Positions 1-64,000 of a stretch of 64,000 nucleotides of DNA are shown here, piece by piece. The translations under genes were made by a program, and so were the position numbers. The stretch is taken from positions 33,704 to 97,703 of the forward strand of contig LBNX01000003.1 of NCBI GenBank assembly GCA_000989185.1. The letters run 5' to 3'. Source of the stretch: a candidate division TM6 bacterium GW2011_GWF2_28_16. GTDB taxonomy: Bacteria > Babelota > Babeliae > Babelales > UASB340. A model generated the notes under the pieces. It did not search any database and was not told the DNA's origin. It saw nothing but the letters and a program-made list of their open reading frames with translations. Positions within the stretch are counted from its first letter, which is position 1. The number at the start of each line of letters is the position of its first letter.

Positions 1-1
1 T

Positions 2-241
2 TGTGATAGATATTATAAAATTTGGCTTAATCTTGAATTTGAAAATATATTTAATATCTGGAAAGAAAAATTAAATTATTTAATTAATAAAAATATTTTG
101 ATACATAAATTTGATGGTGAAAAAATTACTGGAAAATTTATAGGTGTGCTAGAAAATGGTGATATAGTTCTTGAGTTTGAAAACAAAATTCAGGAAGCTA
201 TTTCTTTTAATATTGTTGAAAATATTTTAGTAAAAAAATAA
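2..241 (+). CDS. 3' end of a biotin-protein ligase (BirA)-like gene, truncated by the window edge
   Basis: The frame is open from the window edge to TAA at 239-241. The tail ...HKFDGEKITGKFIGVLENGDIVLEFENKIQEAISF... resembles the small C-terminal domain of BirA-type ligases. A hairpin follows. Confidence 0.4.
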   Translation, partial: CDRYYKIWLNLEFENIFNIWKEKLNYLINKNILIHKFDGEKITGKFIGVLENGDIVLEFENKIQEAISFNIVENILVKK

Positions 242-263
242 GGGCCTGAATTTCTTCAGGCCC
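242..263. terminator. Bidirectional hairpin terminator between convergent genes
   Basis: GGGCCTGAA-tttc-TTCAGGCCC is a perfect 9-bp stem, followed by a T-run on + and preceded by an A-run. Confidence 0.6.
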
Positions 264-282
264 AGTTTTTTAAACGCTAAGA

Positions 283-504
283 TTAGTCTTCGTCTTCGTC
301 CCAATCTTCGTCATCTTCGTCTTCATCCCAATCTTCATCATCAAGATCTTCATCGTCGAAGTCTTCATCATCAAGATCTTCGTCGTCAAAATCTTCATCA
401 TCAAAATCTTCGAAATCATCTTCTTCTTCATCTTTTTTTGCTAGAAGAGAAATATTCTCTTCCATTATTCTTAATAGTTCTTCATTTAATGTTAATGAAA
501 CCAT
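283..504 (-). CDS. Small hyper-acidic protein (about 22-aa N-terminal helix plus about 50-aa D/E tail with periodic F/L/W)
   Basis: 73-aa ORF, MVSLTLNEELLRIMEENISLLAKK followed by (DDEDF/DDEDL/DEDW) repeats. The DNA shows the matching tandem periodicity. It lies between two terminator-like contexts. Confidence 0.55.
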   Translation of the reverse strand: MVSLTLNEELLRIMEENISLLAKKDEEEDDFEDFDDEDFDDEDLDDEDFDDEDLDDEDWDEDEDDEDWDEDED

Positions 505-593
505 AAACCTTCTTTCCTGAAAATATATTATTAATATTTATTACAATTTCATTGATAATATAATGTTTGATAAAAAATATGCAATAGTTAATT

Positions 594-1262
594 TTATTTT
601 TCATTAAACATATTTGTTTTATTTAGTTTTTTCCAATCATTATCAAACTTTTCTATCCCTTGTATTGTTAATGGATGTTTAAAAACTTTATCTAATAATA
701 ATGGTGGAATTGTTGCTACATCAGCACCATATAATATAGATTTTTGTAAATGTATAACGTTTCTTATTGAGGCTGCAAGAATTTCTGTTTTAAAGTTATA
801 ATTCTTTTTCATAGTTACAAGATCTTTTATTAATTCCATGCCATCTATATCGATATCATCCCATCTACCAATAAATGGAGAAATATATTTTACATTTAAT
901 TTAGATACTAAAAGAGCTTGTGTTAAAGAAAATATTAAAGTTACATTAATTTTAATATTTTCTTTTGTTAATTTAGAAATCACTGGTAAATATTCTTGTG
1001 CAAAAGGTATTTTGACTACAACATTTTTTGCTAAATTACTAATTTCTTTTGCTTGAGCGTAAACTTTTTCGGGTGTTTTTTCTACAACTTCTATGCTAAC
1101 ATCGCCATTTACCATATTGCATATATCTAGAAGAGCAGCTTTAATGTTGCCATTTTTTTCTTGTGCTATTAACGATGGGTTTGTCGTAACACCATCTATA
1201 ACGCCAGTGGGCATCCATTGTTTAATTAAATCTATGTTTGCTGTGTCTAAAAAGAGTTTCAT
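594..1262 (-). CDS. tal: Short-type transaldolase / fructose-6-phosphate aldolase family protein
   Basis: 222 aa. MKLFLDTANIDLIKQW...GVIDGVTTNPSL and the VVVKIP Schiff-base lysine region are family hallmarks. Confidence 0.9.
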   Translation of the reverse strand: MKLFLDTANIDLIKQWMPTGVIDGVTTNPSLIAQEKNGNIKAALLDICNMVNGDVSIEVVEKTPEKVYAQAKEISNLAKNVVVKIPFAQEYLPVISKLTKENIKINVTLIFSLTQALLVSKLNVKYISPFIGRWDDIDIDGMELIKDLVTMKKNYNFKTEILAASIRNVIHLQKSILYGADVATIPPLLLDKVFKHPLTIQGIEKFDNDWKKLNKTNMFNEK

Positions 1263-1270
1263 ATTTTCCC

Positions 1271-3700
1271 TTATTTTATTACAAAATTTATTAATCTATT
1301 TGGTACAAAAATTACTTTTACTATAGTTTTATCTTCAAGCCATTTGCTTATAATTTCTTTTGCTTGTTTTTCTATAATATTTTGTTCTGTATCTTTTGTT
1401 GTGTCTAAAGTACCTCGTAATTTGCCATTAACTTGTATTGCTATTTCTATATTATTTATTTGTGTATATCTTGTGTCGTATTTTGGAAAACTCAAATCTT
1501 GTAGTTTTTTGTTTAACAATTTTTCTAATAATTCACTAGAAAAATGTGGTGCCATAGCTGATATTGCAACTAAAAATTGTTCTAAGATTTCTTTATTAAT
1601 TTTTAGTTTTTTACCTGTTAAATCGTTTAAATATTCCATAATTGCCGAAACTGCTGTATTGGTTTTAAAGTTTTCTATTCGAGTTTCGTATTCTTTTAAG
1701 AATATATGAAATCTAGATAAAGACTCTTGTGTAATATCTTGATTATTTTTTAATATATTTTCTGGTGTGTTTAAATAAACCCATAATCTATTTAAAAAGT
1801 TTTTAACACCTTTTATAGAATCCGTTTGCCAGACAACATCGTCTTCTGGTGGGCCCATAAACAAAATATACATGCGTAAGGCATCTGTTCCAAATTCTGC
1901 AATCATATCATCTGGGTTAACAACGTTGCCTTTAGATTTTGACATTTTTTCTACACGCCCAGATTTTTCTGAATACATACAAACTAGGCCCTGATTAAAT
2001 AATTGCGTAAACGGTTCGTCAAAGTTTAAATAACCAAGATCGTATAAAACTTTTATATAAAATCTTGAATATAATAAATGTAGTACAGCGTGTTCGATAC
2101 CTCCAACATAAAAATCTACTGGTAGCCAGTATTTCATATCTTGTGGGTCAAAAGCTTTGTCTTTTAAATTTGGGTTTGGGTAGCGTAAAAAATACCAACA
2201 AGACCCAGCCCATTGGGGCATAGTGTTTGTTTCTCTTTTTGCAGCGTTACCACATTTTGGACATGTTGTATTTACAAAACTTTCTATCGTGGCAAGTGGT
2301 GATTCGCCTGTGCCTGAAGGTAAATAATTTTCTACTTCTGGTAATAATACCGGCAATTGGTCTTCAGGAACTGGGACAATGCCACATTTTTGGCAGTGTA
2401 TTATAGGTATTGGTTCACCCCAATATCTTTGGCGAGAGAATATCCAGTCTCTTAATTTATAAGTTGTTTTAAATTCTGCTAAATTATTTTTTGCTAAAAA
2501 TTCTACTATAGCCTGTGCACCTTTTGTTTTGGCTTCAAGACCATTAAATTCTCCGGAGTTAATTAAAATCCCGTCATCTTCTATGGCACTAGTTAAATTA
2601 TTATTATTATTATTATTAGCTTTTATTACTTGTACTATCTCGAGATTAAATTTTTTGGCAAAATCAAAATCTCTTTGGTCGTGTGCAGGTACGCACATAA
2701 TTGCGCCAGTACCGTAATGTTTTAGAACATAACTTGATAACCAAATTGGTATACGTTTATTGTTTACAGGATTTATTGCATAAGAGCCTGTAAATACACC
2801 AGTTTTTTCTTTGTTTTCTGCAGTTCTGTCTATTTCACTTAAATTTAAAACTTCTTCTTGATATTTTTTGATTATATTTTTTTGTGAACTAGTGACAATT
2901 TCGTCTACTAAATCATGATCTGGAGCCATTACCATGAAAGTAGCACCAAAAAGAGTATCTGGTCTTGTTGTAAATACAGTTATATCAATATTGTTTTCTG
3001 TTTTAAAAATTATATTGGCGCCTTTGCTTTTGCCTATCCAGTTGCGTTGCATAAGTTTTACTTTTTCGGCCCAATTTAAATTATCTAGGCCATCAAGTAA
3101 TTTTTCGGCATATTCTGTTATTTTTAAAACCCATTGTCTTATATTTTTTTTCTCAACTTTTGTACCACAACGTTCACAGCCTCCTGCAACAACTTCTTCA
3201 TTAGCAAGGCCTGTTAAACATGAGGGGCACCAGTTTATGGGCATATTGCTTTCGTAAGCAAGTCCCTTTTTGTACATTTGCAAAAATATCCATTGTGTCC
3301 ATTTATAATAATCTGGGTCTGTAGTGTTTAATTCTTTTGTCCAATCGTATATAGCACCCATTTGGTTAATTTGTTTTTTAAATATTGCAACATTATCTTG
3401 AGTGCTTTTTTTTGGATGCATTTTATTTTTAATAGCATAATTTTCTGCAGGCAAGCCAAATGCATCCCATCCCATAGGGTGCAACACATTATAGCCTTGT
3501 AATAATTTTATTCTGGCATATAAATCTGAAAATACATAACCCTTCCAGTGCCCTATGTGTAGGCCCGAACCAGACGGATATGGGAACATATCCAAGCAAT
3601 AAAATTTCTTTAAATTTTTATTATCTTTAGAGTTATAATATGGGTTTTTTTCCCAATAATTTTGCCATTTTTTTTCTATATCTAAAAAATTATAGCTCAT
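1271..3700 (-). CDS. leuS: Leucyl-tRNA synthetase
   Basis: 809 aa. It has the HIGH-type motif (PSGSGLHIGH), the KMSKS motif, Cys clusters and an overall LeuRS layout. Confidence 0.95.
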   Translation of the reverse strand: MSYNFLDIEKKWQNYWEKNPYYNSKDNKNLKKFYCLDMFPYPSGSGLHIGHWKGYVFSDLYARIKLLQGYNVLHPMGWDAFGLPAENYAIKNKMHPKKSTQDNVAIFKKQINQMGAIYDWTKELNTTDPDYYKWTQWIFLQMYKKGLAYESNMPINWCPSCLTGLANEEVVAGGCERCGTKVEKKNIRQWVLKITEYAEKLLDGLDNLNWAEKVKLMQRNWIGKSKGANIIFKTENNIDITVFTTRPDTLFGATFMVMAPDHDLVDEIVTSSQKNIIKKYQEEVLNLSEIDRTAENKEKTGVFTGSYAINPVNNKRIPIWLSSYVLKHYGTGAIMCVPAHDQRDFDFAKKFNLEIVQVIKANNNNNNNLTSAIEDDGILINSGEFNGLEAKTKGAQAIVEFLAKNNLAEFKTTYKLRDWIFSRQRYWGEPIPIIHCQKCGIVPVPEDQLPVLLPEVENYLPSGTGESPLATIESFVNTTCPKCGNAAKRETNTMPQWAGSCWYFLRYPNPNLKDKAFDPQDMKYWLPVDFYVGGIEHAVLHLLYSRFYIKVLYDLGYLNFDEPFTQLFNQGLVCMYSEKSGRVEKMSKSKGNVVNPDDMIAEFGTDALRMYILFMGPPEDDVVWQTDSIKGVKNFLNRLWVYLNTPENILKNNQDITQESLSRFHIFLKEYETRIENFKTNTAVSAIMEYLNDLTGKKLKINKEILEQFLVAISAMAPHFSSELLEKLLNKKLQDLSFPKYDTRYTQINNIEIAIQVNGKLRGTLDTTKDTEQNIIEKQAKEIISKWLEDKTIVKVIFVPNRLINFVIK
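2597..2617. repeat. (ATT)7 trinucleotide microsatellite inside leuS, encoding Asn7
   Basis: attattattattattattatt on +. On the coding strand it is (AAT)7, giving KANNNNNNNLTS in LeuRS. Confidence 0.9.
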
Positions 3701-3944
3701 CTATTTGTCCTAATTAAAAATTTATAATTAATATTTACTATAAAATTTCATTTAACAGTTTTAACAATTTAACATAAAAAACAAAAAAAATATTTTACTA
3801 AGAAATATTTTGTCTGATTTTAATTCAAACTATATTTCTTTAAAACAAATTTTCCAATAGAAAATTATAAGCTTAAAAAGGCTTTTTTTAGATAAAAATT
3901 ATTGAGTTGATTTTTATCTAGGTAATTTCATATTGTAAATTATA

Positions 3945-3990
3945 GGGAAAATATTGGGAAATATTTGGGGATAGTATCAGGGGGGAAGGG
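3945..3990 (+). promoter_or_regulatory. G-tract cluster in the 5' leader/RBS of the C11 peptidase gene
   Basis: GGGaaaatattGGGaaatattTGGGGatagtatcaGGGGGGaaGGGact precedes the ATG. That is five G-runs within 46 nt of an otherwise AT-rich spacer, and the first two units form a direct repeat. Confidence 0.35.
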
Positions 3991-3993
3991 ACT

Positions 3994-5355
3994 ATGAATA
4001 TAAGATATAATTTAAAATTATTTTTAATTTTAATCTTGTTTTCTTTTAATTATATATTTTCTGTAGCAGACTGGACAGTTTTAATTTATGTTCAGGCTAA
4101 AAATAATTTAAGTAAATTTGCGACACAAAATTTATATTCTATGTCCAAAATAGGATCTGATAATAATTTAAATATTTTGGTTCAATGGTATCAACCAGGT
4201 AAAGATGGTGTTTGGAGATATCAAATATTAAAAGATCAAATTAAATTAGATTCTTATTTACCAATAAATAGTGATGGTACCAATGTTAAAGACCTTGTAG
4301 ATTCTATGGACTGGGCTGTAAAAAAATATCCAGCAAACAAAAACTTTTTGATTTTATGGAATCATGGCGTTGGAATTGTTGATCCTATTTGGCAAAGAAG
4401 AATAAATTATGGAACAGGGCATAGTATTAGTTTTGGTAATGAGCAAACAATAAACTTAACAGAATATAGTGAGCATCAAGAATTTGTAGAAAATGAATTG
4501 CCAATAAAAATAGATGGTTTGTTAACTCAAAATTTAGGCATGTCTCAAGATTTTGATTTTACTTCTTTAGAGCATAGAGGGATTTTGTTTAATGAACAAT
4601 CTAGAACTTATTTAAATAATGAAGAATTATTAGAAGCTTTAAAACAAATAAAAACAAATGTTTTAAAAAATAAAAAATTAGATATCTTTGGCATGGACGC
4701 ATGTTTAATGTCTATGGTTGAAATTGGATATTTGGCCAAGGGTTATGCAAAATATATGATAAGTTCTCAAGAAGTTGAACTTGCATATGGCTGGAATTAT
4801 ATAGATTTACTTGGATCTATGAAAGCGACAACACTTTCACCAATAGATCTTGCAAAAACTTCTGTAATTTCTTATCAAAATTTTTATAAAAATAAAATAG
4901 ATTTTTATACTCAATCTGTTGTAGATTTAGATCGAATGGATGATATAAAAGACAGTATTAACAGTATTGTATTACGTGTTAATAATGCTAAAAAAATATC
5001 TCGTGATGTTGTAAAAAATTTAATAAAAATAGCACGAAGAGCATCTATTCAATTTACGAATAAAAGTTATATAGATTTACATTCTTTTTATACAGAGTTT
5101 TTAAAACAAATAGATAATTCTTTAAACAATATTAATAATGCGCAATTAAGAACAAGTCTTGTAGATCTAAAAACACAGCTTAATTTGGGCAAAAAAGTTA
5201 TAGAATCTGTTGTTATTGCAAAGACTGCAGGACAAAGGTTTCCAACAGCTAGTGGACTTTCTATATATTTCCCTGTAGCTGGAGTAGATAATTCTTATTA
5301 TAAAACAAATTTTGTAAAAGAATGTTTATGGCTAGATTTAATTAAAGATATATAA
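3994..5355 (+). CDS. Secreted clostripain-like (MEROPS C11-type) cysteine peptidase
   Basis: 453 aa. An N-terminal hydrophobic signal is followed by WTVLIYVQAKNNL. The His-Gly (LILWNHGVG) and Cys (FGMDACLMS) dyad spacing is typical of the C11 family. Confidence 0.65.
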   Translation: MNIRYNLKLFLILILFSFNYIFSVADWTVLIYVQAKNNLSKFATQNLYSMSKIGSDNNLNILVQWYQPGKDGVWRYQILKDQIKLDSYLPINSDGTNVKDLVDSMDWAVKKYPANKNFLILWNHGVGIVDPIWQRRINYGTGHSISFGNEQTINLTEYSEHQEFVENELPIKIDGLLTQNLGMSQDFDFTSLEHRGILFNEQSRTYLNNEELLEALKQIKTNVLKNKKLDIFGMDACLMSMVEIGYLAKGYAKYMISSQEVELAYGWNYIDLLGSMKATTLSPIDLAKTSVISYQNFYKNKIDFYTQSVVDLDRMDDIKDSINSIVLRVNNAKKISRDVVKNLIKIARRASIQFTNKSYIDLHSFYTEFLKQIDNSLNNINNAQLRTSLVDLKTQLNLGKKVIESVVIAKTAGQRFPTASGLSIYFPVAGVDNSYYKTNFVKECLWLDLIKDI

Positions 5356-5428
5356 CGCTATAAAAGTTAAAAATAATATTTAAAATTTAAAAAATTTATT
5401 AAGACTTACTTTCTCGTTTCTTTGTGTT

Positions 5429-5474
5429 ACCCTGCTTATTAAATAATATTAAAATTTAGTAAGCAGGGTTTTTT
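5429..5474 (+). terminator. Long hairpin terminator after the C11 peptidase gene, abutting the next start codon
   Basis: ACCCTGCTTATTAAAT...ATTTAGTAAGCAGGGT forms a 16-bp stem with 1 mismatch, followed by TTTTTT. The 3' arm GCAGGG may double as the SD for the next gene. Confidence 0.6.
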
Positions 5475-6092
5475 ATGCAAAATCAAAAAGAAAATTTAAA
5501 AAATGTTTTTGTAAAAAAAGAAGATGAAAAAATTTTAGTTATAAAAAGAGATATTTTATTTAATAAAAAAAGTATCTCTGGTTTAGAAAAAGTTGATTTT
5601 GATTATTATCAAGATCTAATCGAAAAAAATCAAGAATTTATTTGGCGTTCTGTAGCAGAAACAGATAATAGTTATAAACAAGTAATCCCATATTTAATTT
5701 TTAATTTTCAAGATAAATATTTTTTAATGCAACGTAAATCTAAAGCAAGCGAAGTTAGATTACAGAATTTATATTCACTCGGTATCGGCGGCCATATACG
5801 TCAAGAAGATATTACAGGGAGTGATATTTATAGTTGGGCTAAAAGAGAATTTTTAGAAGAAGTAGAATATTCTGGAAATTTAAAAATAAAAGCTCTTGGT
5901 ATTTTAAATGACGATTCTAACTCTGTTGGACAAGTTCATGTAGGTTTTGTTTTTTTATTAACAGGTGATTCAAGTAATATTAAGGTTAAAGAAGAATTAA
6001 AATCTGGTGAGTTATTAACTTTAAGTGAATGTAAAAAATATTACGAAAATATGGAAAATTGGACTAAATTGGTTTTTGATTTTTTGAAGTAA
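5475..6092 (+). CDS. Divergent Nudix-like hydrolase
   Basis: 205 aa. GIGGHIRQE...WAKREFLEEVEY resembles a Nudix box (G-x5-E...REUxEE) with a longer than canonical insert. Confidence 0.45.
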   Translation: MQNQKENLKNVFVKKEDEKILVIKRDILFNKKSISGLEKVDFDYYQDLIEKNQEFIWRSVAETDNSYKQVIPYLIFNFQDKYFLMQRKSKASEVRLQNLYSLGIGGHIRQEDITGSDIYSWAKREFLEEVEYSGNLKIKALGILNDDSNSVGQVHVGFVFLLTGDSSNIKVKEELKSGELLTLSECKKYYENMENWTKLVFDFLK

Positions 6093-6100
6093 TTTAGTTT

Positions 6101-6122
6101 GCCCAGCGCATGTGCGCTGGGC
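6101..6122. terminator. GC-rich palindromic hairpin between convergent genes (also a repeat-family module)
   Basis: GCCCAGCGCA-tg-TGCGCTGGGC is a perfect palindrome. The near-identical GCCCAGTGCGTGTGCGCTGGGC recurs at 59223-59244. Confidence 0.6.
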
Positions 6123-6134
6123 AACAATTAATTT

Positions 6135-7163
6135 TTATATAACAGGATAAGGTCTGTGAAACTTCGGTTCATAAGCCTCATTTTTAATTATTTTTCTTAC
6201 AATCTCTTTTTCATTTCTTGCTGATTCTTGTGCGTTTTTTACTGTTAAACGAAGATTATTTACATATAAATATATTTCAATAAAAGTATTCGAGCTTGTT
6301 GATAGCATTGGATCAATTTCTTTTGTAAAAATATCTTCTGAATATGCAAGATTTCCACAACCCTTATTTGTAGATTCTCCTGTCCAATACCAGGCTGTTA
6401 AATTACGAAGCCCCATTGGGTCTTCAAATTTTTTTACAAAATATTCATTAGCTTTTATACATTCTTCTGTAATATTATTACCATATAATCTTATAGAAAA
6501 TGGATAATTCGTTGTATTTATAATTTTTACGAATTGGCCATATACTTCTTCTTTTTTTCTATCTATTTTTTTTATTTCAAAATCTATACCTTTATTATCA
6601 AATTTAATATGAGTTTGTTTGAAGTCTAGTATATTTACAGGATAATCTGTTTTATCTATATCAAAACGTCTTATAAGCTTATTATTACTTTTTTTATAAA
6701 CTTTAATTTCTTTTAAGTTTATATTTTCTCTAAATAACTTTTTACTTTTTTTAGGTTCTATAGTTGTAGATCTATTTTTACCCATAGCGACATTTAAATC
6801 GACTTTTATTGAATAATCTAAATCGTTATAAAGTTTTAAAGTATAAAATGGGTTTACGGAAATTTTGGGTTTTTTTGTTCCTGATATATTAATTACAGTA
6901 GCTTGATTGTTTTTGACATTTATTTTTTTTGTATATTTTGATGTGTTATCATTAAAAGATGCTTCGATATTTTTGATATCCATATTTGAGTTTATAACTT
7001 TATGTGAATTTGCATTTACAGTAAATTCTTTATCTGGTCCGGTTTGATCTAATTTTATAGTAACTTTTTGTTTGCTTTTGTTATTGAATATTGCTTTGCC
7101 CTGATCGCAATATAAACTTGTTGTTAATAATAAAAACAATATAAATAAATTATATCTTTTCAT
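6135..7163 (-). CDS. Hypothetical secreted protein
   Basis: 342-aa ORF with an N-terminal signal-like segment, MKRYNLFILFLLLTTSLYC. I recognise no motif. Confidence 0.6.
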   Translation of the reverse strand: MKRYNLFILFLLLTTSLYCDQGKAIFNNKSKQKVTIKLDQTGPDKEFTVNANSHKVINSNMDIKNIEASFNDNTSKYTKKINVKNNQATVINISGTKKPKISVNPFYTLKLYNDLDYSIKVDLNVAMGKNRSTTIEPKKSKKLFRENINLKEIKVYKKSNNKLIRRFDIDKTDYPVNILDFKQTHIKFDNKGIDFEIKKIDRKKEEVYGQFVKIINTTNYPFSIRLYGNNITEECIKANEYFVKKFEDPMGLRNLTAWYWTGESTNKGCGNLAYSEDIFTKEIDPMLSTSSNTFIEIYLYVNNLRLTVKNAQESARNEKEIVRKIIKNEAYEPKFHRPYPVI

Positions 7164-7278
7164 AAAACTCTCCCTTAAAAAAATATTAGAAAAATAAACG
7201 TATAAGAATATTATTAATATTATTTTTGTACGTTAAGCAATAATATAATTATTTTTTATATAATTTATTTAAATTTAT

Positions 7279-8079
7279 TTAGTTTTTATTAATTAAATCC
7301 CAGATATTTAAAAAATCTTTAAAAGATAATTGCTGGGCTCTAAGTTTGAGAGTCTCTGGAGAAAATTTACTTAAATCATAATGTGTTGTTTTTAAATTAT
7401 TTACTAATGTTCTTCTTGGAGCTAAAAAGCATAATTTTAAAAATTTCCAGAATTCTATTTCGTTATTTATTGGTGTGATATTTTCTTTGGGTTTAAAATA
7501 AATTAATCTTGAATCAACTTTGGGTGGTGGGGTAAAAGCCTCTGGTCCAATTTTTTCCATTAATTCAAAATCAAAATAATGCTGCAAAAATAGAGAAGTA
7601 GAATTATATCCCCTGCCAGATTTGGCTACAATTTTTTGAGCTACTTCTTCTTGTATCATGACTACGCCTTCTTTAAATAAGTCACGATTTTTTTGTATTA
7701 AATAAAATATTGGAAAAGTTATTTGATATGGCAAATTAGCGAGTAATACCCAAGGCTTTAATTCTTGTAAATTACTTAAATCGACATCTAAAATATTAGT
7801 TATATTTATTTTTAATCTAGAATCTTTAATTGTATTTTGAACATAATCAGCCCATTCCGGATCAATTTCATAAACAAAAAGTTCTTTGCATTTTGTTAAG
7901 TTTAAAACTGCTTTGGTCAAAAAACCTTCGCCGCAGCCAATTTCTAAAACTCTAGTTTCTGGTGTTATAGTAACTTTTTTTATCATGTTTTCTACAACAG
8001 AGAATTTTTTTAAAAAGTGCTGGCCAAACTGCTTTTTTTTGGCAGGCTTATTTTCTATATTATTAAAATTATTATTCAT
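7279..8079 (-). CDS. rsmA: 16S rRNA (adenine1518/1519-N6)-dimethyltransferase
   Basis: 266 aa. It has FGQHFL, the SAM motif VLEIGCGEGFLT and NLPYQIT. Confidence 0.9.
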   Translation of the reverse strand: MNNNFNNIENKPAKKKQFGQHFLKKFSVVENMIKKVTITPETRVLEIGCGEGFLTKAVLNLTKCKELFVYEIDPEWADYVQNTIKDSRLKINITNILDVDLSNLQELKPWVLLANLPYQITFPIFYLIQKNRDLFKEGVVMIQEEVAQKIVAKSGRGYNSTSLFLQHYFDFELMEKIGPEAFTPPPKVDSRLIYFKPKENITPINNEIEFWKFLKLCFLAPRRTLVNNLKTTHYDLSKFSPETLKLRAQQLSFKDFLNIWDLINKN

Positions 8080-8169
8080 AAATATTATTTTATCTGGTTT
8101 ACATATTGTTTTAATATGATAGAACTATAACATATTTTTAATTAATAGTGAATTTTGAAGGGTTTTTAT

Positions 8170-9516
8170 ATGAATTTTAGATTAAGAATGGCGATAATAA
8201 TTTTATTAGGATTAAGTGGTTTTTTGGGAATTAAGGCATATTCTCATTGGGATTCTTATCATGATCTTGAAACGGCAAAAAAAGCGGTTAATAATGGGGC
8301 TGATATAAATGCTATAGATCAATATGGGCAGACGCCGTTGATGTTTGCTGCAGAAGATGGACTTGCGGATGTAGCAGAATTTTTAATAAAAAATGGTGCG
8401 GATGTAAATTTTAAAAATAATGAAGGAGAAACATCCTTAATGTTGGCGTGCTATTGTATTGATGATTATAATTATGATGGTCGTGTTCGTATTGTTGAGA
8501 TGTTAATAAAGAATGAGGCCGATTTACATGCAAAAAATGATTCGGGAAGGACAGCGTTAAGGTATGCGGCTGTATCCAATTTTGAATTGGATATCATTAA
8601 ATTATTAGTTGAAAAAGGTGCATTGGTAAATGATCCTCAATCTACTGGGTCTGCATTAATAGATTCACTTTATAACTATGCGATATGGGATATTGAAGAA
8701 TTTAGTGACAAAGATTACCGAAATATTAAGTTTTTGATAAAAAATGGAGCAGATGTAAATGCTAGATTTAAGCCTGATGAAGAATTGGTTTCTGTTCTTG
8801 ATATTGCTATTACTACTGGAAGATTAGAGTTAGTCGACCTGTTAATAGGGTATGGAGCCACATCCGAAATTAAAGCTCCGGATGCATTTGGTTGGGCGGT
8901 TATTCGCAAAAATATGAGTGATATTGAGAAATTGTTAGATCGTGATGGTTGTGATTTAATAACTCAAGAGGATAATTTGGGAATTACTGCTTTTGGTTAT
9001 GCTATTTTGTATAATCATAAAAATATTGTTGAGTTGTTTTTGAAAAAAGATCCAAATATAGTAAAAAATAATGTGGATCTATATTCTGATATTCTTACTT
9101 GGGCTTCTAAGCGGGGATACAAAGATATTGTTGAATCTTTGGTAAAAATAGATAAGAGTTTAACTTCTGTTGATGGTAGTGATGAGGCATTAATAAATGC
9201 TATAAAATTTGGACGGATCGATGTAGCTAAATTTTTGATTGAAAATGGTATTAATGTAAATGCAAAAAATTATGATGAAAAAACGGCATTAATGATGGCA
9301 TTAGAAAATGGTTTGTTTGATATTGCTAAGTTACTTATAAAAAATGGAGCAGATGTAAATAGAAAAGTTGTACTATATGGAGAAGAAATTTCTGCTTTAG
9401 GTTATGCTATTAGTTGGGCCATGCATAATAAAAATTATGAAATGGTTCAATTGCTTATAGTTTCTGGAGCAGATACAAATGTAGAAGCGGCAAAATTCTT
9501 GGTAATAAAGAAATAG
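8170..9516 (+). CDS. Ankyrin-repeat protein with N-terminal membrane/signal segment (3' end apparently frameshifted)
   Basis: There are multiple GADVN...G.T.L..A repeats. I prefer the ATG at 8170, which follows GAAGGGTTTTTAT, to the track start at 8155. The last repeat continues in the -1 frame to 9551. Confidence 0.85.
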   Translation: MNFRLRMAIIILLGLSGFLGIKAYSHWDSYHDLETAKKAVNNGADINAIDQYGQTPLMFAAEDGLADVAEFLIKNGADVNFKNNEGETSLMLACYCIDDYNYDGRVRIVEMLIKNEADLHAKNDSGRTALRYAAVSNFELDIIKLLVEKGALVNDPQSTGSALIDSLYNYAIWDIEEFSDKDYRNIKFLIKNGADVNARFKPDEELVSVLDIAITTGRLELVDLLIGYGATSEIKAPDAFGWAVIRKNMSDIEKLLDRDGCDLITQEDNLGITAFGYAILYNHKNIVELFLKKDPNIVKNNVDLYSDILTWASKRGYKDIVESLVKIDKSLTSVDGSDEALINAIKFGRIDVAKFLIENGINVNAKNYDEKTALMMALENGLFDIAKLLIKNGADVNRKVVLYGEEISALGYAISWAMHNKNYEMVQLLIVSGADTNVEAAKFLVIKK

Positions 9517-9561
9517 TAGATATTTTGATAAAAGCAGGGGCTGTTGATTGAGGTAAATTAC

Positions 9562-10212
9562 ATGTTAAAATTTTTAAAGTTAAAAAATACAGTGACTAAA
9601 GGTTTACTATTATTTTTGTTTATATTTTCTATAAATAATCTTGATGCAGGAGAGCGTAAGAAGATTAAGAGAGAGTTTTGTGGCCTGCCAATCCCCTTTA
9701 CCGAAATGCCATTGATCAATGAGATATTAAAACGCACACAAGATTTAGCTGATGATAACTCTAGCTTTCATAATTATAATGATGATATTTCTGCTGCAGT
9801 AGAAGGTATGAAGAGTGATGGCTTTATGGTGCAAGAATTTGCGATAGAATTATTTGAAGCATTGTTTAAAAAAGACAAAGGTTTTGATGAGGTGATTAAA
9901 ATAGCTGGAGAACTTATAATGACAGATCTTTGTTATCAAAGTTTTGCTGTTAAATTATTTAAATGTTTATTTAAAAAAGGCAAAGGATTTGGTGAGGCCA
10001 TTAAAGTTGCTGAAGAAGCCATAAAGTTTGATAATTGGCGTATTCAAAGAAATGCTATAAATTTATTTAGGGCATTGGTAAAAAAAAGACATGAGCCTGC
10101 ATATATACCAGCAATTAAAGCAATGGCATCATGTTTAAGAAGTAATGTTTCCGGATTAAACGTTGAACTAGAAAATTTACTTGAAGATTTGTCTTCACTA
10201 TCTTCACTATAA
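9562..10212 (+). CDS. Hypothetical secreted protein with three HEAT-like helical repeats
   Basis: The ATG at 9562 follows GAGGT. The internal repeats are EFAIELFEALFKKDKGFDEVIKIA, SFAVKLFKCLFKKGKGFGEAIKVA and RNAINLFRALVKKRHEP. Confidence 0.6.
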   Translation: MLKFLKLKNTVTKGLLLFLFIFSINNLDAGERKKIKREFCGLPIPFTEMPLINEILKRTQDLADDNSSFHNYNDDISAAVEGMKSDGFMVQEFAIELFEALFKKDKGFDEVIKIAGELIMTDLCYQSFAVKLFKCLFKKGKGFGEAIKVAEEAIKFDNWRIQRNAINLFRALVKKRHEPAYIPAIKAMASCLRSNVSGLNVELENLLEDLSSLSSL

Positions 10213-10265
10213 TTATAAAAAACGTGATTTTTATTATGTTTTACATATAAAATAGTTGCTTATGC

Positions 10266-10294
10266 TTGACAAATAGACATGATTTTAGTTGAAT
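10266..10294 (+). promoter_or_regulatory. Candidate sigma-70 promoter for tmRNA
   Basis: TTGACA (10266-10271), a 17-nt spacer, then TTGAAT (10289-10294), about 95 nt upstream of the mature tmRNA 5' end. Confidence 0.3.
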
Positions 10295-10300
10295 AAAAAT

Positions 10301-10367
10301 GATCCTCGATCCCTCGATACATCCCCCTTCGCTAAAGCTACGGAGGACACTCGGGACGAACGGGGCA
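10301..10367. repeat. GC-rich repeat, class C with embedded M core
   Basis: GATCCTCGATCCCTCGATACAT-cccCCTTCGCTAAAGCTACGGagg-ACACTCGGGACGAACGGGG. The arms match the mutL copy at 42921-42973. Confidence 0.8.
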
Positions 10368-10389
10368 CTTTAAAATCTTTGAAATTTAT

Positions 10390-10747
10390 GGGGGCGTCAC
10401 GGTTTCGACGTGATATTTGATGTTTTGAGAGCATGTCGAGTTTTGTATGGGAACTCGTAAAAAACATACAAAACAAATAAGTGCAGAACCTGTTTCCGCA
10501 TACGCTTAATAGTAGTTATTAAGTGACTTGTCAGTAAAGCATGTCTATCTGTGGAACTGACTCGTATTAAAAAGATAGAACTCGCTAAGTAGATTTTTTG
10601 GTTTTGTATTTAGCGAAAATCACTAAACTGGCTTTTATTTCAATCTATGCTCTTGAGGTGAAGTAAGAGTATATTCAAGAGATAAACATGTAGTGCTTGG
10701 AACTGATAGTGTTGCGGACATGGGTTCGACTCCCATCGCCTCCACCA
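10390..10747 (+). ncRNA. ssrA: tmRNA (SsrA)
   Basis: The 5' GGGGGCG pairs with CGCCTCC at the 3' end, including the G3:U wobble. GGTTTCGACG is present, as is the T-arm ATGGGTTCGACTCCCAT and an encoded ACCA. The candidate tag ORF is GCA GAA CCT GTT TCC GCA TAC GCT TAA TAG (10483-10512). Confidence 0.9.
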
Positions 10748-10788
10748 GTCTTCGCTCTAATGAGCTACGACTGGCGGGCCAGTACCGG
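10745..10788. repeat. CCA-anchored M-type hairpin at the tmRNA 3' end
   Basis: CCAGTC-ttcgctctaatgagctac-GACTGG, followed by cgggccagtaccgg. The first three bases are the tmRNA CCA. Confidence 0.75.
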
Positions 10789-10811
10789 AATTTTTTTTGA
10801 TATTAGTAGAA

Positions 10812-10858
10812 CCAGTGCGAAGACTGCCCGGCGAAGCCTTGGCGTAGTCGGGCCTGAG
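10812..10858. repeat. GC-rich repeat with M core
   Basis: ccagtgcgaagactgCCCGGC-gaagccttggcgta-GTCGGGcctgag. Confidence 0.7.
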
Positions 10859-10918
10859 TTTGACATTAAAATTTTGCTCGCGCTGTCTAGAAAAATATAG
10901 CTTTAAAATTACTAAAGT

Positions 10919-10990
10919 GAGCCTGCGCCTGTCCACCGTAGCTTTAGCGAAGGTTGGATGAGCGGGCGTATTTGAGGTAGCCCTGCGGCG
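10919..10990. repeat. GC-rich repeat, class A
   Basis: GAGCCTGCGCCTGTCCACCGTAGCTTTAGCGAAGGTTGGATGAGCGGGCGTATTTGAGGTAGCCCTGCGGCG. It is near-identical over the first ~45 nt to 45167-45282. Confidence 0.85.
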
Positions 10991-10991
10991 T

Positions 10992-11047
10992 AAATAATTT
11001 ATGGATGCACATCTATCTCCTTTTAAAATATAAAATTTCTAAAATAT
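10992..11047 (+). repeat. Decayed duplicate of the rarA promoter-proximal/5' coding region
   Basis: aaataatttatggatgcaca at 10992-11011 is identical to 12952-12971. Gapped similarity continues (atctcc/atctct, ttttaaaa, tataaaa, aaaatat). The copy reads ATG GAT GCA CAT ... TAA after 10 codons. Confidence 0.7.
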
Positions 11048-11165
11048 TTTATAAAAACTAATGTTTTTTGTTAAATAATGCATTTGCAGTCTGTAATATA
11101 TTTATGTAATATATATTACATGTGTTACAAATAGAAATGTATTTTTGATAAAAATGGAGGTTTTT

Positions 11166-12839
11166 ATGAATTTTTTAATAAAAACAGTGCAAATATTCAC
11201 ATTTTTGGCATTTTTTGGCCAAACTTTTGCCATGAATCAATTTTTAACTCGATCTGAGACTGTTAAAAATATTTTAGAAAGAAATAACGTTAAACACGAA
11301 ATATTACAAGAAGAACCCAAAGGTTCACCTTTGGGAGAATATTTATTTCTTGGAGTTAAAGAAGTTAATAAATTTGGAAAATTTAATATTGAAGGTGAAG
11401 TAATAGAAATAGAACATGACGATGAAAATGTTTTATTAAATATTGAAAGTAATTTTTTTGTCAAAATATCATCTGATGATCTTGAATTTCTTATAATAAA
11501 TAAAATTTTAGATGTTGAATGGAATGATTTAAGTAATATCGATAAAAATGAAAATAAAAAGTTTAACGTAAGTAATATTTTGTCTAAAGTTGGTAAAGGA
11601 TTAATCTATTATTGTTTGGCTTATAGTATTATTACATCAATACATAGCAAAACAAATGATAAAGTAAAAATGAATGAACAATCTTTTTCTTTTAGACCGA
11701 TTGAAATTAAAGATGATGAAAGAAGATTGAATTATACAATATTTAATAATAAGCATATGAGAGTATGTCATCAAGATACAGGTGAATGTGTTAATGTATT
11801 AGTCGACCATATTTTTGGTCAAACTGATTATTTTCCACAAACTTGTTGTGAAGTTAATAATGTTACTACATCTGTAGAATGTTCTACTTGTGAAAAATCA
11901 AAATTAAATAATTTGGATTTCGATTGGAATCAACGTCTTGACCAAACAGAACGACAACCATTAATGGATACAATAAAAAGTTTTATAAATAAAAATGAAG
12001 GTGATGATAATAAAATAAATTGTATGATTGCATTTCCTGATGATAGTAGTGAATCTGCAATTGAGACTTATAGAAATTGTTATGAATATACAGAACCATT
12101 GTTTTATGGTGGCGCTGGGATAAAATGCGATTCAATAATACATTCTAAAGATTTAGAAAAAAATTTAACATCTTATTATAAAAAATTTAATTTTAATCGG
12201 CCTATAATGATTGTTATTGGTAATATTCGTATAAATAATTTATTTGTGTGGGCTCCGGATTCAGATGAAAGATATAGAAGAGAATATGAAGGTTGTTACA
12301 AAAATATACCGAATGGTAAGATGCCAGTAAAAATACATATATCAACGAAAAACGAGGACGTTTGTTCGATTCCGCTACCTTTTATGTTGCATGAATTAGG
12401 CCATAATAAAGAAGAGGACGATAAATTGATGGAATATCTAGAACAACTACAAGATATTTCTTATAAAGAAAAATTCGAATTATTTAATAGAGAGATAAGA
12501 TCAGACTATTTAGGATTGATTACATCTGAGCCAGAGTCAAGAGTTGCTGCGCTTAAATCTTTTTTTTCATACTTATTTAATGATTTTTGTTTACGGAAAA
12601 ATTTGTATGATTTTGATAATTTAAATGAGGCATTTAAGTCTATATTTGGATATAATCCAAATAAGGGTGATGTTGAGAAGCTTTTAAATTGTGATAGGAT
12701 TACTTACATAGATTCAAATGAAGATGCTCGGGATCCTCATCCAGATATTTTTGATAGAATACAACGGAATTTAGAATATATATACAAAATTGGTGCGGCT
12801 GAAAGATATTTGTTAAATAATGCAAAATCTGAAAATTAA
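11166..12839 (+). CDS. Orphan secreted protein with Cys-rich region and a lone HELGH motif
   Basis: The ATG at 11166 follows GGAGGTTTTT. It has the signal-like MNFLIKTVQIFTFLAFFGQTFA and an HEXXH motif (MLHELGHN). I recognise no wider family. Confidence 0.6.
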   Translation: MNFLIKTVQIFTFLAFFGQTFAMNQFLTRSETVKNILERNNVKHEILQEEPKGSPLGEYLFLGVKEVNKFGKFNIEGEVIEIEHDDENVLLNIESNFFVKISSDDLEFLIINKILDVEWNDLSNIDKNENKKFNVSNILSKVGKGLIYYCLAYSIITSIHSKTNDKVKMNEQSFSFRPIEIKDDERRLNYTIFNNKHMRVCHQDTGECVNVLVDHIFGQTDYFPQTCCEVNNVTTSVECSTCEKSKLNNLDFDWNQRLDQTERQPLMDTIKSFINKNEGDDNKINCMIAFPDDSSESAIETYRNCYEYTEPLFYGGAGIKCDSIIHSKDLEKNLTSYYKKFNFNRPIMIVIGNIRINNLFVWAPDSDERYRREYEGCYKNIPNGKMPVKIHISTKNEDVCSIPLPFMLHELGHNKEEDDKLMEYLEQLQDISYKEKFELFNREIRSDYLGLITSEPESRVAALKSFFSYLFNDFCLRKNLYDFDNLNEAFKSIFGYNPNKGDVEKLLNCDRITYIDSNEDARDPHPDIFDRIQRNLEYIYKIGAAERYLLNNAKSEN

Positions 12840-12863
12840 GTTTAAAAAAATAAATTAATAAAT

Positions 12864-12899
12864 AAAGGCTTAATGAGATAACAAAAACATTAAGCCTTT
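12864..12899 (+). terminator. Hairpin terminator of the orphan cassette gene
   Basis: AAAGGCTTAATG-agataacaaaaa-CATTAAGCCTTT followed by a T-rich tail. Confidence 0.6.
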
Positions 12900-12960
12900 A
12901 TTTATTTTTGGCTATCTGTTATTTTTTAAAATATTAAAAAATTTTAAATTAAAATAATTT

Positions 12961-14280
12961 ATGGATGCACAACAATCTCTTTTTAAAAAAAATATAAAAC
13001 CTTTATCAGAAAATATGCGACCCAAAAATTTGGATGATATTTTTGGTCAAGAGCACTTGCTAGCGCAGGGCGCTATATTCAGAAAATTAGTCGAAAATGA
13101 TAGTTTGGGTAGCGTAATTTTTTGGGGGCCTCCTGGTACAGGCAAAACAACTATAGCAAATGTTATTGCTAATATCACAGAGCGCAAATTTATTACATTT
13201 CATGCAGCGTTTAATGGTGCAAAAGAAGTAAAAGATGTAATAGAATTAGCACAAAAAGAAATAAGTTTTGGTGCTAAAAGTTTAATATTGTTTGTAGATG
13301 AAATTCATAGATTTAATAAAGCACAGCAAGATTTATTTTTAAAACCTATAGAGCACGGTCAAATAATTTTAATAGGGGCTACAACAGAAAATCCTAGTTT
13401 TGCTGTAAATAATGCTTTATTAAGCAGATGCTCTGTTTATGCACTTAATCAATTAAAAGATATAGATCTAGAAAAAATAATTAATAAAATTCTTGAATAT
13501 TATAAAGCTTTAAATAAACAAGTCTTAATAGACGAACAAGCTAGAAAAATATTAATCGATTATTCTAATGGCGATGCTAGAAATATTATTAATATTATAG
13601 AATTAGCTGTTAGTGCATCTAAAGGATTAGTTAAAAATTGTGTAATTATAACTGTTGATATTATAAAAGAATTATTATCGACCAGAAAATTTGCTTATGA
13701 TAAAAATGGAGAACAGCATTATAATTTGCTATCAGCTTTGCATAAGTCTATTAGAGGCTCTGATGCTCAGGCTGGTATTTACTGGCTTGCAAGATTGCTT
13801 GAATCGGGTGCTGACCCATTAATTATTGTAAGAAGATTAATAGTAGCTGCAAGTGAAGATGTTGGTCTTGCAGATCCAGACGCACTACTTCAAGCTATTG
13901 CTGTAAAACATGCTATAGAACATTTGGGTTTGCCTGAGTGTAAAATAAATTTATCACAGTTAGTTATTTATTTGGCTACAGCACCAAAATCTAATAGTGC
14001 TTATATTGCTATAAATAATGCAATAAAAGATGTACATGAAAAAAATAATTTACCTGTGCCTTTAAATATTTGTAATGCAGAATCAAAGCTTATGACAAAT
14101 TTAGGATATGGTGCATATTATAAGTATGATCATGAATTTAAGTATCATTATGCAGGGCAAGAATTTTTGCCAGAAGATTTAAAAAATAGTATATATTATT
14201 CTCCAGGGGATTTGGGGTTTGAAAAAGAAATAAAAAGAAGAATAGAATTTTGGAAAAATTTAAAGGAATCTCATGGTTGA
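12961..14280 (+). CDS. rarA: Replication-associated recombination protein A (MgsA/RarA AAA+ ATPase)
   Basis: 439 aa. It has MRPKNLDDIFGQEHLL, Walker A GPPGTGKTT, Walker B LFVDEIHRFNK and the conserved C-terminal YW..R......DP block. Confidence 0.92.
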   Translation: MDAQQSLFKKNIKPLSENMRPKNLDDIFGQEHLLAQGAIFRKLVENDSLGSVIFWGPPGTGKTTIANVIANITERKFITFHAAFNGAKEVKDVIELAQKEISFGAKSLILFVDEIHRFNKAQQDLFLKPIEHGQIILIGATTENPSFAVNNALLSRCSVYALNQLKDIDLEKIINKILEYYKALNKQVLIDEQARKILIDYSNGDARNIINIIELAVSASKGLVKNCVIITVDIIKELLSTRKFAYDKNGEQHYNLLSALHKSIRGSDAQAGIYWLARLLESGADPLIIVRRLIVAASEDVGLADPDALLQAIAVKHAIEHLGLPECKINLSQLVIYLATAPKSNSAYIAINNAIKDVHEKNNLPVPLNICNAESKLMTNLGYGAYYKYDHEFKYHYAGQEFLPEDLKNSIYYSPGDLGFEKEIKRRIEFWKNLKESHG

Positions 14281-15190
14281 ACGTGTTGTTATAATTGGTT
14301 CTGGTCCAGCAGGACTTACTGCTGGTATTTATTTGGGTAGGGCAAAATTTGAGCCATTATTAATTGAGGGCATGCAACCTGGTGGTCAGCTTACTACAAC
14401 AACTAAAGTTGAAAATTGGCCAGGGATAAAAGAAGTTATGGGCTTTAAACTCATGATGGATATGAAAGATCATGCAAAGGCTTCTGGCTGTAAAATTATT
14501 TCTGATACAGTAGAAAGAGTAGATTTTTCTGGCATACCATATAAAATTTTTACAAAATTGGGAAAAGAATTTTTGGCTGAATCTGTAATAATTGCTACAG
14601 GAGCAAGTCACAAAAAATTAGGCATACAGGGAGAACAAGAATATTGGGCTAAAGGTGTTTCTGTTTGTGCAACATGTGATGCTCCATTTTTTCAGGATAA
14701 AAATGTGATTATAGTTGGCGGTGGTGATAGTGCTGTGACAGAAGCTGAGCATTTAACTCACTTTGCTAAAACAGTAACTATAGTTCATTTATTAGAAGAG
14801 CTAACTGCAAAAGATCCAATTAAATATAAAGTTCTTGAAAATAAAAAAGTAAATGTAATTTATAATTCAAGTGTTAAAAAAATAGATGGGGATGGTCTAC
14901 GTATGACCAAAGTTACTATAGAACATCAACAGACAGGTGATACTAAGGTTATCCCTGCAGAGGGTCTTTTTGTAGCCATTGGTATGAAGCCTAATACTGA
15001 TTTTTTAAAATCACAATTAGATTTAGATAATTATGGTTATGTTGTTCTTACTGGAAAAACTACAACTTCAAAAGAGGGCGTTTTTGCTGCAGGCGATGTT
15101 GCTGATTTTGTTTATAAACAAGCTATAACGGCTTCTGGTTTTGGGACTCAAGCTGCACTTGATTGTCAAAGATATTTATCAAAAAAATAA
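14273..15190 (+). CDS. trxB: Thioredoxin reductase (cytosolic type)
   Basis: 305 aa. It has the FAD motif IIGSGPAG, the redox CATCDAPFF and the NADPH motif IIVGGGDSA. There is an 8-nt overlap with rarA. Confidence 0.92.
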   Translation: MVERVVIIGSGPAGLTAGIYLGRAKFEPLLIEGMQPGGQLTTTTKVENWPGIKEVMGFKLMMDMKDHAKASGCKIISDTVERVDFSGIPYKIFTKLGKEFLAESVIIATGASHKKLGIQGEQEYWAKGVSVCATCDAPFFQDKNVIIVGGGDSAVTEAEHLTHFAKTVTIVHLLEELTAKDPIKYKVLENKKVNVIYNSSVKKIDGDGLRMTKVTIEHQQTGDTKVIPAEGLFVAIGMKPNTDFLKSQLDLDNYGYVVLTGKTTTSKEGVFAAGDVADFVYKQAITASGFGTQAALDCQRYLSKK

Positions 15191-15259
15191 TTTAAAAATT
15201 TTTTAAAAAAAGCTTGAATTAATATAAAGATATTGTATAGTATAATCCCCTTAATTTTT

Positions 15260-15290
15260 AGGCGCCTTTTCCTGAACATGGAAGGCGCCT
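15260..15290. terminator. Bidirectional hairpin between trxB and the ATAD3-like gene
   Basis: AGGCGCCTT-ttcctgaacatg-GAAGGCGCCT followed by a T-rich tail. Confidence 0.6.
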
Positions 15291-15297
15291 TTCTTAT

Positions 15298-16821
15298 TTA
15301 ATTAACAGCAATTAAAGTATTCTCTTTTATTTTTCTATCAATAGCAGTGTTAGCAAGTTCTTTTGTTAATATGCCATTTCCTCTGTTATATGCACTAATT
15401 TGCATTTCTAAAACAGCTTGAGATAAATCTCTACCCGAAAGACCAGCTGTTATTTGTGCTAAATTTTTTACAAAAGTTTGATCTATTTCTGGTGACATAT
15501 TTAACTTGCGTTCTACTTTTTGATTATTTATTTTTACGATTTTTGTATAGTCAGTAATATATTTTTTAAGATATAAATTTATTATTTGTTTACGTTCTTC
15601 TTGTCCAGGTAAATTAAAATTTATTTTGGTATCCATTCTGCTTAAAACTGCAGGATCTAATTGTGTTGCATGATTTGTAGCTAGTATTATCATTGTTTTA
15701 TTATTAACATCACCTGTGTTTGATAAAAATGCATTAACTAAATCTATTCTATTACTATCTAAGTCTTTTCTATTTCTTAAAAGTGCATCAGCTTCATCGA
15801 TAAAAATTATTAATCCCTTTGAGCTGCGTTTTGCCCAATCAAATAATTTGTGCATTTCTTGAATGGCTTTTTTGTGTTCAAATTGAGCAAAATCTGCTCC
15901 AGAAAGTATTGCATAATCCATGTTGCAGTATTTAGCTAATCGCTTTGCAAACATAGTTTTGCCTGTTCCTGGTACACCAAAGAATATAGTGTTTCTGTAA
16001 TTTAAGCCGTTAGCATGTGTTGCCTTTGTATCATATGCAAAATTACTTAAAGTTGTTTTTAACTCAGGGCTTAAAATTATTTCTTCTAGATTTTCTTCTT
16101 TTAATGGGTGTCCCATTATTTTATGTAACCAGAAATTTTTGAGTGTATTTTTAAAATTTATTTTATTAGATTCTCTTACTAAAACAGGTTGGCCCATTAA
16201 GCTTTCGATATAATTATAGCCTAATTTACTTGTGTAATAAGCAGCAGTTGAAAGACCTACGGCTAAACCTGTAGCAGCGCTTATATTTTTTAAATTTTCT
16301 ATTTTTAAAACTTCTTTTACAGAATCAACAGCTATTTTTATTTTATTTTGTCTTTCTTTGTCATTTTCTTCTGCCATTATTTTGTTTTTTTCGTCTAAAG
16401 CTTTTAAGTTTAAATTGTGATTTTCAGCTTCATGAAGCTTTTCTCTTTGATTTAATAATTCATTTTTGTAGCTGGTAACTTTTTCAATACAAAAATTAAG
16501 ACTTGCTTTTGCCATTACAAGATTATTGGTTTTAGTTTTTTCAAGATATTTAATTCTTTCTGTGGCCCAAGCAATATATTCAGTCCATATTTCTATTTTT
16601 TTTGTTAATTCAGATATATTTTTTTGAGCTTTTTGGCTTATAGTTTCAAATGTATTGTTAGCATAAAATAATTCTAGAATTGGTTCTTCTGGTGTTTTTC
16701 CTAAGCTATAAGGTTCATTATTGCCAAACATAGAATAATTGTTCTTTATAAAAAATACGTTTACAAATATAATTAAAATTATTGTTTTATTAATTTTTTT
16801 AAAATTTAAATTTATGAACAT
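15298..16821 (-). CDS. Membrane-anchored AAA ATPase resembling eukaryotic mitochondrial ATAD3
   Basis: 507 aa. The order is N-terminal TM, long coiled coil, a second hydrophobic segment, then the AAA module (GVPGTGKTMFAKRLA, IIFIDEAD). The blocks PVLVRES, YRNTIFFGVPGTGKT, MDYAILSGADFA, MHKLFDWA and LPGQEER match ATAD3 as I remember it. Confidence 0.7.
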   Translation of the reverse strand: MFINLNFKKINKTIILIIFVNVFFIKNNYSMFGNNEPYSLGKTPEEPILELFYANNTFETISQKAQKNISELTKKIEIWTEYIAWATERIKYLEKTKTNNLVMAKASLNFCIEKVTSYKNELLNQREKLHEAENHNLNLKALDEKNKIMAEENDKERQNKIKIAVDSVKEVLKIENLKNISAATGLAVGLSTAAYYTSKLGYNYIESLMGQPVLVRESNKINFKNTLKNFWLHKIMGHPLKEENLEEIILSPELKTTLSNFAYDTKATHANGLNYRNTIFFGVPGTGKTMFAKRLAKYCNMDYAILSGADFAQFEHKKAIQEMHKLFDWAKRSSKGLIIFIDEADALLRNRKDLDSNRIDLVNAFLSNTGDVNNKTMIILATNHATQLDPAVLSRMDTKINFNLPGQEERKQIINLYLKKYITDYTKIVKINNQKVERKLNMSPEIDQTFVKNLAQITAGLSGRDLSQAVLEMQISAYNRGNGILTKELANTAIDRKIKENTLIAVN

Positions 16822-16952
16822 AAAGTCCCCCTGTTAAATTCCCTAAAATGAGGCCTTAATATAGCATAAAATTTTTTAAAGAAAAAAGGCTTAAATTAAT
16901 TGCTGTTTGAATTTAATAACATTTATATTATGTGTATACAATATCTTTATAT

Positions 16953-17077
16953 CGCAGCAGGCGATAGCCTGCCGCTACCACAATATTGCCTACATAAACG
17001 TAGGCCTTTTGATTAATTCAATAAAGCCTGCCTTTAGGCATGGCGTAACTGAGGTAGAGGATGGCTATCGCCATCCG
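16953..17077. repeat. Cluster of GC-rich hairpins between two minus-strand genes
   Basis: The hairpins are GCAGGC-gata-GCCTGC, GCCTAC-ataaac-GTAGGC and GATGGC-tatc-GCCATC. The GAGGTAG motif is shared with class A repeats. Confidence 0.65.
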
Positions 17078-17081
17078 TTAT

Positions 17082-18599
17082 TTAATTATTTAATTTTTCG
17101 TTAATAATTTGTTTAAATGCAACTTCATCTCTGCCACCAGAGAATCTGGCAACCTCTTGGCCATTTTCGAATAATATAAATGTAGGTACTCCTCTAATGC
17201 CCCAAATTTGGGCTAGAATTTCTACATTAGCAACATCTGTTTTTATAAATTTTATAGTGTTTAATTCTTTTGCTAATTTTTCAACAATAGGATGCATCAT
17301 TTTACAAGGGAAGCACCAGTGGGCATAAAAATCTGCAACAACTTTGCCTTTGTAATTTAAAACTTCTTTTGCAAATTGTTGCTCATCTGTAACTTCTATT
17401 ACAGAGCCGAATGTTTGAGATTTTTGGGTTAGGTTCTTTGTAGGTACACTTTTTTTTGCTGGTGCTATTTCTTGAACGTCTTGTTTTTCAGGCGTTATTT
17501 TTTGTGCTTGATCTTGCACATTATTTTCTATATTTGTGTTTGGTGTGCTAAAACCAATTTTTGCTAAAAAACTTTGTGCATGCATTGCTGATCTTGCACC
17601 ATCACCTGCTGCTATAATTAATTGTTTATATTCAGGTTCACAGACATCTCCACAGGCAAAGATACCAGATTTAGAAGTTTTTTGGTTTTTATGGGTTAAG
17701 ATATAACCTTGTTCATCTAAATCTATTTTATTTTTAAATAATTCTGTATTTGGTTTAGCACCTATGGCCAAGAACATGCCATCAATATTAAGTTCACTTG
17801 TACTATTATTTTTATTATTAAATATTTCTAATTTTATAACTTTGTTATTATCGCCAATAACTTTTTTAATATTAGTATTATAAATTATCTCAATATTACT
17901 TTTGTTTTTTACAGTATCTGTTTGTTTGCCAGAAGCTCTTAATGTATCTCTTCTTACTATTAAATAAACTTTTTTCGCAATATTAGAAAGATATAAAGCA
18001 TCTGTAATTGCTGTATTACCACCACCAACTATAGCAACAGTTTTCTCTTTATAAAATGGGCCATCGCATGTTGCACATTTAGAAACGCCGTGCCCAAAAT
18101 ATTCTTTTTCGCCTGGTATATCCAAAAAGTTTGCTGTAGCACCAGTTGCTATAATACAAGATAATGCTTGTATTATTTTATCTTGGTTATTTTCTTTTAT
18201 ATTTATTAAATATGGCCAAACAGAAAAATCTACAGAATTAACTTGAGCGTTTATTATATTTGCACCAGAAGATATAGCATGCTCTTTTATTTTATTAGCC
18301 AAATCTATGCCAGAGATATTTTTTTCACCAGGCCAGTTACAGACAGAGTGTGATGCTGTTATAGCTCCACCAGGGATTGTGCCTTCTAATAAAACATGTT
18401 TTATGTTGCCTTGGCTTAAATAAATACTGGATGTTAACCCTGCAAACCCACCACCAATGATTACAACTGGGTAAGTGCTATCGTCTATTTTTACAACACT
18501 GGCGTCTAATTTTTTGAAATTTTTGGTAGAAGAATAGTTAAGACAACCTACTAAAAATACTAAACATAATATTAACGTTAAATTTTTTATGGCCTTCAT
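17082..18599 (-). CDS. Thioredoxin reductase-thioredoxin fusion with N-terminal lipoprotein signal peptide
   Basis: 505 aa. The signal is MKAIKNLTLILCLVFLVGC (lipobox LVGC). It has FAD (VIIGGGFAG), CATCDG and NADPH (IVGGGNTA) motifs, a low-complexity linker, then a thioredoxin fold with WCFPC. Confidence 0.8.
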   Translation of the reverse strand: MKAIKNLTLILCLVFLVGCLNYSSTKNFKKLDASVVKIDDSTYPVVIIGGGFAGLTSSIYLSQGNIKHVLLEGTIPGGAITASHSVCNWPGEKNISGIDLANKIKEHAISSGANIINAQVNSVDFSVWPYLINIKENNQDKIIQALSCIIATGATANFLDIPGEKEYFGHGVSKCATCDGPFYKEKTVAIVGGGNTAITDALYLSNIAKKVYLIVRRDTLRASGKQTDTVKNKSNIEIIYNTNIKKVIGDNNKVIKLEIFNNKNNSTSELNIDGMFLAIGAKPNTELFKNKIDLDEQGYILTHKNQKTSKSGIFACGDVCEPEYKQLIIAAGDGARSAMHAQSFLAKIGFSTPNTNIENNVQDQAQKITPEKQDVQEIAPAKKSVPTKNLTQKSQTFGSVIEVTDEQQFAKEVLNYKGKVVADFYAHWCFPCKMMHPIVEKLAKELNTIKFIKTDVANVEILAQIWGIRGVPTFILFENGQEVARFSGGRDEVAFKQIINEKLNN

Positions 18600-18782
18600 G
18601 ATAATCTTTCGTTTATATAAATTTAATCAACTATAAAAATATTAGCAAAATCAAAACTTAAGTTAAGTGCTATAAAAATTAAATTTTTTGTATTTGTTGA
18701 TTGGCTTAAGTTTTTTATTGGATATTATTGTGAATAAAGAGATTAAGCAAAAATTAAAAAATTAAAGAGAAAGGGGATTAGC

Positions 18783-19916
18783 ATGTTTGCTGCTATCAAA
18801 AAAATGGGGTACAAAAAGATCGTTTTTATTTTATTTACGTTTATTTTGGCTATAAATTTTGCTTTTATTAGTAATAAAATTATGGCATTGCCAGATAGCT
18901 TAAATAGTCCAGAAAATATAAGTACTCAAGTAACAAATAAGAGTAATGTTGCTGAAAAAGCAAAAATAAGCTCTTTTTTTAATTTAGAAAATTTAAAACA
19001 AATATTTTCGCCCGAAAAATCTGTATTATATTTATTTATATTGGCATTTTTAATAGGTTTAATTACGAGTTTTACTCCATGTGTTTATCCTATGATTCCA
19101 ATAACTTTGGGAATATTACAAACCCAAGCTAGTGGGTCTGTATTAAGAAATTTTATGTTATCTGTAAGTTATGTTCTTGGTATTAGTACAATATATGCAT
19201 TTTTGGGTTATTTAGCTGCAACAACAGCTATTATGTTTGGTCAATGGTTAGCTAATCCATGGCTTATATTTTTTATAATATTATTTTTTATTTATTTAGC
19301 TTTTTCTATGTTTGGTTTTTACGAAATTAAAATGCCTCGTTTTTTAACTAAAAGAGAAAATGTAAGTGTTAAAGGTTCTTATTTTTATAGTTATTTATTT
19401 GGTTTAATTTCTGGCACAGTTGCATCTCCATGTTTAACACCATCGCTTGCTATAGTTTTGAGCTTTGTAGCAAAAGCTGGTAGCCCGGTAATAGGCTTTT
19501 TTGCCTTGTTTTTCTTTTCTTTAGGGATGGGGATTTTATTAATTTTAATTGGTACATTTTCAGCATCACTTTCTATTTTGCCAAGAGCTGGTATGTGGAT
19601 GATAGAGATTAAAAAGTTTTTTGGTTTTGTTTTGCTTTTTATGTCTATTTATTTTTTACAGCCATTATTGGGTGGATTTGCTGCATATAAATTATATGCG
19701 ATTTTAATTTTAATTTCTGGAGTTTATTATTTAGTAAAAGCTCAAAATAGTAAGATAAAAATTTATTTGGGTATTTTATTAATTATAAGTTCGTTAATAT
19801 TAACGGGATGGATTATAAGAGAAAAAAACACGAGAAGAACAAGGCTTTTGGCTACAAATTTAAAGCCTGACAGTATGCTTGTTTGTTTAAGTACCGCCAG
19901 GCACCAAAGATTATAA
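18783..19916 (+). CDS. CcdA/DsbD-family thiol:disulfide electron-transfer membrane protein
   Basis: 377 aa and polytopic. The conserved Cys motifs are FTPCVYPMIP and VASPCLTP. Confidence 0.8.
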   Translation: MFAAIKKMGYKKIVFILFTFILAINFAFISNKIMALPDSLNSPENISTQVTNKSNVAEKAKISSFFNLENLKQIFSPEKSVLYLFILAFLIGLITSFTPCVYPMIPITLGILQTQASGSVLRNFMLSVSYVLGISTIYAFLGYLAATTAIMFGQWLANPWLIFFIILFFIYLAFSMFGFYEIKMPRFLTKRENVSVKGSYFYSYLFGLISGTVASPCLTPSLAIVLSFVAKAGSPVIGFFALFFFSLGMGILLILIGTFSASLSILPRAGMWMIEIKKFFGFVLLFMSIYFLQPLLGGFAAYKLYAILILISGVYYLVKAQNSKIKIYLGILLIISSLILTGWIIREKNTRRTRLLATNLKPDSMLVCLSTARHQRL

Positions 19917-19920
19917 AAAA

Positions 19921-20355
19921 TTATAATAATTTATTAATAGCTTCTTCGAGTTCTTGTTCAGAAATTTCACCAGCAATTTGTGTTACAATATTATTATCTT
20001 TAAATAATACAAAAGTTGGTACACCTAGTATATTATATTTGTCTGTTATTTCGCCTAAATTGCTTGCATCAACTTTGAAAAAGTTTATTTTTGTAAAATA
20101 TTTATTTGCTAATTTTTCGTAAATAGGTTCCATAACTTTGCATGCGCTGCACCATTTAGTTTCGAACTTAACTACGCAAGGTTTTTGATTTGAAAAAACT
20201 TGGGAATCAAAGTCTTGAGAGCTTGTTATATTAATTATTTTTGAGTTTAAAGTTTCTTGAGAGATATTTATTTGATTGTCGTTGGTTTTTTTTTCTAAAG
20301 AATTACACCCAGAGAAAATAGTCAAAATTATTGTACCAATAAATATTTTTTTCAT
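19921..20355 (-). CDS. Periplasmic (lipoprotein) thioredoxin-like protein
   Basis: 144 aa. The signal MKKIFIGTIILTIFSGC is followed by a thioredoxin fold with WCSAC. Confidence 0.8.
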   Translation of the reverse strand: MKKIFIGTIILTIFSGCNSLEKKTNDNQINISQETLNSKIINITSSQDFDSQVFSNQKPCVVKFETKWCSACKVMEPIYEKLANKYFTKINFFKVDASNLGEITDKYNILGVPTFVLFKDNNIVTQIAGEISEQELEEAINKLL

Positions 20356-20490
20356 AATCTTTCTCCCCTTATTTAAATAAAAAAACTACTTAAAACTTAT
20401 AATATCTAGAAAAATTTTTATTGTATATATACCATTATTAAATATAATAAAAAAAGTAATAAAATTCAGTATTAGTTCAGGTATATAATA

Positions 20491-20763
20491 ATGACAAGAA
20501 AAAAATATTTTTCGCTACTATTTTTTATATCTGTTTCGTTTATGTTTTTTAAAATATATCAACATAATTTACTAATAAAATTAAACTATGAAAAACAGAG
20601 ATTAGAAATAAAAAAGGAACAACTAAAACAAAAGAAAAATTCGCTTTTGGTTGAATTTTTTAAATTAAAAGATTTTAAACGTATCAAAAATATTGCACAG
20701 CAAGACTTTGGGTTTCAAGATTTAAAACTATCCCAAATAAAAACATTTACTTGTGATGTTTAA
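20491..20763 (+). CDS. FtsL-like small bitopic division protein
   Basis: 90 aa with one TM plus a coiled coil, immediately upstream of ftsI. The call rests on position and architecture only. Confidence 0.45.
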   Translation: MTRKKYFSLLFFISVSFMFFKIYQHNLLIKLNYEKQRLEIKKEQLKQKKNSLLVEFFKLKDFKRIKNIAQQDFGFQDLKLSQIKTFTCDV

Positions 20764-20783
20764 AAAAAAGGATAAAAAAATAT

Positions 20784-22439
20784 ATGCTTAAAAATGATTA
20801 TAAGCCGAGAGTTGTAGTTGTTTTTATTGTTTTTTTATTGCTCTATTTAATAATTTTTACCAGACTTTATGTTTTACAAATCCATGGTAAAAATTTTTTT
20901 AAAAATTTGGCAGACCAACAATATTTGGTAGAACTTAAAATAAGCCCAGATAGAGCAAAAATTTACGATAGAACAGGTAAAAATCCATTAGCATTTAATA
21001 TTCAATCTTATTCTGCTTTTATTTTACCAAAACAATTTCAGGAAAAAGATAAAATTTTAAAATTTTTAAAAAATAATTATGATCATGTTTATAAAAAAAT
21101 TAATAAAAATAAACATGTTAAATTTTTGTGGTTAGAAAGGCATCTGACTACAGAAAAAGTTGAAAAATTTAAAAAATTAAAGCTTCAAGATATTTTATTT
21201 ATGCCTGAATCTTCTCGTTTTTATCCGTATAATTGTATAAGCCCAATTGTTGGTTTTACAGATATTGATAATATTGGTTTGGCCGGAATAGAACTGTTTT
21301 TTAATGACAGATTACAGGGCACTCCCACTACAATAGAAATAAAAAGAGACGCAAGAAATAGTGATTTTTATTTTGATAAAAAAATAATTCGAGAGGGAAA
21401 AAAAGGAAATTCTGTAATATTGACAATAGATTCTAAATTACAATTTTTAGCACAAGAAGAGTTAGAAAAAACTGTCAATGAATTTGAAGCTGCTCAGGGT
21501 TCTGTTTTGATTATGAATCCAGATAATGGCGAAATTTTGGTAATGGCAAATTATCCAGGTTTTGATCCAAATTCTGGCGTAATCGAAAATGTTGAAAATA
21601 CTAAAAATAAAATAGTAACAGAGTGTTATGAATTTGGTTCAGTAATAAAAACATTTGCAGCTCTTGCAGCATTGGAAGAAGGCTTGGTAACGCCAGATGA
21701 GATGATAGACTGTGAAGGTAAAGTAGCTTTTATAAATAATGTTAGAGTAGAAAATTGGAAATCTGTAGACACAATTTCATTTGCAGATGTTATTAAAAAT
21801 TCAAGTAATGTTGGAATTGCAAAAGTAGCTAGTCGACTTGGACCAAAGTTTTATAATCATTTAAAGCGTTTGGGTTTTGGGCAAAAATCAGGAATTTGGT
21901 TTCCGGGTGAACGTGCTGGTTTTGTAAATCCTCCACAGAATTGGTCTCGACCATCTTTAATTGTTATGTCTTTTGGTTATGAACTTATGGCAACTATTTT
22001 ACAGTTGGGTAAAGCTTTTTCTATTATTGCAAATGGTGGATATTCTGTAGAGCCTGTTTTGGTTAAAGATCCTGCAAGACCAAAAAATAGCTTTAGAAAA
22101 AAGATTTATAAATCAAAAACTATAAGCGATATAAAAAATATTTTAGAACCAATAGGTGCTTTATATGCTAAAAATCTAGAGGGCTTTAGAGTTATGGGTA
22201 AAACTGGTACAGCCAGAGGAATGGAAGACGGCAAATATTCTACAAAAAAACATGTATATTCTTTTGCAGGTATAGTAGAAAAAGGCGATTATAAAAGAGT
22301 TATTGTTACTTTTATAAAAGAACCTAAAGGCTCTGGTTGGTGGGCATCGCAAATAGCCGCACCTCTTTTTGCAAAAGTTGCCGAAAAAATGATTATTCAG
22401 GATTTAACGAGTAATTCTTTAAAAGAAGTAGAAAGTTAG
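20784..22439 (+). CDS. ftsI: Penicillin-binding protein 3-type transpeptidase
   Basis: 551 aa with an N-terminal TM. The motifs are SxxK (GSVIKT), SxN (SSN) and KTG (KTGTA). Confidence 0.9.
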   Translation: MLKNDYKPRVVVVFIVFLLLYLIIFTRLYVLQIHGKNFFKNLADQQYLVELKISPDRAKIYDRTGKNPLAFNIQSYSAFILPKQFQEKDKILKFLKNNYDHVYKKINKNKHVKFLWLERHLTTEKVEKFKKLKLQDILFMPESSRFYPYNCISPIVGFTDIDNIGLAGIELFFNDRLQGTPTTIEIKRDARNSDFYFDKKIIREGKKGNSVILTIDSKLQFLAQEELEKTVNEFEAAQGSVLIMNPDNGEILVMANYPGFDPNSGVIENVENTKNKIVTECYEFGSVIKTFAALAALEEGLVTPDEMIDCEGKVAFINNVRVENWKSVDTISFADVIKNSSNVGIAKVASRLGPKFYNHLKRLGFGQKSGIWFPGERAGFVNPPQNWSRPSLIVMSFGYELMATILQLGKAFSIIANGGYSVEPVLVKDPARPKNSFRKKIYKSKTISDIKNILEPIGALYAKNLEGFRVMGKTGTARGMEDGKYSTKKHVYSFAGIVEKGDYKRVIVTFIKEPKGSGWWASQIAAPLFAKVAEKMIIQDLTSNSLKEVES

Positions 22440-22518
22440 TAATTAATTCTTGAGTTAAAATTTTTTTTAATTAAGCTAAAAAAGCTTTTTGATAAATTTT
22501 AATTTAAGGGTTTTTATT

Positions 22519-23202
22519 ATGTTTAAAAAAATAATTTTATTTTTATCTTTTGCTTTTGTTTCGCAATGTGCTTTTTCTGGTAATTCGGTTGAATTGGGAT
22601 CAGGTTTTAATTCTGGTAATTTGCCTAATATTTTATTTGATAACTATAAAAAATATATTGAAAAAAATAATATAACAGATACAGAGGTAACGCGCTTAAA
22701 TTTTTTAGTTGATACATTAACAAAATATCTTGAACCTGAAAATGAATATTATCAAATTTTTTCACAACAAAATTTACTTGAGTCATTTGCAAAAAAATTT
22801 GAAATAGAAAAGTTGTTTTTAATTAACTTTGATAAAAATTATAAACCTGGTGATTATTACATTCATTGGTTAATTAGAACAGAAAAATTAAATTTTGAAC
22901 TAAAATATAAAAATATAAAAAATTTGTTGGTTGATGATGTTGATCCAAATGTTTTAGATGCCGAAAATAAAACCCCAATAGATTTAGTTTTAAAAAATAA
23001 TTTTACCGTAGAATTTGCTAAATTATTTTGTGATTTTAAGGTAAACATTTATCCACACACTTATGATTTATTAAAAGATTATGAACCTGAAGATTTTAGT
23101 CAAGAAACATGGATTGATATTTTTGAGAAGTTTAAAAATAATTGTAAAGACTGTGAAGAAATATCAAAAGATGTAAAAACTGAAAAAAACGTTGAAAATT
23201 AA
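22519..23202 (+). CDS. Hypothetical secreted protein (C-terminal ANK-like remnant)
   Basis: The ATG at 22519 follows AAGGGTTTTTATT. It has the signal-like MFKKIILFLSFAFVSQCAFS. The C-terminus (DAENKTPIDLVLKNNF) resembles that of the next gene. Confidence 0.55.
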   Translation: MFKKIILFLSFAFVSQCAFSGNSVELGSGFNSGNLPNILFDNYKKYIEKNNITDTEVTRLNFLVDTLTKYLEPENEYYQIFSQQNLLESFAKKFEIEKLFLINFDKNYKPGDYYIHWLIRTEKLNFELKYKNIKNLLVDDVDPNVLDAENKTPIDLVLKNNFTVEFAKLFCDFKVNIYPHTYDLLKDYEPEDFSQETWIDIFEKFKNNCKDCEEISKDVKTEKNVEN

Positions 23203-23288
23203 ACAAAAACACGTTTTTCTATCTGTAATATTTTTGCTATAATAAATATGTGTAAAAGTTAGAAAATCGTTTAAAAATGGGGGTTTTT

Positions 23289-24359
23289 ATGAAAATGTAT
23301 TCAAAAATTATATTATTTTTGTGCTTTTTAGGTGTTTCTCATGATTATGTGAATGCTTCTATTAGAAAAAAGTTGAGAAAGAAGAGAAATCCTAATAATA
23401 TGCTTGAGCGTGAGTTAAAAAGATTAAAAATAAAAAAAGAAGAAGATATAATTTGGTTAGAAAAGTGTCCATATTCTTTACGTAGTAAAATTTTTTCAAA
23501 ATTAGACTTAAATAGTTTGTTAAAAACAGCAGAGTTAAATAAAGTTCTTTATAAAGATGTCTGTGATTTTGTATTTTATAAATTAGAAAATAAACAAGGT
23601 CAATTGGTATTTTTAGCTTATTTTAAAGAATGGGAATTATTAAAAAATAAGTTAAATGAATTTAAAGAAAATACTATTTCGGTACCGTATGAATTTAAAG
23701 ATATAAATCCATTAATATTAATGATAGAAAATCAAGCTCCTGTAGAGATAATAGAATTAATGGTTGATATGTATCCACATTTTTTATTTATACATAATGC
23801 AAGACTTACTTATGCTTTTACTGGATTTGAAAATTCATATCATAGGTATGCAGCTCTTGGAACATTGCTTATTAATTTTAAAAATTATGAAAAAGAATGG
23901 TTTTATGAGGTTTTGGATATTATATTATCAATAAATAGAGATTTTTTATTTCGTATTTCTGAATTTCAGGAAGATTATGATGATTTTGATTCGTATTTAC
24001 ATTGGGTATTAAAAACAAAAAATATGGATCATGATACTAAGATTGATGTTCTTCAGCAATTTTTAACTTATGGCGCTAATCTAAATAAATTGAATAACGA
24101 AGAAAAAACTCCATTACATATTGTAATAGAAAATAAAATGAGTTTAGATTTTATAGTTTTATTAATTGATGCAGACGCTGTAGTAGATCAAGATATTATT
24201 GATACTTTTGAACAAAATTATAAGGATCAAGAAGATAAAACGGAATATGAAGAATTTTTAAATATTCTTAAAGTACATTTTAATTATAATCCTGAAATTG
24301 AAAATAATTTAGTCTTTGCAAATAATAGCGATGATTTTGCTTCTGGTTTAGAAGATTAA
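23289..24359 (+). CDS. F-box-like plus ankyrin-repeat protein
   Basis: The ATG at 23289 follows GGGGGTTTTT. The F-box-like block is WLEKCPYSLRSKIFSKLDLNSLLKTAELNKVLYKDVCD (about 23448-23567). ANK-like GANLNKLNNEEKTPLHIVIEN lies near the C-terminus. Confidence 0.6.
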   Translation: MKMYSKIILFLCFLGVSHDYVNASIRKKLRKKRNPNNMLERELKRLKIKKEEDIIWLEKCPYSLRSKIFSKLDLNSLLKTAELNKVLYKDVCDFVFYKLENKQGQLVFLAYFKEWELLKNKLNEFKENTISVPYEFKDINPLILMIENQAPVEIIELMVDMYPHFLFIHNARLTYAFTGFENSYHRYAALGTLLINFKNYEKEWFYEVLDIILSINRDFLFRISEFQEDYDDFDSYLHWVLKTKNMDHDTKIDVLQQFLTYGANLNKLNNEEKTPLHIVIENKMSLDFIVLLIDADAVVDQDIIDTFEQNYKDQEDKTEYEEFLNILKVHFNYNPEIENNLVFANNSDDFASGLED

Positions 24360-24381
24360 TAATAAAATTTAATTATAAAAA

Positions 24382-24404
24382 AATCCCGGATAAAACTTCC
24401 GGGA
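24382..24404. terminator. Bidirectional hairpin terminator
   Basis: ATCCCGGA-taaaact-TCCGGGAT is flanked by an A-run and a T-run. The stem sequence matches the arms of the B-short repeat. Confidence 0.65.
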
Positions 24405-24442
24405 TTTTTTTTGTTTAAATAAATTTTTTAAAAATATTTTAT

Positions 24443-25219
24443 TTATAAAATAGCTTTAAATTCTTCAAAAATTTGATCTGGTGTTTTTTGTGAAACACTT
24501 AATATTTCTATATTTATACCAGAATCTTGATACGCTTTTATAAGCTCATCTTCGTTTTTATAATAAACATCAAATCTTTGTGAAATAACTTCTGGCTTAT
24601 CATCATTTCTTTGTATTAAAACACTACTACATTTTAAGCATTTGCCTGCAGCAATTTCTGGCATAGAGGTATTATAAACAGCCTGACAAGATTTATTAGG
24701 GCAAACGCGTCTATTAACAAGTCTATTGGTTATCTCGCCTTTTGATATTTCTAGTTTTACTACTCTAAAATTATGTTCGGGTAAATTATTTTTAATTAAA
24801 GTTATTAATTTTTGAGCTTGAACATCTGTTCTTGGAAATCCATCTAAAATTATTTGTCTATCTGTATCTTTTACAGATAACAGCCATTCCTTTACCATGC
24901 TAATTACAAGATCGTCTGGTACTAGTTCGCCTTTGTCCATATACTTTTTAAGTTCTTGGCCAATAGTAGTATTGTTTGCAATATGTTGTCTGAATAAATC
25001 ACCTGTCGAAAGAACGATAAAATTTAATTTGCTTGCTGCTTGTTGAGCTAATGTGCCTTTGCCAGCACCAGGAGCACTTAAAAATGTGAATATAAATTTT
25101 TTATTTTTTAGCATGTTATTTTTGACCTCTTTACTATTATTTATAAAATTAGAGCAACCTGATAATAAAATTAAACAAAAAATAAATATATTTGTCACGA
25201 TCTTAGTTATTGTCTGCAT
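24443..25219 (-). CDS. adk: Adenylate kinase with an in-frame N-terminal lipoprotein signal peptide (alternative internal start at 25114)
   Basis: P-loop SAPGAGKGT and Zn-lid Cys pairs (CPNKSC...CLKC) are present. The 35-codon extension MQTITKIVTNIFIFCLILLSGC has a classic lipobox. Both ATGs have SD-like purine runs upstream. Confidence 0.85.
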   Translation of the reverse strand: MQTITKIVTNIFIFCLILLSGCSNFINNSKEVKNNMLKNKKFIFTFLSAPGAGKGTLAQQAASKLNFIVLSTGDLFRQHIANNTTIGQELKKYMDKGELVPDDLVISMVKEWLLSVKDTDRQIILDGFPRTDVQAQKLITLIKNNLPEHNFRVVKLEISKGEITNRLVNRRVCPNKSCQAVYNTSMPEIAAGKCLKCSSVLIQRNDDKPEVISQRFDVYYKNEDELIKAYQDSGINIEILSVSQKTPDQIFEEFKAIL

Positions 25220-25272
25220 ATGTACCCCATAAAAATAAAATTTTACTAAAAAATAATTAATTTAAAAATTAT

Positions 25273-26958
25273 TTAAAAAATAGGCTCAAATTCGCAGTTT
25301 TTTGGTTTTGGTAAGTTTAATATTTTTGCAACTGTTGCAGGTAGTTGTGGTATCCATACTCTATTTTTAAATTTTTTATGTTCAAAAACACCTGGTTGAT
25401 AAATTATTAATGGAACATGCGTATTAAATTTACTACCAGTTCTATGCCCTGTACCATATTTTTCTTCAGCAACTGTAGAATATTTATTTGGTATGATAAT
25501 TATGTGACCAGATCTTTTTAGATATATTTGATTTTTATAAAAGTTTTCAACAGAGCTAAACTTAAAATTACCATTTAGTAATTCTTGATCTGTATAAACT
25601 TTGCTTACTCCTGGCTTGGAGCGTATTATTTTTTTAATATTTTTAAATAAGCTATTTTTAGTATCTACTGGAATTTTGTTTAGTTCTTTAACGTTTAAAT
25701 ATAGTTGGCATGATTTAATTTCGTAAACAATATTATTTATATTATATTTAGTTTTTATTTTATTATTGATTTCAGCTTTGAGTTCATTTGCTTTTATAAC
25801 ATGTGCATCGTAACCGCGTTTTTTGCTTATTTTTACTAATGGTTGTATGCCATGATCTGCTGTTAAAATAAATAATATATTTTTTTCGCCAATTTTTTTA
25901 TTAATAAAATTTGTAAATTCTTTTATTTGATGGTCTAGGTGGTAAATCATGTCTATAGCTTCTATGCTATCTGGACCGTATGTATGACCTAAATAATCTA
26001 ACGGAGAAAGTGAAATCCATAAAAGCATTGGTTTTATGGGTTTTGTATTATCAAAATTTTTTTCTATACATGTTTTACTTAAATCAAGTAATACTTTATT
26101 TGCTAAAGGTGTTTTAATAAATTCACTATATTCAGGGTATTCGTAAATATTTTTTTTAAAATAATCTTTTAAATATTTATTTGAAATTAATGTTTTATTA
26201 TCTTGAACATATTTATAATGTGTTTTTTTATGAAAATCTATATAGTCAAAATTGTAATATTTAGTTTTGCTATTTATTGTATATAAATATTTATTATGTA
26301 ATTTATAAAATAACTCCCATTTATAATTTTTTATAATATTATCAAGGTTATAATTTGCATTAAAATCTTGAACCCATTCTGGTATTTCATTAAAAAAAGC
26401 TTTAGATGTTGTAAAAATTCCTGTTTTATCATCAAACCAAATAGGATTGCCAGACGCACCAGACATACCAATAGATGCTCTAGATTTTAGTGATATAGAA
26501 TATGTTTTATAATCTGGATATTTTTTTGTAAATTCATAAGTAAGCCCTGAGCACATAGTATTTTTAGCACTTTTACCGTAATTTTGTAGTTTGTTCTCTG
26601 GACCAAAAACTAAAGAATTTTGTGAATCATCTTGATCACTTTTTACTTTTTGATATTCCGGGGTTATCCAAGCATTATTTATTATTCCATGATCGCGAGC
26701 AAAAGCTCCTGTGTTTAATGCTGTATGCCCGGTTGCTGTAGCTGGCGTTCCATGAGGATGATGCGCGTTTCTGCAAGTAATACCATTCTTTAGTAAATCT
26801 TTAAATGCATAATTAAAATTTTCATTTAATTTTTCTATATAATTATAAGCAAACTGATCTATTACCATTATTATAGTTAAGTCTGGTATATTGCTAAAAA
26901 TATTTAAACTAAAAATTAAATTTAATAATAATATTTTAATAAATAAAGATGTTTTCAT
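25273..26958 (-). CDS. Secreted alkaline-phosphatase-superfamily enzyme (PafA/NPP-like)
   Basis: 561 aa with a signal peptide. The metal/nucleophile region is VIDQF...GTPATATGHTALNTGAFARDHGIINNAW, with a distal ADHG. Confidence 0.6.
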   Translation of the reverse strand: MKTSLFIKILLLNLIFSLNIFSNIPDLTIIMVIDQFAYNYIEKLNENFNYAFKDLLKNGITCRNAHHPHGTPATATGHTALNTGAFARDHGIINNAWITPEYQKVKSDQDDSQNSLVFGPENKLQNYGKSAKNTMCSGLTYEFTKKYPDYKTYSISLKSRASIGMSGASGNPIWFDDKTGIFTTSKAFFNEIPEWVQDFNANYNLDNIIKNYKWELFYKLHNKYLYTINSKTKYYNFDYIDFHKKTHYKYVQDNKTLISNKYLKDYFKKNIYEYPEYSEFIKTPLANKVLLDLSKTCIEKNFDNTKPIKPMLLWISLSPLDYLGHTYGPDSIEAIDMIYHLDHQIKEFTNFINKKIGEKNILFILTADHGIQPLVKISKKRGYDAHVIKANELKAEINNKIKTKYNINNIVYEIKSCQLYLNVKELNKIPVDTKNSLFKNIKKIIRSKPGVSKVYTDQELLNGNFKFSSVENFYKNQIYLKRSGHIIIIPNKYSTVAEEKYGTGHRTGSKFNTHVPLIIYQPGVFEHKKFKNRVWIPQLPATVAKILNLPKPKNCEFEPIF

Positions 26959-27127
26959 GAAAATCCCCCCCTAATAATTTTATATGTTTATTTTAACGAT
27001 ATATTGTAGCAATATTTCTAGTTGAAAATAAATAAATTTAATTTTATTAATAATTTTAGCTATATTTATATTGTTTAAGCTAAAAAATCATTTGCGAGAA
27101 TTTTCTTTTTTGATAGTATTATGCTTT

Positions 27128-27174
27128 CCTCGTTGTCGTAAATTATAGTAAAGACGGCGAGGGTTCTTTTTTTT
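27128..27174 (+). promoter_or_regulatory. Terminator-like hairpin inside the 5' leader of the first NTT gene (candidate attenuator)
   Basis: CCTCGTTGTC-(15 nt)-GACGGCGAGG forms a 10-bp stem with two G:U pairs, followed by gttcTTTTTTTT. It sits 48 nt before the ATG. The upstream gene is divergent, so this does not terminate anything. Confidence 0.4.
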
Positions 27175-27221
27175 AAATAAAAGTTTTTTATATAATATTA
27201 TTATTTTTTATAGGAGACCCT

Positions 27222-28574
27222 ATGTTTTTTCGTATTATCAAGTTTTTTTGGCCAGATTTATCTAATGAAGAGATAAAAAAATATGGAATGCTTTCCATGG
27301 CTTTCTTTTTCATTATTGGAGCATACTGGTTATTGCGCCCATTAAAAGATGGTTTCTTTTTTAGTGCAGTAGGTGGAAAATATCAACCAACAGCAAAAAT
27401 GCTTTCAGTTCTTATTGTTGGTATTTTGGTAATGGTTTATTCAAAGCTTGTAGATATAGTCGAGAAACATAAATTATTTTATATTTTGGGTTCTATATAT
27501 ACAGTTTTGTTTGCAATAGTTGCTTACGTAGTAAACTTCCCAGTTGAAGGACCGGGCGCTTTAAACCCATCAATCTTAAGATTTTTTGGTTGGGCTTCTT
27601 ACTTTATTATAGAAAGTTTTGGTTCTATAGTAGTTGCACTTTTTTGGTCTTTTACTGCTAGCGTTTCTGATGCTAAATCTGCAAAAAAAGGTTATTCATT
27701 AGTTATAGCCGGTGCTCAAATTGGCGCAATATTTGGACCCTTTATGGCAACATATGCAAAAAGCTGGGGTTTAATGCCGTTATTTTTAATTGGTACAGTT
27801 TCTATAATGCTTATGATGTTTATCATAAACCGTTTTATGGCTGTAACTCCAAAAGAACAATTAGAAATAAATAAACAAGAAGTTAAATCTGAATCTGCTC
27901 CAAAAACAGGCTTTTTAGAAGGTTTAAAACTTTTATTAACAAGACCATATTTATTAGGAATATTTGCAGTAGTTACAATTTATGAAGTTGTTGGAACTAT
28001 TGTTGACTATCAAATGAAGATGCAAGCACAAGCATTGCCTCAGTATGCATCAAGAGAATCTTTAACAGCATTCTTGGGTGTATTTGGTATGTCTGCAAAT
28101 GCATTAGCATTCTTTATGGCTCTTTTAGGTACAGGTTATATGATGAAAAAACTTGGCCTAAGATTTTGTTTATTAACATTCCCTATTGTTTTGGGTCTTG
28201 CTGTTGCTGGTTTATATGCTGCATATACTTGGGGTCATTTTAATCCAATGATGCTATTGTGGGCAACCTTTGGTGTTATGATGATTGCAAAAGGTTTAAG
28301 CTATGCATTAAATAATCCTGCAAAAGAAATGATGTATATTCCAACAAGTAAAGATGTAAAATTCAAATCTAAAGGTTGGATTGATATGTTTGGCTCAAGA
28401 AGCTCAAAAGCTGTTGGTGCAGCATTTACCGATTCATTAAAAGGTAATGCATATAATTTAATGGCTTATGGAACAATTTTATCTTTAGGCTTTATTGGTG
28501 TTTGGATTGTTGTTGCATTCTTTGTAAGCAATAAATTTGAACGTCTTACAGCAGAAGGCAAAATTGTTGAATAA
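27222..28574 (+). CDS. NTT/Tlc-family nucleotide (ATP/ADP) antiporter, paralog 1
   Basis: 450 aa and polytopic. The blocks LLRPLKDGFFF, ESFGSIVVALFWSF...SAKKGY and NNPAKEMMYIP...KFKSKGWIDMFG match Chlamydia/Rickettsia Npt/Tlc proteins as I remember them. Confidence 0.75.
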   Translation: MFFRIIKFFWPDLSNEEIKKYGMLSMAFFFIIGAYWLLRPLKDGFFFSAVGGKYQPTAKMLSVLIVGILVMVYSKLVDIVEKHKLFYILGSIYTVLFAIVAYVVNFPVEGPGALNPSILRFFGWASYFIIESFGSIVVALFWSFTASVSDAKSAKKGYSLVIAGAQIGAIFGPFMATYAKSWGLMPLFLIGTVSIMLMMFIINRFMAVTPKEQLEINKQEVKSESAPKTGFLEGLKLLLTRPYLLGIFAVVTIYEVVGTIVDYQMKMQAQALPQYASRESLTAFLGVFGMSANALAFFMALLGTGYMMKKLGLRFCLLTFPIVLGLAVAGLYAAYTWGHFNPMMLLWATFGVMMIAKGLSYALNNPAKEMMYIPTSKDVKFKSKGWIDMFGSRSSKAVGAAFTDSLKGNAYNLMAYGTILSLGFIGVWIVVAFFVSNKFERLTAEGKIVE

Positions 28575-28607
28575 GATAAATAAATATAATTTTATTTAAA
28601 ATTTTTA

Positions 28608-28638
28608 AGACCGGCATAACTTGCCGGTCTTTTTTTTA
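28608..28638 (+). terminator. Rho-independent terminator between the two NTT paralogs
   Basis: AGACCGGCA-taac-TTGCCGGTCT followed by T8. Confidence 0.7.
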
Positions 28639-28728
28639 TTTAAAATTTTAAATTTATTTTGTATGCTATACTTTCTTCTTGTAAAAAGGTAATTATTTAA
28701 TAACAAATAATACGAAAGTGTAGAGTTT

Positions 28729-30075
28729 ATGTTTACACGATTTTTTAAATTTTTCGGTAAAGATTTAAGTAGTAAAGAAGTTGAAAAATTTAGTCTTCTT
28801 GCTTTAGCATTTTTTTTTACAGTTGGTGGCTACTGGCTTTTAAAAACATTAAAAGACGGTTTCTTTTTTAATGTCGTTGGTGGTCAATTTCAGCCTAGAG
28901 CAAAAATGCTCTCACTTGTTGTTATTTCTATATTAGTACTTGTTTATAGTAAACTTGTAGATATATTTCATAGACATCAATTATTTTATATTTTTGGAAC
29001 TTTTTTTGCAGTTTTTTTTGCACTTGTATCAATATCTTTGGCTTTACCTGTGCATAGTTTTGGCCCGGCTTATTTGCAATATATAAAAATTTTAGGATGG
29101 GCTTCGTACGTTATGGTCGAAAGCTTTGGATCTATTATGATTGCATTATTCTGGTCTTTTGTAACAAGTATTACAGATACAGAATCTGCAAAGCGTGGTT
29201 ATTTTTTAATTGTTGCAGGCGCTCAACTTGGTGCAATATTTGGTCCCTTTTTATCTTGGAATGCTAAATTTTTTGGATTACCAATATTGTTCGCTATGGC
29301 AACAGCATGCATATTAGCTTTAATTTTAGTCATAAAAAAATTTATTTCAGTTACTCCACAAGAAGAACTTATTGGAGGTAAACAAGATATAAGACCTCAG
29401 GAAAAGACAGGCTTTTGGCAAGGTTTAAAACTTATTACAACCAAACCATATTTATTTGGGATTTTATTATTAGTTATTTTTTATGAAACAGTTACAACTA
29501 TAGTTGATTATCAAATGAAAATTCTAGCACAAGCATTACCTGAGTATGCAACTAAAGAAGCTTTGACATCTTTTATGGGTATATTTGGTATGGCGACCAA
29601 TGGTTTATCTTTATTAATGGCTCTTTTTGGTACAGGTTATTTAATTAAAAAATTTGGGTTACGTTTTTGTTTGTTGGCATTTCCGGTTGCTGTAGGGTTT
29701 GCTATAGCTGCATTATATGGAGTTATTAAATTAGATTTTTTAACTACTCAAAGTATGTTATGGGCAACTTTTACAGTTGTAATTATAGCCAAAGGCTTAA
29801 GTTATGCTCTTAATAATCCTGCAAAAGAGGTTATGTATATTCCAACAAGTAGAGACGCTAAATTTAAAGCTAAAGGTTGGATAGATATGTTTGGTGCCAG
29901 AGGTGCTAAAGCAATAGGTTCTGGGTTTAATGAATATTTAATTAGAACTCCAGATGTTTTATTATATCTTGGTTCTATTTTGTCTTTGGGTTTAATAGGT
30001 ATATGGATTATAGTGGCTCTTCTTGTGGGTAATAAATTTAATAGATTAATAAAAAACAATCAGATAGTCGGATAA
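28729..30075 (+). CDS. NTT/Tlc-family nucleotide antiporter, paralog 2
   Basis: 448 aa, colinear with paralog 1 (LLKTLKDGFFF, ESFGSIMIALFWSF...SAKRGY, NNPAKEVMYIP...KFKAKGWIDMFG). Confidence 0.75.
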   Translation: MFTRFFKFFGKDLSSKEVEKFSLLALAFFFTVGGYWLLKTLKDGFFFNVVGGQFQPRAKMLSLVVISILVLVYSKLVDIFHRHQLFYIFGTFFAVFFALVSISLALPVHSFGPAYLQYIKILGWASYVMVESFGSIMIALFWSFVTSITDTESAKRGYFLIVAGAQLGAIFGPFLSWNAKFFGLPILFAMATACILALILVIKKFISVTPQEELIGGKQDIRPQEKTGFWQGLKLITTKPYLFGILLLVIFYETVTTIVDYQMKILAQALPEYATKEALTSFMGIFGMATNGLSLLMALFGTGYLIKKFGLRFCLLAFPVAVGFAIAALYGVIKLDFLTTQSMLWATFTVVIIAKGLSYALNNPAKEVMYIPTSRDAKFKAKGWIDMFGARGAKAIGSGFNEYLIRTPDVLLYLGSILSLGLIGIWIIVALLVGNKFNRLIKNNQIVG

Positions 30076-30146
30076 AGCTTGTTTTTATTATTTGACAAAG
30101 AGATATATGGCCGTATAATTAAGGCGTAATTGAATTTAGTTTTTAT

Positions 30147-30223
<77 letters not shown>

Positions 30224-30233
30224 AAAGAAAATT

Positions 30234-31007
30234 ATGTACCCAAAATTATTACACATTTTTGGTCCAATATGGATCCACAGTTACGGAACAATGATAGCTG
30301 TGGGTTTTTTATTTTTTGTTTATTTTCTCTATAAAAATCCAAAAAGAATACAATTAATATCTGACGAAAAATTTTTAAATTTATTATTTATAGGACTTAC
30401 TTCTGGAATAATTGGAGGTAGGCTTATTTTTGTTATATACGACTGGGAATTATTTCGAGATAATTTTTGGCAAGTATTTTACCCGTGGGTTGGTGGATTT
30501 GGAATATTGGGTTCTGTTATTGGTGTTTTGTTTTCTTGTTATATATTTTTAAAAAAAAATAAAATAAATTTTTTAAAAATATTTGATCTTGTTGGTGTTT
30601 ATGCAGCATTATTAGAGGGTTTTGGACGTATAGGTTGTTTTTTGGCAGGGTGTTGTTATGGCAAAATAGCTGATGCTAGCTGTACATGCTCTGTTGTATT
30701 TAAAAATCCAGAAGGTCTTGCGCCGCTAAATATACCATTACATCCAACACAGTTATATTCAAGCTTGGCTTCATTTTTAATATTTTTAATTATTTATTTT
30801 AGATCTAAATATTTTTCTTATAAAAATGGTGAAATTATATTTAGTTATTTATTATTGTTTAGTTTGTCGCGAATTATTATAGATTTTTTTAGAGGCGATA
30901 GAGATTTTGTTAATAATTTTTATTTACTTTCTTATTATCAACTAATAGCGATTGTTGTTTTTATTGTTTCGCTTATATCTATAATTTACATTCGAATTAA
31001 AAAATAA
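30234..31007 (+). CDS. lgt: Prolipoprotein diacylglyceryl transferase
   Basis: 257 aa and polytopic. The motifs are IHSYGTMIAVGF, GGRL, GRIGCFLAGCCYG and HPTQLY. Confidence 0.85.
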   Translation: MYPKLLHIFGPIWIHSYGTMIAVGFLFFVYFLYKNPKRIQLISDEKFLNLLFIGLTSGIIGGRLIFVIYDWELFRDNFWQVFYPWVGGFGILGSVIGVLFSCYIFLKKNKINFLKIFDLVGVYAALLEGFGRIGCFLAGCCYGKIADASCTCSVVFKNPEGLAPLNIPLHPTQLYSSLASFLIFLIIYFRSKYFSYKNGEIIFSYLLLFSLSRIIIDFFRGDRDFVNNFYLLSYYQLIAIVVFIVSLISIIYIRIKK

Positions 31008-31012
31008 ATTTT

Positions 31013-32797
31013 ATGCCAATATTTAGTTTTTTAAAATCAAATCTTTCTATTTTAGATTTAATATCAGAATATGTACCGTTAAAACAAGCTGGTAATTATT
31101 GGAAAGGCCCTTGTCCTTTTCATTATGAAAAAGAAGCTTCTTTTACAGTGAGTCCTGATAAGCAAATTTTTTATTGTTTTGGATGCCATGCTAAAGGCGA
31201 TTTGATTTCTTTTGTTGCAAAAAAAGAAAATTTGTCACAGGTAGAAGCAGCAAAGTATCTTATAGATAAATATCAAATAGAATTACCAGAACAAATAAAA
31301 GAAAATTTTTCCAAAAATTTTAATACAAATTTAAATGAAAAAAATAATTATTTTAATGCTTGTAAATTTTTTGCTAATTGGTTGCACGAAAAATTAATCG
31401 AAACGCCAGATGCATTTAATTATTTGGTTAACAGAAATATAAATAAACAAGATATAGAATATTTTAAAATAGGTTATTTTCCTGGAGGGGTCAGAAATAT
31501 TGGTAATTTACTAAAAATGGCTAGTAATTCAGGGTTAATGGCAAAAGATTTTATAGATGCCGGTATTTTGGTTCAAAATAATTCTGTTATTTATTCGCCA
31601 TTTGAAGAGAGAATAATTTTCCCAATTTATGATATTATGTCGCGTTGTGTTGGCTTTGGAGGACGTGTTTTTAGAATTGGTGATGATAGGGCCAAATATT
31701 ATAACAGTAAAGAATCGCTCTGGTTTTTAAAGGGTAAATTATTATTTGGTTTGGATATAGCAAAACAATATATGCAAGAAAAAAAACATGCATTTTTAGT
31801 CGAAGGTTATACAGACTGTGTTGCTATGGCAAAATATGGGTATAAAAATGTTGTCGCAACGCTTGGTACAGCTTGTACTGTTGAACATTTACGCTTAATT
31901 TCTAGATATGTTGATACTGTTTATGTTTTGTATGATGGCGATAATGCTGGTCAAAATGCTATGTTGCGTTTAACGCAATTGTGTTGGGATGTAGATTTAG
32001 AATTAAAAATAATAAAATTGCCTGCAAAACAGGACCCTGCAGATTTTTTGATATCTGGAGGAAATTTAGATTTATTAGTAGAAAGTGCAGATACTGTATT
32101 TGAGTTTTTTATAGATAGTACTAGTAGTAATTTTTTAAGTTTGACATTATCAGAGCAAATGACTGCAGGACGTAGTATTTTAAGTTTAATAGCCAAAATA
32201 GATGATTCTTTAAAACGTGAAATTTTGATAAATAGAGCTGCAAAACACCTTGGAATACAGGCAACAACAATTACGAGCATGGTTTTTGAAGAAAAATCTA
32301 AGTTTATTGCTAATATTCAAGATAATAATATTACTAATAATAAATATATTAAGCCAAGCGAACAGCAAAAAACGGGTTTAAGTATACCCATTTTGGAGGA
32401 ACGCATTTTTTCTGCTATAATAAACAGCTTTGATGGGGCAGATATATTCTTTGTTCCGGGTTATTTGATAGAATATTTTTCTAAAGATATTCAGTTATTA
32501 TTAAAAATAGTTGGTGATTTTATCGCTAGCACTGAATTACAGAAAAATTTTGACTCATTTATAAATACTGTTGACCCAGAGTACAAAGATTGGTTAATAG
32601 CTTGTAGTCTAAAATACGAACCTATGAAAACCAAAGAAGCATTTGATGATCTTGTTGCTATTTTTTTTAAAAAAAATTGGAAAGAAATAGTACAAGATGT
32701 AAAAAGTAAAATGCAAAAGGCAAAAAGCGAAGGTAATGAAGAACGAGTTAAAGATTTATTAAATTTATTTACCCAGCTTAAAAGGGGGTTAATATGA
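31013..32797 (+). CDS. dnaG: DNA primase
   Basis: It has the Zn ribbon [13 protein letters not shown]...CFGCHAKGD and the TOPRIM motifs EGYTDC and YDGDNAG. Confidence 0.92.
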
Positions 32798-35157
32798 AAA
32801 AAATTAACAAAAACGTAAAAAAAATAAACACAAAAAATAAACACAAAAAAACTTTAAGCAAAAAAACTTCTAGTAAAAAAATTAGTGGGTCCCGAATTAA
32901 ACATGGGATAGCAAAAAAAAGTGTAAAGGGTAGGGTAAAAGTGAAGACAAAAAAAACAATATTGAAAAAGGTAGTTGGAAAAATAAAAAGTAGTGTTAAA
33001 ACTATTTTAAAAAGAAAAACTAAGCCAGCAACTGTTCAAATTAATAAAAAGAGTAGTGCTAAAATAGTTGCTACAAAAAAACCTGTATTAAAAAAAATAG
33101 AAAATAAAAAAAATCAGGTTAAAAGTGTTGCAACTAAGCCTGTTAATGTTTCTGTAAATAAAAAGATTATAGTCAAAAGTTTGCCCGAAAAACAAATGAC
33201 AGTTAAAGCTATACCTGTAAAGGTTGAGCCTGTTAAACCTGAACCAGTTAAAACTTTGCCAGTTAAGCAAGAGCAAGAAATTAAAATTTCTGAAAAAATA
33301 AATAAACAAAAAACAAAAAAAGTTGTAGAAAAAAAAGAAAAGAAAGAAAAAAGTTATTCTTTGTCAGATATTAATAGCAAAGTTAAAATATTATTACAAA
33401 AAGGTAAACGTTCAGGTGTTTTAAGTATAGAGGAAGTAGCTGTTTTTTCTAGAAAATATAGATTAACAGAAGAGAGTGTAAATGAACTTTTGCATATGTT
33501 TGAAAAAGAAGATATAGATTTACTTTCTAAAGAAGAATTAGATGCACAATCAGAAGGCTTACAGGTATTTTCCAAAGAAGACGAAAAAAGTTTGCCGGTA
33601 GATCTTAAATCTTTAGAATCGGGATCTTTTTCTGCTGATACATACGAAGAAAAGGGCACAGAAAAATTAAGATCTTTAGCCGAACCTTCTCAATTAAATG
33701 ATCCTGTAAAATTATATTTAAAAGAAATAGGTAAAATACCATTATTAAATAAGGCAACAGAAACTGTTATTGCAACTGATATTGCTCAAAGTAAAGCAAA
33801 ATCAATTGATTCTATAGCACATTTTCCTTTTGTGGTAAAAGATTTACTTTCTTTTGAAGAGAGATTACAAAAAGATCCATTAATATTAAAAGATTTAATA
33901 CAGTTTTCGGACTTTGATGCTGACAATTCGCCTAGATTTGAAGAAGAAAAGAAAAACTTTTTAAAAAGTATAGGCAATTTAAAAAAACTTGTAGAAAAAG
34001 AAGAAGAAATTTATAAAACATATAGAAGTAAATTAGGTAATGAATCAGCAAAAGCCGAGATGCTTTCGCTTGTTGAAAAAAATAAAGAAGAGAGAATTGA
34101 ATTAATAAAAAGTATTAAACTTGCTAACAAATTAATTTATAAACTTGGTAAAAAAATAGAAAAAATTGTTAGTAAAATTAGAGAACGTGAAGATGAAATT
34201 AAATCTGTAGAAGAAAAATTAAAGTTTTATAAAAATATTAAAAATCCAACAGAGCAAGATTTAAAATTTACTGAAGAATTAGAAAATCAAATTAGAACTG
34301 CAAACAAAATTATTAAAAAAAGTGAAGGTGAAGCTGGTATTTCTTTAGATAAAATAAATAAATACTATAAACAGTTTGTGGTTGCTCAACGAAAAGATAA
34401 ATTAGCAAAAGATGATCTTGCAAGAGCAAATTTACGCCTTGTTGTTAATATTGCAAAAAAATATATAAATAGAGGCTTACACTTTTTGGATTTAATTCAA
34501 GAGGGTAATATTGGTTTATTAAAAGCTGTAGAAAAATTTGAATTTGAACGAGGATTTAAATTTTCTACATATGCAACATGGTGGATAAGACAGGCTATAA
34601 CAAGAGCTATTGCAGATCAATCTAGAACAATTCGTGTTCCTGTGCATATGGTTGAAACATTAAGTAAGATTAATAAAATTACAAGAACTTATATGCAAGA
34701 ACAGGGCCGAGAACCTTCTTATGCAGAACTTGCTAAAGAATTAAATTTAGACGAAAAGAAAATAAAAAATATTATTAAGATATCAAAAGAGCCTGTATCT
34801 TTAGAAACGCCTGTTGGAGACAGCGAAGATATTTATCTTAAAGATTTTATTGAAGATGAAAATGAATATACTCCAATGGATGCAGTTGTAAATGATGATC
34901 TTAAAGAAAAAGTTCGTGAAGTTTTAAAATCTTTAACACCTAGAGAAGAAAAAGTGTTAAAAATGCGTTTTGGAATAGACGTTGCTTCTGAACATACATT
35001 AGAAGAAGTAGGAAAAGATTTTTCTGTTACTCGTGAGCGTATAAGACAGATCGAAGTCAAAGCATTAAGAAAATTAAGACATCCATCAAGAAGTAAAAGA
35101 TTACAAAGCTTTTTTGATAAAGAATATGATATGTCAGGTGCTGACGGTATAGAGTAA
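32794..35157 (+). CDS. rpoD: Primary sigma factor (sigma-70 family) with ~190-aa lysine-rich N-terminal extension
   Basis: Regions 2-4 are present ([27 protein letters not shown]; [18 protein letters not shown]). ATGA overlaps the dnaG stop. The N-terminus is K/P/V-rich. Confidence 0.92.
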
Positions 35158-35165
35158 TTTTTATA

Positions 35166-36296
35166 ATGAAAATAGTTCATGTTATAACTAGTTTAAAAAT
35201 AGGCGGGGCCGAATCGGCCCTGCTTAATTTTTTAAGAGCAGATTTAAACTCTGGGCATGAGCATTATGTTGCTTATTTTTACCCTGGGCCAAATCTTGAA
35301 AAAATAAAAAATTTGGGTATAAAAACTTTTTGTGTATCAGGTCTTTTTAGTAAATACGATCTTTTTGCTTATTTAAAATTAAAAAAAATTATTAAAAATA
35401 TAAATCCGGATATAATTCATAGTTCTTTATGGCTTGCTAATTTTTATTCTAAATTTATAGCGAAATCTTTAAATATTCCTATAGTTTGTGATTTACATAG
35501 TAATTTTTTACACGATGGTAAATTGCGTAAATATCTTGAGTATTTTAATATATTAAATGCAAACAAATATATAGCTGTATCTAACAATGTAAAAACAGGT
35601 TTTCTTGAAACTTTTAAAAGTTTCAAACATAAGCTCGAAAAAAAAATTATAGTTATTAATAATGGGATTAATATAAATAATATAATTAATAATAATTTAA
35701 ATAATATAACAAAAGAGAGTTTGGGTTTTGGCAAAAGTGATTTTATAGTTGGTGCTGTTGGGCGACTTGAGCCCATAAAGTTATATAATATATTAATTAA
35801 TGCTATTTCTGTTTGTAATAAAAATAAATATAATAATATAAAATTATGTCTAGTAGGATCTGGTTCGCAAGAGCAAGAGCTTAAAAAATTAAGTATAAAA
35901 CTTGGGCAAGCAAAAAATATATTTTTTGCTGGGAGTACAGATAATCCATATATATATTATAAACTATTTAATTGCTTTGTGATTTCATCTAAAAGTGAAG
36001 GTTTATCTATATCTTTATTAGAGGCTATGGCTTTTGGGTTGCCTATTATAAGTACAGTTTATGAAAAAAAACATGAAGTATTACAAGATAAAATTACGGG
36101 TCTTTTAGTAAAACCAGGTGATATTTACGCTATGGCTAATGCCATACAAAATATCTATCAAGATAAAATTATAGCTGAAAGAATAGGTGCTGCCTGTGCT
36201 GCTTTGGTTGAAAAAAATTACTCAATAAATACAGTTAAAGATAGTTATCATAAAATTTTTAAGCAAACTTATTTAGAGCGCGAAAAGATAGTTTAA
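35166..36296 (+). CDS. Family 4-type glycosyltransferase
   Basis: 376 aa. It has KIVHVITSLKIGGAE at the N-terminus and EGLSISLLEAMAFGLPII (E-x7-E). Confidence 0.75.
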   Translation: MKIVHVITSLKIGGAESALLNFLRADLNSGHEHYVAYFYPGPNLEKIKNLGIKTFCVSGLFSKYDLFAYLKLKKIIKNINPDIIHSSLWLANFYSKFIAKSLNIPIVCDLHSNFLHDGKLRKYLEYFNILNANKYIAVSNNVKTGFLETFKSFKHKLEKKIIVINNGININNIINNNLNNITKESLGFGKSDFIVGAVGRLEPIKLYNILINAISVCNKNKYNNIKLCLVGSGSQEQELKKLSIKLGQAKNIFFAGSTDNPYIYYKLFNCFVISSKSEGLSISLLEAMAFGLPIISTVYEKKHEVLQDKITGLLVKPGDIYAMANAIQNIYQDKIIAERIGAACAALVEKNYSINTVKDSYHKIFKQTYLEREKIV

Positions 36297-36476
36297 AAAA
36301 ATTACAAATTATATTGCAATTTATTTTTAAGTTGTTTATAATAATTTTAATTATTTAAATATTGATAACCTCCATTTCCCCTGTCCTCGACTTTCTTGTC
36401 AGGATGGGGGTTTTCATTTATATGCTTTTTTATACAGGGGTTAAATTTTAAAGTTAAATTTGGGAATTTTATTTAC

Positions 36477-37247
36477 ATGCAGAATTATAAAATAGTTTTT
36501 TCCTACGATGGTACAGACTTTTGTGGTTGGCAGACGCAGCCCAATGGAGTAAGTATACAAACTACTTTGATAAATACTTTTAAGCATGCATTTAAACATG
36601 AGGCAGTTATTATTGCCTCTTCGCGAACAGATTCTGGTGTTCATGCTAACGGTGCTGTTGCTTTGGTTAGAAGTACTTTAGATTTGCCTGTAAGTGAAGT
36701 TTTAAAAACATGGAATAGAGTTTTACCAAAATCTATATTAATTAAGTCTCTTAAAAGAGTAAGTTCAACTTTTTACCCATTAAAAAATGTAAAACAAAAA
36801 ACTTATTCTTATACATTATTTTTAAAGCATCCAAATCCATTTATTTCACGATTTGGCTGGTATTATAGATTTATAGATAATATAGATATTAAAAAATTTC
36901 AGGCTGCATTAAATTTATATATAGGTACACATGATTTTGGATCTTTTTGTAAGTTAGATAAAACAGATAAAAGATCAACAATAAAAAAAATAGATAGCAT
37001 AAATATTAAAAAAAATAATAAACTTAATGCATTAGTAATAACAATTAAGGGTAAGTCTTTTTTGCGCTTTCAAATAAGACGTATGATTGGGTATGCATTA
37101 GATTTGTCTAGACAAAAAGATAAACCTTTAAGCTATTTAAAAAATATTTTAGATAACCCAAATCCAAACCAAACGTTATCAAAAGCTGATGCGTGTGGCT
37201 TGTGTTTAGAAAGAGTAGTATATAATGCTAAAAGAAATATTAAATAA
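36477..37247 (+). CDS. truA: tRNA pseudouridine synthase A
   Basis: I prefer the start at ATG 36477 (MQNYKIVFSYDGTDFCGWQ). The catalytic motif SRTDSGVHA is present. Confidence 0.88.
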   Translation: MQNYKIVFSYDGTDFCGWQTQPNGVSIQTTLINTFKHAFKHEAVIIASSRTDSGVHANGAVALVRSTLDLPVSEVLKTWNRVLPKSILIKSLKRVSSTFYPLKNVKQKTYSYTLFLKHPNPFISRFGWYYRFIDNIDIKKFQAALNLYIGTHDFGSFCKLDKTDKRSTIKKIDSINIKKNNKLNALVITIKGKSFLRFQIRRMIGYALDLSRQKDKPLSYLKNILDNPNPNQTLSKADACGLCLERVVYNAKRNIK

Positions 37248-37914
37248 TGAAAATTTTAAAAGATTTTTAACAGGGTCTATTTTAGGTTTTTGTTTTTTTT
37301 ATTCTTATTTTCACACGACATTATTATTTACGTTTATTTTATTTGCTCTTTTATTAATAATATTATTTTTTGAATGGCCAAAATTAATAAATTATCAATT
37401 AAATAGTTATAAATTTTGGTTAATATCTTTTTTTTATCCCATATTACCAGTATTTAGTTTAATTTATTTAAATATTTTTTATCGAGAACAAGATTTTATT
37501 TTGCCATTATATCCATTTATTGTATCGTGGGTCGCAGATACAGGAGCATATATTTTAGGTAAATTATTTGGTAAACACAAAATTTGTCCAACAATAAGTC
37601 CTGGTAAATCGTGGCAAGGTTTATTTGGTGGCTTTATATCTGTATTTATTTTTAATATATTTTTTTTACCGGGTATAAAAAGTGCCCCATTTATTTTTTA
37701 TTTAAATAATATTTATTTTATATTATTATTTTCGTTTTTAGTAACAATAATATCTTTTTTTGGTGATATTTTTATATCTAAATTAAAAAGAAATAAAGGT
37801 CTAAAAGATACAGGATCTTTATTACCTGGTCATGGTGGGTTACTAGATAGGTTCGATTCTGTATTATTTGTTGCTGTGTTAATATTTATAATAATTATTT
37901 TTAATAAATTATAA
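37225..37914 (+). CDS. cdsA: Phosphatidate cytidylyltransferase
   Basis: It has SPGKSWQG and the signature GDIFISKLKRNKGLKDTGSLLPGHGGLLDRFDS. Confidence 0.9.
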   Translation: MLKEILNNENFKRFLTGSILGFCFFYSYFHTTLLFTFILFALLLIILFFEWPKLINYQLNSYKFWLISFFYPILPVFSLIYLNIFYREQDFILPLYPFIVSWVADTGAYILGKLFGKHKICPTISPGKSWQGLFGGFISVFIFNIFFLPGIKSAPFIFYLNNIYFILLFSFLVTIISFFGDIFISKLKRNKGLKDTGSLLPGHGGLLDRFDSVLFVAVLIFIIIIFNKL

Positions 37915-39150
37915 ATTTACCAAAACTTCTGTTTGTTTAATTTTTACACTTTCACCTGTTTGCATATTTTTAATAGTAACAGTACCGGTGTTTTGTTCAT
38001 CTTCGCCCAAAATTAATACTTTTTTGGCTCCCATTTTATTTGCTTTTTTCATCATGTTTTTAATTGAGCTGCCTTCAAGTAGAACATCTATACTTATTTT
38101 ATTTGCTATTAATTCATCTGCAAGTAATAAAGCTAAATTGTGTTGCTCTTTTTCCATGGGTAATATTAAATAAAGAGCTTTTTGCTCTGGCAAATTTAAA
38201 TTTTGTATATTTTGTTCTACAAGTAATAAAAGTCTACCCAAACCAATGGCAGCACCAACAGATGGAAAATTTTCTGGAGCGCCTACATCTTTGCCCAACA
38301 AATATCTACCACCACCACAAAATGCACTTTGTGCTCCTAAAAATGGCGAAGCAAATTCAAAAACTATTTTATTATAGTAATCAAGCCCTCTAACTAATTT
38401 AAAATCTATTACAAAATTTATAGATAATATATTTAATTTTTCTTGTAACTCTTGCCATTCTGTTGCACATTCTGTGCATAAAAAATCTGTAAGTTTTGGT
38501 GCATCTTTATATGCTTTTTGACAAGCTTCGTTTTTGCAATCAAATACTCGTAAAATATTTGTTTCTTTTCTTGTTTTACAGGTATCACAAATTTGGGAAT
38601 CTATATTATCCAAAAATTTTTTAAGAGCTATTTTGTGTTTTTGTCTATCTTGACTGCAACCTAAATAATTTAATTTTAAAACGTAACTTTCAAGATTTAA
38701 TTCTTGGCTAAAAAAACTATCTAACATTTTTATAAATAAAACATCTTGAGCTATAGAGTTAGAATTTATAACTTCAAAATTTAATTGATCAAACTGGCGC
38801 CAGCGGCCTTTTTGAGGTCTTTCGCGCCTGAACATTGGGCCATAATTAAAAACTTTGTATGGTTTTTCTTCTATTTTATTTTCATAATAAGCTCTTATAA
38901 CGCCAGAGGTTGCTTCTGGACGCAAGCAAATACTATCTTCTTCATTTTCTGCAGGGAATGTATACATTTCTTTAGAAACTACATCTGTATTTGAACCCAA
39001 TGAATGAATAAATAGCTTAGTATATTCAAGAACTGGAGTTTCTATATGTTTAAAATTATATAAATTTATATAATTTTTTAATTTTTCTAAAACAAAATTT
39101 TGTAGATTTAAATCTAATAAATCTTGTGTCCCTCTAACTCTATTTATCAT
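37909..39150 (-). CDS. hisS: Histidyl-tRNA synthetase
   Basis: 413 aa with class II motifs, including FRRERPQKGRWRQFDQ and GGGRY. Confidence 0.92.
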   Translation of the reverse strand: MINRVRGTQDLLDLNLQNFVLEKLKNYINLYNFKHIETPVLEYTKLFIHSLGSNTDVVSKEMYTFPAENEEDSICLRPEATSGVIRAYYENKIEEKPYKVFNYGPMFRRERPQKGRWRQFDQLNFEVINSNSIAQDVLFIKMLDSFFSQELNLESYVLKLNYLGCSQDRQKHKIALKKFLDNIDSQICDTCKTRKETNILRVFDCKNEACQKAYKDAPKLTDFLCTECATEWQELQEKLNILSINFVIDFKLVRGLDYYNKIVFEFASPFLGAQSAFCGGGRYLLGKDVGAPENFPSVGAAIGLGRLLLLVEQNIQNLNLPEQKALYLILPMEKEQHNLALLLADELIANKISIDVLLEGSSIKNMMKKANKMGAKKVLILGEDEQNTGTVTIKNMQTGESVKIKQTEVLVNL

Positions 39151-39242
39151 TTTAACTCCTGGGATTAATATTTTAAAATTTGTTATATAATAGCAAAAAT
39201 ATATATATTTTTTAAAAAATATAAAAAGAGTTGGGTTTTAAT

Positions 39243-40256
39243 ATGCAAAAAACGGTTTTAGTGTTGGGCGGTGCTGGTTATATAGGTTCAAATACTGCTT
39301 ATTTATTATCACAAAAAGATTATAACGTAATAATTTTAGATAAATTAATTTATAACCAAAAATTTGATCATAATTTTGCCAAATTAATTATTGGTGATTT
39401 TGCAGATGAAAAAATACTTGAAAATATTTTTAAAACTTACAAAATAGACGCTGTTTTACATTTTGCAGCTTTGATAGAAGTTGGTCTTTCTGTTATAAAT
39501 CCAGTGCAATTTTATAATAATAACGTGATTAAAACTTTAAAATTTTTAGATATTATGCTTTCTTATAATATTAAAAAATTTATATTTTCTTCTAGTTGTG
39601 CCGTATATGGTAACCCTGTACAAATACCAATACCAGAAGAACATAAATATAATCCTATAAGCCCGTATGGTAAAAATAAATTAATTATAGAATATGCACT
39701 TCAAGATTATGCGCATGCGTATAATTTAAATTATATTTCTTTAAGATATTTTAATGCAGCGGGAACTGGCGTCATCCCGGACACTGATCCGGGATCTAAA
39801 CCAAAAATATTTTTAGGTGAACAACATATACCGGAAACACATATAATACCGTTATTATTGCGTGCTATAAAAAATAATAAAATATTTACAATTTTTGGTG
39901 ATAATTATAATACTCAAGATGGAACCTGCGTACGTGATTATATACATGTGCAAGATTTAGCACATGCACATTATTTGGCGCTTGAATATTTAATTGGTAA
40001 CAATAATAACATTAATAATTCGCAAGTCTTTAATTTAGGTACAGGTTTGGGGTATTCTGTAAAAGATTTAATATTATGTGCACAAAAAATAACAGGTAAA
40101 AAAGCAAATATACAAATTTGTCCAAGACGCGAAGGTGACGTAGATACACTTGTTGCAGATAATAAAAAAATAAAGAATACTTTAGGGTGGAGTCCAGAGT
40201 ATTCAAGTTTAGAAAATATAATGCGTAGTGCATGGGAATGGGAAAATAGGAGTTAA
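39243..40256 (+). CDS. galE: UDP-glucose 4-epimerase
   Basis: I prefer the ATG at 39243. It has GGAGYIGS and YxxxK (SPYGKNK). It carries a 27-nt GC-rich palindrome in-frame. Confidence 0.9.
   Translation: MQKTVLVLGGAGYIGSNTAYLLSQKDYNVIILDKLIYNQKFDHNFAKLIIGDFADEKILENIFKTYKIDAVLHFAALIEVGLSVINPVQFYNNNVIKTLKFLDIMLSYNIKKFIFSSSCAVYGNPVQIPIPEEHKYNPISPYGKNKLIIEYALQDYAHAYNLNYISLRYFNAAGTGVIPDTDPGSKPKIFLGEQHIPETHIIPLLLRAIKNNKIFTIFGDNYNTQDGTCVRDYIHVQDLAHAHYLALEYLIGNNNNINNSQVFNLGTGLGYSVKDLILCAQKITGKKANIQICPRREGDVDTLVADNKKIKNTLGWSPEYSSLENIMRSAWEWENRS
39771..39797. repeat. B-short GC-rich palindromic repeat inserted in-frame in galE
   Basis: GTCATCCCGG-acactga-TCCGGGATCT codes VIPDTDPGS. Compare 43001-43030. 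Confidence 0.75.
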
Positions 40257-40257
40257 T

Positions 40258-41610
40258 ATGTCAGCGTTAAGAATTTTAGATATTTCACCAGCAAGAATTT
40301 TAATAGGTTCGTTTTTGTTTGTAATTTTGGCTGGAACGTTTTTGTTGTCTTTGCCAGTATCAAGATTAGTAGATATGCATTTAATAGATCTTTTTTTTAC
40401 GGCTACAACATCTACATGTGTGACGGGTTTATTCACTGTTCCAATGTCATATTTTTCGTTTTTTGGGCAATGTGTAATTTTAGCCTTAATTCAAATTGGT
40501 GGGCTAGGGCTTATGACATTGTCGATATTTTTAGTATCTCTGGTTTTAAATTTAAGTTTGACTACAAAATTTCTTGCAGGGCAAATTTTGGATTTTGCTT
40601 TTTCTGGAAAACTAAAAACGTTTTTAAAAACTATTATAGGTTTTACTATTTTTACAGAAATTATTGGTGCTTTAATTTTGTATAAATCTTTTATTAAAAT
40701 TTTGCCACGAGATAAAGCTATTTTTTATTCTATATTTCATTCTGTTTCTGCTTTTTGTAATTCTGGAGCAAGTTTATTTGAGCCTGGGATTTCTAATTTG
40801 GCACAAGATAGTTTATCACTATTAACAATGGCAGTATTAATATTTTTAGGTGGTATAGGTTTTATAGTTTGGTATGAAGCAGTAAGCAATTTAGTAAATT
40901 ATATAAAAAATTGGTGGAACGAAGAACCAAAAAAATTAACAATGTCTTTGCATACAAAAATTGTTTTAATAACATCTTCAACATTAATTTTTTTGGGATC
41001 ACTTTTATTTTTTATTTTGGAAAGAACTAATACTCTTGCTGGTCTTAGTACTTGGCATCAAATAGTAAATTCTATATTTATTTCTGTTACTGCTCGAACT
41101 GCAGGCTTTGAAAATGTTGATATGAGCAATCTTGGGTTACCAATACTTTTGATATTAATTATTTTAATGTTTATTGGAGCAAGTTCATCTTCTACAGGCG
41201 GTGGCGTAAAAGTTACAACATTTACTGTTTTTGTTGCGACTATTGCTGCAACAATTAGAGGTAAAAATAATGTCGAAATTTTTGGACGAACTATTTCACC
41301 AGAGCAAATTTTTAAAACTACAGCTATTATAGCGCTTTCTCTTAGCTTCGTTTTGGCTACAACTTTTATACTTTTAATAACAGATCCTGAATTTAGTTTT
41401 ATGCAAATTTTATTTGAAGCTGTTTCTGCATTTGCAACAGTTGGACTTTCTACAGGCATTACGCCATATTTTTCTATTTTTGGTAAAATAGTTTTAATGC
41501 TTGCAATGCTTTTAGGACGAGTTGGTGCTTTAACTCTTGTTTTGGCCTTGCGTAAAGGGCAGGAAACTCAGCTTTATAAATATCCAGAAGAACGAGTTTT
41601 GTTGGGTTAA
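40258..41610 (+). CDS. trkH: TrkH/KtrB-family potassium transporter subunit
   Basis: The ATG at 40258 follows AGGAG. The protein is polytopic with repeated pore-loop-like segments (GGLG, STGGGVKVTT). Confidence 0.8.
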   Translation: MSALRILDISPARILIGSFLFVILAGTFLLSLPVSRLVDMHLIDLFFTATTSTCVTGLFTVPMSYFSFFGQCVILALIQIGGLGLMTLSIFLVSLVLNLSLTTKFLAGQILDFAFSGKLKTFLKTIIGFTIFTEIIGALILYKSFIKILPRDKAIFYSIFHSVSAFCNSGASLFEPGISNLAQDSLSLLTMAVLIFLGGIGFIVWYEAVSNLVNYIKNWWNEEPKKLTMSLHTKIVLITSSTLIFLGSLLFFILERTNTLAGLSTWHQIVNSIFISVTARTAGFENVDMSNLGLPILLILIILMFIGASSSSTGGGVKVTTFTVFVATIAATIRGKNNVEIFGRTISPEQIFKTTAIIALSLSFVLATTFILLITDPEFSFMQILFEAVSAFATVGLSTGITPYFSIFGKIVLMLAMLLGRVGALTLVLALRKGQETQLYKYPEERVLLG

Positions 41611-41623
41611 AAATATTGGTTGA

Positions 41624-43708
41624 TTATAATTTTCTTTTAAACTGTTTTTCAATAAAATCTTTATTGAGTATCCAGGTTGTTGGCCTGCCGTGTGGGCAGG
41701 TCAACAAATTTTCTGTTTTATATAAGTTATTAACAATTTCTTGCATTTGCGTTTCAGTTAAAATATCGCCTGCTTTAACTGCAGATTTGCAAGCAATTTG
41801 TGCATGAATTTTGTCGTTTAATTTTTTTCTAAAAAGTTCTTGATCTAGATTTTCAAATTCTCTAATAAATTCTAAAATTTCAAAAATTAATTCTTTTAAA
41901 GATTGATTTTGAATTCCTGCAGGGCTAGATTTTATGGCTAGTTGGCTTTTGCCAAAAACTTCGATATTTATTCCCTGATTAGCTAAAAACTCTTGAGCTA
42001 ATTTTATTTGTTCAAGTTCAAGATTATTTAAATTTATTATTTCTGGAAACATTAATTTGATTCCAGATTTAGTTTCAAAATTTTTAGTTATATTATCGTA
42101 AATTATTCTTTCGTGTGCTGCATGCTGGTCGATAATAATTAAATTTGTTTCGCTCTGAGCGATAATATACGTTGTTAAAAATTGGCCTATTATTTTAAAG
42201 GATCTAGATCCCCAGCCTACGCCCTTCGTGGCTTCCAACTTCGCCAAGGCTTCGATGGACACGTCGGCGGGCAGGCCGGTTTCTCTGGTAGGGATAACAA
42301 ACTCTGTTTGAGTTGGATTTATATTGCTGGATCCTGAATCAAGTTCAGGATGACAAACGGGGTGGGCAATATAACTATTATATTTAAAAGTACGCGACTG
42401 AGATCCCCAGCCTTCGCCCTTCGTGGCTTCCAACTTCGCCAAGGCTTCGATGGACACGTCGGCGGGCAGGCCGGTTTCTCTGGCCGGGATGACAGCGCTA
42501 AGAGTTGTGTTGAGCAAGCCAGAAGACATACTAGGGCTGACTATATCTGTGTTAAGGTTGGTTTCTCTGGTCGGGATGACATTGCCAATAAAACTGCGAA
42601 CGTTTGCATCCAGAGTTTCTTTAATAATTCTTTGCAATAAATTTGTTACAGTATGTGGCTTTAAAAAGCGAACTTCTTCTTTTTTGGGATGAACATTAAT
42701 ATCAACAAAATTACTTGGTGTGTTTATAAAAATAAAACTAGCCGGGAATTTTGCCGGAGGTAAAACTCCAGTGTAGCCTTTAAAGAGTGCCTTATTTAAT
42801 TCTGTGTCTTTTATATAACGATTATTAACAAAAAAGAATATTTGGTGTTTGCCATAACGCCATAGGTTGTGATTACTGGTAAGACCAGAGATTGAGATTG
42901 ATGTATTGTTTTTATTACTAGATCCTGATCCCTCGATACATTTTTCTTGCGAAAAACACTCGGGATGAACGGGTTTAGGAGTACAAGTTGTGGGTTGGTT
43001 GTCATCCCGGGCTTGACCCGGGATCTCTCCATTATTTATCTCTAGCATGCTTTCGCTTAAGCTATGCCCCCAGAGTTGGGCAACGCGATCTTTAATGTTT
43101 TGTGTAGCAGGCGCATTAAGTATAATTTTGTCGTCTTTAAAAAGTTTAAAATTAATATTAATATTGCTTAAACAAAATGCATTAAAAATATTTAATATCT
43201 GGTTAAATTCAGTTTCGTCTTGTTTTAAAAATTTTTTACGAACAGGTAAATTAAAAAAAAGATCATATATTTGTAAATCTGTTCCTATTGGACATGAAAC
43301 ACTTTCTTGAGAGTGTAATTTATTTTCGTAATAAATTATTTTGGTACCAACTTCTTGATTGTTAGTTTTAGTTATTAAAGTTACTTTGCTAACAGCACTA
43401 ATGCTTGCAAGAGCTTCACCTCTAAAACCAAAAGATGCTATATTTTCTAGGTCATTTATATTTTCTATTTTACTTGTTGCGTGCTTTTCAAAACACAATA
43501 AAGCATCTTGTTCGCCCATGCCAGAGCCGTTATCTACAAGTCTAATTAAACTCTTGCCAGAATCTTTTATATATAAATTTATTTGAGTGCTATTGGCATC
43601 TATAGAATTTTCTATTATTTCTTTAACTATATTTGCTGGACGCTCGACAACTTCGCCAGCTGCAATTTTTGCAGCCTGCTCAGGTGCTAATATTTTTATC
43701 TTGTTCAT
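41624..43708 (-). CDS. mutL: DNA mismatch repair protein MutL (linker expanded by repeat insertions)
   Basis: It has the GHKL motifs (ERPANIVKEIIENSIDA, DNGSGM, GFRGEAL) and the C-terminal domain (IIGQFLTTYII...DQHAAHERI). The ORF is intact at 694 aa. Confidence 0.92.
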   Translation of the reverse strand: MNKIKILAPEQAAKIAAGEVVERPANIVKEIIENSIDANSTQINLYIKDSGKSLIRLVDNGSGMGEQDALLCFEKHATSKIENINDLENIASFGFRGEALASISAVSKVTLITKTNNQEVGTKIIYYENKLHSQESVSCPIGTDLQIYDLFFNLPVRKKFLKQDETEFNQILNIFNAFCLSNININFKLFKDDKIILNAPATQNIKDRVAQLWGHSLSESMLEINNGEIPGQARDDNQPTTCTPKPVHPECFSQEKCIEGSGSSNKNNTSISISGLTSNHNLWRYGKHQIFFFVNNRYIKDTELNKALFKGYTGVLPPAKFPASFIFINTPSNFVDINVHPKKEEVRFLKPHTVTNLLQRIIKETLDANVRSFIGNVIPTRETNLNTDIVSPSMSSGLLNTTLSAVIPARETGLPADVSIEALAKLEATKGEGWGSQSRTFKYNSYIAHPVCHPELDSGSSNINPTQTEFVIPTRETGLPADVSIEALAKLEATKGVGWGSRSFKIIGQFLTTYIIAQSETNLIIIDQHAAHERIIYDNITKNFETKSGIKLMFPEIINLNNLELEQIKLAQEFLANQGINIEVFGKSQLAIKSSPAGIQNQSLKELIFEILEFIREFENLDQELFRKKLNDKIHAQIACKSAVKAGDILTETQMQEIVNNLYKTENLLTCPHGRPTTWILNKDFIEKQFKRKL
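42207..42298. repeat. 92-nt GC-rich repeat unit, copy 1, in-frame in mutL
   Basis: gatccccagcctacgcccttcgtggcttCCAACttcgccaaggcttcGATGGacacgtcggcgggcaggccggtttctctggtagggataac. It translates as IPTRETGLPADVSIEALAKLEATKGVGWGS. Confidence 0.9.
42326..42362. repeat. B-type hairpin repeat, in-frame in mutL
   Basis: gctgGATCCTGAAtcaagTTCAGGATgacaaacgggg codes HPELDSGSS. Confidence 0.8.
42402..42493. repeat. 92-nt GC-rich repeat unit, copy 2, in-frame in mutL
   Basis: It differs from 42207-42298 at 4 of 92 positions and lies 195 nt away. It translates as IPARETGLPADVSIEALAKLEATKGEGWGS. Confidence 0.9.
42560..42580. repeat. Solo terminal fragment of the 92-nt unit, in mutL
   Basis: ggtttctctggtcgggatgac matches the end of the 92-nt units and codes VIPTRET. 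Confidence 0.7.
42921..42973. repeat. Class C GC-rich repeat, in-frame in mutL
   Basis: GATCCTGATCCCTCGATACAT-ttttcttgcgaaaa-ACACTCGGGATGAACGGG has arms matching 10301-10367. Confidence 0.8.
43001..43030. repeat. B-short palindromic repeat, in-frame in mutL
   Basis: GTCATCCCGG-gcttgac-CCGGGATCTCTCC codes GEIPGQARDD. Confidence 0.8.
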
Positions 43709-44312
43709 GTTTTTTATTCTTATTTTTTGATGAATTTGTTAAGCCTGGATAATTTTCTAATACGATAACTGTACTTACTGGAGATGTTGTATTACCCAAA
43801 ACATTTATTTCTTCTGTTATTAAATTTAAATTAGCTTTGTCACATTTAGTGCTTATAGGCAAATCTTTTGGATTTAATTTTTTTTGTTCTATTTCTATAT
43901 TTCCTGATAATTTACATATTTTAGTATTTATAAATATTTTTGCATTATCAGCTTTTATGCTTTTATTTTTTTGTGTAATAAAAATATTTTTATTTAAATT
44001 TATTTCTTCTATTGGCCCATTATTAACTTTTTGTGAATTATTTTCTTGATTTAGAGTTTTATTATTTTTAGTATTTATTTTAATTTTTAATTCTTCGCAT
44101 TTGGCAGTTGAGCCATCTGCAAATTTTATTAAAACGTTATCAAGATAATTAAAGTAAAATATATCTTTTACTTTGTTATCTTTGTATCCAGAAGCTCTTT
44201 CACTTGTTATTTCTATTCTAGAAAAAGGGGATACTTTTTGTTGTGAATATAAATTAAAATTTGTGCAATATAATATTGTGATAAAAATATATATAAAACT
44301 TTTTTTATTCAT
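43680..44312 (-). CDS. Secreted OstA/LptA-like protein (tentative)
   Basis: 210 aa with a signal peptide. The beta-rich repeats have spaced GN.(E/V)I and AD.A patterns reminiscent of the LptA/LptC fold. It lies near bamA. Confidence 0.35.
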   Translation of the reverse strand: MNKKSFIYIFITILYCTNFNLYSQQKVSPFSRIEITSERASGYKDNKVKDIFYFNYLDNVLIKFADGSTAKCEELKIKINTKNNKTLNQENNSQKVNNGPIEEINLNKNIFITQKNKSIKADNAKIFINTKICKLSGNIEIEQKKLNPKDLPISTKCDKANLNLITEEINVLGNTTSPVSTVIVLENYPGLTNSSKNKNKKHEQDKNIST

Positions 44313-44380
44313 AAACCTAATTCCTGTTTTAAAACGAAATTAAGTTTATAGAAAATAACAGATAATGGGAAGTTAATAAA

Positions 44381-45007
44381 TTAAGCTTTAGTTGCAAACT
44401 TTGCTTTAACTGCAAAGACAATGCCTTCAAAAACATTTTTTAAAATGCTGCCTAAAGAAATCCATCTTAGTGAATATCTAATTTCTTTAAATATTTCTAA
44501 AGTTACTTGGGAAGTTAAAATGCCTTTTACTTGTGCTAATGCAACCATTACAGTAAAACAAATTAGACCATATTTGGTTGTAAAAATATTTTTAGCACTA
44601 TTTATAAATAATTTTTTATAAGAATATTTATCTGGGTTATTTTTATTTGAAATAAGCTCTTTAAGAATTTTATTTACAGTTTCTTTATCTTTTTGTGCTT
44701 CGTCACTTTCTTTTGATAGCTCTTTTAATTGGGTATAATTAGTTTTTAAACTATCTTTTAAAGATTTTATTGTCGCATTTTTTAATTCGTGATCTTTATC
44801 TTTTTTTATAAAATTTAATATATCGACTAATTTTTGTTCGCCCAAGTTATTTTTATTGGTAATATTTTGTTTTTCTTCTTGATTTTGTTCAGGGCTTTGG
44901 GTTTTGCTTTTAATATTAAAATTTTTTATTTTATTTTCTAGTGCAATTTCTGTTGCATTTAAATTTGTTAAACAAGCTATTGTTAATGCAAATAAAATTT
45001 TGTTCAC
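44381..45007 (-). CDS. Hypothetical secreted/membrane coiled-coil protein
   Basis: 208-aa ORF with a GTG start, a signal-like N-terminus and a C-terminal hydrophobic segment. Confidence 0.5.
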   Translation of the reverse strand: MNKILFALTIACLTNLNATEIALENKIKNFNIKSKTQSPEQNQEEKQNITNKNNLGEQKLVDILNFIKKDKDHELKNATIKSLKDSLKTNYTQLKELSKESDEAQKDKETVNKILKELISNKNNPDKYSYKKLFINSAKNIFTTKYGLICFTVMVALAQVKGILTSQVTLEIFKEIRYSLRWISLGSILKNVFEGIVFAVKAKFATKA

Positions 45008-45103
45008 GACGTTGCCTTTTAAAAAGTAAAATTAATTAAAAAACGTATAAGAGTGCGATACTAGTATTTATTTTTTTAAATGGCAAGTTGTTTTTTATTT
45101 TTA

Positions 45104-45140
45104 TTACTGGATGCTGAAATAAATTCAGCATGACAAAGGG
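45104..45140. repeat. B-type hairpin repeat
   Basis: ttactgGATGCTGAAataaaTTCAGCATgacaaaggg. It is the reverse complement of the 51576 copy apart from one compensated stem pair. Confidence 0.85.
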
Positions 45141-45166
45141 TTTCGTAATAACTGTAAAATTTTTTT

Positions 45167-45282
45167 GAGCCTGCGCCTGTCCGCCGTAGCTTTAGCGAAG
45201 GCTGGACAAGCAGGCGAATTTATGGTAGCCCAGTGGCAGCCTGCCCGCCATAGCCTTGGCGACGGCTAGGTAAGTCCTGGGC
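45167..45282. repeat. Class A GC-rich repeat (long form, two M cores)
   Basis: GAGCCTGCGCCTGTCCGCCGTAGCTTTAGCGAAGGCTGGACAAGCAGGCG...GGTAGCCCAGTGGCAGCCTGCCCGCCATAGCCTTGGCGACGGCTAGG... Confidence 0.85.
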
Positions 45283-45289
45283 TTATAAT

Positions 45290-47719
45290 TTACCAAGCGT
45301 AATTCATATTAAGATGAAACTCATGAGCGCTTTCGCCTGCAGCTTTGTCTCGATCAAGTTTATAACCCCAATCGATTTTAGCTGGCATAGGCTGAGTAAG
45401 ATTTAATCCAAAGCCTACAGCGTGTCTTAAATCGAACTTGTCTCGTTTAATAAAAGCTTTATTTGTGATTTCATCTTTTGGAGTATTCCATCCAGCACCA
45501 GCATCGTAAAACAAGTGTCCGCGCATAGAGTAATCTGGAATTAATGGGAACTGTAATTCAACATTTAGCTGTATCATATATTTTGCACCCAATGGAGCAT
45601 TGGTGATCCATGCAGGTTCTATACCACCCCAGATAAAGCCTCTTACTGTATCTTGACCACCCATATGAAAGAGTTCTTTATATGGAATAATTTTTTTCTT
45701 TCTAGTGTCTTGTGTTATATAAGTTCCACCAACAGGTGTTACAACGCCAGTTTTGCCGTGTATCATAAATACAAGATTGTCATCACCAATAAGTGGCGTA
45801 TACCAACTGCCTTCTAATTCACTTTTTATAAAACTATATTCTAAGTTAATAGCAGGCGGTGCTATTTTGTTGTGCCACATAATTCTGTAACCATGATTAG
45901 GATAAATTTTATGATTTCTTGTATCTTTTATTAAATCTAAACAAAGCCAAGAAAGTGTTCCCTGTTGGAATTTTTGTCTGACTAAAGGTTCAAAAACTTC
46001 ACTGTTTGCTCCAACAGCATGAGGTTGATTATTTTTAATGTTTTCTATACCAAGCTCTGTAACAAATTGTAATCTTTTATCCCATTTTGGTAACAAAAAT
46101 CCAAAGCGGCCGCTGGCACCAAGTGTACTTTCTTTTGGCATTACGTTTACGTTTGCCCATTGTTCGTATTCTTCCCAACGTTTATATATTGTTGCGAATA
46201 CAGAAGAATCAGAATCAAATAATGCTGGGTCATAATAAGTTGCTTCTAACCGCTGAAAGCCATGTCTGTTACCTTGCATCATTGCTCCGGCATCAAAGCC
46301 CATACCAAATAAATTTTTCTTTTCTACGCTTACTTGGCCTTTTAGCGATGGTCTTGGATTAAATTTGTCACTACCATAAGAGATACCAACATTAGCATTT
46401 CCTGTTTTTGTTTCTTTTACGTTAAGTTCTAAGTTTGCTTTTTCATCATTTAATCTGTGTATCTTCCAGTTAACACCACCACGTTCAAAAAAACTTAAAT
46501 ATTCTACGTTAGCTTTTGATCTATTTAATTTTTTGGTTGTAATTAAATCGCCTTCTTCAAGATCTATTTGTCTTCTAATAACTTTATCTCTTGTAAAAGT
46601 GTTGCCAGTTATATTAACTCTGTTTACATAAAGTTTTTTTCCGGGTTCTACAAAGAAAGTAATATTTACAGATTTTGTTTCTTCATCAGGTTTTACTTGA
46701 GGGTAAACGTCTGCGTTTATATATCCCATTGTTCCCCAATAATCTCTAAGGCTTGTAATAGATTCCGCCATTTTAGACTGAGAATATGGTTTGTTTTCTT
46801 CTAAAGAGATATATTCTAATTGTTTTTCAGTTGTTACTTTTTCGTCATTATCTTCGTTAGAAACATCTATTTTAGAAATTTTAAATTGATCGCCTTCTTT
46901 TATATAAAAAGTAACTTCTATATTTTTATTTTCTTTTGAATATTTAACATCGGCTTTTTGTACTGTTGTTGTTAGATAGCCCTTGTCTCTGTATAAAAAT
47001 TCTATTCTGTGTTTATCCATTTCAAGATCATCTTGTTTGAATTTTCCTGCATCTTCGACAAAACCTAATAGCCATTCTTCTCTTGTTGTAATCATTTTGC
47101 GTAATTTGCGTTCAGGTATTTTTGTATTGCCTATAAAATTTACTCTTACTACATTAGATTTTGGCCCTTGATCTACTATAAATTTAGCAGTTACTTTTTC
47201 TGGTACGTTAGGATCGGGAATAATTAAATATTTAACTTCTGTTTTGTGATAACTTTCATCTGCATATAATTTTTTGATGCCGTTACAAATTCTGTGACCT
47301 GTTTCTTCGTCTACAGTTGTTAGTTTGTCTAGAGCAAGTTCTTCGCGTATTTTTTTACTATCTATAACCTTGTTGCCTTCAAATTCAAGTTTTGCTAATA
47401 ATTTTTTTTCTTCAACTTTTACGTAAATATTAACTTTGTGATGTTTTAAAATTTCTTTTTTTATTTTAACTTGTCTAAAATATCCAAGATTATAAACATT
47501 ATTTATAGCAATGGCACTTTTTGATTCATCAAAATCTTCGCCTGGCTTCCAAGGGAGCCTATTCATGATAGTATATTTTTTTACGTGATTATTCCCATTA
47601 ATAATAATTTTATTTATTTTAAGTGATTCACTAGCCTGCAGGATATTTAGTGATAGAAAACAAAAAGAAACAACTATTAAAAACAAAAATTTATTTAAAT
47701 AAAACTTTTTATGCATCAT
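45290..47719 (-). CDS. bamA: Outer membrane protein assembly factor BamA (Omp85)
   Basis: 809 aa. It has a signal peptide, repeated POTRA-like units, a C-terminal beta-barrel with a terminal aromatic (...NMNYAW) and the VRGF motif. Confidence 0.9.
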   Translation of the reverse strand: MMHKKFYLNKFLFLIVVSFCFLSLNILQASESLKINKIIINGNNHVKKYTIMNRLPWKPGEDFDESKSAIAINNVYNLGYFRQVKIKKEILKHHKVNIYVKVEEKKLLAKLEFEGNKVIDSKKIREELALDKLTTVDEETGHRICNGIKKLYADESYHKTEVKYLIIPDPNVPEKVTAKFIVDQGPKSNVVRVNFIGNTKIPERKLRKMITTREEWLLGFVEDAGKFKQDDLEMDKHRIEFLYRDKGYLTTTVQKADVKYSKENKNIEVTFYIKEGDQFKISKIDVSNEDNDEKVTTEKQLEYISLEENKPYSQSKMAESITSLRDYWGTMGYINADVYPQVKPDEETKSVNITFFVEPGKKLYVNRVNITGNTFTRDKVIRRQIDLEEGDLITTKKLNRSKANVEYLSFFERGGVNWKIHRLNDEKANLELNVKETKTGNANVGISYGSDKFNPRPSLKGQVSVEKKNLFGMGFDAGAMMQGNRHGFQRLEATYYDPALFDSDSSVFATIYKRWEEYEQWANVNVMPKESTLGASGRFGFLLPKWDKRLQFVTELGIENIKNNQPHAVGANSEVFEPLVRQKFQQGTLSWLCLDLIKDTRNHKIYPNHGYRIMWHNKIAPPAINLEYSFIKSELEGSWYTPLIGDDNLVFMIHGKTGVVTPVGGTYITQDTRKKKIIPYKELFHMGGQDTVRGFIWGGIEPAWITNAPLGAKYMIQLNVELQFPLIPDYSMRGHLFYDAGAGWNTPKDEITNKAFIKRDKFDLRHAVGFGLNLTQPMPAKIDWGYKLDRDKAAGESAHEFHLNMNYAW

Positions 47720-47811
47720 AAAACTCCAAACCTACTCACTACTTTTTAAGTGTTCATCAAGAAAATAGAATACAAGTTTGTGAAAAATTTACCATATTTT
47801 TGTGTAATATT

Positions 47812-49365
47812 CTAATTTTGTGCTTGATAATTTTTTATAGTTTCAAAATCTTTTTTGATAGAATGCTCACTTGGAGCCCAATCTAAAAGCTTAGATTTGA
47901 TTGAGTTAACAAAGTTTTTTGATATTGCAACTTTGTTTTCTAATAATTTTATTTTTTCTTTATGCTTGAATACATAAACTTTTAAATTTTTACTTGTAAG
48001 TCTTATGTTTATATCTAAATCTTGTGTATTGTTAGAAATATTTTCTATAGATTTTAAAATTAATGGTGTAAAAATAACAGAAGGTAAACATTCTAAAGGT
48101 TCGCTAGTTTTGTCTTTTAATTTATTCCACGAAACAAACCATAATTCTTTGTGCGTAGGATCTTTTGATTTTTTGCAAAACATTCTACTTGGAGAAAATA
48201 GTTTTTGCCAAAAGCTTTCATAATGTCTGTTTGGTTGAGTTGTAGTGGTATCAAGGCTTAATACCTGCTGTGTATTTACTATTACCTTTTGCATTTCTCT
48301 ATCTGTCATAATTTTTAATTGAACAAATTTTGGTTTATCTTTTATTTTTGTAGTATCAATATTTTTTATTATTTTAAATCTTCGTTTACTGTCTTTTTTT
48401 GTAGAAAACACGTCTAGATCTTGTATTACGTCTTCTTGTGAATATATGCTATAAATATTTTTAAAAAAATTATTTAAAATAAAGCTTTCTGTTTCTGGCT
48501 GCACTGGGCATCCAAACATTAAAAGTTCATTTACTATTAAATTTTTATTTTCTGGAAAATAATCATATTTTTTTTGATTAGTATAAGCTTTAATGGCACT
48601 TTTTTTAGGTAAAGCTTTAATAATTTCGTACATACATTTTAATGATTCATGTTCGTCATTATTAATAGTATTTTTTAATATTAAATCTATATTTTCAAAA
48701 TTATTAATAACAGTATGCACTGCAGCTAAATTTAATGCTAAGTTACCACCATGACTATGAGTTATAATTCTAATTTCGGGAATTTTCTCAAAAGATTTAT
48801 AATTTTCGAGTTCTTCTGAAAGTGAATTATAAAAACGTACAGCTTCTAATCTTCTTCTATTTTGACTTAATAAACCAGACCAGCCAAAGGTATAAAAGTT
48901 GTTATTAATATTTTTATTATTTTCTTGATCAAATTGTTCATAAGCTTTAATTATTGGATAAGCTGCAAAGTGAGTATTTGATGTTGATGCCAAATCAAAA
49001 GTAGGTTCAATTTTAATTAAACCTTTTTGCATAATTGTTTGGCTGCTATAAAAATCTGGATTTTTTCGCATTTTTGATACGGTTTTTTTGTATTTGGTGT
49101 TATCTACATTATCGTCTAAAACTTTAAATAAGTTCATTAATCCAATAACAGATCCAAAAGAACCATGAGTAAAAACAGTTATTTTTTCTTGAGTGTATTT
49201 TTTGGGAACAATATTTGTGATTTTTGGTTGTTTTTTATAATAATTAAATAAAATAACACCAAGTAATATTGTAAAAAGAAGTAAAAAAGATGTAAAAAAC
49301 ACTATAATTCGATGTTTTTTCCCCATTTTTTTATTAATTTTTATATCTTTTTTACTGTTTTTCAT
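47812..49365 (-). CDS. Membrane-anchored alpha/beta-hydrolase (lipase/esterase-like)
   Basis: I prefer the ATG at 49365, which follows GGAGA at 7 nt (MKNSKKDIK...). It has an N-terminal TM, HGSFGS and a nucleophile-elbow-like THSHGGN. The track N-terminus (to 49482) is read from a repeat element. Confidence 0.5.
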   Translation of the reverse strand: MKNSKKDIKINKKMGKKHRIIVFFTSFLLLFTILLGVILFNYYKKQPKITNIVPKKYTQEKITVFTHGSFGSVIGLMNLFKVLDDNVDNTKYKKTVSKMRKNPDFYSSQTIMQKGLIKIEPTFDLASTSNTHFAAYPIIKAYEQFDQENNKNINNNFYTFGWSGLLSQNRRRLEAVRFYNSLSEELENYKSFEKIPEIRIITHSHGGNLALNLAAVHTVINNFENIDLILKNTINNDEHESLKCMYEIIKALPKKSAIKAYTNQKKYDYFPENKNLIVNELLMFGCPVQPETESFILNNFFKNIYSIYSQEDVIQDLDVFSTKKDSKRRFKIIKNIDTTKIKDKPKFVQLKIMTDREMQKVIVNTQQVLSLDTTTTQPNRHYESFWQKLFSPSRMFCKKSKDPTHKELWFVSWNKLKDKTSEPLECLPSVIFTPLILKSIENISNNTQDLDINIRLTSKNLKVYVFKHKEKIKLLENKVAISKNFVNSIKSKLLDWAPSEHSIKKDFETIKNYQAQN

Positions 49366-49390
49366 ACTTTTTCTCCAGATTTTTATTACA

Positions 49391-49476
49391 CGAACGTTTC
49401 GTTCGCCCTGCCTGTGCGCCATAGTCTTAACGACGGCGTAAGCGTAGTCGAAGGGCAAACAGATCAGGGATCTCTC
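49391..49476. repeat. GC-rich repeat in the 5' region of the hydrolase gene
   Basis: cgaacgtttcgttcgccctgcctgtGCGCCatagtcttaacgacGGCGtaagcgtagtcgaagggcaaacagatcagggatctctc. It shares cgttcgccctg with 59278-59327 (reverse complement) and the GGGATCTCTC end with the mutL units. Confidence 0.75.
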
Positions 49477-49743
49477 TTCCAATATTTATCTTATATTTAT
49501 CTTATTAAATAGGGCTAAAAATGCAACCGGTATATTATTATTTGTCAATTTTTTGTATTAAAAATTTTAAAATAGATTCTGGAAGCAATTTTTTGTTTAG
49601 TCTCTGCCATAGCGTATATACAATATAAGGAGGGCATTTGAAAATTTATTTTTAAAGTGCTAATATTTAGGCCTATATGGGATGTTATTTAGGGGTTTTT
49701 AGGGCCATTTTTAATTATGGCAATTTTAATTGGGGGGCTTTTT

Positions 49744-51513
49744 GTGAAAAACAGTTTACAAAAAATTCTAACATGTTCGTTATTTTCTTTATCTATCGTT
49801 TTTTCTGGTCATGCATTAGTTGCTGAGCACAAACAACCAAATCCAGATTTAGACTATTTTAAGTCTAGAAAAATAGATCTTAATTTAGGTGTTATAAATA
49901 TTCGTGTAAATTTTGAACTAGGTCATGATAAATTGTTTAAGGGCTTTAATGAAGAAGGTATTAACCTTACGTTTGGTCAAGGATTAAAGCAAAAGCAAAC
50001 TGATTCAAAACAAGGTTCGTTAGAAGATAGAATAGGTTCATTAAATCTTGGAGATTTTACTAAAGTTTTAGCAGTTAATGTTGCAAAAAATGAAATAAAA
50101 AAATATCTCGAAAATAATAAAATAGATGAATTATTAAATGGATTACCACCATATGCTAAATGGTTTATATCAAGAATTATTAAAAATGGTAAATTAACGC
50201 CAACAGATGTATTTATTTTAAAAACTTATATGTTGTATGTTACAGATTTGGGTGTTGGTTACGAAAATTTAAAAACTGTAGAGTTTTTAATTCTTGTTAT
50301 TAAGCTTATAAATTCAAGTGTAAATTTTGATATTAATAAGATTAATAGTTTAATTGAAAAATTATCAGAATATTTTGAACCTGAATTTATTAGTTTTGTT
50401 CGTGATTTAGTAAATGATTTTAAAACAGGTTTTAAAAATATAGATTTTGAAAATATTAAACTAAAAAACAGTGAAAATAAGCAACAAGTTTTGGGCTATG
50501 CTTTTGATAATAATGATGCAGCGCAGGCTTTTTATGATCGTGTTAAATCTGTAAGTAATTTAAATACAGAAGTATTCAAAAGTTTAGCTAAAAGCTTTAC
50601 ACAAAGTTATGATGCTAATACTAAGCATGATATTTTTGATAAAGTTGATACTCAAAACTTAGAAAATCAAATTGTATTGGTTAAAGATTTAGATCCAAAT
50701 CTTGTTAAGGATAAAGCTAATGGTGTTTATCTTGATTCAAGTGATGACAAAAATACTGTTTATTGTGTAAATAATAATAAAGAAAATAATTTAGATTATG
50801 CTCTTTTAACTAAATCTGTTGTTGCAGCTATTTATCATGCTATAAGTGAATATAAAGAAATAAGTGGCTTTGAATTTAATGATATTATTAAATCTTTTAA
50901 TTCTAAAGAGCTTGAAAATAATTTAGGAACTTTAAATAAAGAGAAGGCTAAATTACAAAATAAACTTGATATTATTAATAAAAATATAGCTTATAATCAA
51001 AAAAATATAGAGCATGAACTTAGTACTCCTTGGTTTGTTAGAACATTTAATAGAATGTTTAAAAATAGTACGTTAAATAGTGATAAAGTTAGTTTACTTG
51101 ATTATGAAAAAGTAAAACAAGAAACAGAACAAGAATTAACTATAATAAGCAACAAGCTTGATAAGTTAAATATTATTGTAACAGGACAATATTCGCAAAA
51201 TTTTCTAAATACTGTTAAAGATAAAACTTTAATAGAAACATTTAAAACTATATTCTCTTTTGATAATAATTTTACAAAAATATTAAAAGATATTTTAACT
51301 GATAATAATTATAAAATAGTTAGAGAAAATTTGTTTAATCGTTTGGCTGCAGTATCTGGTAACTTTGAACTTGTTAAAGAATATTGGCCAACAATTGAAT
51401 ATGTTTTAGAAAATAAATTCCCAGAATTAAAAGAAAACATTTCTACTTTTAGTAAAAAACTAGAAGAAGAACCAGGTTTGGAAACATCTTTATTGAAGTT
51501 ATCACTTAAATAA
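49744..51513 (+). CDS. Hypothetical secreted coiled-coil protein
   Basis: I prefer the GTG at 49744, which follows GGGGGGCTTTTT. It has the signal-like KNSLQKILTCSLFSLSIVFSGHA. I recognise no domain. Confidence 0.55.
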   Translation: MKNSLQKILTCSLFSLSIVFSGHALVAEHKQPNPDLDYFKSRKIDLNLGVINIRVNFELGHDKLFKGFNEEGINLTFGQGLKQKQTDSKQGSLEDRIGSLNLGDFTKVLAVNVAKNEIKKYLENNKIDELLNGLPPYAKWFISRIIKNGKLTPTDVFILKTYMLYVTDLGVGYENLKTVEFLILVIKLINSSVNFDINKINSLIEKLSEYFEPEFISFVRDLVNDFKTGFKNIDFENIKLKNSENKQQVLGYAFDNNDAAQAFYDRVKSVSNLNTEVFKSLAKSFTQSYDANTKHDIFDKVDTQNLENQIVLVKDLDPNLVKDKANGVYLDSSDDKNTVYCVNNNKENNLDYALLTKSVVAAIYHAISEYKEISGFEFNDIIKSFNSKELENNLGTLNKEKAKLQNKLDIINKNIAYNQKNIEHELSTPWFVRTFNRMFKNSTLNSDKVSLLDYEKVKQETEQELTIISNKLDKLNIIVTGQYSQNFLNTVKDKTLIETFKTIFSFDNNFTKILKDILTDNNYKIVRENLFNRLAAVSGNFELVKEYWPTIEYVLENKFPELKENISTFSKKLEEEPGLETSLLKLSLK

Positions 51514-51551
51514 AAGACGCCTAAAAATTTGGGGGATAGCTGGGATTTATA

Positions 51552-51573
51552 GGGCTGCGATTTATCGCAGCCC
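51552..51573 (+). terminator. Hairpin terminator
   Basis: GGGCTGCGA-ttta-TCGCAGCCC followed by TTTT. Confidence 0.65.
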
Positions 51574-51575
51574 TT

Positions 51576-51608
51576 TTGTCATCCTGAATTTATTTCAGGA
51601 TCCAGTAA
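51576..51608. repeat. B-type hairpin repeat
   Basis: ttgtcATCCTGAAtttatTTCAGGATccagtaa. Confidence 0.85.
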
Positions 51609-51677
51609 TTATTTTGTATTTAAACATAAATATTTTCATGACAAATATTTGAAATATGCTAGAATTTAACTCAGTTC

Positions 51678-51751
51678 TGGGATGTCGTCTAGTGGTAGGA
51701 CTGCGGATTCTGGATCCGTTAACAGAGGTTCGAATCCTCTCGTCCCAGCCA
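51678..51751 (+). tRNA. tRNA-Gln (CTG)
   Basis: A cloverleaf can be drawn by hand. The acceptor is TGGGATG/CGTCCCA, the anticodon loop is TTCTGGA, the T-arm is AGAGGTTCGAATCCTCT and the CCA is encoded. Confidence 0.88.
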
Positions 51752-52061
51752 AATTTTTGTATTAAATGTGTGGTGTTTTTTACAAAATTCTAGCAGTATT
51801 AGAGAATATTTAATCAAATATATTTCATCTTTTATAATAATTTAAATAACTTTTGACTATGTGTCCTTTTATCTATTATATGTTGCCAGAAATATATTCC
51901 AGAATTAAGATTGTTTCAAATTGTTATAATGTGCAATAGTTTGATTAATAAATTGTTTCAAGTTGTGGCCTTTGATGAATATGTCTAATTAAGGCATCAT
52001 TAAATTGTATAAATGGAATAGTTTTAGATTTTATATTTAAGATTTATTTGGGGGTTATATT

Positions 52062-53048
52062 ATGAATATTCGTAAATTTACTTTTTTTTACATTATCGCG
52101 TCAATATTTCTTTTTACAAATATATGTAGAATAGATGCAACAGGATATATTACAGAAATAATAAATAATACCGATGAAGAAATAATAATTTCTAGTCCTT
52201 CATTGTATACTCAAAAATTAGAAGGGAATATTGTTAAAGCTATATCTTTAAATACAGGCAAAGAACTTCAACCAAAATTGAATCAATTAAGTTTATTTCC
52301 TAGATCTTTAAATAAAATTAAGGGTTTTGGAATACCTATAATACCTTTAGGGGTTGATAACAACAATAGTTTTAAAATACCTCATCATTATGCTAATTTA
52401 AATTTTAAACCTTTATTAACGTTAAATATAGATTTATTTATTGCTTTTTGTCAAAAAGGGAATTTATTGGAGATTTTTGGTTGTGATGGAATAAAAGAAA
52501 TTTTTTTATCAAACAAAAAAATATTTTCAGGAACTAATAATTCAAGTTTTAGAATCGTTACAAACGAAGTTATTTCAAATGAAGCTAAATATTCAATTGA
52601 AATTAAAAAAATATCTAGTTTCCCTTCTTTATTTTATAATATTTTACAATATGGGCCTTATCATAAGCCCAATTTATTCAAAAATACACTTCAAATTATT
52701 ATTAAACCAGACGAATCAGTTGTTTGTGATACAAAACCTATACAGCCTAAGGCTTTCATAGGATCATATTTTGCAGGTTCAGAAAATTGTGGAATTATCA
52801 AGGTGAGCATAGAATTTGATGCAATAGGAACGGAATTATATTTTAAAAACTTCACTAAATTTATGGAGACTAAATTATTAAATATAGCTAAAATTAGAAC
52901 AATTAATAAGGACGGACATATATATTTATGTTTAGACATATATGATAAGATAACTCGCGAATTTATACAATTATTACTTGATGAAGCAAATAATAATACT
53001 GAATTACTTTCTGGTAATTTTAGGCCATTGTCTATTCTTAAGAATTAA
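52062..53048 (+). CDS. Orphan secreted protein
   Basis: 328-aa ORF that follows GGGGGTTATATT. It has the signal-like MNIRKFTFFYIIASIFLFTNICRIDA. Confidence 0.55.
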   Translation: MNIRKFTFFYIIASIFLFTNICRIDATGYITEIINNTDEEIIISSPSLYTQKLEGNIVKAISLNTGKELQPKLNQLSLFPRSLNKIKGFGIPIIPLGVDNNNSFKIPHHYANLNFKPLLTLNIDLFIAFCQKGNLLEIFGCDGIKEIFLSNKKIFSGTNNSSFRIVTNEVISNEAKYSIEIKKISSFPSLFYNILQYGPYHKPNLFKNTLQIIIKPDESVVCDTKPIQPKAFIGSYFAGSENCGIIKVSIEFDAIGTELYFKNFTKFMETKLLNIAKIRTINKDGHIYLCLDIYDKITREFIQLLLDEANNNTELLSGNFRPLSILKN

Positions 53049-53064
53049 TACAATTAAAATAAAA

Positions 53065-53106
53065 AATCCTAGATTTATCAAAAATATTAATTGGTAGTCT
53101 AGGATT
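53065..53106 (+). terminator. Hairpin terminator
   Basis: AATCCTAGA...(24 nt)...TCTAGGATT followed by a T-run. Confidence 0.55.
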
Positions 53107-53175
53107 TTTTATTTTTAATTTGTCAGATATATAAATAATTATTTTTAGTTAAAGTGATTAAATGTAAATTTTGTT

Positions 53176-53223
53176 GTAAACTTTTCCAGTCGAAAAGTTC
53201 GAAGTGCATTGAGAGTGGGTAGC
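53176..53223 (+). repeat. Imperfect direct repeat, copy a (hairpin plus GC-rich tail)
   Basis: gtAAACTTTTCcagtcGAAAAGTTcgaagtgcattgagagtgggtagc. Compare 54366-54412. Confidence 0.7.
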
Positions 53224-53460
53224 TAGCTCCACCAAGGCTGTGGCTGGTCAAGGTTAAAAAGTATGATGGTTTTAAAAAAAATATTAATAGAAAAGAATAC
53301 GAAGATGTTTGTCGAAGCTTAAAGAGTGTAAGAGGACAAAATGAGTGTAAATTTATTAGATTTGAAAAATATATTAGTATTAAATTGTAAAAAAATATTT
53401 ATGATATAATGCGTGCATACAGTTATTTTAGTATTTTTAATAAATAATTATGTGAAATAA

Positions 53461-54165
53461 ATGAATAACAAAAGTAGTATAAAAAAAACTTCTTATTTAC
53501 ATAAGCCATTTGGTGAAATATTTAATGAAATTGCAGTACTTTTAAAATATTTAAAAAATAGCTCAGATTTTGATAAGAGATGCCTAAATAATTTAATTTG
53601 TCACACAACTATTAGAATGCTTGAAGGAATTGTAAATATAATTATTGAATCTACGAAATTAAATGATAAATTAAAAAAAAATTTGGATAAGTTGTCACTA
53701 ATAGATAAATTTGACTTATTGCTCTTTTTGAAATCTGAAGAAAAGTTGAATCTAGGATATCATTTGGTGGGAGGAGTTATTGAATTAATAATTTATAGAA
53801 ATAATTCAATTCATCCCAAAGTCATTGAAACAGAAATAGAATTTTATGAAGAATCAGGTTGTGTTTACTTCAAACCTAAAAAATCATGGTCTTCTAATGA
53901 GAAAGAACTTGCCATAAAATTTTTAAAAAATGCATTTAAATTTTTAGATTATTATTTAATTGATTTGTGCAAATGCGATATAGACTTTTTATCAACACTA
54001 TTATTAGACACAGTAAAATATTCTGATACAGAATATGGAATTTTACAATTAAAACAGTTATCAGAGTCTAAAAAGTTTATAGAATTAGAACTTAAAATAA
54101 ATATTGAATTTTTATTATTTTTAGATAGGCCTTTAATAAAAGAGTGTTTAAATTTAAAAATTTAA
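53461..54165 (+). CDS. Orphan cytoplasmic protein
   Basis: 234-aa ORF with no signal peptide and no motif I recognise. It is bracketed by the 47-nt direct repeats. Confidence 0.5.
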   Translation: MNNKSSIKKTSYLHKPFGEIFNEIAVLLKYLKNSSDFDKRCLNNLICHTTIRMLEGIVNIIIESTKLNDKLKKNLDKLSLIDKFDLLLFLKSEEKLNLGYHLVGGVIELIIYRNNSIHPKVIETEIEFYEESGCVYFKPKKSWSSNEKELAIKFLKNAFKFLDYYLIDLCKCDIDFLSTLLLDTVKYSDTEYGILQLKQLSESKKFIELELKINIEFLLFLDRPLIKECLNLKI

Positions 54166-54365
54166 TTATAATTATATTTGATAGAAACGTTTCAATTCTT
54201 TAAATTAAAGGGTAGAGATGTAGCTTAAAAATGGAATTTGGACTTGCCATTTAGATAGTTCATTAAACTTTTTTCAAAATTTATATAAATAGTATGGAAT
54301 AAATTTAAAAAATGACATCTCATTACTAATAGTAGGTAAATAGTGGTTAAGGTAATTTTTTTTAT

Positions 54366-54412
54366 GCAAACTTTTTCAGTCAAAAGTTTGAAGTGAGTTA
54401 AGGTTGGGCAGC
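54366..54412 (+). repeat. Imperfect direct repeat, copy b
   Basis: gcAAACTTTTtcagtcAAAAGTTTgaagtgagttaaggttgggcagc. The stem is retained with different bases. Confidence 0.7.
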
Positions 54413-54583
54413 CAAATTTTACCTAATTCATATCTACAATATAATAAAATTTCTACCTGTAATCTTTTATTCTCTCTGTAAATAAAATAATTTTAATATT
54501 TAATATATCGATTCAGTCTGCATTTAAGCATGTTTGGCGTTTGTTTTATTATTTAAAAATGCGAAAATATAGATGTGTAGGTT

Positions 54584-54609
54584 GTCACCTCGGGCTGTGA
54601 CCCGTGGTC
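54584..54609. repeat. Degenerate B-short repeat
   Basis: GTCACCTCGGGCTGTGACCCGTGGTC compared with GTCATCCCGGGCTTGACCCGGGATC (mutL copy). Confidence 0.5.
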
Positions 54610-54654
54610 TTAAATTAATAATATAAAAATTATGGCGGGGGCCTAGGGATTTTT

Positions 54655-55287
54655 ATGACAAATGTAAATTCAAAAAAGTTAATGTTTCCAGTTATATCTA
54701 TTGTTTCTGTTGCAGCTCTTTTATTAGCATCTGGTTGTGCTAAATACAGAGGACAAAATTTAGAAACATTGGCTTATCCATCTTCAGAAGCTAAAAAAGA
54801 ATCTGTGTTTATGGCATATAAACCATTTAATGCTTCTGATTGTAAAGTTTATTTAGATAGAGATGTTTTGGCTAAAGGTTATCAGCCGATTCAAGTTACA
54901 ATAGTAAATAATTCTAAAAAATATTTAGACTTCTCTTTAGATAGAATTAGTTTGCCATCTGTTCCAGCTAGAGAAATTGCTAGAAAGGTTCATACATCTA
55001 CAGCTGCTCGTGCTGGTGGGTATGGTGCAGCTTCGTTAGTTTTATGGCCATTTATTATACCAGCTATTGTTGATGGTAATAAATCTGCAAGAGCTAATGA
55101 TAGATTAGATGAAGATTTTAATAGAAAAGAATTAAAGACCCAAATTATAAGCCCATATCATTCTGTTAATGGTATTATATTTGTGCCAAGAGAAAGATTT
55201 AATCCAGATTTTAAGGTTACATTAGTAGAAGTAGAGAATAATAATAAAATAGAATTGGGCAGTACAAAGACTAGTTTTAATTTTTAA
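54655..55287 (+). CDS. Orphan probable lipoprotein
   Basis: 210 aa. The signal ends in LLLASGC. The ORF follows CTAGGGATTTTT. Confidence 0.6.
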   Translation: MTNVNSKKLMFPVISIVSVAALLLASGCAKYRGQNLETLAYPSSEAKKESVFMAYKPFNASDCKVYLDRDVLAKGYQPIQVTIVNNSKKYLDFSLDRISLPSVPAREIARKVHTSTAARAGGYGAASLVLWPFIIPAIVDGNKSARANDRLDEDFNRKELKTQIISPYHSVNGIIFVPRERFNPDFKVTLVEVENNNKIELGSTKTSFNF

Positions 55288-55332
55288 GTTTTAATTTAAA
55301 TTTGAATAATATATTTAAAAGTGGAGGCTTTT

Positions 55333-56121
55333 ATGAAAAAATATGTTTTTGGTGCAGTAGCACTTAGTTTGGCTATGGCGTATTCTTGTGCAATAGCTGG
55401 AAATACAAAAGTTGAATCACCTTTTGGTGATATTCAGTTTGGCTTGGTTGTAGAAAAGTCACAAGATTTACAAGAACAAGATATAGATTTAAATCAAAAA
55501 GATTTAGATCAAATAAAAGGTGCTTTGGGTTACATAATTCAGGATTTAAAAGAGCTTAAAGAAAAGCAACCTAATCTTGGTAAAGATGAAACTGTAAATT
55601 TAATACAAAATATTGTAGAAAACAGAAGAGTGATAAATTCTGAAAATAAGCCGGGTTTTGTTAAACGATACTTTTTAAAGTTTGATAAAGCTTTAGATTA
55701 TATGTTAACAGTAAAAGGTTTTATTAAGACGCAGATAATCTTAAGCCCTATTTATATTACAATATTGTACTTATTCGGGCCAGAGATGCTTAATGGGTTT
55801 ATAGAGACCGTTGTTGGTTATTCTTCTAATGCCGCTGCTAAGATTACAGATGCGATTATTGATTCTATAGAAAAAAATAAAGATAAAATTATGCCTATGA
55901 TAGGTAAATCAGCAAGAATATATGGAGAAATGGCACAAAGAGTTTCTTCTAATCAAGAAGTTGGTAAAAATGTTGGAATTTGGAATAATTGGGATTTGAA
56001 AAAAGCTGGGACTTATGTTGCTAATGGAATAAAGTGGGTTATTCCTCTTTTTATAGGTGAATTAATTAAGGCTAAAACAGGAGCTGCGTTTAAGACAGCT
56101 GATATTTTAAATAAAAAATAA
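55333..56121 (+). CDS. Orphan secreted/membrane protein
   Basis: The ATG at 55333 follows GGAGGCTTTT. It has the signal MKKYVFGAVALSLAMAYSCAIA and an internal hydrophobic segment. Confidence 0.55.
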   Translation: MKKYVFGAVALSLAMAYSCAIAGNTKVESPFGDIQFGLVVEKSQDLQEQDIDLNQKDLDQIKGALGYIIQDLKELKEKQPNLGKDETVNLIQNIVENRRVINSENKPGFVKRYFLKFDKALDYMLTVKGFIKTQIILSPIYITILYLFGPEMLNGFIETVVGYSSNAAAKITDAIIDSIEKNKDKIMPMIGKSARIYGEMAQRVSSNQEVGKNVGIWNNWDLKKAGTYVANGIKWVIPLFIGELIKAKTGAAFKTADILNKK

Positions 56122-56150
56122 ATATTAAGATTCTAATATGTATCAAAAAA

Positions 56151-56186
56151 AAGAGGTTTGCATATTTGTGAGCCTCTTTTTTTTTT
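56151..56186 (+). terminator. Rho-independent terminator
   Basis: AAGAGGTT-tgcatatttgtg-AGCCTCTT followed by T10. Confidence 0.65.
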
Positions 56187-56258
56187 CATAAGATTTGCTA
56201 GCTTGTATCAACGTAAATAAAAATTGTGTTTAATATTCATAGATTATGGAATTTTAAG

Positions 56259-57137
56259 ATGAAAAATTTTTTTAAAATATATGTGTTGTTTTCTCTCTTA
56301 TTTTCTTCAAGATATGTGTTTGGTATGAGTGATGATGATTATAATCGATATTATTTTAAATCATATTCTAATCAAGTGTTAAGAGATTGTGATTTAAGTG
56401 GTTATAATTTTATTGGTGAAGATTTGGTTTGTACAAGTTTTAATAGAAGTATTTTAAAGCAAGCTAAGTTTTTTAAAGCCAATGCTAATAATGCAACTTT
56501 TATTGATGCCCATTTGGAATCAGCTAACTTGACTGGAGGATTTTTTAGAAGGGCATATTTTACAGGCGCTTATTTAAATAATGTTGTTGCCTACGTCCTT
56601 GTAGAAAAAAAAGGTAAAATTTTTGAATATTGTGCAAATTTTATTAAAGCAGATTTTACCGGTGCTGATTTGACTGGGGCTGTTTTTAAAAAAGCTTATT
56701 TATCTAGGGCTAATTTTGATGGTGCTATTGTTAAAGATTTAGATTTGGAAGGTGCAGTTGGGCTTACAAATGAACAAAAACAGTACATGCGTGACAATGG
56801 GGCAATAAATGTGCCTGCTGATTTGACGGAGCAAGAATTTAAAGAAGAATGGTTAGCTATTAAAAAGAAATATCACAGCACATTAAAAACAATATTTGAT
56901 AATAGTCTTGGATTGTTACTTTTGCCATTAGCTAAAATTGTTAATTTTACAGTTGATTCTGGTGAACGTTTATATGACAAAATATTTATTGGATTAAGAG
57001 AATTTGGCATTAAATCTTGGCAAGAGGTTAAGAATTTAAACGAAAAGACTCAAAGAAAATTGCTCAAATATTTGATTGAAAAATATCCAGAAATAAAAGA
57101 ATATCCAGAAATAGTTGAAGAACAAGTAAAAAATTAG
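56259..57137 (+). CDS. Pentapeptide-repeat protein with signal peptide and helical C-terminal domain
   Basis: I prefer the ATG at 56259. There are about 25 consecutive A(D/N)LXX-type pentads (CDLSGYNFIGEDLVCTSFNRSILKQAKFFKANANNATFIDAHLESANLTGG...). Confidence 0.75.
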   Translation: MKNFFKIYVLFSLLFSSRYVFGMSDDDYNRYYFKSYSNQVLRDCDLSGYNFIGEDLVCTSFNRSILKQAKFFKANANNATFIDAHLESANLTGGFFRRAYFTGAYLNNVVAYVLVEKKGKIFEYCANFIKADFTGADLTGAVFKKAYLSRANFDGAIVKDLDLEGAVGLTNEQKQYMRDNGAINVPADLTEQEFKEEWLAIKKKYHSTLKTIFDNSLGLLLLPLAKIVNFTVDSGERLYDKIFIGLREFGIKSWQEVKNLNEKTQRKLLKYLIEKYPEIKEYPEIVEEQVKN

Positions 57138-57222
57138 TTTTCAACAACTTGACCTTTATTTAAAATCTTTCTAGATTACATTTTATTGTAAAAAATATGG
57201 TTTGTCTAAATAAGGGTTTTAT

Positions 57223-57942
57223 ATGAAAAATAAAGTATTGTTGTCTGTTTTGCTTGGTGCATTTTTTGTATCAAATATTTTTGCCGGTAAAGATTGTGAT
57301 ATAACAAAAATATCTGAGCCTGAAGAAACTTATTATAAAGAAGGTAGAGAGTGGGAATATCTTGAAAGAATTCTTATTAAAAATATTGATAGAATGGAAT
57401 CCAAAACAAATGGAATTGTAAACAATACATCAACATTAATAGCTACAGTTATATTTTTTGTAGTTGGTGCAGGAGCTGCCAATGATAATGATATAAAAGG
57501 CGTTGCTGGAAAAATATTAGCTGGGTTAGCATCTGGAGGAATTTCTGCCGGCGTAGTTAAATTAGTTTCAATGTTGACACGTGATTGTTGTTGTGACAAA
57601 AAAATAAAAAAAGAAAGATTTGTAAATGTTCTTGAGAAATTTTTACAAAAATATAATCCTGATAAAGATTTAGAGCTTGACGGTGTGAATTATAAAAATA
57701 TTATACCAGAAGAATTGAATGAAACTTTTGATGCATTACATAAAAAATATTCAGAATTTGGTAAAAATTATTTAACTGAAAATAGTATTGAAATTTTAGA
57801 ATCTATAACAGATGAGATTCGTTACGAAATTAAAAGCAATAAATATAAAGAATTAAGTAAGCAACGCAGGGCAGCAATTAAAAATATTAGTGGTACTATT
57901 AATGCTGTAAGAATTGAACAAGCTATAAGAGAACGAAAATAA
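57223..57942 (+). CDS. Orphan secreted protein with Gly/Ala-rich hydrophobic core and CCC motif
   Basis: 239-aa ORF that follows AAGGGTTTTAT. It has the signal MKNKVLLSVLLGAFFVSNIFA. Confidence 0.55.
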   Translation: MKNKVLLSVLLGAFFVSNIFAGKDCDITKISEPEETYYKEGREWEYLERILIKNIDRMESKTNGIVNNTSTLIATVIFFVVGAGAANDNDIKGVAGKILAGLASGGISAGVVKLVSMLTRDCCCDKKIKKERFVNVLEKFLQKYNPDKDLELDGVNYKNIIPEELNETFDALHKKYSEFGKNYLTENSIEILESITDEIRYEIKSNKYKELSKQRRAAIKNISGTINAVRIEQAIRERK

Positions 57943-57967
57943 AATAATTAATTTATTAGGATTGATC

Positions 57968-59173
57968 ATGATTTTAACAAGAAAAAATGCAAAAATTTTA
58001 TTAACATCAATAGTTGTTTTGAGCTTTAATCTTTTTACAAATATAAAAGCTGAAAATCAAGAAAATCAAGTTGAAAAAGTTTATGTAGAAGAAAATCCTA
58101 CATACAAAATTGCTAAAGAAATTAGAAATTTAAAAGAGCAAGATGAATATATAAAAAAATATTTGAGTATAAAAAATCCAATTATTAGATTTAATCTTGA
58201 AGCTGTCAGAAAAGCAAATATTGTAGCTAACGAAAATTATAAAGATTATGCAAAAATAAATTTTGTGCATAATGAACCTATTAAAGGTTTTGGTATTGTT
58301 ATAAATCAAATATTAAAATTTACAGACACTGTTTATGTAGATAAAAATCAAGCTCCTAAGTTGTATGCTGTAGTTGAAAAAATTTGTAAAAAAGCAAATT
58401 TTAAATTGCCATATATGATGATAGCTTTCTCTGATCATGAATATAATTCTGCAAATAAGCATAACACGCTTAATGCAATGGCTATGCCATTTACTCCAGG
58501 GTTTACTGGTATAGTTTTGGGTGAAGATATAATTAATACAATGTCCGATTCTGAATTAACAGCAATTATTGCGCATGAATTGGGCCATCTGGTTAATGAT
58601 AGTAATAAAATAAGTAGATTTGACAGCCTTTTAAGTGCACAAAATATTTTGGGTTCTTTTGGACTTGTTCTTTTAGAAGCCATCTTTTTGGGACAAATTA
58701 AAGATCTTTATAAACATAATAAATTTTGTAAATATTTAGTTGTTTCTGCTATAACAGCGCAGCTTACATTTTATGCTATTTTGTTAAAGGCTTTTATTGC
58801 AAGAATAAGTTCACAAAAACATGAAAAAAATGCTGATAAATTTGCACTTGAGCATACTCAAGATTTGGAAAATTTTATTTCTGCTATGACAAAATTAAAA
58901 AACATTGTAATAGATGCATATGGTTTAGATGGTAAAGATTTTAATTTTGTTGTTCAAGCTATGAATGAGCTTAAAAATAAATCAGAAAATGAATATAAAA
59001 AATTGTATCCAGAGATTTTGGCATTGCAAGATTTTATAAATTTACAAAAATCGATATTTATAGATTCTGATATTGATATACATCTTGGTTTTAATAAGCG
59101 TATTGAATTTGCAAAAAAAGAGTTTGAAAAGTTAATGAAAAATAAACAAGTTGATGTTGCAGTAGCTAAATAA
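57968..59173 (+). CDS. M48-family (HtpX/Ste24-like) zinc metallopeptidase
   Basis: It has HEXXH in the context AIIAHELGHLVND, downstream TM segments and the third-ligand region HEKNADKFALEH (E..AD..A). Confidence 0.65.
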   Translation: MILTRKNAKILLTSIVVLSFNLFTNIKAENQENQVEKVYVEENPTYKIAKEIRNLKEQDEYIKKYLSIKNPIIRFNLEAVRKANIVANENYKDYAKINFVHNEPIKGFGIVINQILKFTDTVYVDKNQAPKLYAVVEKICKKANFKLPYMMIAFSDHEYNSANKHNTLNAMAMPFTPGFTGIVLGEDIINTMSDSELTAIIAHELGHLVNDSNKISRFDSLLSAQNILGSFGLVLLEAIFLGQIKDLYKHNKFCKYLVVSAITAQLTFYAILLKAFIARISSQKHEKNADKFALEHTQDLENFISAMTKLKNIVIDAYGLDGKDFNFVVQAMNELKNKSENEYKKLYPEILALQDFINLQKSIFIDSDIDIHLGFNKRIEFAKKEFEKLMKNKQVDVAVAK

Positions 59174-59192
59174 AAAAAATTAACTTGCATTT

Positions 59193-59244
59193 GAGCCTGC
59201 TCAAGCAGGCGGCTTTGAGGTAGCCCAGTGCGTGTGCGCTGGGC
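59193..59244. repeat. Class A GC-rich repeat (short form)
   Basis: GAGCCTGCTCAAGCAGGCGGCTTTGAGGTAGCCCAGTGCGTGTGCGCTGGGC. Confidence 0.8.
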
Positions 59245-59277
59245 TAATTTGTTTTGTATTAAAGGGCCTATATTTTT

Positions 59278-59327
59278 CGGCAATGCCCATTCGACTTCGC
59301 AACAAGTTGCTTCGCTCAGGGCGAACG
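59278..59327. repeat. GC-rich repeat related to 49391-49476
   Basis: cggcaatgcccattcgacttcGCAACaaGTTGCttcgctcagggcgaacg. Confidence 0.6.
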
Positions 59328-59356
59328 ATATACACTTAAAAAATATGTAAGTATTT

Positions 59357-60670
59357 TTGATGTGCTTATTTTTTTGGTGTTATATGTTTAATATATTTTT
59401 TTGGAAAAAAGAAACCCGCTTTCAAAAGTTTAAAAATAAAATAAAAAAAATTACAAAAATAGTGGGGCCGGGTTTTGTTACAGGGGCATCAGATGATGAT
59501 CCATCTGGAATTGGAACATACTCTGTTGCAGGAGCAAAATATGGCTTGCAAACACTTTGGCTAGTCCCATTTTTATTTCCATTAATGTTTGTAATTCAAG
59601 AAATGTGTGCAAGAATTGGCATAGCAACGGGGCAGGGGCTTGCTGCAAACATGCAAAAGTTCTTCCCAAAATATATTTTGTATTCGATTATACTTTTTTT
59701 GTGTATAGCTAACATAATAAATATTGGTGCAGATATTTCTATAATGGCTGCCAGTATTAAAATGCTTATTGGTGGTAGTGTTAATTTGTGGGCAATTATA
59801 TTAAGTATTATTATTATTTTATTACAAGTTTTTATTGCATATCATTATTATTCTAAAATTTTATTATTTTTAACTTTATTTTTATTTGCTTATGTAATAA
59901 CTGCTTTTATGACAGTAAATAATTGGTTAGAAGTTATAAAATTTACTTTTATACCTCATGTAAAATTTAATAAAGATTTTATTATTATGCTTACAGCGTT
60001 TATAGGAACTACGATATCGCCATATTTATTTTTTTGGCAAACCTCGCATGAGATAGAAGAAATAGAGGATAACGGTGATCAAAATCCAGGTAGAAGTCTT
60101 AAACGGGATTTAATAAAAAAAATGCGAATAGATACATTTTGGGGTATGTTATTTTCGCAACTTATTGCATTTTTTATAGTTGTAACATGCTTTGCTACTC
60201 TTTATAAAAATGGCATTACAAATATTTTAACAGCCCAAGATGCAGCTATGGCACTAAAACCATTTGCGGGTAATTTTTCTTACTTAGTTTTTACTTTAGG
60301 AATTATTGGAGCAGGGCTTTTGGGTATTCCTGTTCTTGCAGGTTCTAGTGCATATGCTTTGTCACAAATAAGTAATAAAAAATATAGTCTTTCGTTGAAA
60401 TATAACGAGGCTAAATTTTTTTATAATATAATTATCTTTTCTGTAGTTATTGGTTTATTAATTAGCTTTATTAATATTAGCCCAATCAAAGCACTTGTTT
60501 ATGCTGCTGTTGTTAATGGCATTGTTGCTGTGCCTATAATTTTTTTTATAATACTTTTGGCAAATAAAACGCATGTTATGGGTGAGCATAAAAATAGTAA
60601 ATTATCGAATTTTGGTGCATTTTTTACATGTATAATTATGTTTTTATGCGCAATTATAATGTTTTGGTAA
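59357..60670 (+). CDS. NRAMP-family divalent metal transporter
   Basis: 437 aa and polytopic. The motif GPGFVTGASDDDPSGIGTYSVAGAKYGLQTLW is present. The true start may be the internal Met near 59384. Confidence 0.75.
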   Translation: MMCLFFWCYMFNIFFWKKETRFQKFKNKIKKITKIVGPGFVTGASDDDPSGIGTYSVAGAKYGLQTLWLVPFLFPLMFVIQEMCARIGIATGQGLAANMQKFFPKYILYSIILFLCIANIINIGADISIMAASIKMLIGGSVNLWAIILSIIIILLQVFIAYHYYSKILLFLTLFLFAYVITAFMTVNNWLEVIKFTFIPHVKFNKDFIIMLTAFIGTTISPYLFFWQTSHEIEEIEDNGDQNPGRSLKRDLIKKMRIDTFWGMLFSQLIAFFIVVTCFATLYKNGITNILTAQDAAMALKPFAGNFSYLVFTLGIIGAGLLGIPVLAGSSAYALSQISNKKYSLSLKYNEAKFFYNIIIFSVVIGLLISFINISPIKALVYAAVVNGIVAVPIIFFIILLANKTHVMGEHKNSKLSNFGAFFTCIIMFLCAIIMFW

Positions 60671-60683
60671 AAGCTAAAAAAAA

Positions 60684-60700
60684 GCGGGAACAAATCCCGC
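60684..60700. terminator. Bidirectional hairpin terminator
   Basis: GCGGGA-acaaa-TCCCGC has an A-run before it and a T-rich tail after it. Confidence 0.55.
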
Positions 60701-60727
60701 CTTTACTATTTTGTAAGTTTTTAAAAA

Positions 60728-61267
60728 TTAATTAGTTTGTTTTACAACACCCTTTGGTGCTTCAACTACTTGAGGTTTGCCATTTAAATCTATATCTATT
60801 TTAGAAAGCTTTTTTAAATACCAAGCTTTTTCCATTTCTGTTTCTTTTGATATTGCACAAATTACAACATCTCTTGGAACTAATAGATCTTTTGTAATAG
60901 CGCCATTAATGGCTGTTACTTCTACTAAAATATATTCTTTATCTTGATATCTTGGTGACATGTAATTTTCGTTTAATATTTTTATTTCTTTTATTTTTGT
61001 TAAATCTAAAACATTTATAGAATCATCACTTTCTCTTCTTACTCCACCAATTTTGCTGTGGCCAGAAAATGATATTTGTTTTGCTGGTATTACATTTTGA
61101 TCATCATAAATTGTACCATTTACTAAACTTTCGCCATCTAGTACTTTTACAAATTCTGGATTTTGGGCAGCAGAGTCTTTTTTTGCACCATCTGTAAAAT
61201 TTGCGCAAACTAATAGAAGTGTTATTGCCCATGCAATATTTAAAATCATACTTAGTCTTTTATTCAT
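60728..61267 (-). CDS. Orphan secreted protein
   Basis: I prefer the ATG at 61267, which follows AAGGAGAATTTT. It has the signal MNKRLSMILNIAWAITLLLVCA. Confidence 0.55.
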   Translation of the reverse strand: MNKRLSMILNIAWAITLLLVCANFTDGAKKDSAAQNPEFVKVLDGESLVNGTIYDDQNVIPAKQISFSGHSKIGGVRRESDDSINVLDLTKIKEIKILNENYMSPRYQDKEYILVEVTAINGAITKDLLVPRDVVICAISKETEMEKAWYLKKLSKIDIDLNGKPQVVEAPKGVVKQTN

Positions 61268-61382
61268 AAAATTCTCCTTTAAATACAAAAAGACTTAAAT
61301 TGCTTTTTTTAAACGTAAAAGTATGGTAACAAATTAAAGTGGTAAATTTCTAGAATATAATTTTTTATTATAAAAATTATTA

Positions 61383-61424
61383 GCGAAAGCTGGCTGCGCC
61401 ATACGAAGCCTTGGCGAAGTATGG
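61383..61424. repeat. CCA-anchored M-type hairpin at the 3' end of tRNA-Ser(TGA)
   Basis: On the + strand it reads gcgaaagctggctgcgCCATAC-gaagccttggcgaa-GTATGG. The last TGG is the complement of the tRNA CCA. Confidence 0.8.
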
Positions 61425-61513
61425 TGGAGAGAGTGAGATTCGAACTCACGATTCCTGTTTCCAGGAATAACGGTTTTCAAGACCGCCGCATTCAACCACT
61501 CTGCCATCTCTCC
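61422..61513 (-). tRNA. tRNA-Ser (TGA)
   Basis: Reverse complement GGAGAGATGGCAGAGTGGTTGAATGCGGCGGTCTTGAAAACCG...long variable arm...GAGTTCGAATCTCACTCTCTCCACCA. Confidence 0.9.
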
Positions 61514-61610
61514 GGTTATTTTTTTAGGTTGAGATATATTTCAAAAGTTTTTGTGAAGATAAATTTGCATCTAGGCTAATAGATAGCGTTAATTTAATTT
61601 TAAATACCAA

Positions 61611-61688
61611 GTCCAGGTCCGCCGTCGCTCTGGCGAGCTTCCACCGACGCTAAAGCTATGGTGGACATGATGGCGTGACAGCCTACGC
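61611..61688. repeat. GC-rich repeat with M core between the two tRNA-Ser genes
   Basis: gtccaggtccgccgtcgctctggcgagcttCCACCgacgctaaagctatGGTGGacatgatggcgtgacagcctacgc. Confidence 0.75.
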
Positions 61689-61721
61689 AATAGTGCTAAC
61701 AAAGTTTTTATAATATAAATA

Positions 61722-61761
61722 CCGGTCCTGGCATGCCAGCCGTAGCTTTAGCGTAGGCTGG
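61722..61761. repeat. CCA-anchored M-type hairpin at the 3' end of tRNA-Ser(GCT)
   Basis: ccggtcctggcatgCCAGCC-gtagctttagcgta-GGCTGG overlaps the tRNA CCA complement. Confidence 0.8.
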
Positions 61762-61850
61762 TGGAGAGAGAGGGATTCGAACCCTCGATCCCGGTTTCCC
61801 AGGATACTTACTTAGCAGGCAAGCGCTTTCGACCACTCAGCCATCTCTCC
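61759..61850 (-). tRNA. tRNA-Ser (GCT)
   Basis: Reverse complement GGAGAGATGGCTGAGTGGTCGAAAGCGCTTGCCTGCTAAGTAAG...GAGGGTTCGAATCCCTCTCTCTCCACCA. Confidence 0.9.
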
Positions 61851-61860
61851 GTATAATATT

Positions 61861-61937
61861 TGGTGCGCCCAAGAGGAGTTGAACCTCTAACCTTCAGATC
61901 CGTAGTCTGACGCTCTATCCAATTGAGCTATGGGCGC
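61861..61937 (-). tRNA. tRNA-Arg (ACG)
   Basis: Reverse complement GCGCCCATAGCTCAATTGGATAGAGCGTCAGACTACGGATCTGAAGGTTAGAGGTTCAACTCCTCTTGGGCGCACCA. Confidence 0.9.
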
Positions 61938-62060
61938 AATATAGCAATTTCAATAATAATTGCATAATATTTATTTGCAATAATAAAATATTATAAAAAA
62001 TAATATACTATCTTGCAATCGAGATTTACAAATTAATTTATATATTTAGAGGAGATTGGT

Positions 62061-62318
62061 TTGATTATAGATATAAGTGTTACTACAAGCTCAGGCAGGC
62101 AGGCTTTTTTGCTCGATAAATCAGGGATTTTAAAGTGTTACTTAAAAAGTGCCCCAGAGCATGGCAAAGCTAACGATGAAATTATTGAAATTTTGGTTAA
62201 AAAGCTAAAAATAGCCAAAAATTTAATAAATATAATATCTGGTAGAACAAGCAGAAAAAAGAAAGTTAAGATAGATATAGATTTAGAGTATCAAGATTTA
62301 TTAAAAATAATTTTATAA
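62061..62318 (+). CDS. DUF167/YggU-family small protein
   Basis: 85 aa. YLKSAPEHGKANDEIIEILVKKLKIAKNLINIISGRTSRKKKVKI fits the YggU pattern (P..GKAN...G..SR.K). Confidence 0.65.
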   Translation: MIIDISVTTSSGRQAFLLDKSGILKCYLKSAPEHGKANDEIIEILVKKLKIAKNLINIISGRTSRKKKVKIDIDLEYQDLLKIIL

Positions 62319-62342
62319 ATTAAACAAAATTAGGGGAATTTG

Positions 62343-63557
62343 ATGGAGCGTTTTTTTTGGCAGGGCATAAATTTGCAGGGGCAAGATGTTTCTGGAATTA
62401 TTGATGCAAAAGATTCCCAAGAGTTAAATTTTATTTTATTGCGTCATAATATTGCTCTTACAAAATTTAAAATAAAAAATAATAAAAATATTTTATTTAA
62501 TAATTTTTTTAATAAAAATATAAATTTAAAAGATAAATTATTTTTTTTTGAACAGTTATATACATTAAATTCTAGTGGTGTATCACTTTTAGAATCGTTA
62601 AATGTTTTACAAGATCAAATAAAAAATAAAAAATTTAAAAAAATAATTATACAAATAATAGAAGATATAAAAAATGGTAAAAGTTTTGCTCAAGCATTAA
62701 ATATGCATGATACAATATTTTTTCAGGATCAAATTAACATTATAAAATCGGGCGAAAGCTCAGGTAAATTAGATATAGTTCTTGGCAAAATATCTCAGAA
62801 TTTAAATAAAAAATTTAACTTAATTAAAAAATTACAAAATGCAGCTTTATTGCCAATAATTACAGTAATATTTTCAGTGTTTTTAGTTTTGGGTATTTTT
62901 ATTTTTGTTATTCCTCAATTTGAAAGTTTATTTAATTCGTTTGATAAAGAGTTGCCAGAAACTACAAAGTTTATATTCAAAATTAGCAATAATTTACGTT
63001 CAGGGAATATATTTTTAATAATAATATTTTTTTTATTATTTTTATTATTAATAAAATATTTATTTAATTTAAGTTATATAAAAAAATATAAAAACTGGTT
63101 TGTATTTAATTTTTATTTTTTAAATAAAATTTTTATTTATTATTATTTAACTAGTTTTTTTTCGGCACTTTCGATGTTTTTAGTTTCTGGAATAGATCTT
63201 AAAAAGTCTTTAGATTTGGCTTTAAATACAGTTGATAATATTTATTTAAAAGAAAAATTATTAAAATTAAGAGATTTTGTTGTTTTAGGACAACCTTTAA
63301 ATATGGCTTTAAAAAATGTTAATTTAAAATTTATAGCACCAGAGATAATCTCTTTAATCGCTGTTGGAGAAAAAACAGGTAAATTAGATTTAATTCTTGA
63401 GCGTGTTGCAATATTATGCGATCAAAATCTAGAAAAAAAAATAAAATTACTAGTTAGTTTATTCCAGCCAATATTATTAATTTTGGTTGGATTTATTATT
63501 GTCATTTTGATGTTATCTATATATTTACCAATATTTAATGCTGCAAGTCTTGTATAA
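62343..63557 (+). CDS. Type II secretion / type IV pilus platform protein (GspF/PilC family)
   Basis: There are two repeats of the GspF domain (SGESSGKLD, GEKTGKLD), three TM segments and the C-terminal IYLPIFN. Confidence 0.8.
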   Translation: MERFFWQGINLQGQDVSGIIDAKDSQELNFILLRHNIALTKFKIKNNKNILFNNFFNKNINLKDKLFFFEQLYTLNSSGVSLLESLNVLQDQIKNKKFKKIIIQIIEDIKNGKSFAQALNMHDTIFFQDQINIIKSGESSGKLDIVLGKISQNLNKKFNLIKKLQNAALLPIITVIFSVFLVLGIFIFVIPQFESLFNSFDKELPETTKFIFKISNNLRSGNIFLIIIFFLLFLLLIKYLFNLSYIKKYKNWFVFNFYFLNKIFIYYYLTSFFSALSMFLVSGIDLKKSLDLALNTVDNIYLKEKLLKLRDFVVLGQPLNMALKNVNLKFIAPEIISLIAVGEKTGKLDLILERVAILCDQNLEKKIKLLVSLFQPILLILVGFIIVILMLSIYLPIFNAASLV

Positions 63558-63647
63558 TTAAATAATAAATTAAAAATTAAGTATAATTTTCTTGACGATA
63601 ATGCGCATTTTGTTACATTAAAAACGTGATATAAGTGATATTTATTG

Positions 63648-63734
63648 GCCGAAGTGGCGAAATTGGTAGACGCGCGAGACTCAAAATCTCGAGGTGGCAA
63701 CACCGTGTCGGTTCGAGTCCGACCTTCGGCACCA
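63648..63734 (+). tRNA. tRNA-Leu (CAA)
   Basis: GCCGAAGTGGCGAAATTGGTAGACGCGCGAGACTCAAAATCTCG...long variable arm...GGTTCGAGTCCGACCTTCGGCACCA. Confidence 0.9.
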
Positions 63735-63776
63735 GCCGTCGCTCCTGCGGAGCTATGGCTGGCAGGCCAGGACTGG
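63732..63776. repeat. CCA-anchored M-type hairpin at the 3' end of tRNA-Leu
   Basis: CCAGCC-gtcgctcctgcggagctat-GGCTGG followed by caggccaggactgg. The first CCA is the tRNA CCA. Confidence 0.8.
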
Positions 63777-63790
63777 AAGTTTTAAAATTT

Positions 63791-64000
63791 ATGTTTGATT
63801 CTAATTGCATTTTTTGCAAAATAATTCAAAAACAAATACCAAGTAATATTATAAAAGAAACAGAGCATGTTTTAGTTATAAAAGATTTGCATCCAAAAGC
63901 ACCTTATCATTATTTGATAATGCCAAAAAAACATATAGAAAATGTGGGAATGTTGCAAGATGCTGATATTAATTTAATTGTCGATATGGTTTTTGTTGCA
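63791..64000 (+). CDS. HIT-family (histidine triad) protein, 5' part, truncated by the window edge
   Basis: MFDSNCIFCKIIQKQIPSNIIKETEHVLVIKDLHPKAPYHYLIMPKKHIEN is the typical HIT N-terminal half. The HxHxH motif lies beyond the window. Confidence 0.75.
   Translation, partial: MFDSNCIFCKIIQKQIPSNIIKETEHVLVIKDLHPKAPYHYLIMPKKHIENVGMLQDADINLIVDMVFVA

Follow-up and report, generated by a model that had tools for sequence, protein, structure and literature searches.

In the textbook view of bacterial redox biology, disulfide reductases that consume NAD(P)H stay in the cytoplasm, and nothing but thiol-disulfide exchange by DsbD or CcdA spans the membrane. The thioredoxin reductase-thioredoxin (TrxR-Trx) fusion of Mycobacterium leprae is a single bacterial polypeptide that is cytoplasmic and lacks an export signal. 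The sulfhydryl oxidases of the QSOX/Erv type, which join a Trx module to a flavin disulfide enzyme, are extracytoplasmic. FAD that is not covalently bound has to be taken up by a Sec-exported protein once it has left the cytoplasm. Precedents are few; one Sec-exported periplasmic flavoprotein is Shewanella FccA, whose FAD is exported separately. NADPH is not known to be available in any bacterial periplasm. In Streptococcus pneumoniae, the CcdA-Etrx1/2-MsrAB2 system is outlined as CcdA working with extracytoplasmic thioredoxin-like lipoproteins (PMC3914529). Our literature searches turned up no published description of an exported TrxR-Trx fusion.

A TrxR-Trx fusion with a lipoprotein-type signal

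The window (the whole 64-kb stretch of DNA that was analysed), from an intracellular parasite of the amoeba type in the Dependentiae, encodes a TrxR-Trx fusion next to a DsbD-type gene and a lipobox thioredoxin gene (Table 1). The three ORFs reported in the preliminary description are present, and its sequence observation is confirmed. It had claimed a reductase with complete FAD, CATCDG and NADPH motifs, fused through a low-complexity linker to a WCFPC thioredoxin. Each of these motifs was located exactly; Pfam Pyr_redox_2 (PF07992) covered residues 44-333 (E 2e-50; 172 bits against a cutoff of 26) and Pfam Thioredoxin (PF00085) covered residues 402-500 (E 6e-26). With NCBIfam TRX_reduct (TIGR01292), the fusion scored 333.2 bits, narrowly below the cutoff of 343.45, which is consistent with a divergent subfamily. 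Its Trx domain scored 91 bits with TIGR01068, under the equivalog cutoff of 96.8. In an AlphaFold2 model, the reductase domain had pLDDT >90 over residues 42-347, and Foldseek matched the model to solved TrxRs with TM up to 0.93 and an rmsd of 2.0 Å. Linker residues 358-396 had pLDDT <50 and are predicted to be disordered; the linker varied in length and sequence among homologues.

The fusion begins with MKAIKNLTLILCLVFLVG, followed by Cys19 (LVG, then C19). This N-terminus can be dissected as MKAIKN-LTLILCLVF-LVG-C19 and satisfies the lipoprotein pattern (positive n-region, short h-region, lipobox [LVI][ASTVI][GAS]C), in agreement with the signal peptide and lipobox noted earlier. Upstream of the Rossmann fold, Met1 is the only in-frame start: neither ATG nor GTG nor TTG recurs after it. 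Translation of this gene therefore cannot bypass the signal.

Table 1. Positions of the fusion gene, its predicted parts and related genes in the window
Feature	Position	Strand	Basis
TrxR-linker-Trx fusion with lipoprotein signal, 505 aa	17082..18599	-	ORF, Pfam and NCBIfam domains, ~100 full-length homologues
Predicted Sec/SPII signal peptide, residues 1-18 (n-region MKAIK, h-region ~12-14 aa, lipobox L-V-G)	18546..18599	-	sequence, hydrophobicity, kept in relatives
Cys19, predicted lipidated +1 cysteine of the lipobox	18543..18545	-	
Low-Mr thioredoxin reductase domain, residues 44-345	17565..18470	-	
FAD motif GGGFAG, residues 49-54	18438-18455	-	exact motif location
Redox motif CATCDG, residues 175-180	18060-18077	-	exact motif location
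NADPH Rossmann motif GGGNTA, residues 192-197	18009-18026	-	exact motif location
NADPH 2'-phosphate motif VRRDTLRA, residues 215-222	17934-17957	-	exact motif location
Low-complexity disordered interdomain linker, residues 348-399	17403..17558	-	
Thioredoxin domain of the fusion, residues 400-503	17091..17402	-	Pfam Thioredoxin
WCFPC of the Trx domain, residues 428-432	17304-17318	-	exact motif location
AT-rich divergent intergenic region, 183 bp, common to fusion and DsbD gene	18600..18782	.	
DsbD-beta/CcdA-type membrane conduit, 377 aa, N-terminal signal/anchor then multi-TM core	18783..19916	+	DsbD_TM
C100 in TPCVYP and C217 in SPCLTP of the DsbD-type protein	19074-19091; 19425-19442	+	
Lipobox thioredoxin, 144 aa (signal 20308-20355; Cys17 20305-20307; WCSAC, residues 68-72, 20140-20154)	19921..20355	-	
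Signal-less cytoplasmic-type TrxB	14273..15190	+	TIGR01292 362 bits
VHLLEELTA of the signal-less TrxB, where NADPH-type enzymes have HRRxxxR	14783-14809	+	
Lipobox adenylate kinase, second predicted exported nucleotide-dependent enzyme (context)	24443..25219	-	
Lgt (prolipoprotein diacylglyceryl transferase)	30234..31007	+	Pfam LGT E 3e-54

Conservation of the export signal

A heuristic classifier called an export-type N-terminus (SPI or SPII) in 199 of 220 fusion homologues (~90%) and in ~125 of 143 representatives (the best 143, clustered at 50% identity). An export signal thus appears to be kept in ~200-300 relatives in Dependentiae and Chlamydiae, which supports the exported reading of the preliminary description. 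That description had called an exported reductase of this kind abnormal and had named loss of the N-terminal hydrophobic segment in orthologues as an observation that would count against it; the segment is kept.

The signal takes two forms. Dependentiae members have lipoboxes, and Chlamydiae members have short, cleavable type-I-like Sec signals, in which the n-region is positive and the mature N-terminus acidic. An anchor that faces the cytoplasm could not be formed by a cleavable type-I signal, so the two signal types in one clade favour export. The lipobox Cys was present in all homologues of the lipobox group, with G, S or A at -1 and mostly L at -3, and the lipobox statistics of 51 relatives matched the consensus. 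Conservation of this Cys in every close relative, while the rest of the h-region varies, indicates that the signal is more than chance. No lipobox-group homologue had Asp at +2, a hint of an outer membrane or cell surface location. The h-regions were 12-15 residues long in the family (median 14-15 aa among signal-bearing homologues), a length typical of signal peptides and not of TM anchors. The n-region charge was at least +2 in 92% of the type-I group versus 77% of the lipobox group, and the median post-h charge in the type-I group was -2. A Tat-like motif was seen in 1 of 310 family members, and the n-region in the window (MKAIKN) has no twin-arginine motif; export of the family is probably by Sec rather than Tat.

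In a Parachlamydiales subgroup, a hydrophilic N-terminal extension replaces the Sec signal. Automatic gene calls differ at the N-terminus of the fusion, and some database entries begin downstream.

This variation in gene calls is what speaks for the signal being a neutral relic or a gene-calling error in an ordinary cytoplasmic NTRC-like enzyme. We regard such an artefact as extremely improbable. In the window gene no other start codon is available, the signal is kept across >100 clusters at 50% identity, where it changes type yet stays export-competent, and those homologues without an apparent signal that were checked had mis-called starts and regained the signal on extension. From the sequences, as distinct from a demonstration, we infer strongly that the fusion is exported from the cytoplasm.

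Family and catalytic residues

The reductase domains of the putative exported fusions formed one clade, apart from ordinary TrxBs, in 60 of 60 neighbor-joining bootstraps; the family has a single origin. In the family alignment, CATC, both Rossmann motifs and R216 were invariant or near-invariant, and C429 and C432 of the Trx domain were invariant. The NADPH-phosphate motif R-[KR]..[RK] was kept in ~200 of 220 homologues. The buried Asp (D423) and the cis-Pro (P472) of the Trx domain were also conserved. The family motif is WCxPC (WCGPC in 140 of 310), a motif of the reductant type.

These residues bear on the alternative that the fusion is exported yet not NADPH-reductive, which we consider unlikely. 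Here DsbD would reduce the Trx domain, or the flavoenzyme would run in reverse as a QSOX-like sulfhydryl oxidase, passing electrons from client thiols through Trx and CATC to FAD and on to O2 or NADP+, and so making disulfides without a respiratory chain or quinones for DsbB. The joining of Trx and flavoenzyme follows a logic like that of QSOX, and one clade has a DsbD neighbour. DsbB-type oxidation would be left without an acceptor, since TM6 genomes have no electron transport chain (PMC4776705). The motif WCGPC/WCxPC and the Trx-like buried Asp are, however, unlike the C-P-H-C or C-G-H-C type of DsbA/PDI. Moreover, the 2'-phosphate-binding residues, which an O2-dependent oxidase would not need, are under purifying selection, and most of the family lacks the DsbD linkage.

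The trxB listed in the preliminary description is indeed present, but the term "ordinary" did not hold: its HRRxxxR position is changed (Table 1), and the NADPH-specific arginines are missing from this signal-less TrxB and from its counterparts in three relatives. Of these two TrxRs, only the putative exported one retains NADPH determinants.

Labelled members of the family are Dependentiae/Babeliales or Chlamydiae-type. These lineages are obligate intracellular, and the distribution therefore fits a host-supplied cofactor; as far as labels go, the family is confined to intracellular parasites of eukaryotes.

Most homologues are unlabelled metagenomic sequences. Two are labelled Verrucomicrobia(ota), so that a free-living carrier is possible; for these, synteny and a SWIB gene on the contig indicate Chlamydiae.

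Neighbouring genes

The DsbD/CcdA-type conduit and WCSAC lipobox thioredoxin that had been placed beside the fusion were both recovered as ORFs with the expected domains. The DsbD-type protein matched DsbD_TM (PF02683; E 2e-53) and NCBIfam DsbD at positions 158-431. It is core-only, without the alpha and gamma periplasmic domains; its TM layout comes from a crude map. The lipobox thioredoxin begins with MKKIFIGTIILTIFSG, followed by C17, and matched PF00085 (E 8e-25), scoring 80 bits with TIGR01068 against the cutoff of 96.8.

The fusion and the DsbD gene diverge from a shared spacer, and the DsbD gene and the small Trx gene converge; the three are not one operon. A promoter scan of the spacer was uninformative (19 sites versus 21 expected). 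The divergent DsbD-fusion pairing was seen in five genomes (the window and loci L001/2, L043 and L044). Near DsbD, L044 carries an orthologue of the lipobox Trx (with WCGAC), which L001 and L043 lack. L037, L038 and the chlamydial loci do not have the DsbD/Trx neighbourhood. Adjacency of DsbD to the fusion is clade-local, in one Dependentiae sub-clade only.

Given the pairing in five genomes, the Trx domain might draw its electrons from DsbD instead of NADPH. The pairing also suits another explanation, in which the N-terminal helix is a membrane anchor and the fusion faces the cytoplasm as an NADPH-driven donor to the DsbD core, which would reduce the lipobox Trx outside. Such an arrangement would solve the supply of FAD and NADPH, and no separate cytoplasmic thioredoxin was seen in the window. 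We nevertheless judge it very unlikely. The mere anchor considered in the preliminary description fits poorly with a segment conserved in two export forms, with h-regions of only 12-15 residues and with exceptions that proved to be mis-called. In addition, the lipobox Cys is invariant in its group, positive n-regions with a neutral-to-acidic post-h region indicate an N-in/C-out orientation, in Chlamydiae the orthologues carry signals of the cleavable type without a DsbD gene next to them, and DsbD adjacency is lost in other Dependentiae.

Proposed mechanism

Several genes in the window concern envelope or nucleotide functions. Besides Lgt, it encodes BamA, a T2SS-F-like protein, two TLC nucleotide carriers, a signal-bearing nucleotide pyrophosphatase and the adenylate kinase of Table 1, a conserved lipobox protein; no LspA was seen within the 64-kb window. 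Lgt, BamA and the T2SS-F-like protein are machinery that supports export of the fusion. Every TM6 genome studied has ATP/ADP translocases (PMC4776705). The carriers, translocases, adenylate kinase and pyrophosphatase make a nucleotide-containing periplasm plausible.

With somewhat better than even confidence, we propose that the fusion is an extracytoplasmic, self-contained disulfide reductase of the NTRC type, fed by host-derived NADPH and FAD. The precursor would be exported unfolded through Sec and lipidated at Cys19 by the window-encoded Lgt, after which the signal would be cleaved. A tether of ~25 residues would keep the protein on the membrane, facing the periplasm, where it would fold around FAD. 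Electrons would pass from NADPH to FAD, to Cys175/Cys178, to Cys429/Cys432 of the Trx domain and finally to oxidised cysteines of envelope or exported clients; transfer from reductase to Trx domain would probably occur across a homodimer, as in NTRC. NADPH and FAD would come from the host-derived nucleotide pool, which must cross the parasite periplasm to the TLC/NTT carriers. Host NADPH as donor is an inference from the conserved NADPH-binding residues and the nucleotide-parasite gene set of the organism. The DsbD core and the lipobox Trx would form a conventional reducing route fed from the cytoplasm, probably parallel to the fusion and not its electron source. The sequences themselves show the domain architecture, the intact catalytic and cofactor motifs, the conserved export signals and the single origin of the family; actual export, the source of the cofactors, the direction of electron flow and the clients belong to the proposal.

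The fusion might instead be an effector, its lipoprotein forms displayed on the surface and its type-I forms released by a T2SS into the host cytosol or vacuole, where it would reduce host or parasite-surface proteins or counter host oxidants. NADPH and FAD are abundant in the host cytosol. The T2SS-F-like gene, the lack of Asp at +2 in any member and the Parachlamydiales extension, which could be another secretion signal, are compatible with this. Secretion into the amoeba is assumed for signal-bearing ankyrin proteins of Babela (PMC4378268). Lipid anchoring speaks against free secretion in Dependentiae, and we think an effector role improbable; it overlaps with the extracytoplasmic reductase proposed above and does not exclude it.

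Implications

A broader idea, which we offer tentatively and hold to be rather less than an even bet, is that Dependentiae and Chlamydiae, two unrelated phyla of obligate intracellular bacteria, share, through horizontal transfer, an exported NTRC-like enzyme that burns host NADPH in the periplasm or at the surface and is also a host-entry switch. If this is true, it would amount to "redox parasitism", a counterpart of the ATP parasitism that uses NTT carriers. As NADPH would be present only inside the host cell, the fusion would also act as the switch: envelope disulfides would be reduced, or exported thiol enzymes activated, only once the parasite is intracellular. In Chlamydiae, the infectious stage has an envelope cross-linked by disulfides, and such a switch would bear on the long-standing question of how this envelope is reduced after entry. 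The fusion is a concrete candidate for a reductase that acts on envelope proteins specifically at the intracellular stage, both in Dependentiae and in environmental Chlamydiae.

An exported fusion would imply a periplasm stocked with host nucleotides, which the putative exported adenylate kinase supports, and would suggest a new form of host exploitation, the theft of reducing power. A large, conserved family of exported NADPH/FAD-dependent TrxR-Trx proteins would break the rule that NAD(P)H-dependent disulfide reductases are cytoplasmic. The family also poses an annotation problem: its members are entered in databases as "thioredoxin reductase" or "FAD-dependent oxidoreductase", and at times the signal is cut off in gene calling.

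Comparison with known systems

NTRC of chloroplasts and cyanobacteria has the same order as the fusion (low-Mr TrxR, flexible linker, Trx with C-x-P-C), and the FAD, CxxC and NADPH motifs are likewise intact. The 487-aa Chlamydomonas chain (PDB 7p9d/7p9e) matched fusion residues 45-500 (E 4e-64). NTRC resides where NADPH is produced, in the stroma or cytoplasm, whereas the fusion family has bacterial Sec/lipoprotein signals. NTRC was no nearer to the fusion (220 bits) than plain TrxRs were (237 bits), and an independent origin of this TrxR-Trx fusion is possible, judging from these PDB scores. The M. leprae protein likewise has TrxR followed by Trx and belongs to another lineage.

AhpF also combines a TrxR-like flavoenzyme with thioredoxin folds, and AhpF models matched the fusion at E 3e-68 (230 bits, far under the cutoff of 503). 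Unlike in the fusion, the Trx folds of AhpF are N-terminal, and the enzyme is cytoplasmic and dedicated to AhpC. In QSOX, the Erv flavin fold is unrelated, electrons flow oxidatively to O2 and no pyridine nucleotide takes part, whereas the fusion motifs are of the reductant type. FccA provides a precedent for maturation with non-covalent FAD after Sec export, but enzymes of this kind are supplied with electrons by cytochromes or quinol instead of NAD(P)H.

The DsbD-type protein and the lipobox thioredoxin of the window match exactly the scheme of DsbD/CcdA with Trx-like lipoproteins (ResA/TlpA/CcmG type). That scheme has the same purpose as the one proposed for the fusion, reducing power outside the cytoplasm. 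There, NADPH is spent on the cytoplasmic side, and what passes across the membrane is thiol-disulfide exchange alone; in the fusion, the NADPH/FAD enzyme itself carries the signal.

Architecture of the fusion and its gene neighbourhood

Three intact ORFs were found at 17082-20355 of the window, whose G+C content is about 28% (table below). The first encodes a protein of thioredoxin reductase (TrxR), linker and thioredoxin (Trx), hereafter the fusion. It scored 333 bits against the NCBIfam thioredoxin-disulfide reductase equivalog TIGR01292, narrowly below the 343-bit cutoff. Its AlphaFold2 model (mean pLDDT 87.9) predicted a helix (residues 2-25), a confident TrxR body (42-347) and a confident Trx fold (400-503), with a disordered linker (358-396, pLDDT <50). 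Foldseek matched the reductase part to solved structures of low-Mr TrxRs (TM as high as 0.93), and the best full-length solved relative by sequence was the Chlamydomonas NTRC-type chain 7p9d/7p9e (487 aa), aligned to query residues 45-500. Judged by sequence and predicted fold, the 505-aa protein is structurally both a TrxR and a TrxR-Trx fusion. The ORF, domain matches and motif positions confirmed the preliminary description of such a fusion with WCFPC, a lipobox signal and complete FAD, CATCDG and NADPH motifs. The neighbouring CcdA/DsbD-type gene and lipobox Trx that it had reported were borne out by the DsbD_TM match, C100 and C217, and by C17 and WCSAC.

Features of the window (nucleotides) and of the fusion protein (residues)
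Feature	Position	Strand	Remarks
Clostripain-type (C11) cysteine peptidase	3994-5355	+	signal-bearing
Signal-less TrxB	14273-15190	+	motif VHLLEELTA at 14783-14809
AAA ATPase	15298-16821	-	N-terminal hydrophobic segment
Fusion	17082-18599	-	505 aa
Fusion signal			MKAIKNLTLILCLVFLVG then Cys19 (exact motif position)
Fusion domain Pyr_redox_2	residues 44-333		Pfam, E 2e-50
Fusion FAD motif	residues 49-54		GGGFAG
Fusion redox motif	residues 175-180		CATCDG
Fusion NADPH Rossmann motif	residues 192-197		GGGNTA
Fusion 2'-phosphate motif	residues 215-222		VRRDTLRA
Fusion domain Thioredoxin	residues 402-500		Pfam, E 6e-26
Fusion Trx motif	residues 428-432		WCFPC
DsbD_TM protein	18783-19916	+	E 2e-53; P-C cysteines C100, C217
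Lipobox thioredoxin	19921-20355	-	144 aa; IFSG before C17; WCSAC
Lipobox adenylate kinase	24443-25219	-	N-terminus MQTITKIVTNIFIFCLILLSG before C; P-loop at residues 48-56
Type I phosphodiesterase / nucleotide pyrophosphatase	25273-26958	-	Sec-type signal MKTSLFIKILLLNLIFSLNIFS
TLC/NTT (ATP/ADP translocase-type) nucleotide carriers, two tandem	27222-28574, 28729-30075	+	directly upstream of lgt
Lgt	30234-31007	+	
BamA	45290-47719		

The fusion and DsbD genes point away from each other across a 183-bp spacer, and the DsbD and small Trx genes converge; the three form a neighbourhood, not an operon. In the AT-rich DNA at 16800-20500, a promoter and terminator scan found promoter-like sites at chance level (19 vs 21 expected). 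The DsbD_TM protein has no alpha or gamma domains, and its DsbD_TM match covers residues 85-295. Outside this match, its C-terminus carries a conserved basic tail, ...LLATNLKPD.MLVCLSTA.HQRL, common to L001, L043 and L044, loci of Dependentiae relatives.

Synteny of the block PBP-(Trx)-DsbD<->fusion-AAA-trxB-MgsA links the window with L001/2 (70% identity), L043 (61%) and L044 (56%); the lipobox Trx is present only in the window and L044. The AAA ATPase gene always lies between the fusion and trxB in L001, L043 and L044. Since the DsbD neighbour was absent at two other Dependentiae loci (L037, L038) and at all chlamydial loci, the DsbD-fusion adjacency is clade-local and may be a matter of gene order passed down by descent, not of a functional link.

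The export signal and its conservation

The signal of the fusion is not skippable, because no in-frame ATG, GTG or TTG was found between Met1 and the Rossmann fold. Its hydrophobic core of about 12-15 residues has the length of a signal peptide and not of a TM helix.

A homology search with the fusion returned about 100 full-length TrxR-Trx fusions. In all 29 of the closest, labelled Dependentiae, Babeliales or TM6, the h-region ended in ...[GS]C. Remoter homologues, labelled Chlamydiae, Chlamydiales, Parachlamydiales or Rhabdochlamydiaceae, had classical type-I-looking signals, for example MKKLLLLLALFLFQFAHA followed by QE. When the set was enlarged to 220 fusions, 160 signals were SPI-like and 39 had a lipobox. 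The h-regions there had a median length of 14-15 aa. An n-region charge of +2 or more was seen in 92% of the fusions with type-I signals and 77% of those with a lipobox, and in the type-I group an acidic segment (median charge -2) came after the h-region. Together they form the signature of N-in/C-out export and would be unexpected for a cytoplasm-facing anchor.

Such an anchor, through which the fusion would feed DsbD from the cytoplasm, is attractive in that it solves the problem of cofactor supply. It is contradicted by the signal geometry, by the invariant lipobox Cys and by orthologues with cleavable-type signals; moreover, the DsbD linkage is not general.

In an exhaustive search, about 125 of the 143 highest-ranked representatives (50% identity) had SPI- or SPII-type N-termini, and ordinary signal-less TrxBs were confined to the bottom of the list. 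The preliminary description had asked for a distinction between Sec and Tat: a Tat-like motif occurred in only 1 of 310 family members, and by its N-termini the fusion family is a Sec family.

A signal-less subgroup of fusions was considered and, in the tested members P0044 and P0099, came down to a wrongly called start or to an extension of another, hydrophilic kind. The N-termini of the subgroup resembled the mature N-terminus, and for P0044 an upstream ATG brings back MKRFLKSFLFAFIIPVMPM.... The deposited gene call of P0099 (locus L039) starts inside the Rossmann fold. In a Parachlamydiales subgroup (L039, 4821-5000; also P0081 and P0087), the place of the Sec signal is taken by a hydrophilic extension, conserved and about 45 aa long, with the motif ...S[RK]AGLRR[LI]..ENA..IPTYP. 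This extension may be another secretion signal, for example for T3SS.

Orthologues without an N-terminal hydrophobic segment had been named in the preliminary description as evidence against export. This objection fails, because the signal is conserved in the homologues (199 of 220 fusions) and the exceptions that were inspected are resolved. We regard this conservation as decisive evidence that the predicted signal is real, and an artefactual signal is excluded for practical purposes. The 505-aa protein is probably exported.

Family tree and distribution

In a neighbour-joining tree of reductase domains from fusions and plain TrxBs, the lipobox and type-I-signal fusions grouped in a single clade in all 60 bootstraps. 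The clade was separate from the plain TrxBs, including the TrxB of the same genome (44% identical to the reductase domain of the fusion). Within it the type of export signal switched while the catalytic body was kept, a pattern that would be hard to explain unless export itself was selected.

A second, smaller fusion clade (P0104, P0108, P0110 and P0114, resembled by P0296, P0299, P0301 and P0326) branches apart and has longer N-terminal TM-like anchors or lipoboxes. Because P0108 is labelled Babeliales, some Dependentiae may have two kinds of anchored or exported fusion. Eight longer representatives (P0239, P0243, P0247, P0275, P0291, P0292, P0303 and P0318; 612-1427 aa) carry extra domains; in P0243 (1427 aa) the TrxR part is residues 878-1191. 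A scan of genome contigs with the fusion as query found generic TrxBs only and no close relatives. The extended-coverage loci L007, L008, L010, L012 and L015 were rejected as signal-less fusion controls: they open with a separate Trx ORF closed by a stop codon, as would be expected of neighbouring trxA and trxB genes.

The label Verrucomicrobia(ota) is attached to two proteins of the chlamydial branch, including P0151 in locus L041. An origin of the type-I-signal clade in free-living Verrucomicrobia, which would undercut host NADPH, was not supported by synteny. L041 and L042 have in common the gene order methyltransferase, upstream sulfatase-family gene, fusion, and L040 and L042 have in common flanking sulfatase-family genes, a HAD hydrolase and a pseudouridine synthase. 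L042 also carries a gene for a SWIB domain, a chlamydial hallmark among bacteria, and GTDB places Chlamydiia inside Verrucomicrobiota. On these grounds the family is probably spread over Dependentiae and Chlamydiae only.

The 'Sulfatase'-family genes flank the fusion up- and downstream in L040 and L042 and only upstream in L041, which ends directly after the fusion gene. Because they have multi-TM N-termini and no C-x-P-x-R motif, they are LtaS/OpgB-like; Cys-type (formylglycine) sulfatases, which need a thiol reductant, were rejected.

Catalytic residues and direction of electron flow

Over 36 diverse members, C175 and C178 of CATC, the FAD and NADPH glycine motifs, R216, and the Trx residues C429, C432 and P472 were invariant, and D423, the buried Asp of thioredoxins, was nearly so. 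TrxR-like enzymes that gave up NADPH typically lack the basic 2'-phosphate motif. The triad R-[KR]...[RK] is kept in about 200 of 220 members, which argues that the family probably still uses pyridine-nucleotide binding. Of 310 members, 140 have WCGPC as their Trx motif and nearly all others C-x-P-C; the motif is thus of the reductant type and not DsbA- or PDI-like. Because the catalytic residues, the triad and this motif are kept, the sequences favour an NTRC-like path in which electrons would pass from NADPH to FAD, CATC, Trx and a client disulfide.

An exported fusion might instead be fed by DsbD or be oxidative like QSOX. The idea is of interest because DsbB would find no quinones in Dependentiae, but it fits poorly with a reductant-type Trx motif and a conserved NADPH site.

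In the signal-less TrxB, GGGDSA is retained, with VHLLEELTA in place of the NADPH-specific HRRxxxR, all three arginines being gone; H[IL]LEELT is likewise found in the TrxB of L001, L043 and L044. As far as these motifs indicate, NADPH determinants are kept in this genome only by the exported reductase, and the signal-less TrxB may prefer NADH or another donor.

Cofactor supply and candidate clients

We infer that the host is the source of NADPH and FAD, which three lines of context make plausible. First, the source organism is a diderm nucleotide parasite: besides Lgt, BamA and the nucleotide carriers, the window encodes a T2SS-F-like protein and ankyrin-repeat proteins. ATP/ADP translocases were reported in all TM6 genomes studied, as was the loss of the TCA cycle and respiratory chain (PMC4776705); host nucleotides must therefore cross the periplasm. 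Second, the lipobox adenylate kinase has the appearance of an ATP-dependent enzyme that an ATP parasite exports. Dependentiae relatives with as little as about 50% identity still have its lipobox, and the P-loop of 103 ordinary adenylate kinases begins near residue 7. Some database entries (223 aa) begin downstream, and these starts may hide the signal. The nucleotide pyrophosphatase gene adjoins that of the kinase, the pair being syntenic in L001/L002, which suggests periplasmic nucleotide processing. Third, the NADPH determinants are kept by the exported reductase and lost from the signal-less TrxB, as described above.

Clients might be, speculatively, thiol-dependent exported enzymes, such as the C11 peptidases, or disulfide-cross-linked envelope proteins. 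At L038 an exported C11 peptidase (2336-3688) is encoded on the same strand, 30 bp upstream of the fusion. A role as an effector in the host, either displayed on the cell surface or secreted, is compatible with these data and overlaps the model of an extracytoplasmic reductase driven by host NADPH, towards which, as a full mechanism, we lean by a little.

Comparison with known systems

The interpretation of the preliminary description, an exported TrxR-Trx, is supported at the level reachable by sequence analysis. Searches of the open-access literature brought up no account of a TrxR or NTRC-like protein that is exported or periplasmic; in the Babela genome paper the nearest remark is on an 'expansion of thioredoxin reductases' (PMC4378268). 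What appears new is a known chemistry and architecture at an unprecedented predicted location, in a large conserved family. A conserved exported NADPH/FAD disulfide reductase would be surprising for bacterial redox or chlamydial biology and is readily testable.

The DsbD core and lipobox Trx of the window fit the well-known scheme of CcdA/DsbD plus an extracytoplasmic Trx-lipoprotein, and we regard them as a conventional route parallel to the fusion. The fusion shares its predicted function and architecture with NTRC and the M. leprae TrxR-Trx fusion but would act in the compartment served by DsbD/CcdA. Unlike NTRC, it is thus predicted to reside away from where NADPH is made.

What the first reader, a model, noticed from the sequence alone, without database searches (positions are those of the whole stretch)
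24443..25219. Adenylate kinase carrying a textbook lipoprotein signal peptide (or dual starts)
The adk ORF extends 35 codons upstream of the canonical start (MLKNKKFIFTFLSAPGAGKG, ATG at 25114). The extension, MQTITKIVTNIFIFCLILLSGCSNF..., has a basic n-region, a hydrophobic core and an L-S-G-C lipobox. A stop-free 35-codon run that also forms a perfect lipobox is unlikely by chance in DNA this AT-rich. Both ATGs have purine-rich SD-like sequences upstream (GGGGT for 25219, AAAGAGG for 25114). One gene could therefore yield both a cytosolic and an exported, lipid-anchored Adk. An extracytoplasmic Adk is notable in an organism that trades ADP for host ATP.
Basis: partly seen in the sequence, partly recalled or inferred. 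Interest (0 to 1): 0.62.

Follow-up and report, generated by a model that had tools for sequence, protein, structure and literature searches.

The report
Adenylate kinase with lipoprotein signal, two starts
In a clade of ATP-stealing intracellular bacteria (Dependentiae), the housekeeping adenylate kinase gene has left its usual place, gained a conserved lipoprotein export signal and kept its original ribosome-binding site and start codon inside the gene, so one gene probably makes both an exported, lipid-anchored enzyme and a cytosolic one.

Summary
ORF 24443..25219(-) is an intact Zn-lid adenylate kinase preceded by 35 codons that meet the lipoprotein rule (K6, hydrophobic core, L-S-G-C22). 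The chance of this in random upstream DNA is about 3 in 10,000.

The extension is conserved. About 10 Dependentiae relatives (50-88% identity) keep an L-S-G-C or L-T-S-C lipobox. Lgt, BamA and other xxGC lipoproteins lie in the same window.

The internal Met36 is the ancestral start. It sits 15 residues before the P-loop in nearly all relatives. An SD-like GAGGT/AAGGA/GGAGG precedes it, though such motifs are rare in this 28% GC coding DNA.

Three related lineages lost the signal, two by deletion and one by ATG>ATA plus a stop. All keep the ORF from that Met, under purifying selection (dN/dS 0.12).

More distant Dependentiae keep adk between secY and map. In two genomes of the window's clade that site is empty, so the relocated gene looks like the housekeeping adk there.

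Best reading: two products from one gene. The exported form sits beside a secreted PafA-like phosphatase and two ATP/ADP translocases.

Nothing here is experimental. That no second adk exists was shown only for a short-form relative. This is a new variant of a known kind, and moderately to highly interesting.

The parts
24443..25219 (-). Full adk ORF, long form: 258 aa plus stop (pre-prolipoprotein Adk)
   Evidence: ORF list. Pfam ADK and ADK_lid. TIGR01351 above cutoff. Closest solved structures are Zn-lid adenylate kinases, which align to residues 46-257 only.
25224..25228 (-). SD-like GGGGT, 4 nt before the first ATG
   Evidence: Sequence. Duplex with anti-SD is -6.0 kcal/mol. Relatives have GGAGG or AAGGA at this place (L082, L167, L168, L084, L085).
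25157..25219 (-). Lipoprotein signal peptide, residues 1-21 (n-region with K6; h-region I7-G21)
   Evidence: PS51257 and G+LPPv2 patterns are met. Conserved in relatives. The AF2 model shows a lone helix of low confidence outside the Adk fold.
25154..25165 (-). Lipobox L19-S20-G21-C22. C22 is the predicted lipidated first residue of the mature protein; +2 is Ser.
   Evidence: LSGC or FSGC in the window and P0002-P0009; LTSC in P0015 and P0016. Other window lipoproteins use LASGC, IFSGC, FLVGC.
25115..25153 (-). N/K/S-rich linker, residues 23-35, between the lipid anchor and the Adk domain
   Evidence: Variable in sequence but similar in length across relatives: 28-30 residues from Cys to the P-loop Gly in the closest group. 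Low pLDDT.
25125..25132 (-). Internal SD-like AAAGAGGT (codons K30-E31-V32), ending 10 nt before the internal ATG
   Evidence: dG -6.5 kcal/mol. Only 2.4% of in-frame coding positions reach -6 or lower. GAGGT occurs 0.25 times per kb in CDS and GAG is 14.5% of Glu codons. The same motif is at the same distance in L081, L001 and L168.
25112..25114 (-). Internal ATG (M36): the ancestral start, and the predicted start of a 223-aa cytosolic form
   Evidence: A Met 15 residues before the P-loop Gly in 11 of 14 family members (16 in P0016). The short-form genes L086, L087 and L171 begin here.
24446..25096 (-). Adenylate kinase catalytic core, residues 42-258
   Evidence: P-loop PGAGKGT and R77, R130, R166, R170, R204, D206, D207, R215 are invariant. 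pLDDT is about 87-96.
24629..24703 (-). LID with four invariant Cys (C173, C178, C194, C197), a Zn-finger type
   Evidence: Invariant columns. ADK_lid Pfam match.
24377..24411 (-). Intrinsic terminator hairpin after adk, flanked by A-run and U-run (bidirectional; shared with the convergent ankyrin gene)
   Evidence: Fold -18.4 kcal/mol, z -4.2, and 0 of 200 shuffles as stable.
25273..26958 (-). Upstream, probably co-transcribed gene: PafA-like alkaline phosphatase / NPP with a Sec signal peptide. The gap to adk is 53 nt.
   Evidence: PF01663. NF042991 PafA at 260 bits, below its cutoff. Directly upstream of adk in L081, L082, L086, L167, L168 and L001, with signal peptides in all those read.
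27222..30075 (+). Two tandem TLC/NTT nucleotide exchange transporter genes (27222..28574 and 28729..30075)
   Evidence: PF03219 and TIGR00769. TLC genes lie within a few kb of adk also in L081, L001, L084 and L085.
30234..31007 (+). lgt, prolipoprotein diacylglyceryl transferase (the enzyme that would modify C22)
   Evidence: PF01790, E 3e-54.

Best explanation
The gene is the relocated housekeeping adenylate kinase of a Dependentiae (Babeliales) clade, and it probably gives two proteins.

Long product (inferred). Initiation at the first ATG (25219) yields a pre-prolipoprotein. Sec would export it, Lgt would acylate Cys22, and signal peptidase II would cleave before Cys22. That leaves a lipid-anchored, catalytically complete Adk in the periplasm, held on a linker of about 13-20 residues.

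Short product (inferred). Initiation at the retained ancestral start (SD GAGGT plus ATG at 25114) yields a 223-aa cytosolic Adk.

Shown here:
- The sequence features themselves.
- Their conservation in relatives.
- The loss of adk from the secY-map site in this clade.
- The viability of short-only alleles.

Inferred:
- That both starts are used in this organism.
- Export and lipidation.
- The role of the exported form.

Most likely role (inference). The exported Adk equilibrates adenine nucleotides outside the inner membrane, next to the ATP/ADP exchangers. ADP expelled by the translocases would be converted (2 ADP -> ATP + AMP) back into importable ATP. The co-encoded secreted PafA-like phosphatase could turn the AMP into adenosine plus phosphate for salvage. 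This would be a bacterial counterpart of AK2 beside the ADP/ATP carrier in the mitochondrial intermembrane space.
For: Adk identity and intact catalytic residues.

Lipoprotein signal:
- The rule is met.
- It is not chance (2.7e-4).
- It is conserved as LSGC, FSGC or LTSC in the window, P0002-P0009, P0015 and P0016, while the flanking linker diverges.
- Lgt and BamA are in the window, along with other xxGC lipoproteins.
- In the AF2 model the extension is a separate, low-confidence helix.

Internal start:
- An ATG lies 15 residues (16 in L084) before the P-loop Gly. SD dG is -5.2 to -7.1 in the window, L081, L001, L082, L167, L168 and L169, and weaker in L084 (-3.5). In the distant L106 the ATG lies 14 residues before, with dG -5.9.
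- L085 has GGAGG plus TTG (-10.0).
- Only 4.9% of background coding positions reach -5 or lower.
- The motif is kept with different amino acids (K-E-V, K-G-K, K-G-D, P-E-G) and with rare codons.

Natural short-only alleles:
- L086 and L087 have only about 70-76 nt between the upstream gene and this ATG.
- L171 keeps a recognisable LLGC signal remnant, killed by ATG>ATA and CAA>TAG.
- These lineages nest inside the signal-bearing clade (92% and 87% bootstrap).
- dN/dS between the two short genes is 0.12, as for the long genes (0.11).

Single-copy argument:
- More distant Dependentiae have secY-adk-map.
- SecY P0209 comes from the same assemblies as short-form Adk P0010, judged by neighbouring GenBank accessions. 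It is followed directly by map.
- The same holds for SecY P0250, 83% identical to P0209.
- The relocated adk sits in a conserved secA-(NPP)-adk-PBP-Trx-DsbD neighbourhood.

Context for the proposed role:
- A secreted PafA-like phosphatase lies directly upstream.
- TLC transporters are adjacent.
- AK2 in the intermembrane space next to the translocator, and the dual cytosolic/intermembrane location of yeast Aky2, are described in PMC2680645.
Against: - There is no experimental detection of either product.
- SignalP and LipoP could not be run.
- LspA was not found in the 64 kb window.
- The 10-12 nt SD-to-ATG spacing is at the long end of what works.
- The anti-SD used (ACCUCCUUU) is generic, not read from this organism's 16S.
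- The empty secY-map site was linked by accession only to a short-form genome. L174 could not be linked to any adk form. A paralogue elsewhere in long-form genomes is therefore not excluded.
- More distant lipobox Adks (L089, L090, L094, L104) have no internal start, so an export-only Adk exists in some lineages.
- A four-Cys Zn lid would have to stay reduced and metallated in the periplasm.
- 44% of CDS in a cultured Dependentiae have predicted signal peptides (PMC6561590). N-terminal hydrophobic segments are thus common in this phylum, and an exported 'cytoplasmic' enzyme may be less exceptional there.
- The tree is neighbour-joining only.
- The functional model (ADP recycling) has no direct support.
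Confidence: 0.6

Rival explanations
1. Export-only. Only the long lipoprotein form is made. The internal SD and ATG are an evolutionary relic of the ancestral start. The cytosol gets its Adk function from another gene, or does without it because ATP and ADP are exchanged with the host.
For: Lipobox Adks without any internal start exist (L089, L090, L094, L104). The absence of a second adk was not shown for a long-form genome. The SD spacing of 10-12 nt is long.
Against: The linker around the Met has diverged freely, yet the ATG and a GG-rich motif persist in about 9 lineages, using rare codons. Short-only alleles start exactly there and stay under purifying selection. The canonical adk site is empty in the clade.
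Confidence: 0.15
2. Membrane tether, not lipoprotein. The hydrophobic N-terminus acts as an uncleaved anchor or an ordinary Sec signal, and what matters is membrane proximity to the nucleotide transporters. It might hold Adk at the cytoplasmic face of the inner membrane, or it might give a soluble periplasmic enzyme.
For: P0012, P0014, P0017 and L091 keep a hydrophobic N-terminus but lack a clean lipobox. The charge difference across the hydrophobic segment is small in the window protein (one Lys before it; K30, E31 and K33 after).
Against: The Cys and the small residues at -1 and -2 are strictly kept in 12 family members and in 5 distant ones. The h-region of about 15 residues is of signal-peptide length, not transmembrane length. 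Lgt is present.
Confidence: 0.1
3. Annotation artefact. Only the short form is real, and the upstream 35 codons are an accidental open frame.
For: Some gene callers chose the internal start in relatives (P0010, P0011, P0013). Some relatives truly lack the extension.
Against: The chance of a lipobox-passing extension is 2.7e-4. The extension is open and lipobox-bearing in relatives down to 50% identity, and in two further clades. A good SD precedes the first ATG in most relatives.
Confidence: 0.04

Closest known systems
Bacterial long-type adenylate kinase with Zn-binding LID (e.g. Bacillus/Geobacillus Adk, PDB 1zin, 1p3j; TIGR01351)
   Same: Same fold and catalytic residues, a four-Cys LID, and about 40-45% identity over residues 46-257.
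   Different: No solved or ordinary Adk has the 45-residue N-terminal part. The first Cys pair is C-x4-C instead of C-x2-C. The P-loop reads GKGTL instead of GKGTQ. The gene is not in the secY-map operon.
Mitochondrial intermembrane-space adenylate kinase AK2 / yeast Aky2
   Same: An Adk placed in the compartment between two membranes, next to an ATP/ADP exchanger. Yeast Aky2 is both cytosolic and intermembrane from one gene (PMC2680645). This is a functional analogy.
   Different: The targeting mechanism differs: AK2 has no lipobox and no Sec export, and Aky2 does not use alternative starts. The expected net flux is opposite, because the parasite imports ATP. This is analogy, not family membership.
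Secreted adenylate kinase of pathogenic bacteria and lipid-modified (myristoylated) AK2 of Plasmodium falciparum
   Same: These are precedents for an Adk acting outside the cytoplasm and for a lipid-anchored Adk (both mentioned in PMC2680645). From my own memory, the classic case is Pseudomonas aeruginosa.
   Different: As far as I recall, those secreted Adks carry no Sec or lipoprotein signal. Myristoylation is a eukaryotic, cytosol-facing modification. Here the signal is a classical bacterial lipobox.
Bacterial N-terminal proteoform pairs from in-frame internal initiation (ClpB, IF2, CheA-L/S; predicted localisation pairs such as OmpX and PagC)
   Same: One gene with two in-frame starts, where the shorter product lacks an N-terminal targeting or functional segment (review PMC13515050; bioRxiv 10.1101/520783).
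   Different: I found no described pair in which a core metabolic enzyme alternates between a lipoprotein and a cytosolic form (literature searches). Here the evidence is comparative only.

Membership tests
Adenylate kinase (PF00406 / TIGR01351) | Profile score above the curated cutoff | tested here: met
   PF00406 scores 133.6 bits (cutoff 26.8). TIGR01351 scores 195.4 bits (cutoff 168).
Adenylate kinase (PF00406 / TIGR01351) | P-loop GxPGxGKGT, NMP-site Arg and GxLVPD, DGFPR, LID arginines and the DD pair | tested here: met
   P50, G51, G53, K54, G55, T56, R77, G97-D102, D126-T131, R166, R170, R204, D206, D207 and R215 are invariant in the family alignment.
Adenylate kinase (PF00406 / TIGR01351) | ATP:AMP phosphotransferase activity | not testable with these tools
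   Needs an enzyme assay. NCBI names relatives only 'nucleoside monophosphate kinase'.
Adenylate kinase (PF00406 / TIGR01351) | Usual genomic position secY-adk-map | tested here: not met
   The window gene lies between a PafA-like gene and an ankyrin gene. Relatives show secA-(NPP)-adk-PBP. More distant Dependentiae do have secY-adk-map. Position is typical of the family, not defining.
Bacterial lipoprotein (Lgt/LspA substrate; PROSITE PS51257) | Lipobox [LVI][ASTVI][GAS]-C, with Cys at position 15-35 after an uncharged h-region | tested here: met
   L19-S20-G21-C22 follows I7..L18 with no charged residue. The patterns were re-implemented from memory.
Bacterial lipoprotein (Lgt/LspA substrate; PROSITE PS51257) | Positively charged n-region | tested here: met
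   K6 in the window protein; 1-3 K/R in the first 12 residues of all relatives.
Bacterial lipoprotein (Lgt/LspA substrate; PROSITE PS51257) | Processing machinery encoded by the organism | tested here: inconclusive
   Lgt is present at 30234..31007 and in L084. LspA and Lnt were not found in the 64 kb window, and the rest of the genome was not available. A lol system is reported for C. destructans (PMC6561590).
Bacterial lipoprotein (Lgt/LspA substrate; PROSITE PS51257) | Conservation of the lipobox Cys among orthologues | tested here: met
   12 of 15 long-form family members, and 5 of 6 distant long-form loci, keep a lipobox Cys.
Bacterial lipoprotein (Lgt/LspA substrate; PROSITE PS51257) | Acylation and signal peptidase II cleavage | not testable with these tools
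   Needs labelling, globomycin treatment or mass spectrometry.
N-terminal proteoform pair by internal in-frame initiation | In-frame start codon with an SD-like sequence at workable spacing | tested here: met
   ATG 25114 with GAGGT 10 nt upstream, dG -6.5. Only about 2% of background positions are as strong.
N-terminal proteoform pair by internal in-frame initiation | Conservation of the internal start signal beyond protein-level constraint | tested here: met
   The GG-rich motif is retained under different amino acids and with rare codons (GAG 14.5%, AAG 9%).
N-terminal proteoform pair by internal in-frame initiation | The short product is functional on its own | tested here: met
   Short-only alleles L086 and L087 are under purifying selection (dN/dS 0.12). 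L171 has a decayed signal but an intact core. The secY-linked adk is absent in the same genome as P0010.
N-terminal proteoform pair by internal in-frame initiation | Both products detected in the same cell | not testable with these tools
   Needs N-terminomics, TIS profiling or western blots.

The most novel reading that the evidence does not exclude
In one clade of energy-parasitic Dependentiae a single relocated housekeeping adk encodes both the cytosolic enzyme and a periplasmic lipoprotein Adk. Together with the co-transcribed secreted PafA-like phosphatase and the neighbouring ATP/ADP translocases, the exported form would make an extracytoplasmic ADP-recycling and adenosine/phosphate-salvage module. 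The parasite could then harvest both phosphoanhydride bonds of host ATP. This would be a convergent bacterial counterpart of the AK2/ADP-ATP-carrier arrangement of mitochondria. The lipoprotein thioredoxin reductase-thioredoxin fusion in the same window hints at a wider habit of running nucleotide- and cofactor-dependent 'cytoplasmic' enzymes in a periplasm fed by host metabolites.
Probability: 0.25. Interest if true: 0.85.

Novelty: new variant of a known kind. Interest (0 to 1): 0.66.

Why it matters
Adenylate kinase is a textbook cytosolic housekeeping enzyme. A conserved lipoprotein version in bacteria that live off host ATP would show nucleotide interconversion taking place outside the inner membrane, at the outer face of the ATP/ADP exchangers. 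That would change how the energy budget of such parasites is modelled: two usable bonds per imported ATP, and salvage of adenosine and phosphate.

It would also be a clean, evolutionarily supported bacterial case of dual targeting by alternative translation starts. Natural 'knock-outs' of the long form are already available for comparison.

The idea is directly testable with reporter fusions in E. coli and with the few cultured Dependentiae. For annotation, it shows that gene callers split between the two starts, so exported forms are being missed.

Tried and rejected
- **Second adk in the window.** tblastn with the core and with a secY-linked Adk found only the gene itself. A weak hit at 13117..13743 turned out to be an MgsA AAA+ ATPase.
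- **Source genome.** The genome-contig scan returned only one family member (L001, 69% identity). The source genome could not be identified or scanned.
- **Linking SecY to long-form genomes by contig length.** I looked for SecY hits on contigs of 199620, 224059, 187272 or 113782 bp and found none in two SecY searches.
- **Linking by GenBank accession.** This worked only for the short-form lineage (P0010/P0209). The SecY of the P0016 genome (MFA5074486) was not among the named hits; P0151 is MFA5306279, a different genome.
- **L174 (P0250).** It shows secY-map without adk but could not be tied to a particular adk form.
- **Literature.** Searches for a Dependentiae, lipoprotein or periplasmic adenylate kinase found nothing relevant.
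- **Consensus terminator scan.** It reported none in 24300..27300, although folding shows a strong hairpin terminator after adk. The promoter scan gave fewer hits than shuffles and was not used.
- **Extension as part of the fold.** Rejected: no solved Adk covers residues 1-45, and the AF2 model gives a detached helix.
- **Ordinary paralogue of a secY-linked adk.** Disfavoured for the window's clade by the empty secY-map junctions, but not excluded for the more distant lipobox Adks.

Full report
**1. What is there**

The ORF 24443..25219(-) encodes 258 aa. Residues 47-234 match Pfam ADK (E 8e-39) with the ADK_lid. The protein passes the NCBIfam adk model TIGR01351 (195 bits, cutoff 168).

Its closest solved structures are Zn-lid adenylate kinases. 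They align only to residues 46-257. All catalytic and nucleotide-binding residues, and four LID cysteines, are invariant across the family.

The first 35 codons read MQTITKIVTNIFIFCLILLSGC|SNFINNSKEVKNN and are followed by M36 (ATG 25114). This stretch has one Lys in the n-region, an uncharged 15-residue h-region and L-S-G-C22. It satisfies my re-implementations of PROSITE PS51257 and the G+LPPv2 pattern.

Three other ORFs in the window pass the same rule with similar boxes (LASGC, IFSGC, FLVGC). The window encodes Lgt (30234..31007) and BamA, so this is a diderm with the lipoprotein pathway.

Random upstream DNA of this composition gives a lipobox-passing extension in 0.027% of trials.

An AlphaFold2 model places residues 1-38 as a detached helix of pLDDT 56-69, against about 87-96 for the Adk core.

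A strong hairpin terminator follows the gene at 24377..24411.

**2. Conservation of the extension**

A protein search gave a sharply separated family of 17 proteins (E 1e-70 or better). The next hits are ordinary 210-220-aa Adks at about 1e-41.

In the alignment, P0002-P0009 (64-88% identity) all have L/F-S-G-C. P0015 and P0016 (about 50%) have L-T-S-C. The linker after the Cys diverges freely. P0012, P0014 and P0017 keep a hydrophobic N-terminus without a clean lipobox.

A metagenome scan added more distant Adks (36-48% identity) with lipoboxes: L089 IAGC, L090 LGGC, L094 ISSC, L104 LAGC and L106 FQGC.

It is not met.

**3. The internal start**

M36 lies 15 residues before the first P-loop Gly. 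The same spacing holds in 11 of 14 family members (16 in P0016). It matches the start position of non-extended relatives, so M36 is the ancestral start codon.

At the DNA level the window, L081, L001 and L168 all carry GAGGT ending 10 nt before this ATG. L082 and L167 carry AAAGGAAAG. L169 carries GGAAAGGTG. L084 carries GAAAGG, which is weak (-3.5). L085 has no Met there but has GGAGG followed 8 nt later by TTG.

Duplex energies with a generic anti-SD are -5.2 to -7.1 kcal/mol, and -10.0 in L085. Only 4.9% of in-frame coding positions in the window reach -5 or lower, and 2.4% reach -6 or lower.

The encoded amino acids differ (K-E-V, K-G-K, K-G-D, P-E-G). The codons used are rare here: GAG is 14.5% of Glu codons and AAG is 9% of Lys codons. 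GAGGT occurs 0.25 times per kb of CDS. This points to selection on the nucleotide motif.

**4. Natural loss-of-signal alleles**

- P0010 (L086) and P0011 (L087) have only about 70-76 nt between the stop of the upstream gene and an ATG homologous to M36. There is no open upstream frame.
- P0013 (L171) still shows the signal remnant ...YFIYFLILGLLILLGCSVL.... Its first codon is ATA, and a TAG replaces the Gln codon of its sister P0005. The ORF from the conserved Met is intact.
- In a neighbour-joining tree these short forms nest inside a clade (92% bootstrap) whose successive outgroups all carry N-terminal signals (87%). The signal was therefore lost secondarily, at least twice.
- dN/dS between the two short genes is 0.12 (dS 0.87), the same as between long genes (0.11). 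An Adk starting at this Met is a functional, selected protein.

**5. Is this the only adk?**

Non-extended relatives that share the family's GKG(T/S)L signature sit in the canonical rplO-secY-adk-map-infA operon (L092, L096, L100, L105, L109, L117, L120, L124).

The window family instead sits in a conserved neighbourhood: secA-(x)-PafA-like-adk-...-PBP/FtsI-FtsL-like-thioredoxin lipoprotein-DsbD. In the deeper P0014 and P0016 lineages, adk follows secA directly.

SecY P0209 carries GenBank accessions MBU4387598, MBU4270028 and MCG2756280. The short-form Adk cluster carries MBU4387484, MBU4269811 and MCG2756139. These are 114-217 numbers apart in three assemblies, so the proteins come from the same genomes. 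In its locus, secY is followed after 33 nt by map, with no Adk-like sequence anywhere.

A second SecY, 83% identical to P0209 (P0250, L174), shows the same secY-map adjacency.

The clade has therefore lost the operon copy, and the relocated gene is the housekeeping adk at least there. I could not link a SecY to a genome carrying the long form. This remains the main gap.

**6. Interpretation**

The long form is under selection as an exported lipoprotein. The short form's start signals are under selection too, and the short form suffices where the signal was lost. The usual adk site is empty.

The simplest model is one gene with two products: a lipid-anchored periplasmic Adk and a cytosolic Adk. 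Confidence is about 0.6 for the whole model. It is about 0.8 for 'the long form is a real exported or anchored protein' and about 0.7 for 'the internal start is used'.

The role of the exported form is inferred from context:
- The gene is probably co-transcribed with a signal-peptide-bearing PafA-like alkaline phosphatase. The gaps are 53-85 nt, with no hairpin seen by eye in the gap sequences.
- It lies next to two TLC/NTT exchangers.

A periplasmic Adk could turn exported ADP into re-importable ATP plus AMP. The phosphatase could convert the AMP to adenosine and phosphate. Dependentiae lack de novo nucleotide synthesis and depend on salvage (PMC4776705, PMC6561590).

The analogy is AK2 beside the ADP/ATP carrier in the mitochondrial intermembrane space, and yeast Aky2, which is both cytosolic and intermembrane (PMC2680645).

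**7. Caveats and rivals**

- An export-only reading (0.15) is supported by the distant lipobox Adks that lack any internal start.
- A tether or plain-signal reading (0.10) is suggested by members that lack the Cys.
- An artefact reading (0.04) is contradicted by the conservation.
- The four-Cys Zn lid in a periplasm is a biochemical question mark. The same conserved neighbourhood does encode DsbD and a thioredoxin lipoprotein, which might supply reducing power. That is speculation.
- In C. destructans 44% of CDS have predicted signal peptides (PMC6561590), so export of unexpected proteins may be common in the phylum.

**8. Novelty**

I found no description of a lipoprotein or periplasmic Adk in Dependentiae or elsewhere. 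Secreted bacterial Adk, a myristoylated Plasmodium AK2 (PMC2680645) and bacterial N-terminal proteoforms with different localisation (PMC13515050) are all known.

This is therefore a new variant of known kinds. It is well supported comparatively and readily testable.

Noticed in passing
window 17082..18599 (-); also L081 10242-11741 and L086 13424-14929: A thioredoxin reductase (TIGR01292, 333 bits) is fused to a C-terminal thioredoxin and carries a lipoprotein signal (MKAIKNLTLILCLVFLVGC). The signal is conserved in two relatives, and there is no internal Met before the FAD domain. A second, signal-less TrxR lies at 14273..15190(+). This is another nucleotide-cofactor 'cytoplasmic' enzyme apparently exported as a lipoprotein.
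   Followed up: partly
window 18783..20355: A thioredoxin lipoprotein (19921..20355 -, lipobox IFSGC) lies next to a DsbD/CcdA-type membrane protein (18783..19916 +). The pair is part of the neighbourhood conserved with adk in all relatives, and suggests a reducing pathway in the periplasm.
   Followed up: partly
window 25273..26958 (-): A PafA-like alkaline phosphatase / NPP-family protein with a Sec signal peptide lies 53 nt upstream of adk. The same gene is directly upstream of adk in six relatives. It is absent in the deeper P0014 and P0016 lineages, where adk follows secA.
   Followed up: partly
window 27222..31007 (+): Two tandem TLC/NTT nucleotide exchanger genes are followed directly by lgt.
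   Followed up: partly
L171 1..240: A decaying signal peptide sits in front of an intact short adk. The start codon is ATG>ATA and a Gln codon is CAA>TAG, but the LLGC lipobox is still readable. It is a natural knock-out of the long form.
   Followed up: yes
L089, L090, L094, L104 (metagenome loci): These are more distant Adks (36-48% identity) with clean lipoboxes but no in-frame start codon between the Cys and the P-loop. They are apparently export-only, and none sits next to secY. Their genomes should hold a second adk.
   Followed up: partly
L172 6001..8121; L174 3501..5599: The ribosomal-protein operon has secY followed directly by map (gaps of 33 and 53 nt), without adk. Other Dependentiae loci (L092-L124) have secY-adk-map.
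   Followed up: yes
window 24377..24411: A strong bidirectional hairpin terminator (-18.4 kcal/mol) lies between the convergent adk and ankyrin genes. The consensus terminator scan did not report it.
   Followed up: yes
window 8155..9516 (+) and 23277..24359 (+): Ankyrin-repeat proteins, typical of eukaryote-associated bacteria. The one at 23277 has a hydrophobic N-terminus. Several neighbouring ORFs (22489..23202, 11145..12839, 47812..49482, 49717..51513) have no Pfam match.
   Followed up: no
window 32794..35157 (+): The sigma-70 (RpoD) gene encodes 787 aa. No Pfam match was reported in its first ~190 residues (region 1.1 begins at residue 195). It overlaps the end of dnaG by 4 nt.
   Followed up: no

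Follow-up and report, generated by a model that had tools for sequence, protein, structure and literature searches.

The adenylate kinase (Adk) gene in the window (the whole stretch of 64,000 nucleotides analysed here) combines a lipoprotein signal peptide with a conserved internal start codon, which suggests that this single gene yields two isoforms, one exported and one cytosolic. Adk is normally a strictly cytoplasmic enzyme. The best explanation as a whole, to which a probability of about 0.5 is assigned, is that both isoforms would derive from one adk and that the exported one would aid the recovery of ATP by NTT nucleotide carriers, alongside salvage by a phosphatase.

The window (GC content of ~28%) comes from a host-dependent diderm with AT-rich DNA, a member of the phylum Dependentiae within the order Babeliales, to which UASB340 belongs. 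A sequence-only reading of this DNA had presupposed a diderm with a periplasm, and this was corroborated by a profile search, since BamA, Lgt, and DsbD are all encoded within the window, indicating a periplasmic space as well as lipoprotein maturation through Lgt. Dependentiae are known for ATP import and nucleoside salvage, and electron microscopy has shown a periplasm (PMC4776705, PMC6561590). The four genes that this reading had described match open reading frames (ORFs) exactly, and are listed here together with the neighboring lgt:

24443..25219, minus strand: adk, long form of 258 aa (ORF; PF00406, ADK_lid, and TIGR01351 above cutoff)
25273..26958, minus strand: PafA-type alkaline phosphatase (phosphomonoesterase), predicted to be exported, 561 aa (ORF; alignment with PafA structure 5tj3)
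27222..28574, plus strand: NTT-a, nucleotide carrier of the TLC/NTT family, 450 aa (PF03219; AtNTT1 structure 9j3j)
28729..30075, plus strand: NTT-b, tandem paralogue of NTT-a, 448 aa (PF03219; paralogy; charged residues)
30234..31007, plus strand: lgt, prolipoprotein diacylglyceryl transferase (PF01790, 184.5 bits), which would attach the lipid to Cys22 of Adk

Adk begins with a lipoprotein signal peptide, continues with a linker rich in K and N, and then comprises an entire adenylate kinase whose LID is of the Zn type (PF00406, 133.6 bits; TIGR01351, 195 bits, above its cutoff of 168). The P-loop GAGKGT at residue 51, STGDLFR at 71, DGFPRT at 126, the LID cysteines 173/178/194/197, and RNDD at 204 are invariant, and judging by these motifs the enzyme is catalytically intact. 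Its 5' region holds the following features:

25224..25228, minus strand: Shine-Dalgarno-like GGGGT, 4 nt 5' of the first start codon, ATG-1 (duplex energy of -6.0 kcal/mol)
25154..25219, minus strand: signal peptide, codons 1-22 (PS51257 and G+LPP rules; conservation)
25154..25165, minus strand: lipobox codons L-S-G-C ending the signal peptide, with the Cys22 codon at 25154-25156
25125..25129, minus strand: Shine-Dalgarno-like GAGGT, 10 nt 5' of Met36 and within linker codons (-6.5 kcal/mol)
25112..25114, minus strand: internal ATG (Met36), a putative second start, with the P-loop motif 12 residues further on (alignment column)

The lipobox that had been read in Adk withstood closer scrutiny. 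The N-terminus, MQTITK-IVTNIFIFCLIL-LSGC, satisfies both PROSITE PS51257 and the G+LPP rules. Among 96 short ORFs of the window, mostly non-coding, one meets either rule and none meets both, and only 4/46 ORFs of at least 150 aa hold a lipobox; the chance rate is thus about 1% or less. Twelve sequences, 50-100% identical in Adk, all retain the motif L/F-[ST]-[GS]-C, whereas their signal peptides otherwise vary, h-region included. The n-region of the long forms carries K or KK, and a Shine-Dalgarno sequence (-5.4 to -10.9 kcal/mol) precedes the long start in 6/7 lineages, with L001 as the exception (+0.2). A lipobox arising as an artefact of choosing the longest ORF was rejected, given its conservation in 12 sequences amid varying flanking residues. 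Some observations count against an exported Adk. LspA was not located, which weakens the lipoprotein reading, and a Cys4 zinc LID is unusual in a periplasmic protein. In addition, the N-terminus of the deeper relatives L014, L065A, and P0017 is hydrophobic but lacks a lipobox, and positively charged residues come after it, a pattern that fits a cytoplasm-facing anchor.

The case for a second start comes from comparison of the long-form genes. Met occupies the Met36 column in 11/13 long-form Adks, and the Shine-Dalgarno motif preceding it ranges from -5.7 to -10.0 kcal/mol in 6/7 lineages, spelled differently in each; only 7.6% of ordinary internal ATGs (n = 960; median -1.1) reach -5 or stronger. 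Two kinds of signal loss have been recorded. In L007 and L011, the signal peptide is deleted and the gene starts exactly at the Met equivalent to Met36. In L170, the signal-peptide region has suffered an ATG to ATA change and a nonsense codon, with the ORF from the internal Met intact. The signal peptide was thus lost independently in two lineages, both of which keep adk from the internal start. L065 holds a tandem adk pair, one of membrane type and one soluble, and the lipoprotein TrxR-Trx fusion, which has a separate plain TrxB paralogue, shows no comparable internal Met. The conservation of the internal start makes it probable that adk yields a cytosolic isoform too. Against this two-start reading, the Shine-Dalgarno-like motifs sit in Lys/Glu/Gly-rich linker codons that are purine-rich anyway, and Met36 and its motif could be left over from the ancestral start and be eroding only slowly.

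All adk genes of at most 43% identity, ~30 other Dependentiae among them, encode 6-15 residues ahead of the P-loop and are located in rplO-secY-adk-map-infA, a position where the membrane-type clade was never found among the genes examined. In the tree, this clade forms a monophyletic group (72% bootstrap) inside the Dependentiae Adks, and its gene in the window clade follows secA/phosphatase and precedes ftsI. The sequences show that the window adk descends from the housekeeping adk of the phylum, having moved from rplO-secY-adk-map and gained a Sec/Lgt-type lipoprotein signal. A second adk was absent from the window, and no assembly matched twice in the genome scan; the secY locus of the clade itself was not recovered. 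The gene seems to be the relocated housekeeping-type adk of the clade rather than an obvious extra copy.

The phosphatase scores 111.6 bits with PF01663 and 260 bits with the NCBIfam PafA model, under its equivalog cutoff of 650, and aligns to 5tj3 across residues 25-560 (E=2.3e-47). It keeps every PafA catalytic residue, including the monoesterase pair K158/R160, and the 7 orthologues all have D34, T74, N95, K158, R160, D321, H325, D368, and H369. Its signal peptide spans roughly residues 1-23, a hydrophobic stretch before the first PafA-aligned residue (25), and the N-terminus is hydrophobic in 7/7 orthologues. The signal-peptide PafA-like enzyme proposed earlier is consistent with all of this; together with the conserved lipobox, it indicates that the targeting signals read in both proteins are real and under selection.

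Both carriers match PF03219 (TLC; NTT-a 109 bits, NTT-b 91 bits, cutoff 21) and share 55% identity. NTT-a aligns to the AtNTT1 structure 9j3j (E=2.3e-22), with K59, E131, D262, and K396 corresponding to K155, E245, E385, and K527, and NTT-b shares all four charged residues. Their previous assignment as two NTT/Tlc-type antiporters agrees with these matches and with the retention of charged residues that have a known role in ATP/ADP exchange. Three elements accompany them:

27092..27119, plus strand: NTT-a promoter, TTGCGA, 17-nt spacer, TAGTAT (conserved block shared by the window, L001, and L011)
27128..27174, plus strand: hairpin and T-run in the NTT-a 5' leader (RNAfold; compensatory changes in L001)
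28607..28631, plus strand: intrinsic terminator between NTT-a and NTT-b (10-bp stem with 6 G-C pairs, then a T-run)

The leader hairpin, whose 10-bp stem contains 2 G-U pairs and whose loop has 14 nt, is a possible attenuator and matched no Rfam family.

The four genes had also been regarded as a clustered nucleotide-scavenging module. They are adjacent, but do not form a single unit, given their opposite strands and the strong terminator between the NTT genes. The minus-strand phosphatase lies 53 nt upstream of adk, with no terminator detected in this gap, and the two are probably co-transcribed; the plus-strand NTT pair diverges from them across a 263-nt region. Among relatives, the order phosphatase-adk is kept in one subclade, whereas adjacency to the NTT genes is mostly absent. 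Apart from the window, lineage L001/L002/L010 (Adk 69% identical) is the only one seen with all four genes adjacent, so clustering does not serve as evidence for functional coupling. In L003, L005, L007, L008, L009, and L011, atpDC, secA, or other genes separate the NTTs from adk, or the surrounding 10 kb contain no NTT; the lgt-dnaG-rpoD block beside the NTT pair is conserved. The phosphatase neighbor is absent from L005 and L008, which hold deeper signal-peptide Adks, and persists beside the signal-less Adks of L007, L011, and L170, which makes this adjacency independent of co-localisation. The direct abutment of the NTT genes is thus best read as a lineage-specific rearrangement, neither an operon nor a conserved cluster, and the grouping as mostly an accident of gene order.

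These synteny results weaken the proposal that the four genes are a co-selected and co-regulated periplasmic module, which is considered quite unlikely despite the shared divergent promoter region in the window and L001/L002/L010 and the exposure of all four products to nucleotides outside the cytoplasm. Equally doubtful is a host-directed role, in which a surface-exposed or vesicle-released Adk lipoprotein would disturb adenylate pools or signalling in the host, as has been reported for the secreted Adk of Pseudomonas aeruginosa, instead of feeding the NTTs. The residue at +2 is Ser/Thr/Phe and not Asp, so outer-membrane sorting is possible, and the weak NTT synteny also suits this role; however, Adk is already abundant in host cells, which leaves the benefit unclear. 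Chromulinavorax, which releases outer-membrane vesicles and remodels host mitochondria, offers a further point in its favor (PMC6561590).

An uncleaved hydrophobic segment that anchors Adk on the cytoplasmic side of the inner membrane, beside the NTTs and without export, is unlikely, if slightly less so. The charges after the hydrophobic stretch in L014 (…AIYYHFTKKPSYK), L065A (…LYVYRSRRS), and P0017 favor an N-out/C-in orientation, and what the wider group as a whole has in common is membrane association. In the window clade, however, the lipobox Cys and positions -3 to -1 are invariant and the h-region is not, which is sensible only with Lgt/Lsp processing; the n-region is positively charged, and a domain already cytosolic would make the conserved internal start unnecessary. 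Least probable is an annotation artefact, with Met36 as the true start, 35 untranslated codons upstream, and a purely cytosolic Adk. The good Shine-Dalgarno of Met36, the 223-aa forms annotated by NCBI and other callers (P0010, P0011, P0013), the true absence of the extension in L007/L011, and the L001 long start lacking a Shine-Dalgarno would agree with it. Nevertheless, the extension stays open with lipobox and h-region in the 12 sequences despite varying sequence and length, most long starts have their own Shine-Dalgarno, the disabled extension of L170 bears a mutated start and a stop codon, and the lipobox is rarely met by chance.

A close parallel to the dual-localisation reading is the mitochondrial intermembrane-space Adk (AK2; yeast Adk1/Aky2), which works with the ADP/ATP carrier and, in yeast, is dually localised from a single gene. 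In both cases, Adk would lie between two membranes, next to a carrier that exchanges adenine nucleotides, and would buffer ATP/ADP/AMP there. However, the carrier polarity is reversed here (ATP in, ADP out), the signal is that of a bacterial lipoprotein, dual localisation would stem from alternative translation starts, and the enzyme is of independent origin, nested in Dependentiae Adks. Like the canonical bacterial Adk (secY-adk-map; TIGR01351), it has the full catalytic core and Zn-type LID, and it is most closely related to housekeeping Adks from other Dependentiae; it differs in its 35-residue lipoprotein signal plus linker and in its location outside the ribosomal-protein operon. The secreted P. 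aeruginosa Adk has neither a lipobox nor a classical signal peptide, and UshA-type periplasmic nucleotide-scavenging enzymes are hydrolases, not phosphotransferases. The window Adk would share with them a nucleotide-converting activity outside the Gram-negative cytoplasm; unlike the former it carries a lipobox signal peptide, and unlike the latter it is a phosphotransferase. The phosphatase resembles PafA, the phosphate-irrepressible alkaline phosphatase of Elizabethkingia/Flavobacteria, in its end-to-end alignment, predicted export, Thr nucleophile, Zn ligands, Asn, and monoesterase-specific Lys/Arg pair, and differs in an insertion around residues 215-275 and in coming from an intracellular parasite. 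The carriers belong to the TLC Pfam family with the NTT/Tlc proteins of Chlamydiae, Rickettsiales, plastids, and Dependentiae (9j3j, 9j3n) and conserve the K155, E245, and K527 equivalents. Unlike known NTTs, they are ~50 residues shorter, score ~99 bits with TIGR00769 against a cutoff of 387, and have Asp at the E385 equivalent (8/8 clade homologues). Tandem NTT paralogues have already been described for TM6 (Yeoh et al., PMC4776705).

Under the dual-localisation reading, translation from ATG-1 would give a lipid-anchored Adk facing the periplasm, and translation from Met36, an ordinary cytosolic Adk; with both starts in use, a single adk gene would thus serve both compartments. A promiscuous PafA sharing the compartment would destroy ATP too, and ADP would escape through a porin-permeable outer membrane, both of which count against the mechanism. 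Functional coupling of Adk, phosphatase, and NTTs nevertheless appears plausible. The NTT carriers would draw host ATP from the periplasm and discharge ADP there, periplasmic Adk would equilibrate 2 ADP with ATP + AMP, and half of the expelled or host ADP might therefore be recoverable as importable ATP, while the phosphatase would turn AMP and other organophosphates into nucleosides and phosphate for salvage. The newly found element in this scheme is the conserved start codon of the long-form adk genes, ~12 residues before the P-loop and with its own Shine-Dalgarno.

Adenylate kinase (Adk) is the archetypal cytoplasmic housekeeping enzyme, and the one encoded here carries a predicted lipoprotein signal at its N-terminus. 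Its gene belongs to a set of four that the sequence-only reading had proposed as a periplasmic nucleotide-scavenging module. The four open reading frames lie exactly at the coordinates given there, and profile searches confirmed the family assignments and detected lgt directly downstream of the second carrier:

24443–25219, minus strand: adk, long form of 258 residues with lipoprotein signal and linker
25273–26958, minus strand: phosphatase of the alkaline-phosphatase superfamily
27222–28574, plus strand: NTT-a, a Tlc-type nucleotide carrier
28729–30075, plus strand: NTT-b, a second Tlc-type nucleotide carrier
30234–31007: lgt

The Adk scores 133.6 bits against PF00406 (cutoff 26.8) and 195.4 bits against TIGR01351 (cutoff 168), with an additional match to ADK_lid, and stays below the cutoff of every species-level equivalog model. 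The P-loop (G51–T56), T72-G73-R77, D126-G127-P129-R130 and R166/R170 are invariant in its clade and in the outgroups, as are, in the LID, the Cys4 zinc knuckle (C173/C178/C194/C197), R204-D206-D207 and R215. Judged by these motifs the catalytic core is intact, and ATP + AMP ⇌ 2 ADP activity is predicted.

The N-terminus, which holds K6 followed by IVTNIFIFCLIL and L-S-G-C22, matches both the G+LPP rule and the PROSITE rule (PS51257 type: a positive n-region, an uncharged h-region and [LVI][ASTVI][GAS]C with the cysteine at position 15–35). Among 96 short, mostly non-coding ORFs of the window, one fits either rule and none fits both. The Adk clade comprises the homologues P0001–P0017, all scoring at least 254 bits and separated by a sharp gap from the next protein match (161 bits). 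Its N-terminal extension is open and hydrophobic, ending in L/F-[ST]-[GS]-C in 12 sequences of 50–100% identity; outside this motif, neither the signal peptide nor the linker is constant in length or sequence. An SD-like motif precedes both Adk starts (ATG-1 and Met36), and SD pairing at the long starts amounts to −5.4 to −10.9 kcal/mol in six of seven cases, the median for true starts of these genomes being −5.0. Because Met36 stands just before the P-loop within the long ORF, a longest-ORF artefact needed to be excluded. The conservation of the extension, the lipoprotein rules, the low chance rate and the SD pairing at the long starts decide against such an origin of the lipobox.

Three main rivals have to be weighed against an exported lipoprotein. 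The N-terminal extension might be untranslated, a proposal on which the comparative data bear directly: because of the conserved lipobox, the rule matches, the chance rate and the SD pairing, we take the signal peptide to be both translated and maintained by selection, and the lipobox read from the sequence alone is upheld both by the two rules and by its conservation among orthologues. The hydrophobic segment could also be a membrane anchor that leaves the Adk facing the cytoplasm. This is suggested by the L014, L065A and P0017 proteins, which have no lipobox and carry positive charges after the hydrophobic segment. Of the 15 long-form sequences, 12 have the lipobox, which is missing from P0012 (Cys to Tyr), P0014 and P0017. 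The remaining rival accepts an exterior location and makes the Adk a host-directed surface enzyme; a periplasmic lipoprotein is the reading followed here.

The window has a GC content of ~28%, and its homologues bear Dependentiae/Babeliales annotations. BamA, DsbD/CcdA and Lgt are all encoded in it, which marks the source organism as diderm, having both a periplasm and a lipoprotein pathway; LspA was not found within these 64 kb. The periplasm of cultured Dependentiae is visible by electron microscopy (PMC6561590).

A second start seems to coexist with the exported form. Nearly all long forms have a start codon about 12 residues ahead of the P-loop, and SD pairing before it reaches −5.7 to −10.0 kcal/mol in six of seven lineages, compared with 7.6% of 960 ordinary internal ATGs that reach −5 kcal/mol. 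The spelling of this internal SD differs per lineage (AAGAGGT, AAAGGAAAG, AGGAAAAG, and GGAGGG before a TTG). The Lys/Glu/Gly codons in which these motifs lie are rich in purines, and the motifs may be remnants of the ancestral start. Several natural variants bear on the same question. At L007 and L011 (UASB340), whose Adk nest beside the window's group in a neighbour-joining tree, the signal-peptide region is deleted and the gene begins exactly at the internal Met, with an in-frame stop upstream. At L170 (1–905) the signal-peptide sequence is still legible but disabled (start ATG to ATA, codon 5 CAG to TAG); neither the reading frame that begins at the internal Met nor its SD is damaged, and upstream the C-terminus of the phosphatase can be recognised. 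L065, a complete chromosome (OY970257.1), holds a tandem adk pair at 9899–11443, in which one product has 252 residues and an N-terminal hydrophobic anchor and the other is plain, with 223 residues and an unusual P-loop (GAGKTT). All these variants point the same way, favouring a second, cytosolic Adk isoform, and the gene is probably a dual-start one with two isoforms.

As for the origin of this adk, species-representative genomes were scanned, which gave about 30 other Dependentiae besides many outgroups. In all adk genes with an identity of 43% or less, 6–15 residues come ahead of the P-loop, and the gene lies within rplO-secY-adk-map-infA. The group with hydrophobic N-termini (the window, L001–L014, L065 and L051) is never found in that context; in the window's clade, adk follows secA, or secA and the phosphatase, and stands ahead of ftsI. 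At L003–L009, L011 and L013, adk is downstream of secA and not of secY, and the NTTs are separated from secA by the genes for ATP synthase beta/epsilon. In the neighbour-joining tree the membrane-type Adk clade (72% support) falls among the Dependentiae housekeeping Adks, so that its gene seems to be a housekeeping gene that has moved, rather than one brought in from elsewhere; an extra adk gained by horizontal acquisition is rejected on account of the same nesting. No second adk was found in the window by tblastn, and no assembly of the clade was matched twice among the best 80 of at least 578 matches, which is weak evidence. A scan of metagenomes using a SecY alignment from Dependentiae did not recover the clade's own secY locus; L142, from the metagenome of L005, is incomplete. 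In the same scan, three Dependentiae-like ribosomal-protein operons (L090, L091 and L105, at ~6000–8100) have secY followed by map across gaps of 34–72 nt without adk between them, and adk has therefore left its canonical slot in further lineages.

The adjacency of the four genes holds, but their reading as one unit does not. They form two divergent pairs, phosphatase–adk on the minus strand and NTT-a/NTT-b on the plus strand, so that the four neither share a strand nor can be co-transcribed. A strong terminator (28607–28631) separates the two carriers, and phosphatase and adk, with a 53-nt gap and no detected terminator, are the sole pair that could be co-transcribed. Nor is the cluster conserved across related genomes: the complete arrangement, lgt-NTT-NTT divergent from phosphatase-adk, occurs in the window and in one other lineage only (L001/L002/L010, Adk 69% identical). 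Other relatives show rpoD-dnaG-lgt-NTT(-NTT)…atpDC…secA-(phosphatase)-adk…ftsI, with the NTTs elsewhere, or no NTT within 10 kb. The phosphatase–adk pair is found in seven lineages, including L007, L011 and L170, where the Adk has lost its signal, and the signal-peptide Adk of L005 and L008 adjoin no phosphatase. This pattern marks the adjacency as largely inherited gene order plus local rearrangement, and by itself it is no argument for functional coupling; the module reading is weakened, and only partly supported.

The alignment of the phosphatase with PafA (5tj3, E = 2.3e-47) runs from one end to the other. It shares with PafA the Thr nucleophile (T74, PafA T79), the Zn ligands (D34/D321/H325/D368/H369/H514, PafA D38/D305/H309/D352/H353/H486), the Asn (N95, PafA N100) and the monoesterase Lys/Arg pair (K158/R160, PafA K162/R164), but scores 260 bits against NF042991 (PafA, its best model), under the equivalog cutoff of 650. 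The catalytic residues are invariant in seven orthologues except in the H514 column, and all seven carry a signal peptide, in agreement with the secretion read from the sequence alone. The H514 column holds Asn in the L003, L009 and L012 orthologues, explicable by a shift in the alignment or by a changed metal site. Of the earlier label "PafA/NPP-like", the first half stands, through the catalytic set and the 5tj3 match; an NPP-type phosphodiesterase is rejected, given the Lys/Arg pair and PafA as the best structural match. By sequence, the enzyme is PafA-like without being a PafA equivalog, and it is no NPP diesterase.

NTT-a and NTT-b, 55% identical to each other, score 109.1 and 91 bits against PF03219, above its gathering cutoff of 21, which secures the proposed NTT/Tlc assignment. 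Against TIGR00769 they reach 99.3 and 98.7 bits, under the cutoff of 387.2, as divergent members, and for both the similarity to the solved AtNTT1 and chlamydial carriers is only distant (E ~1e-22). Yeoh et al. (PMC4776705) list four charged residues, K155, E245, E385 and K527 in AtNTT1 numbering. The corresponding columns, mapped on the 9j3j alignment by one constant offset (84), are K, E, D and K in eight of eight clade homologues, so that K155, E245 and K527 have kept equivalents whereas E385 is replaced by Asp. ATP/ADP counter-exchange is putative, substrate specificity lying beyond sequence; NTT paralogues of other phyla transport other nucleotides or NAD, and tandem NTT paralogues have already been described for the Dependentiae (PMC4776705). 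In the leader of NTT-a (27092–27174, plus strand), a promoter (TTGCGA, 17-nt spacer, TAGTAT) conserved in L001 and L011 is directly followed by a hairpin and T-run, the hairpin being kept in L001 through compensatory changes. It could be a 5' attenuator, perhaps an NTP-sensing one. An Rfam search of the intergenic regions for riboswitches and known RNAs at E ≤ 1 returned tRNA-Met alone, and no family for this leader. That tRNA-Met (CAT) occupies the space from NTT-b to lgt (30092–30223, plus strand), downstream of a sigma-70 promoter with perfect consensus (TTGACA, 16-nt spacer, TATAAT).

Redox genes also lie in this neighbourhood, among them two whose products carry a lipobox:

14273–15190: plain TrxB, a separate paralogue of the TrxR part of the fusion
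17082–18599, minus strand: TrxR-Trx fusion, a complete NADPH-type TrxR (CATC, NADPH motif GGGNTA) with a thioredoxin (WCFPC), lipobox LVGC, Cys19
18783–19916: DsbD/CcdA, adjoining the lipobox thioredoxin
19921–20355: thioredoxin of 144 residues, lipobox FSGC

The TrxR-Trx fusion, whose lipobox is conserved in L001, L007 and L011, is a second normally cytoplasmic nucleotide-cofactor enzyme with predicted export. In contrast to adk, it has the separate plain TrxB, and no Met stands between its lipobox and its FAD motif. DsbD/CcdA and the lipobox thioredoxin, a periplasmic reducing system, travel with adk-ftsI in L001, L003, L005, L007 and L008, and could keep an exported Adk's zinc-binding Cys4 LID in the reduced state. 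Between ftsI and adk (22489–24359, plus strand) lie two genes with signal-peptide-like N-termini, one weakly ankyrin-like, which are absent at the corresponding position of L001; they seem to be candidate secreted effectors that entered by an insertion specific to the lineage.

An Adk with a conserved lipoprotein signal, a PafA-like monoesterase predicted to be exported, NTT-family carriers, Lgt and an outer membrane are the established parts from which a mechanism can be proposed. In the periplasm the lipoprotein isoform would equilibrate 2 ADP ⇌ ATP + AMP; the NTTs would exchange ATP for ADP in that same compartment, so that periplasmic Adk would recover importable ATP. The phosphatase may turn AMP and other esters into nucleosides and phosphate for salvage, and an isoform made from Met36 would serve as the cytosolic Adk. 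Dependentiae rely on such salvage (PMC6561590).

In the mitochondrial intermembrane space, AK2 works with the ADP/ATP carrier. This pair offers the closest analogy for Adk and the NTTs, with the polarity reversed here. In its full form, our reading is that in this Dependentiae family one adk, the sole adenylate kinase gene, yields a periplasmic lipoprotein and a cytosolic isoform by alternative initiation, and that together with the lipoprotein TrxR-Trx it sustains ATP/NADPH-dependent, cytoplasm-type chemistry in the periplasm on host cofactors, as a convergent, polarity-reversed bacterial counterpart of the intermembrane space. To this we give a probability of roughly 0.3. The components come from known families, and what is new is the exported, probably dual-start Adk: a literature search, Dependentiae genome papers included, brought up no Adk described as periplasmic or as a lipoprotein, and the localisation of this one would surprise specialists.

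Should the exported isoform exist, energy parasites would not only swap ADP for host ATP, but also re-work periplasmic adenylates, making ATP from ADP, and the modelling of the energetics of NTT-based parasitism would change. With its two apparent starts, adk would be a compact case, in bacteria, of dual targeting from a single gene, and the whole would resemble the mitochondrial intermembrane space by convergence.
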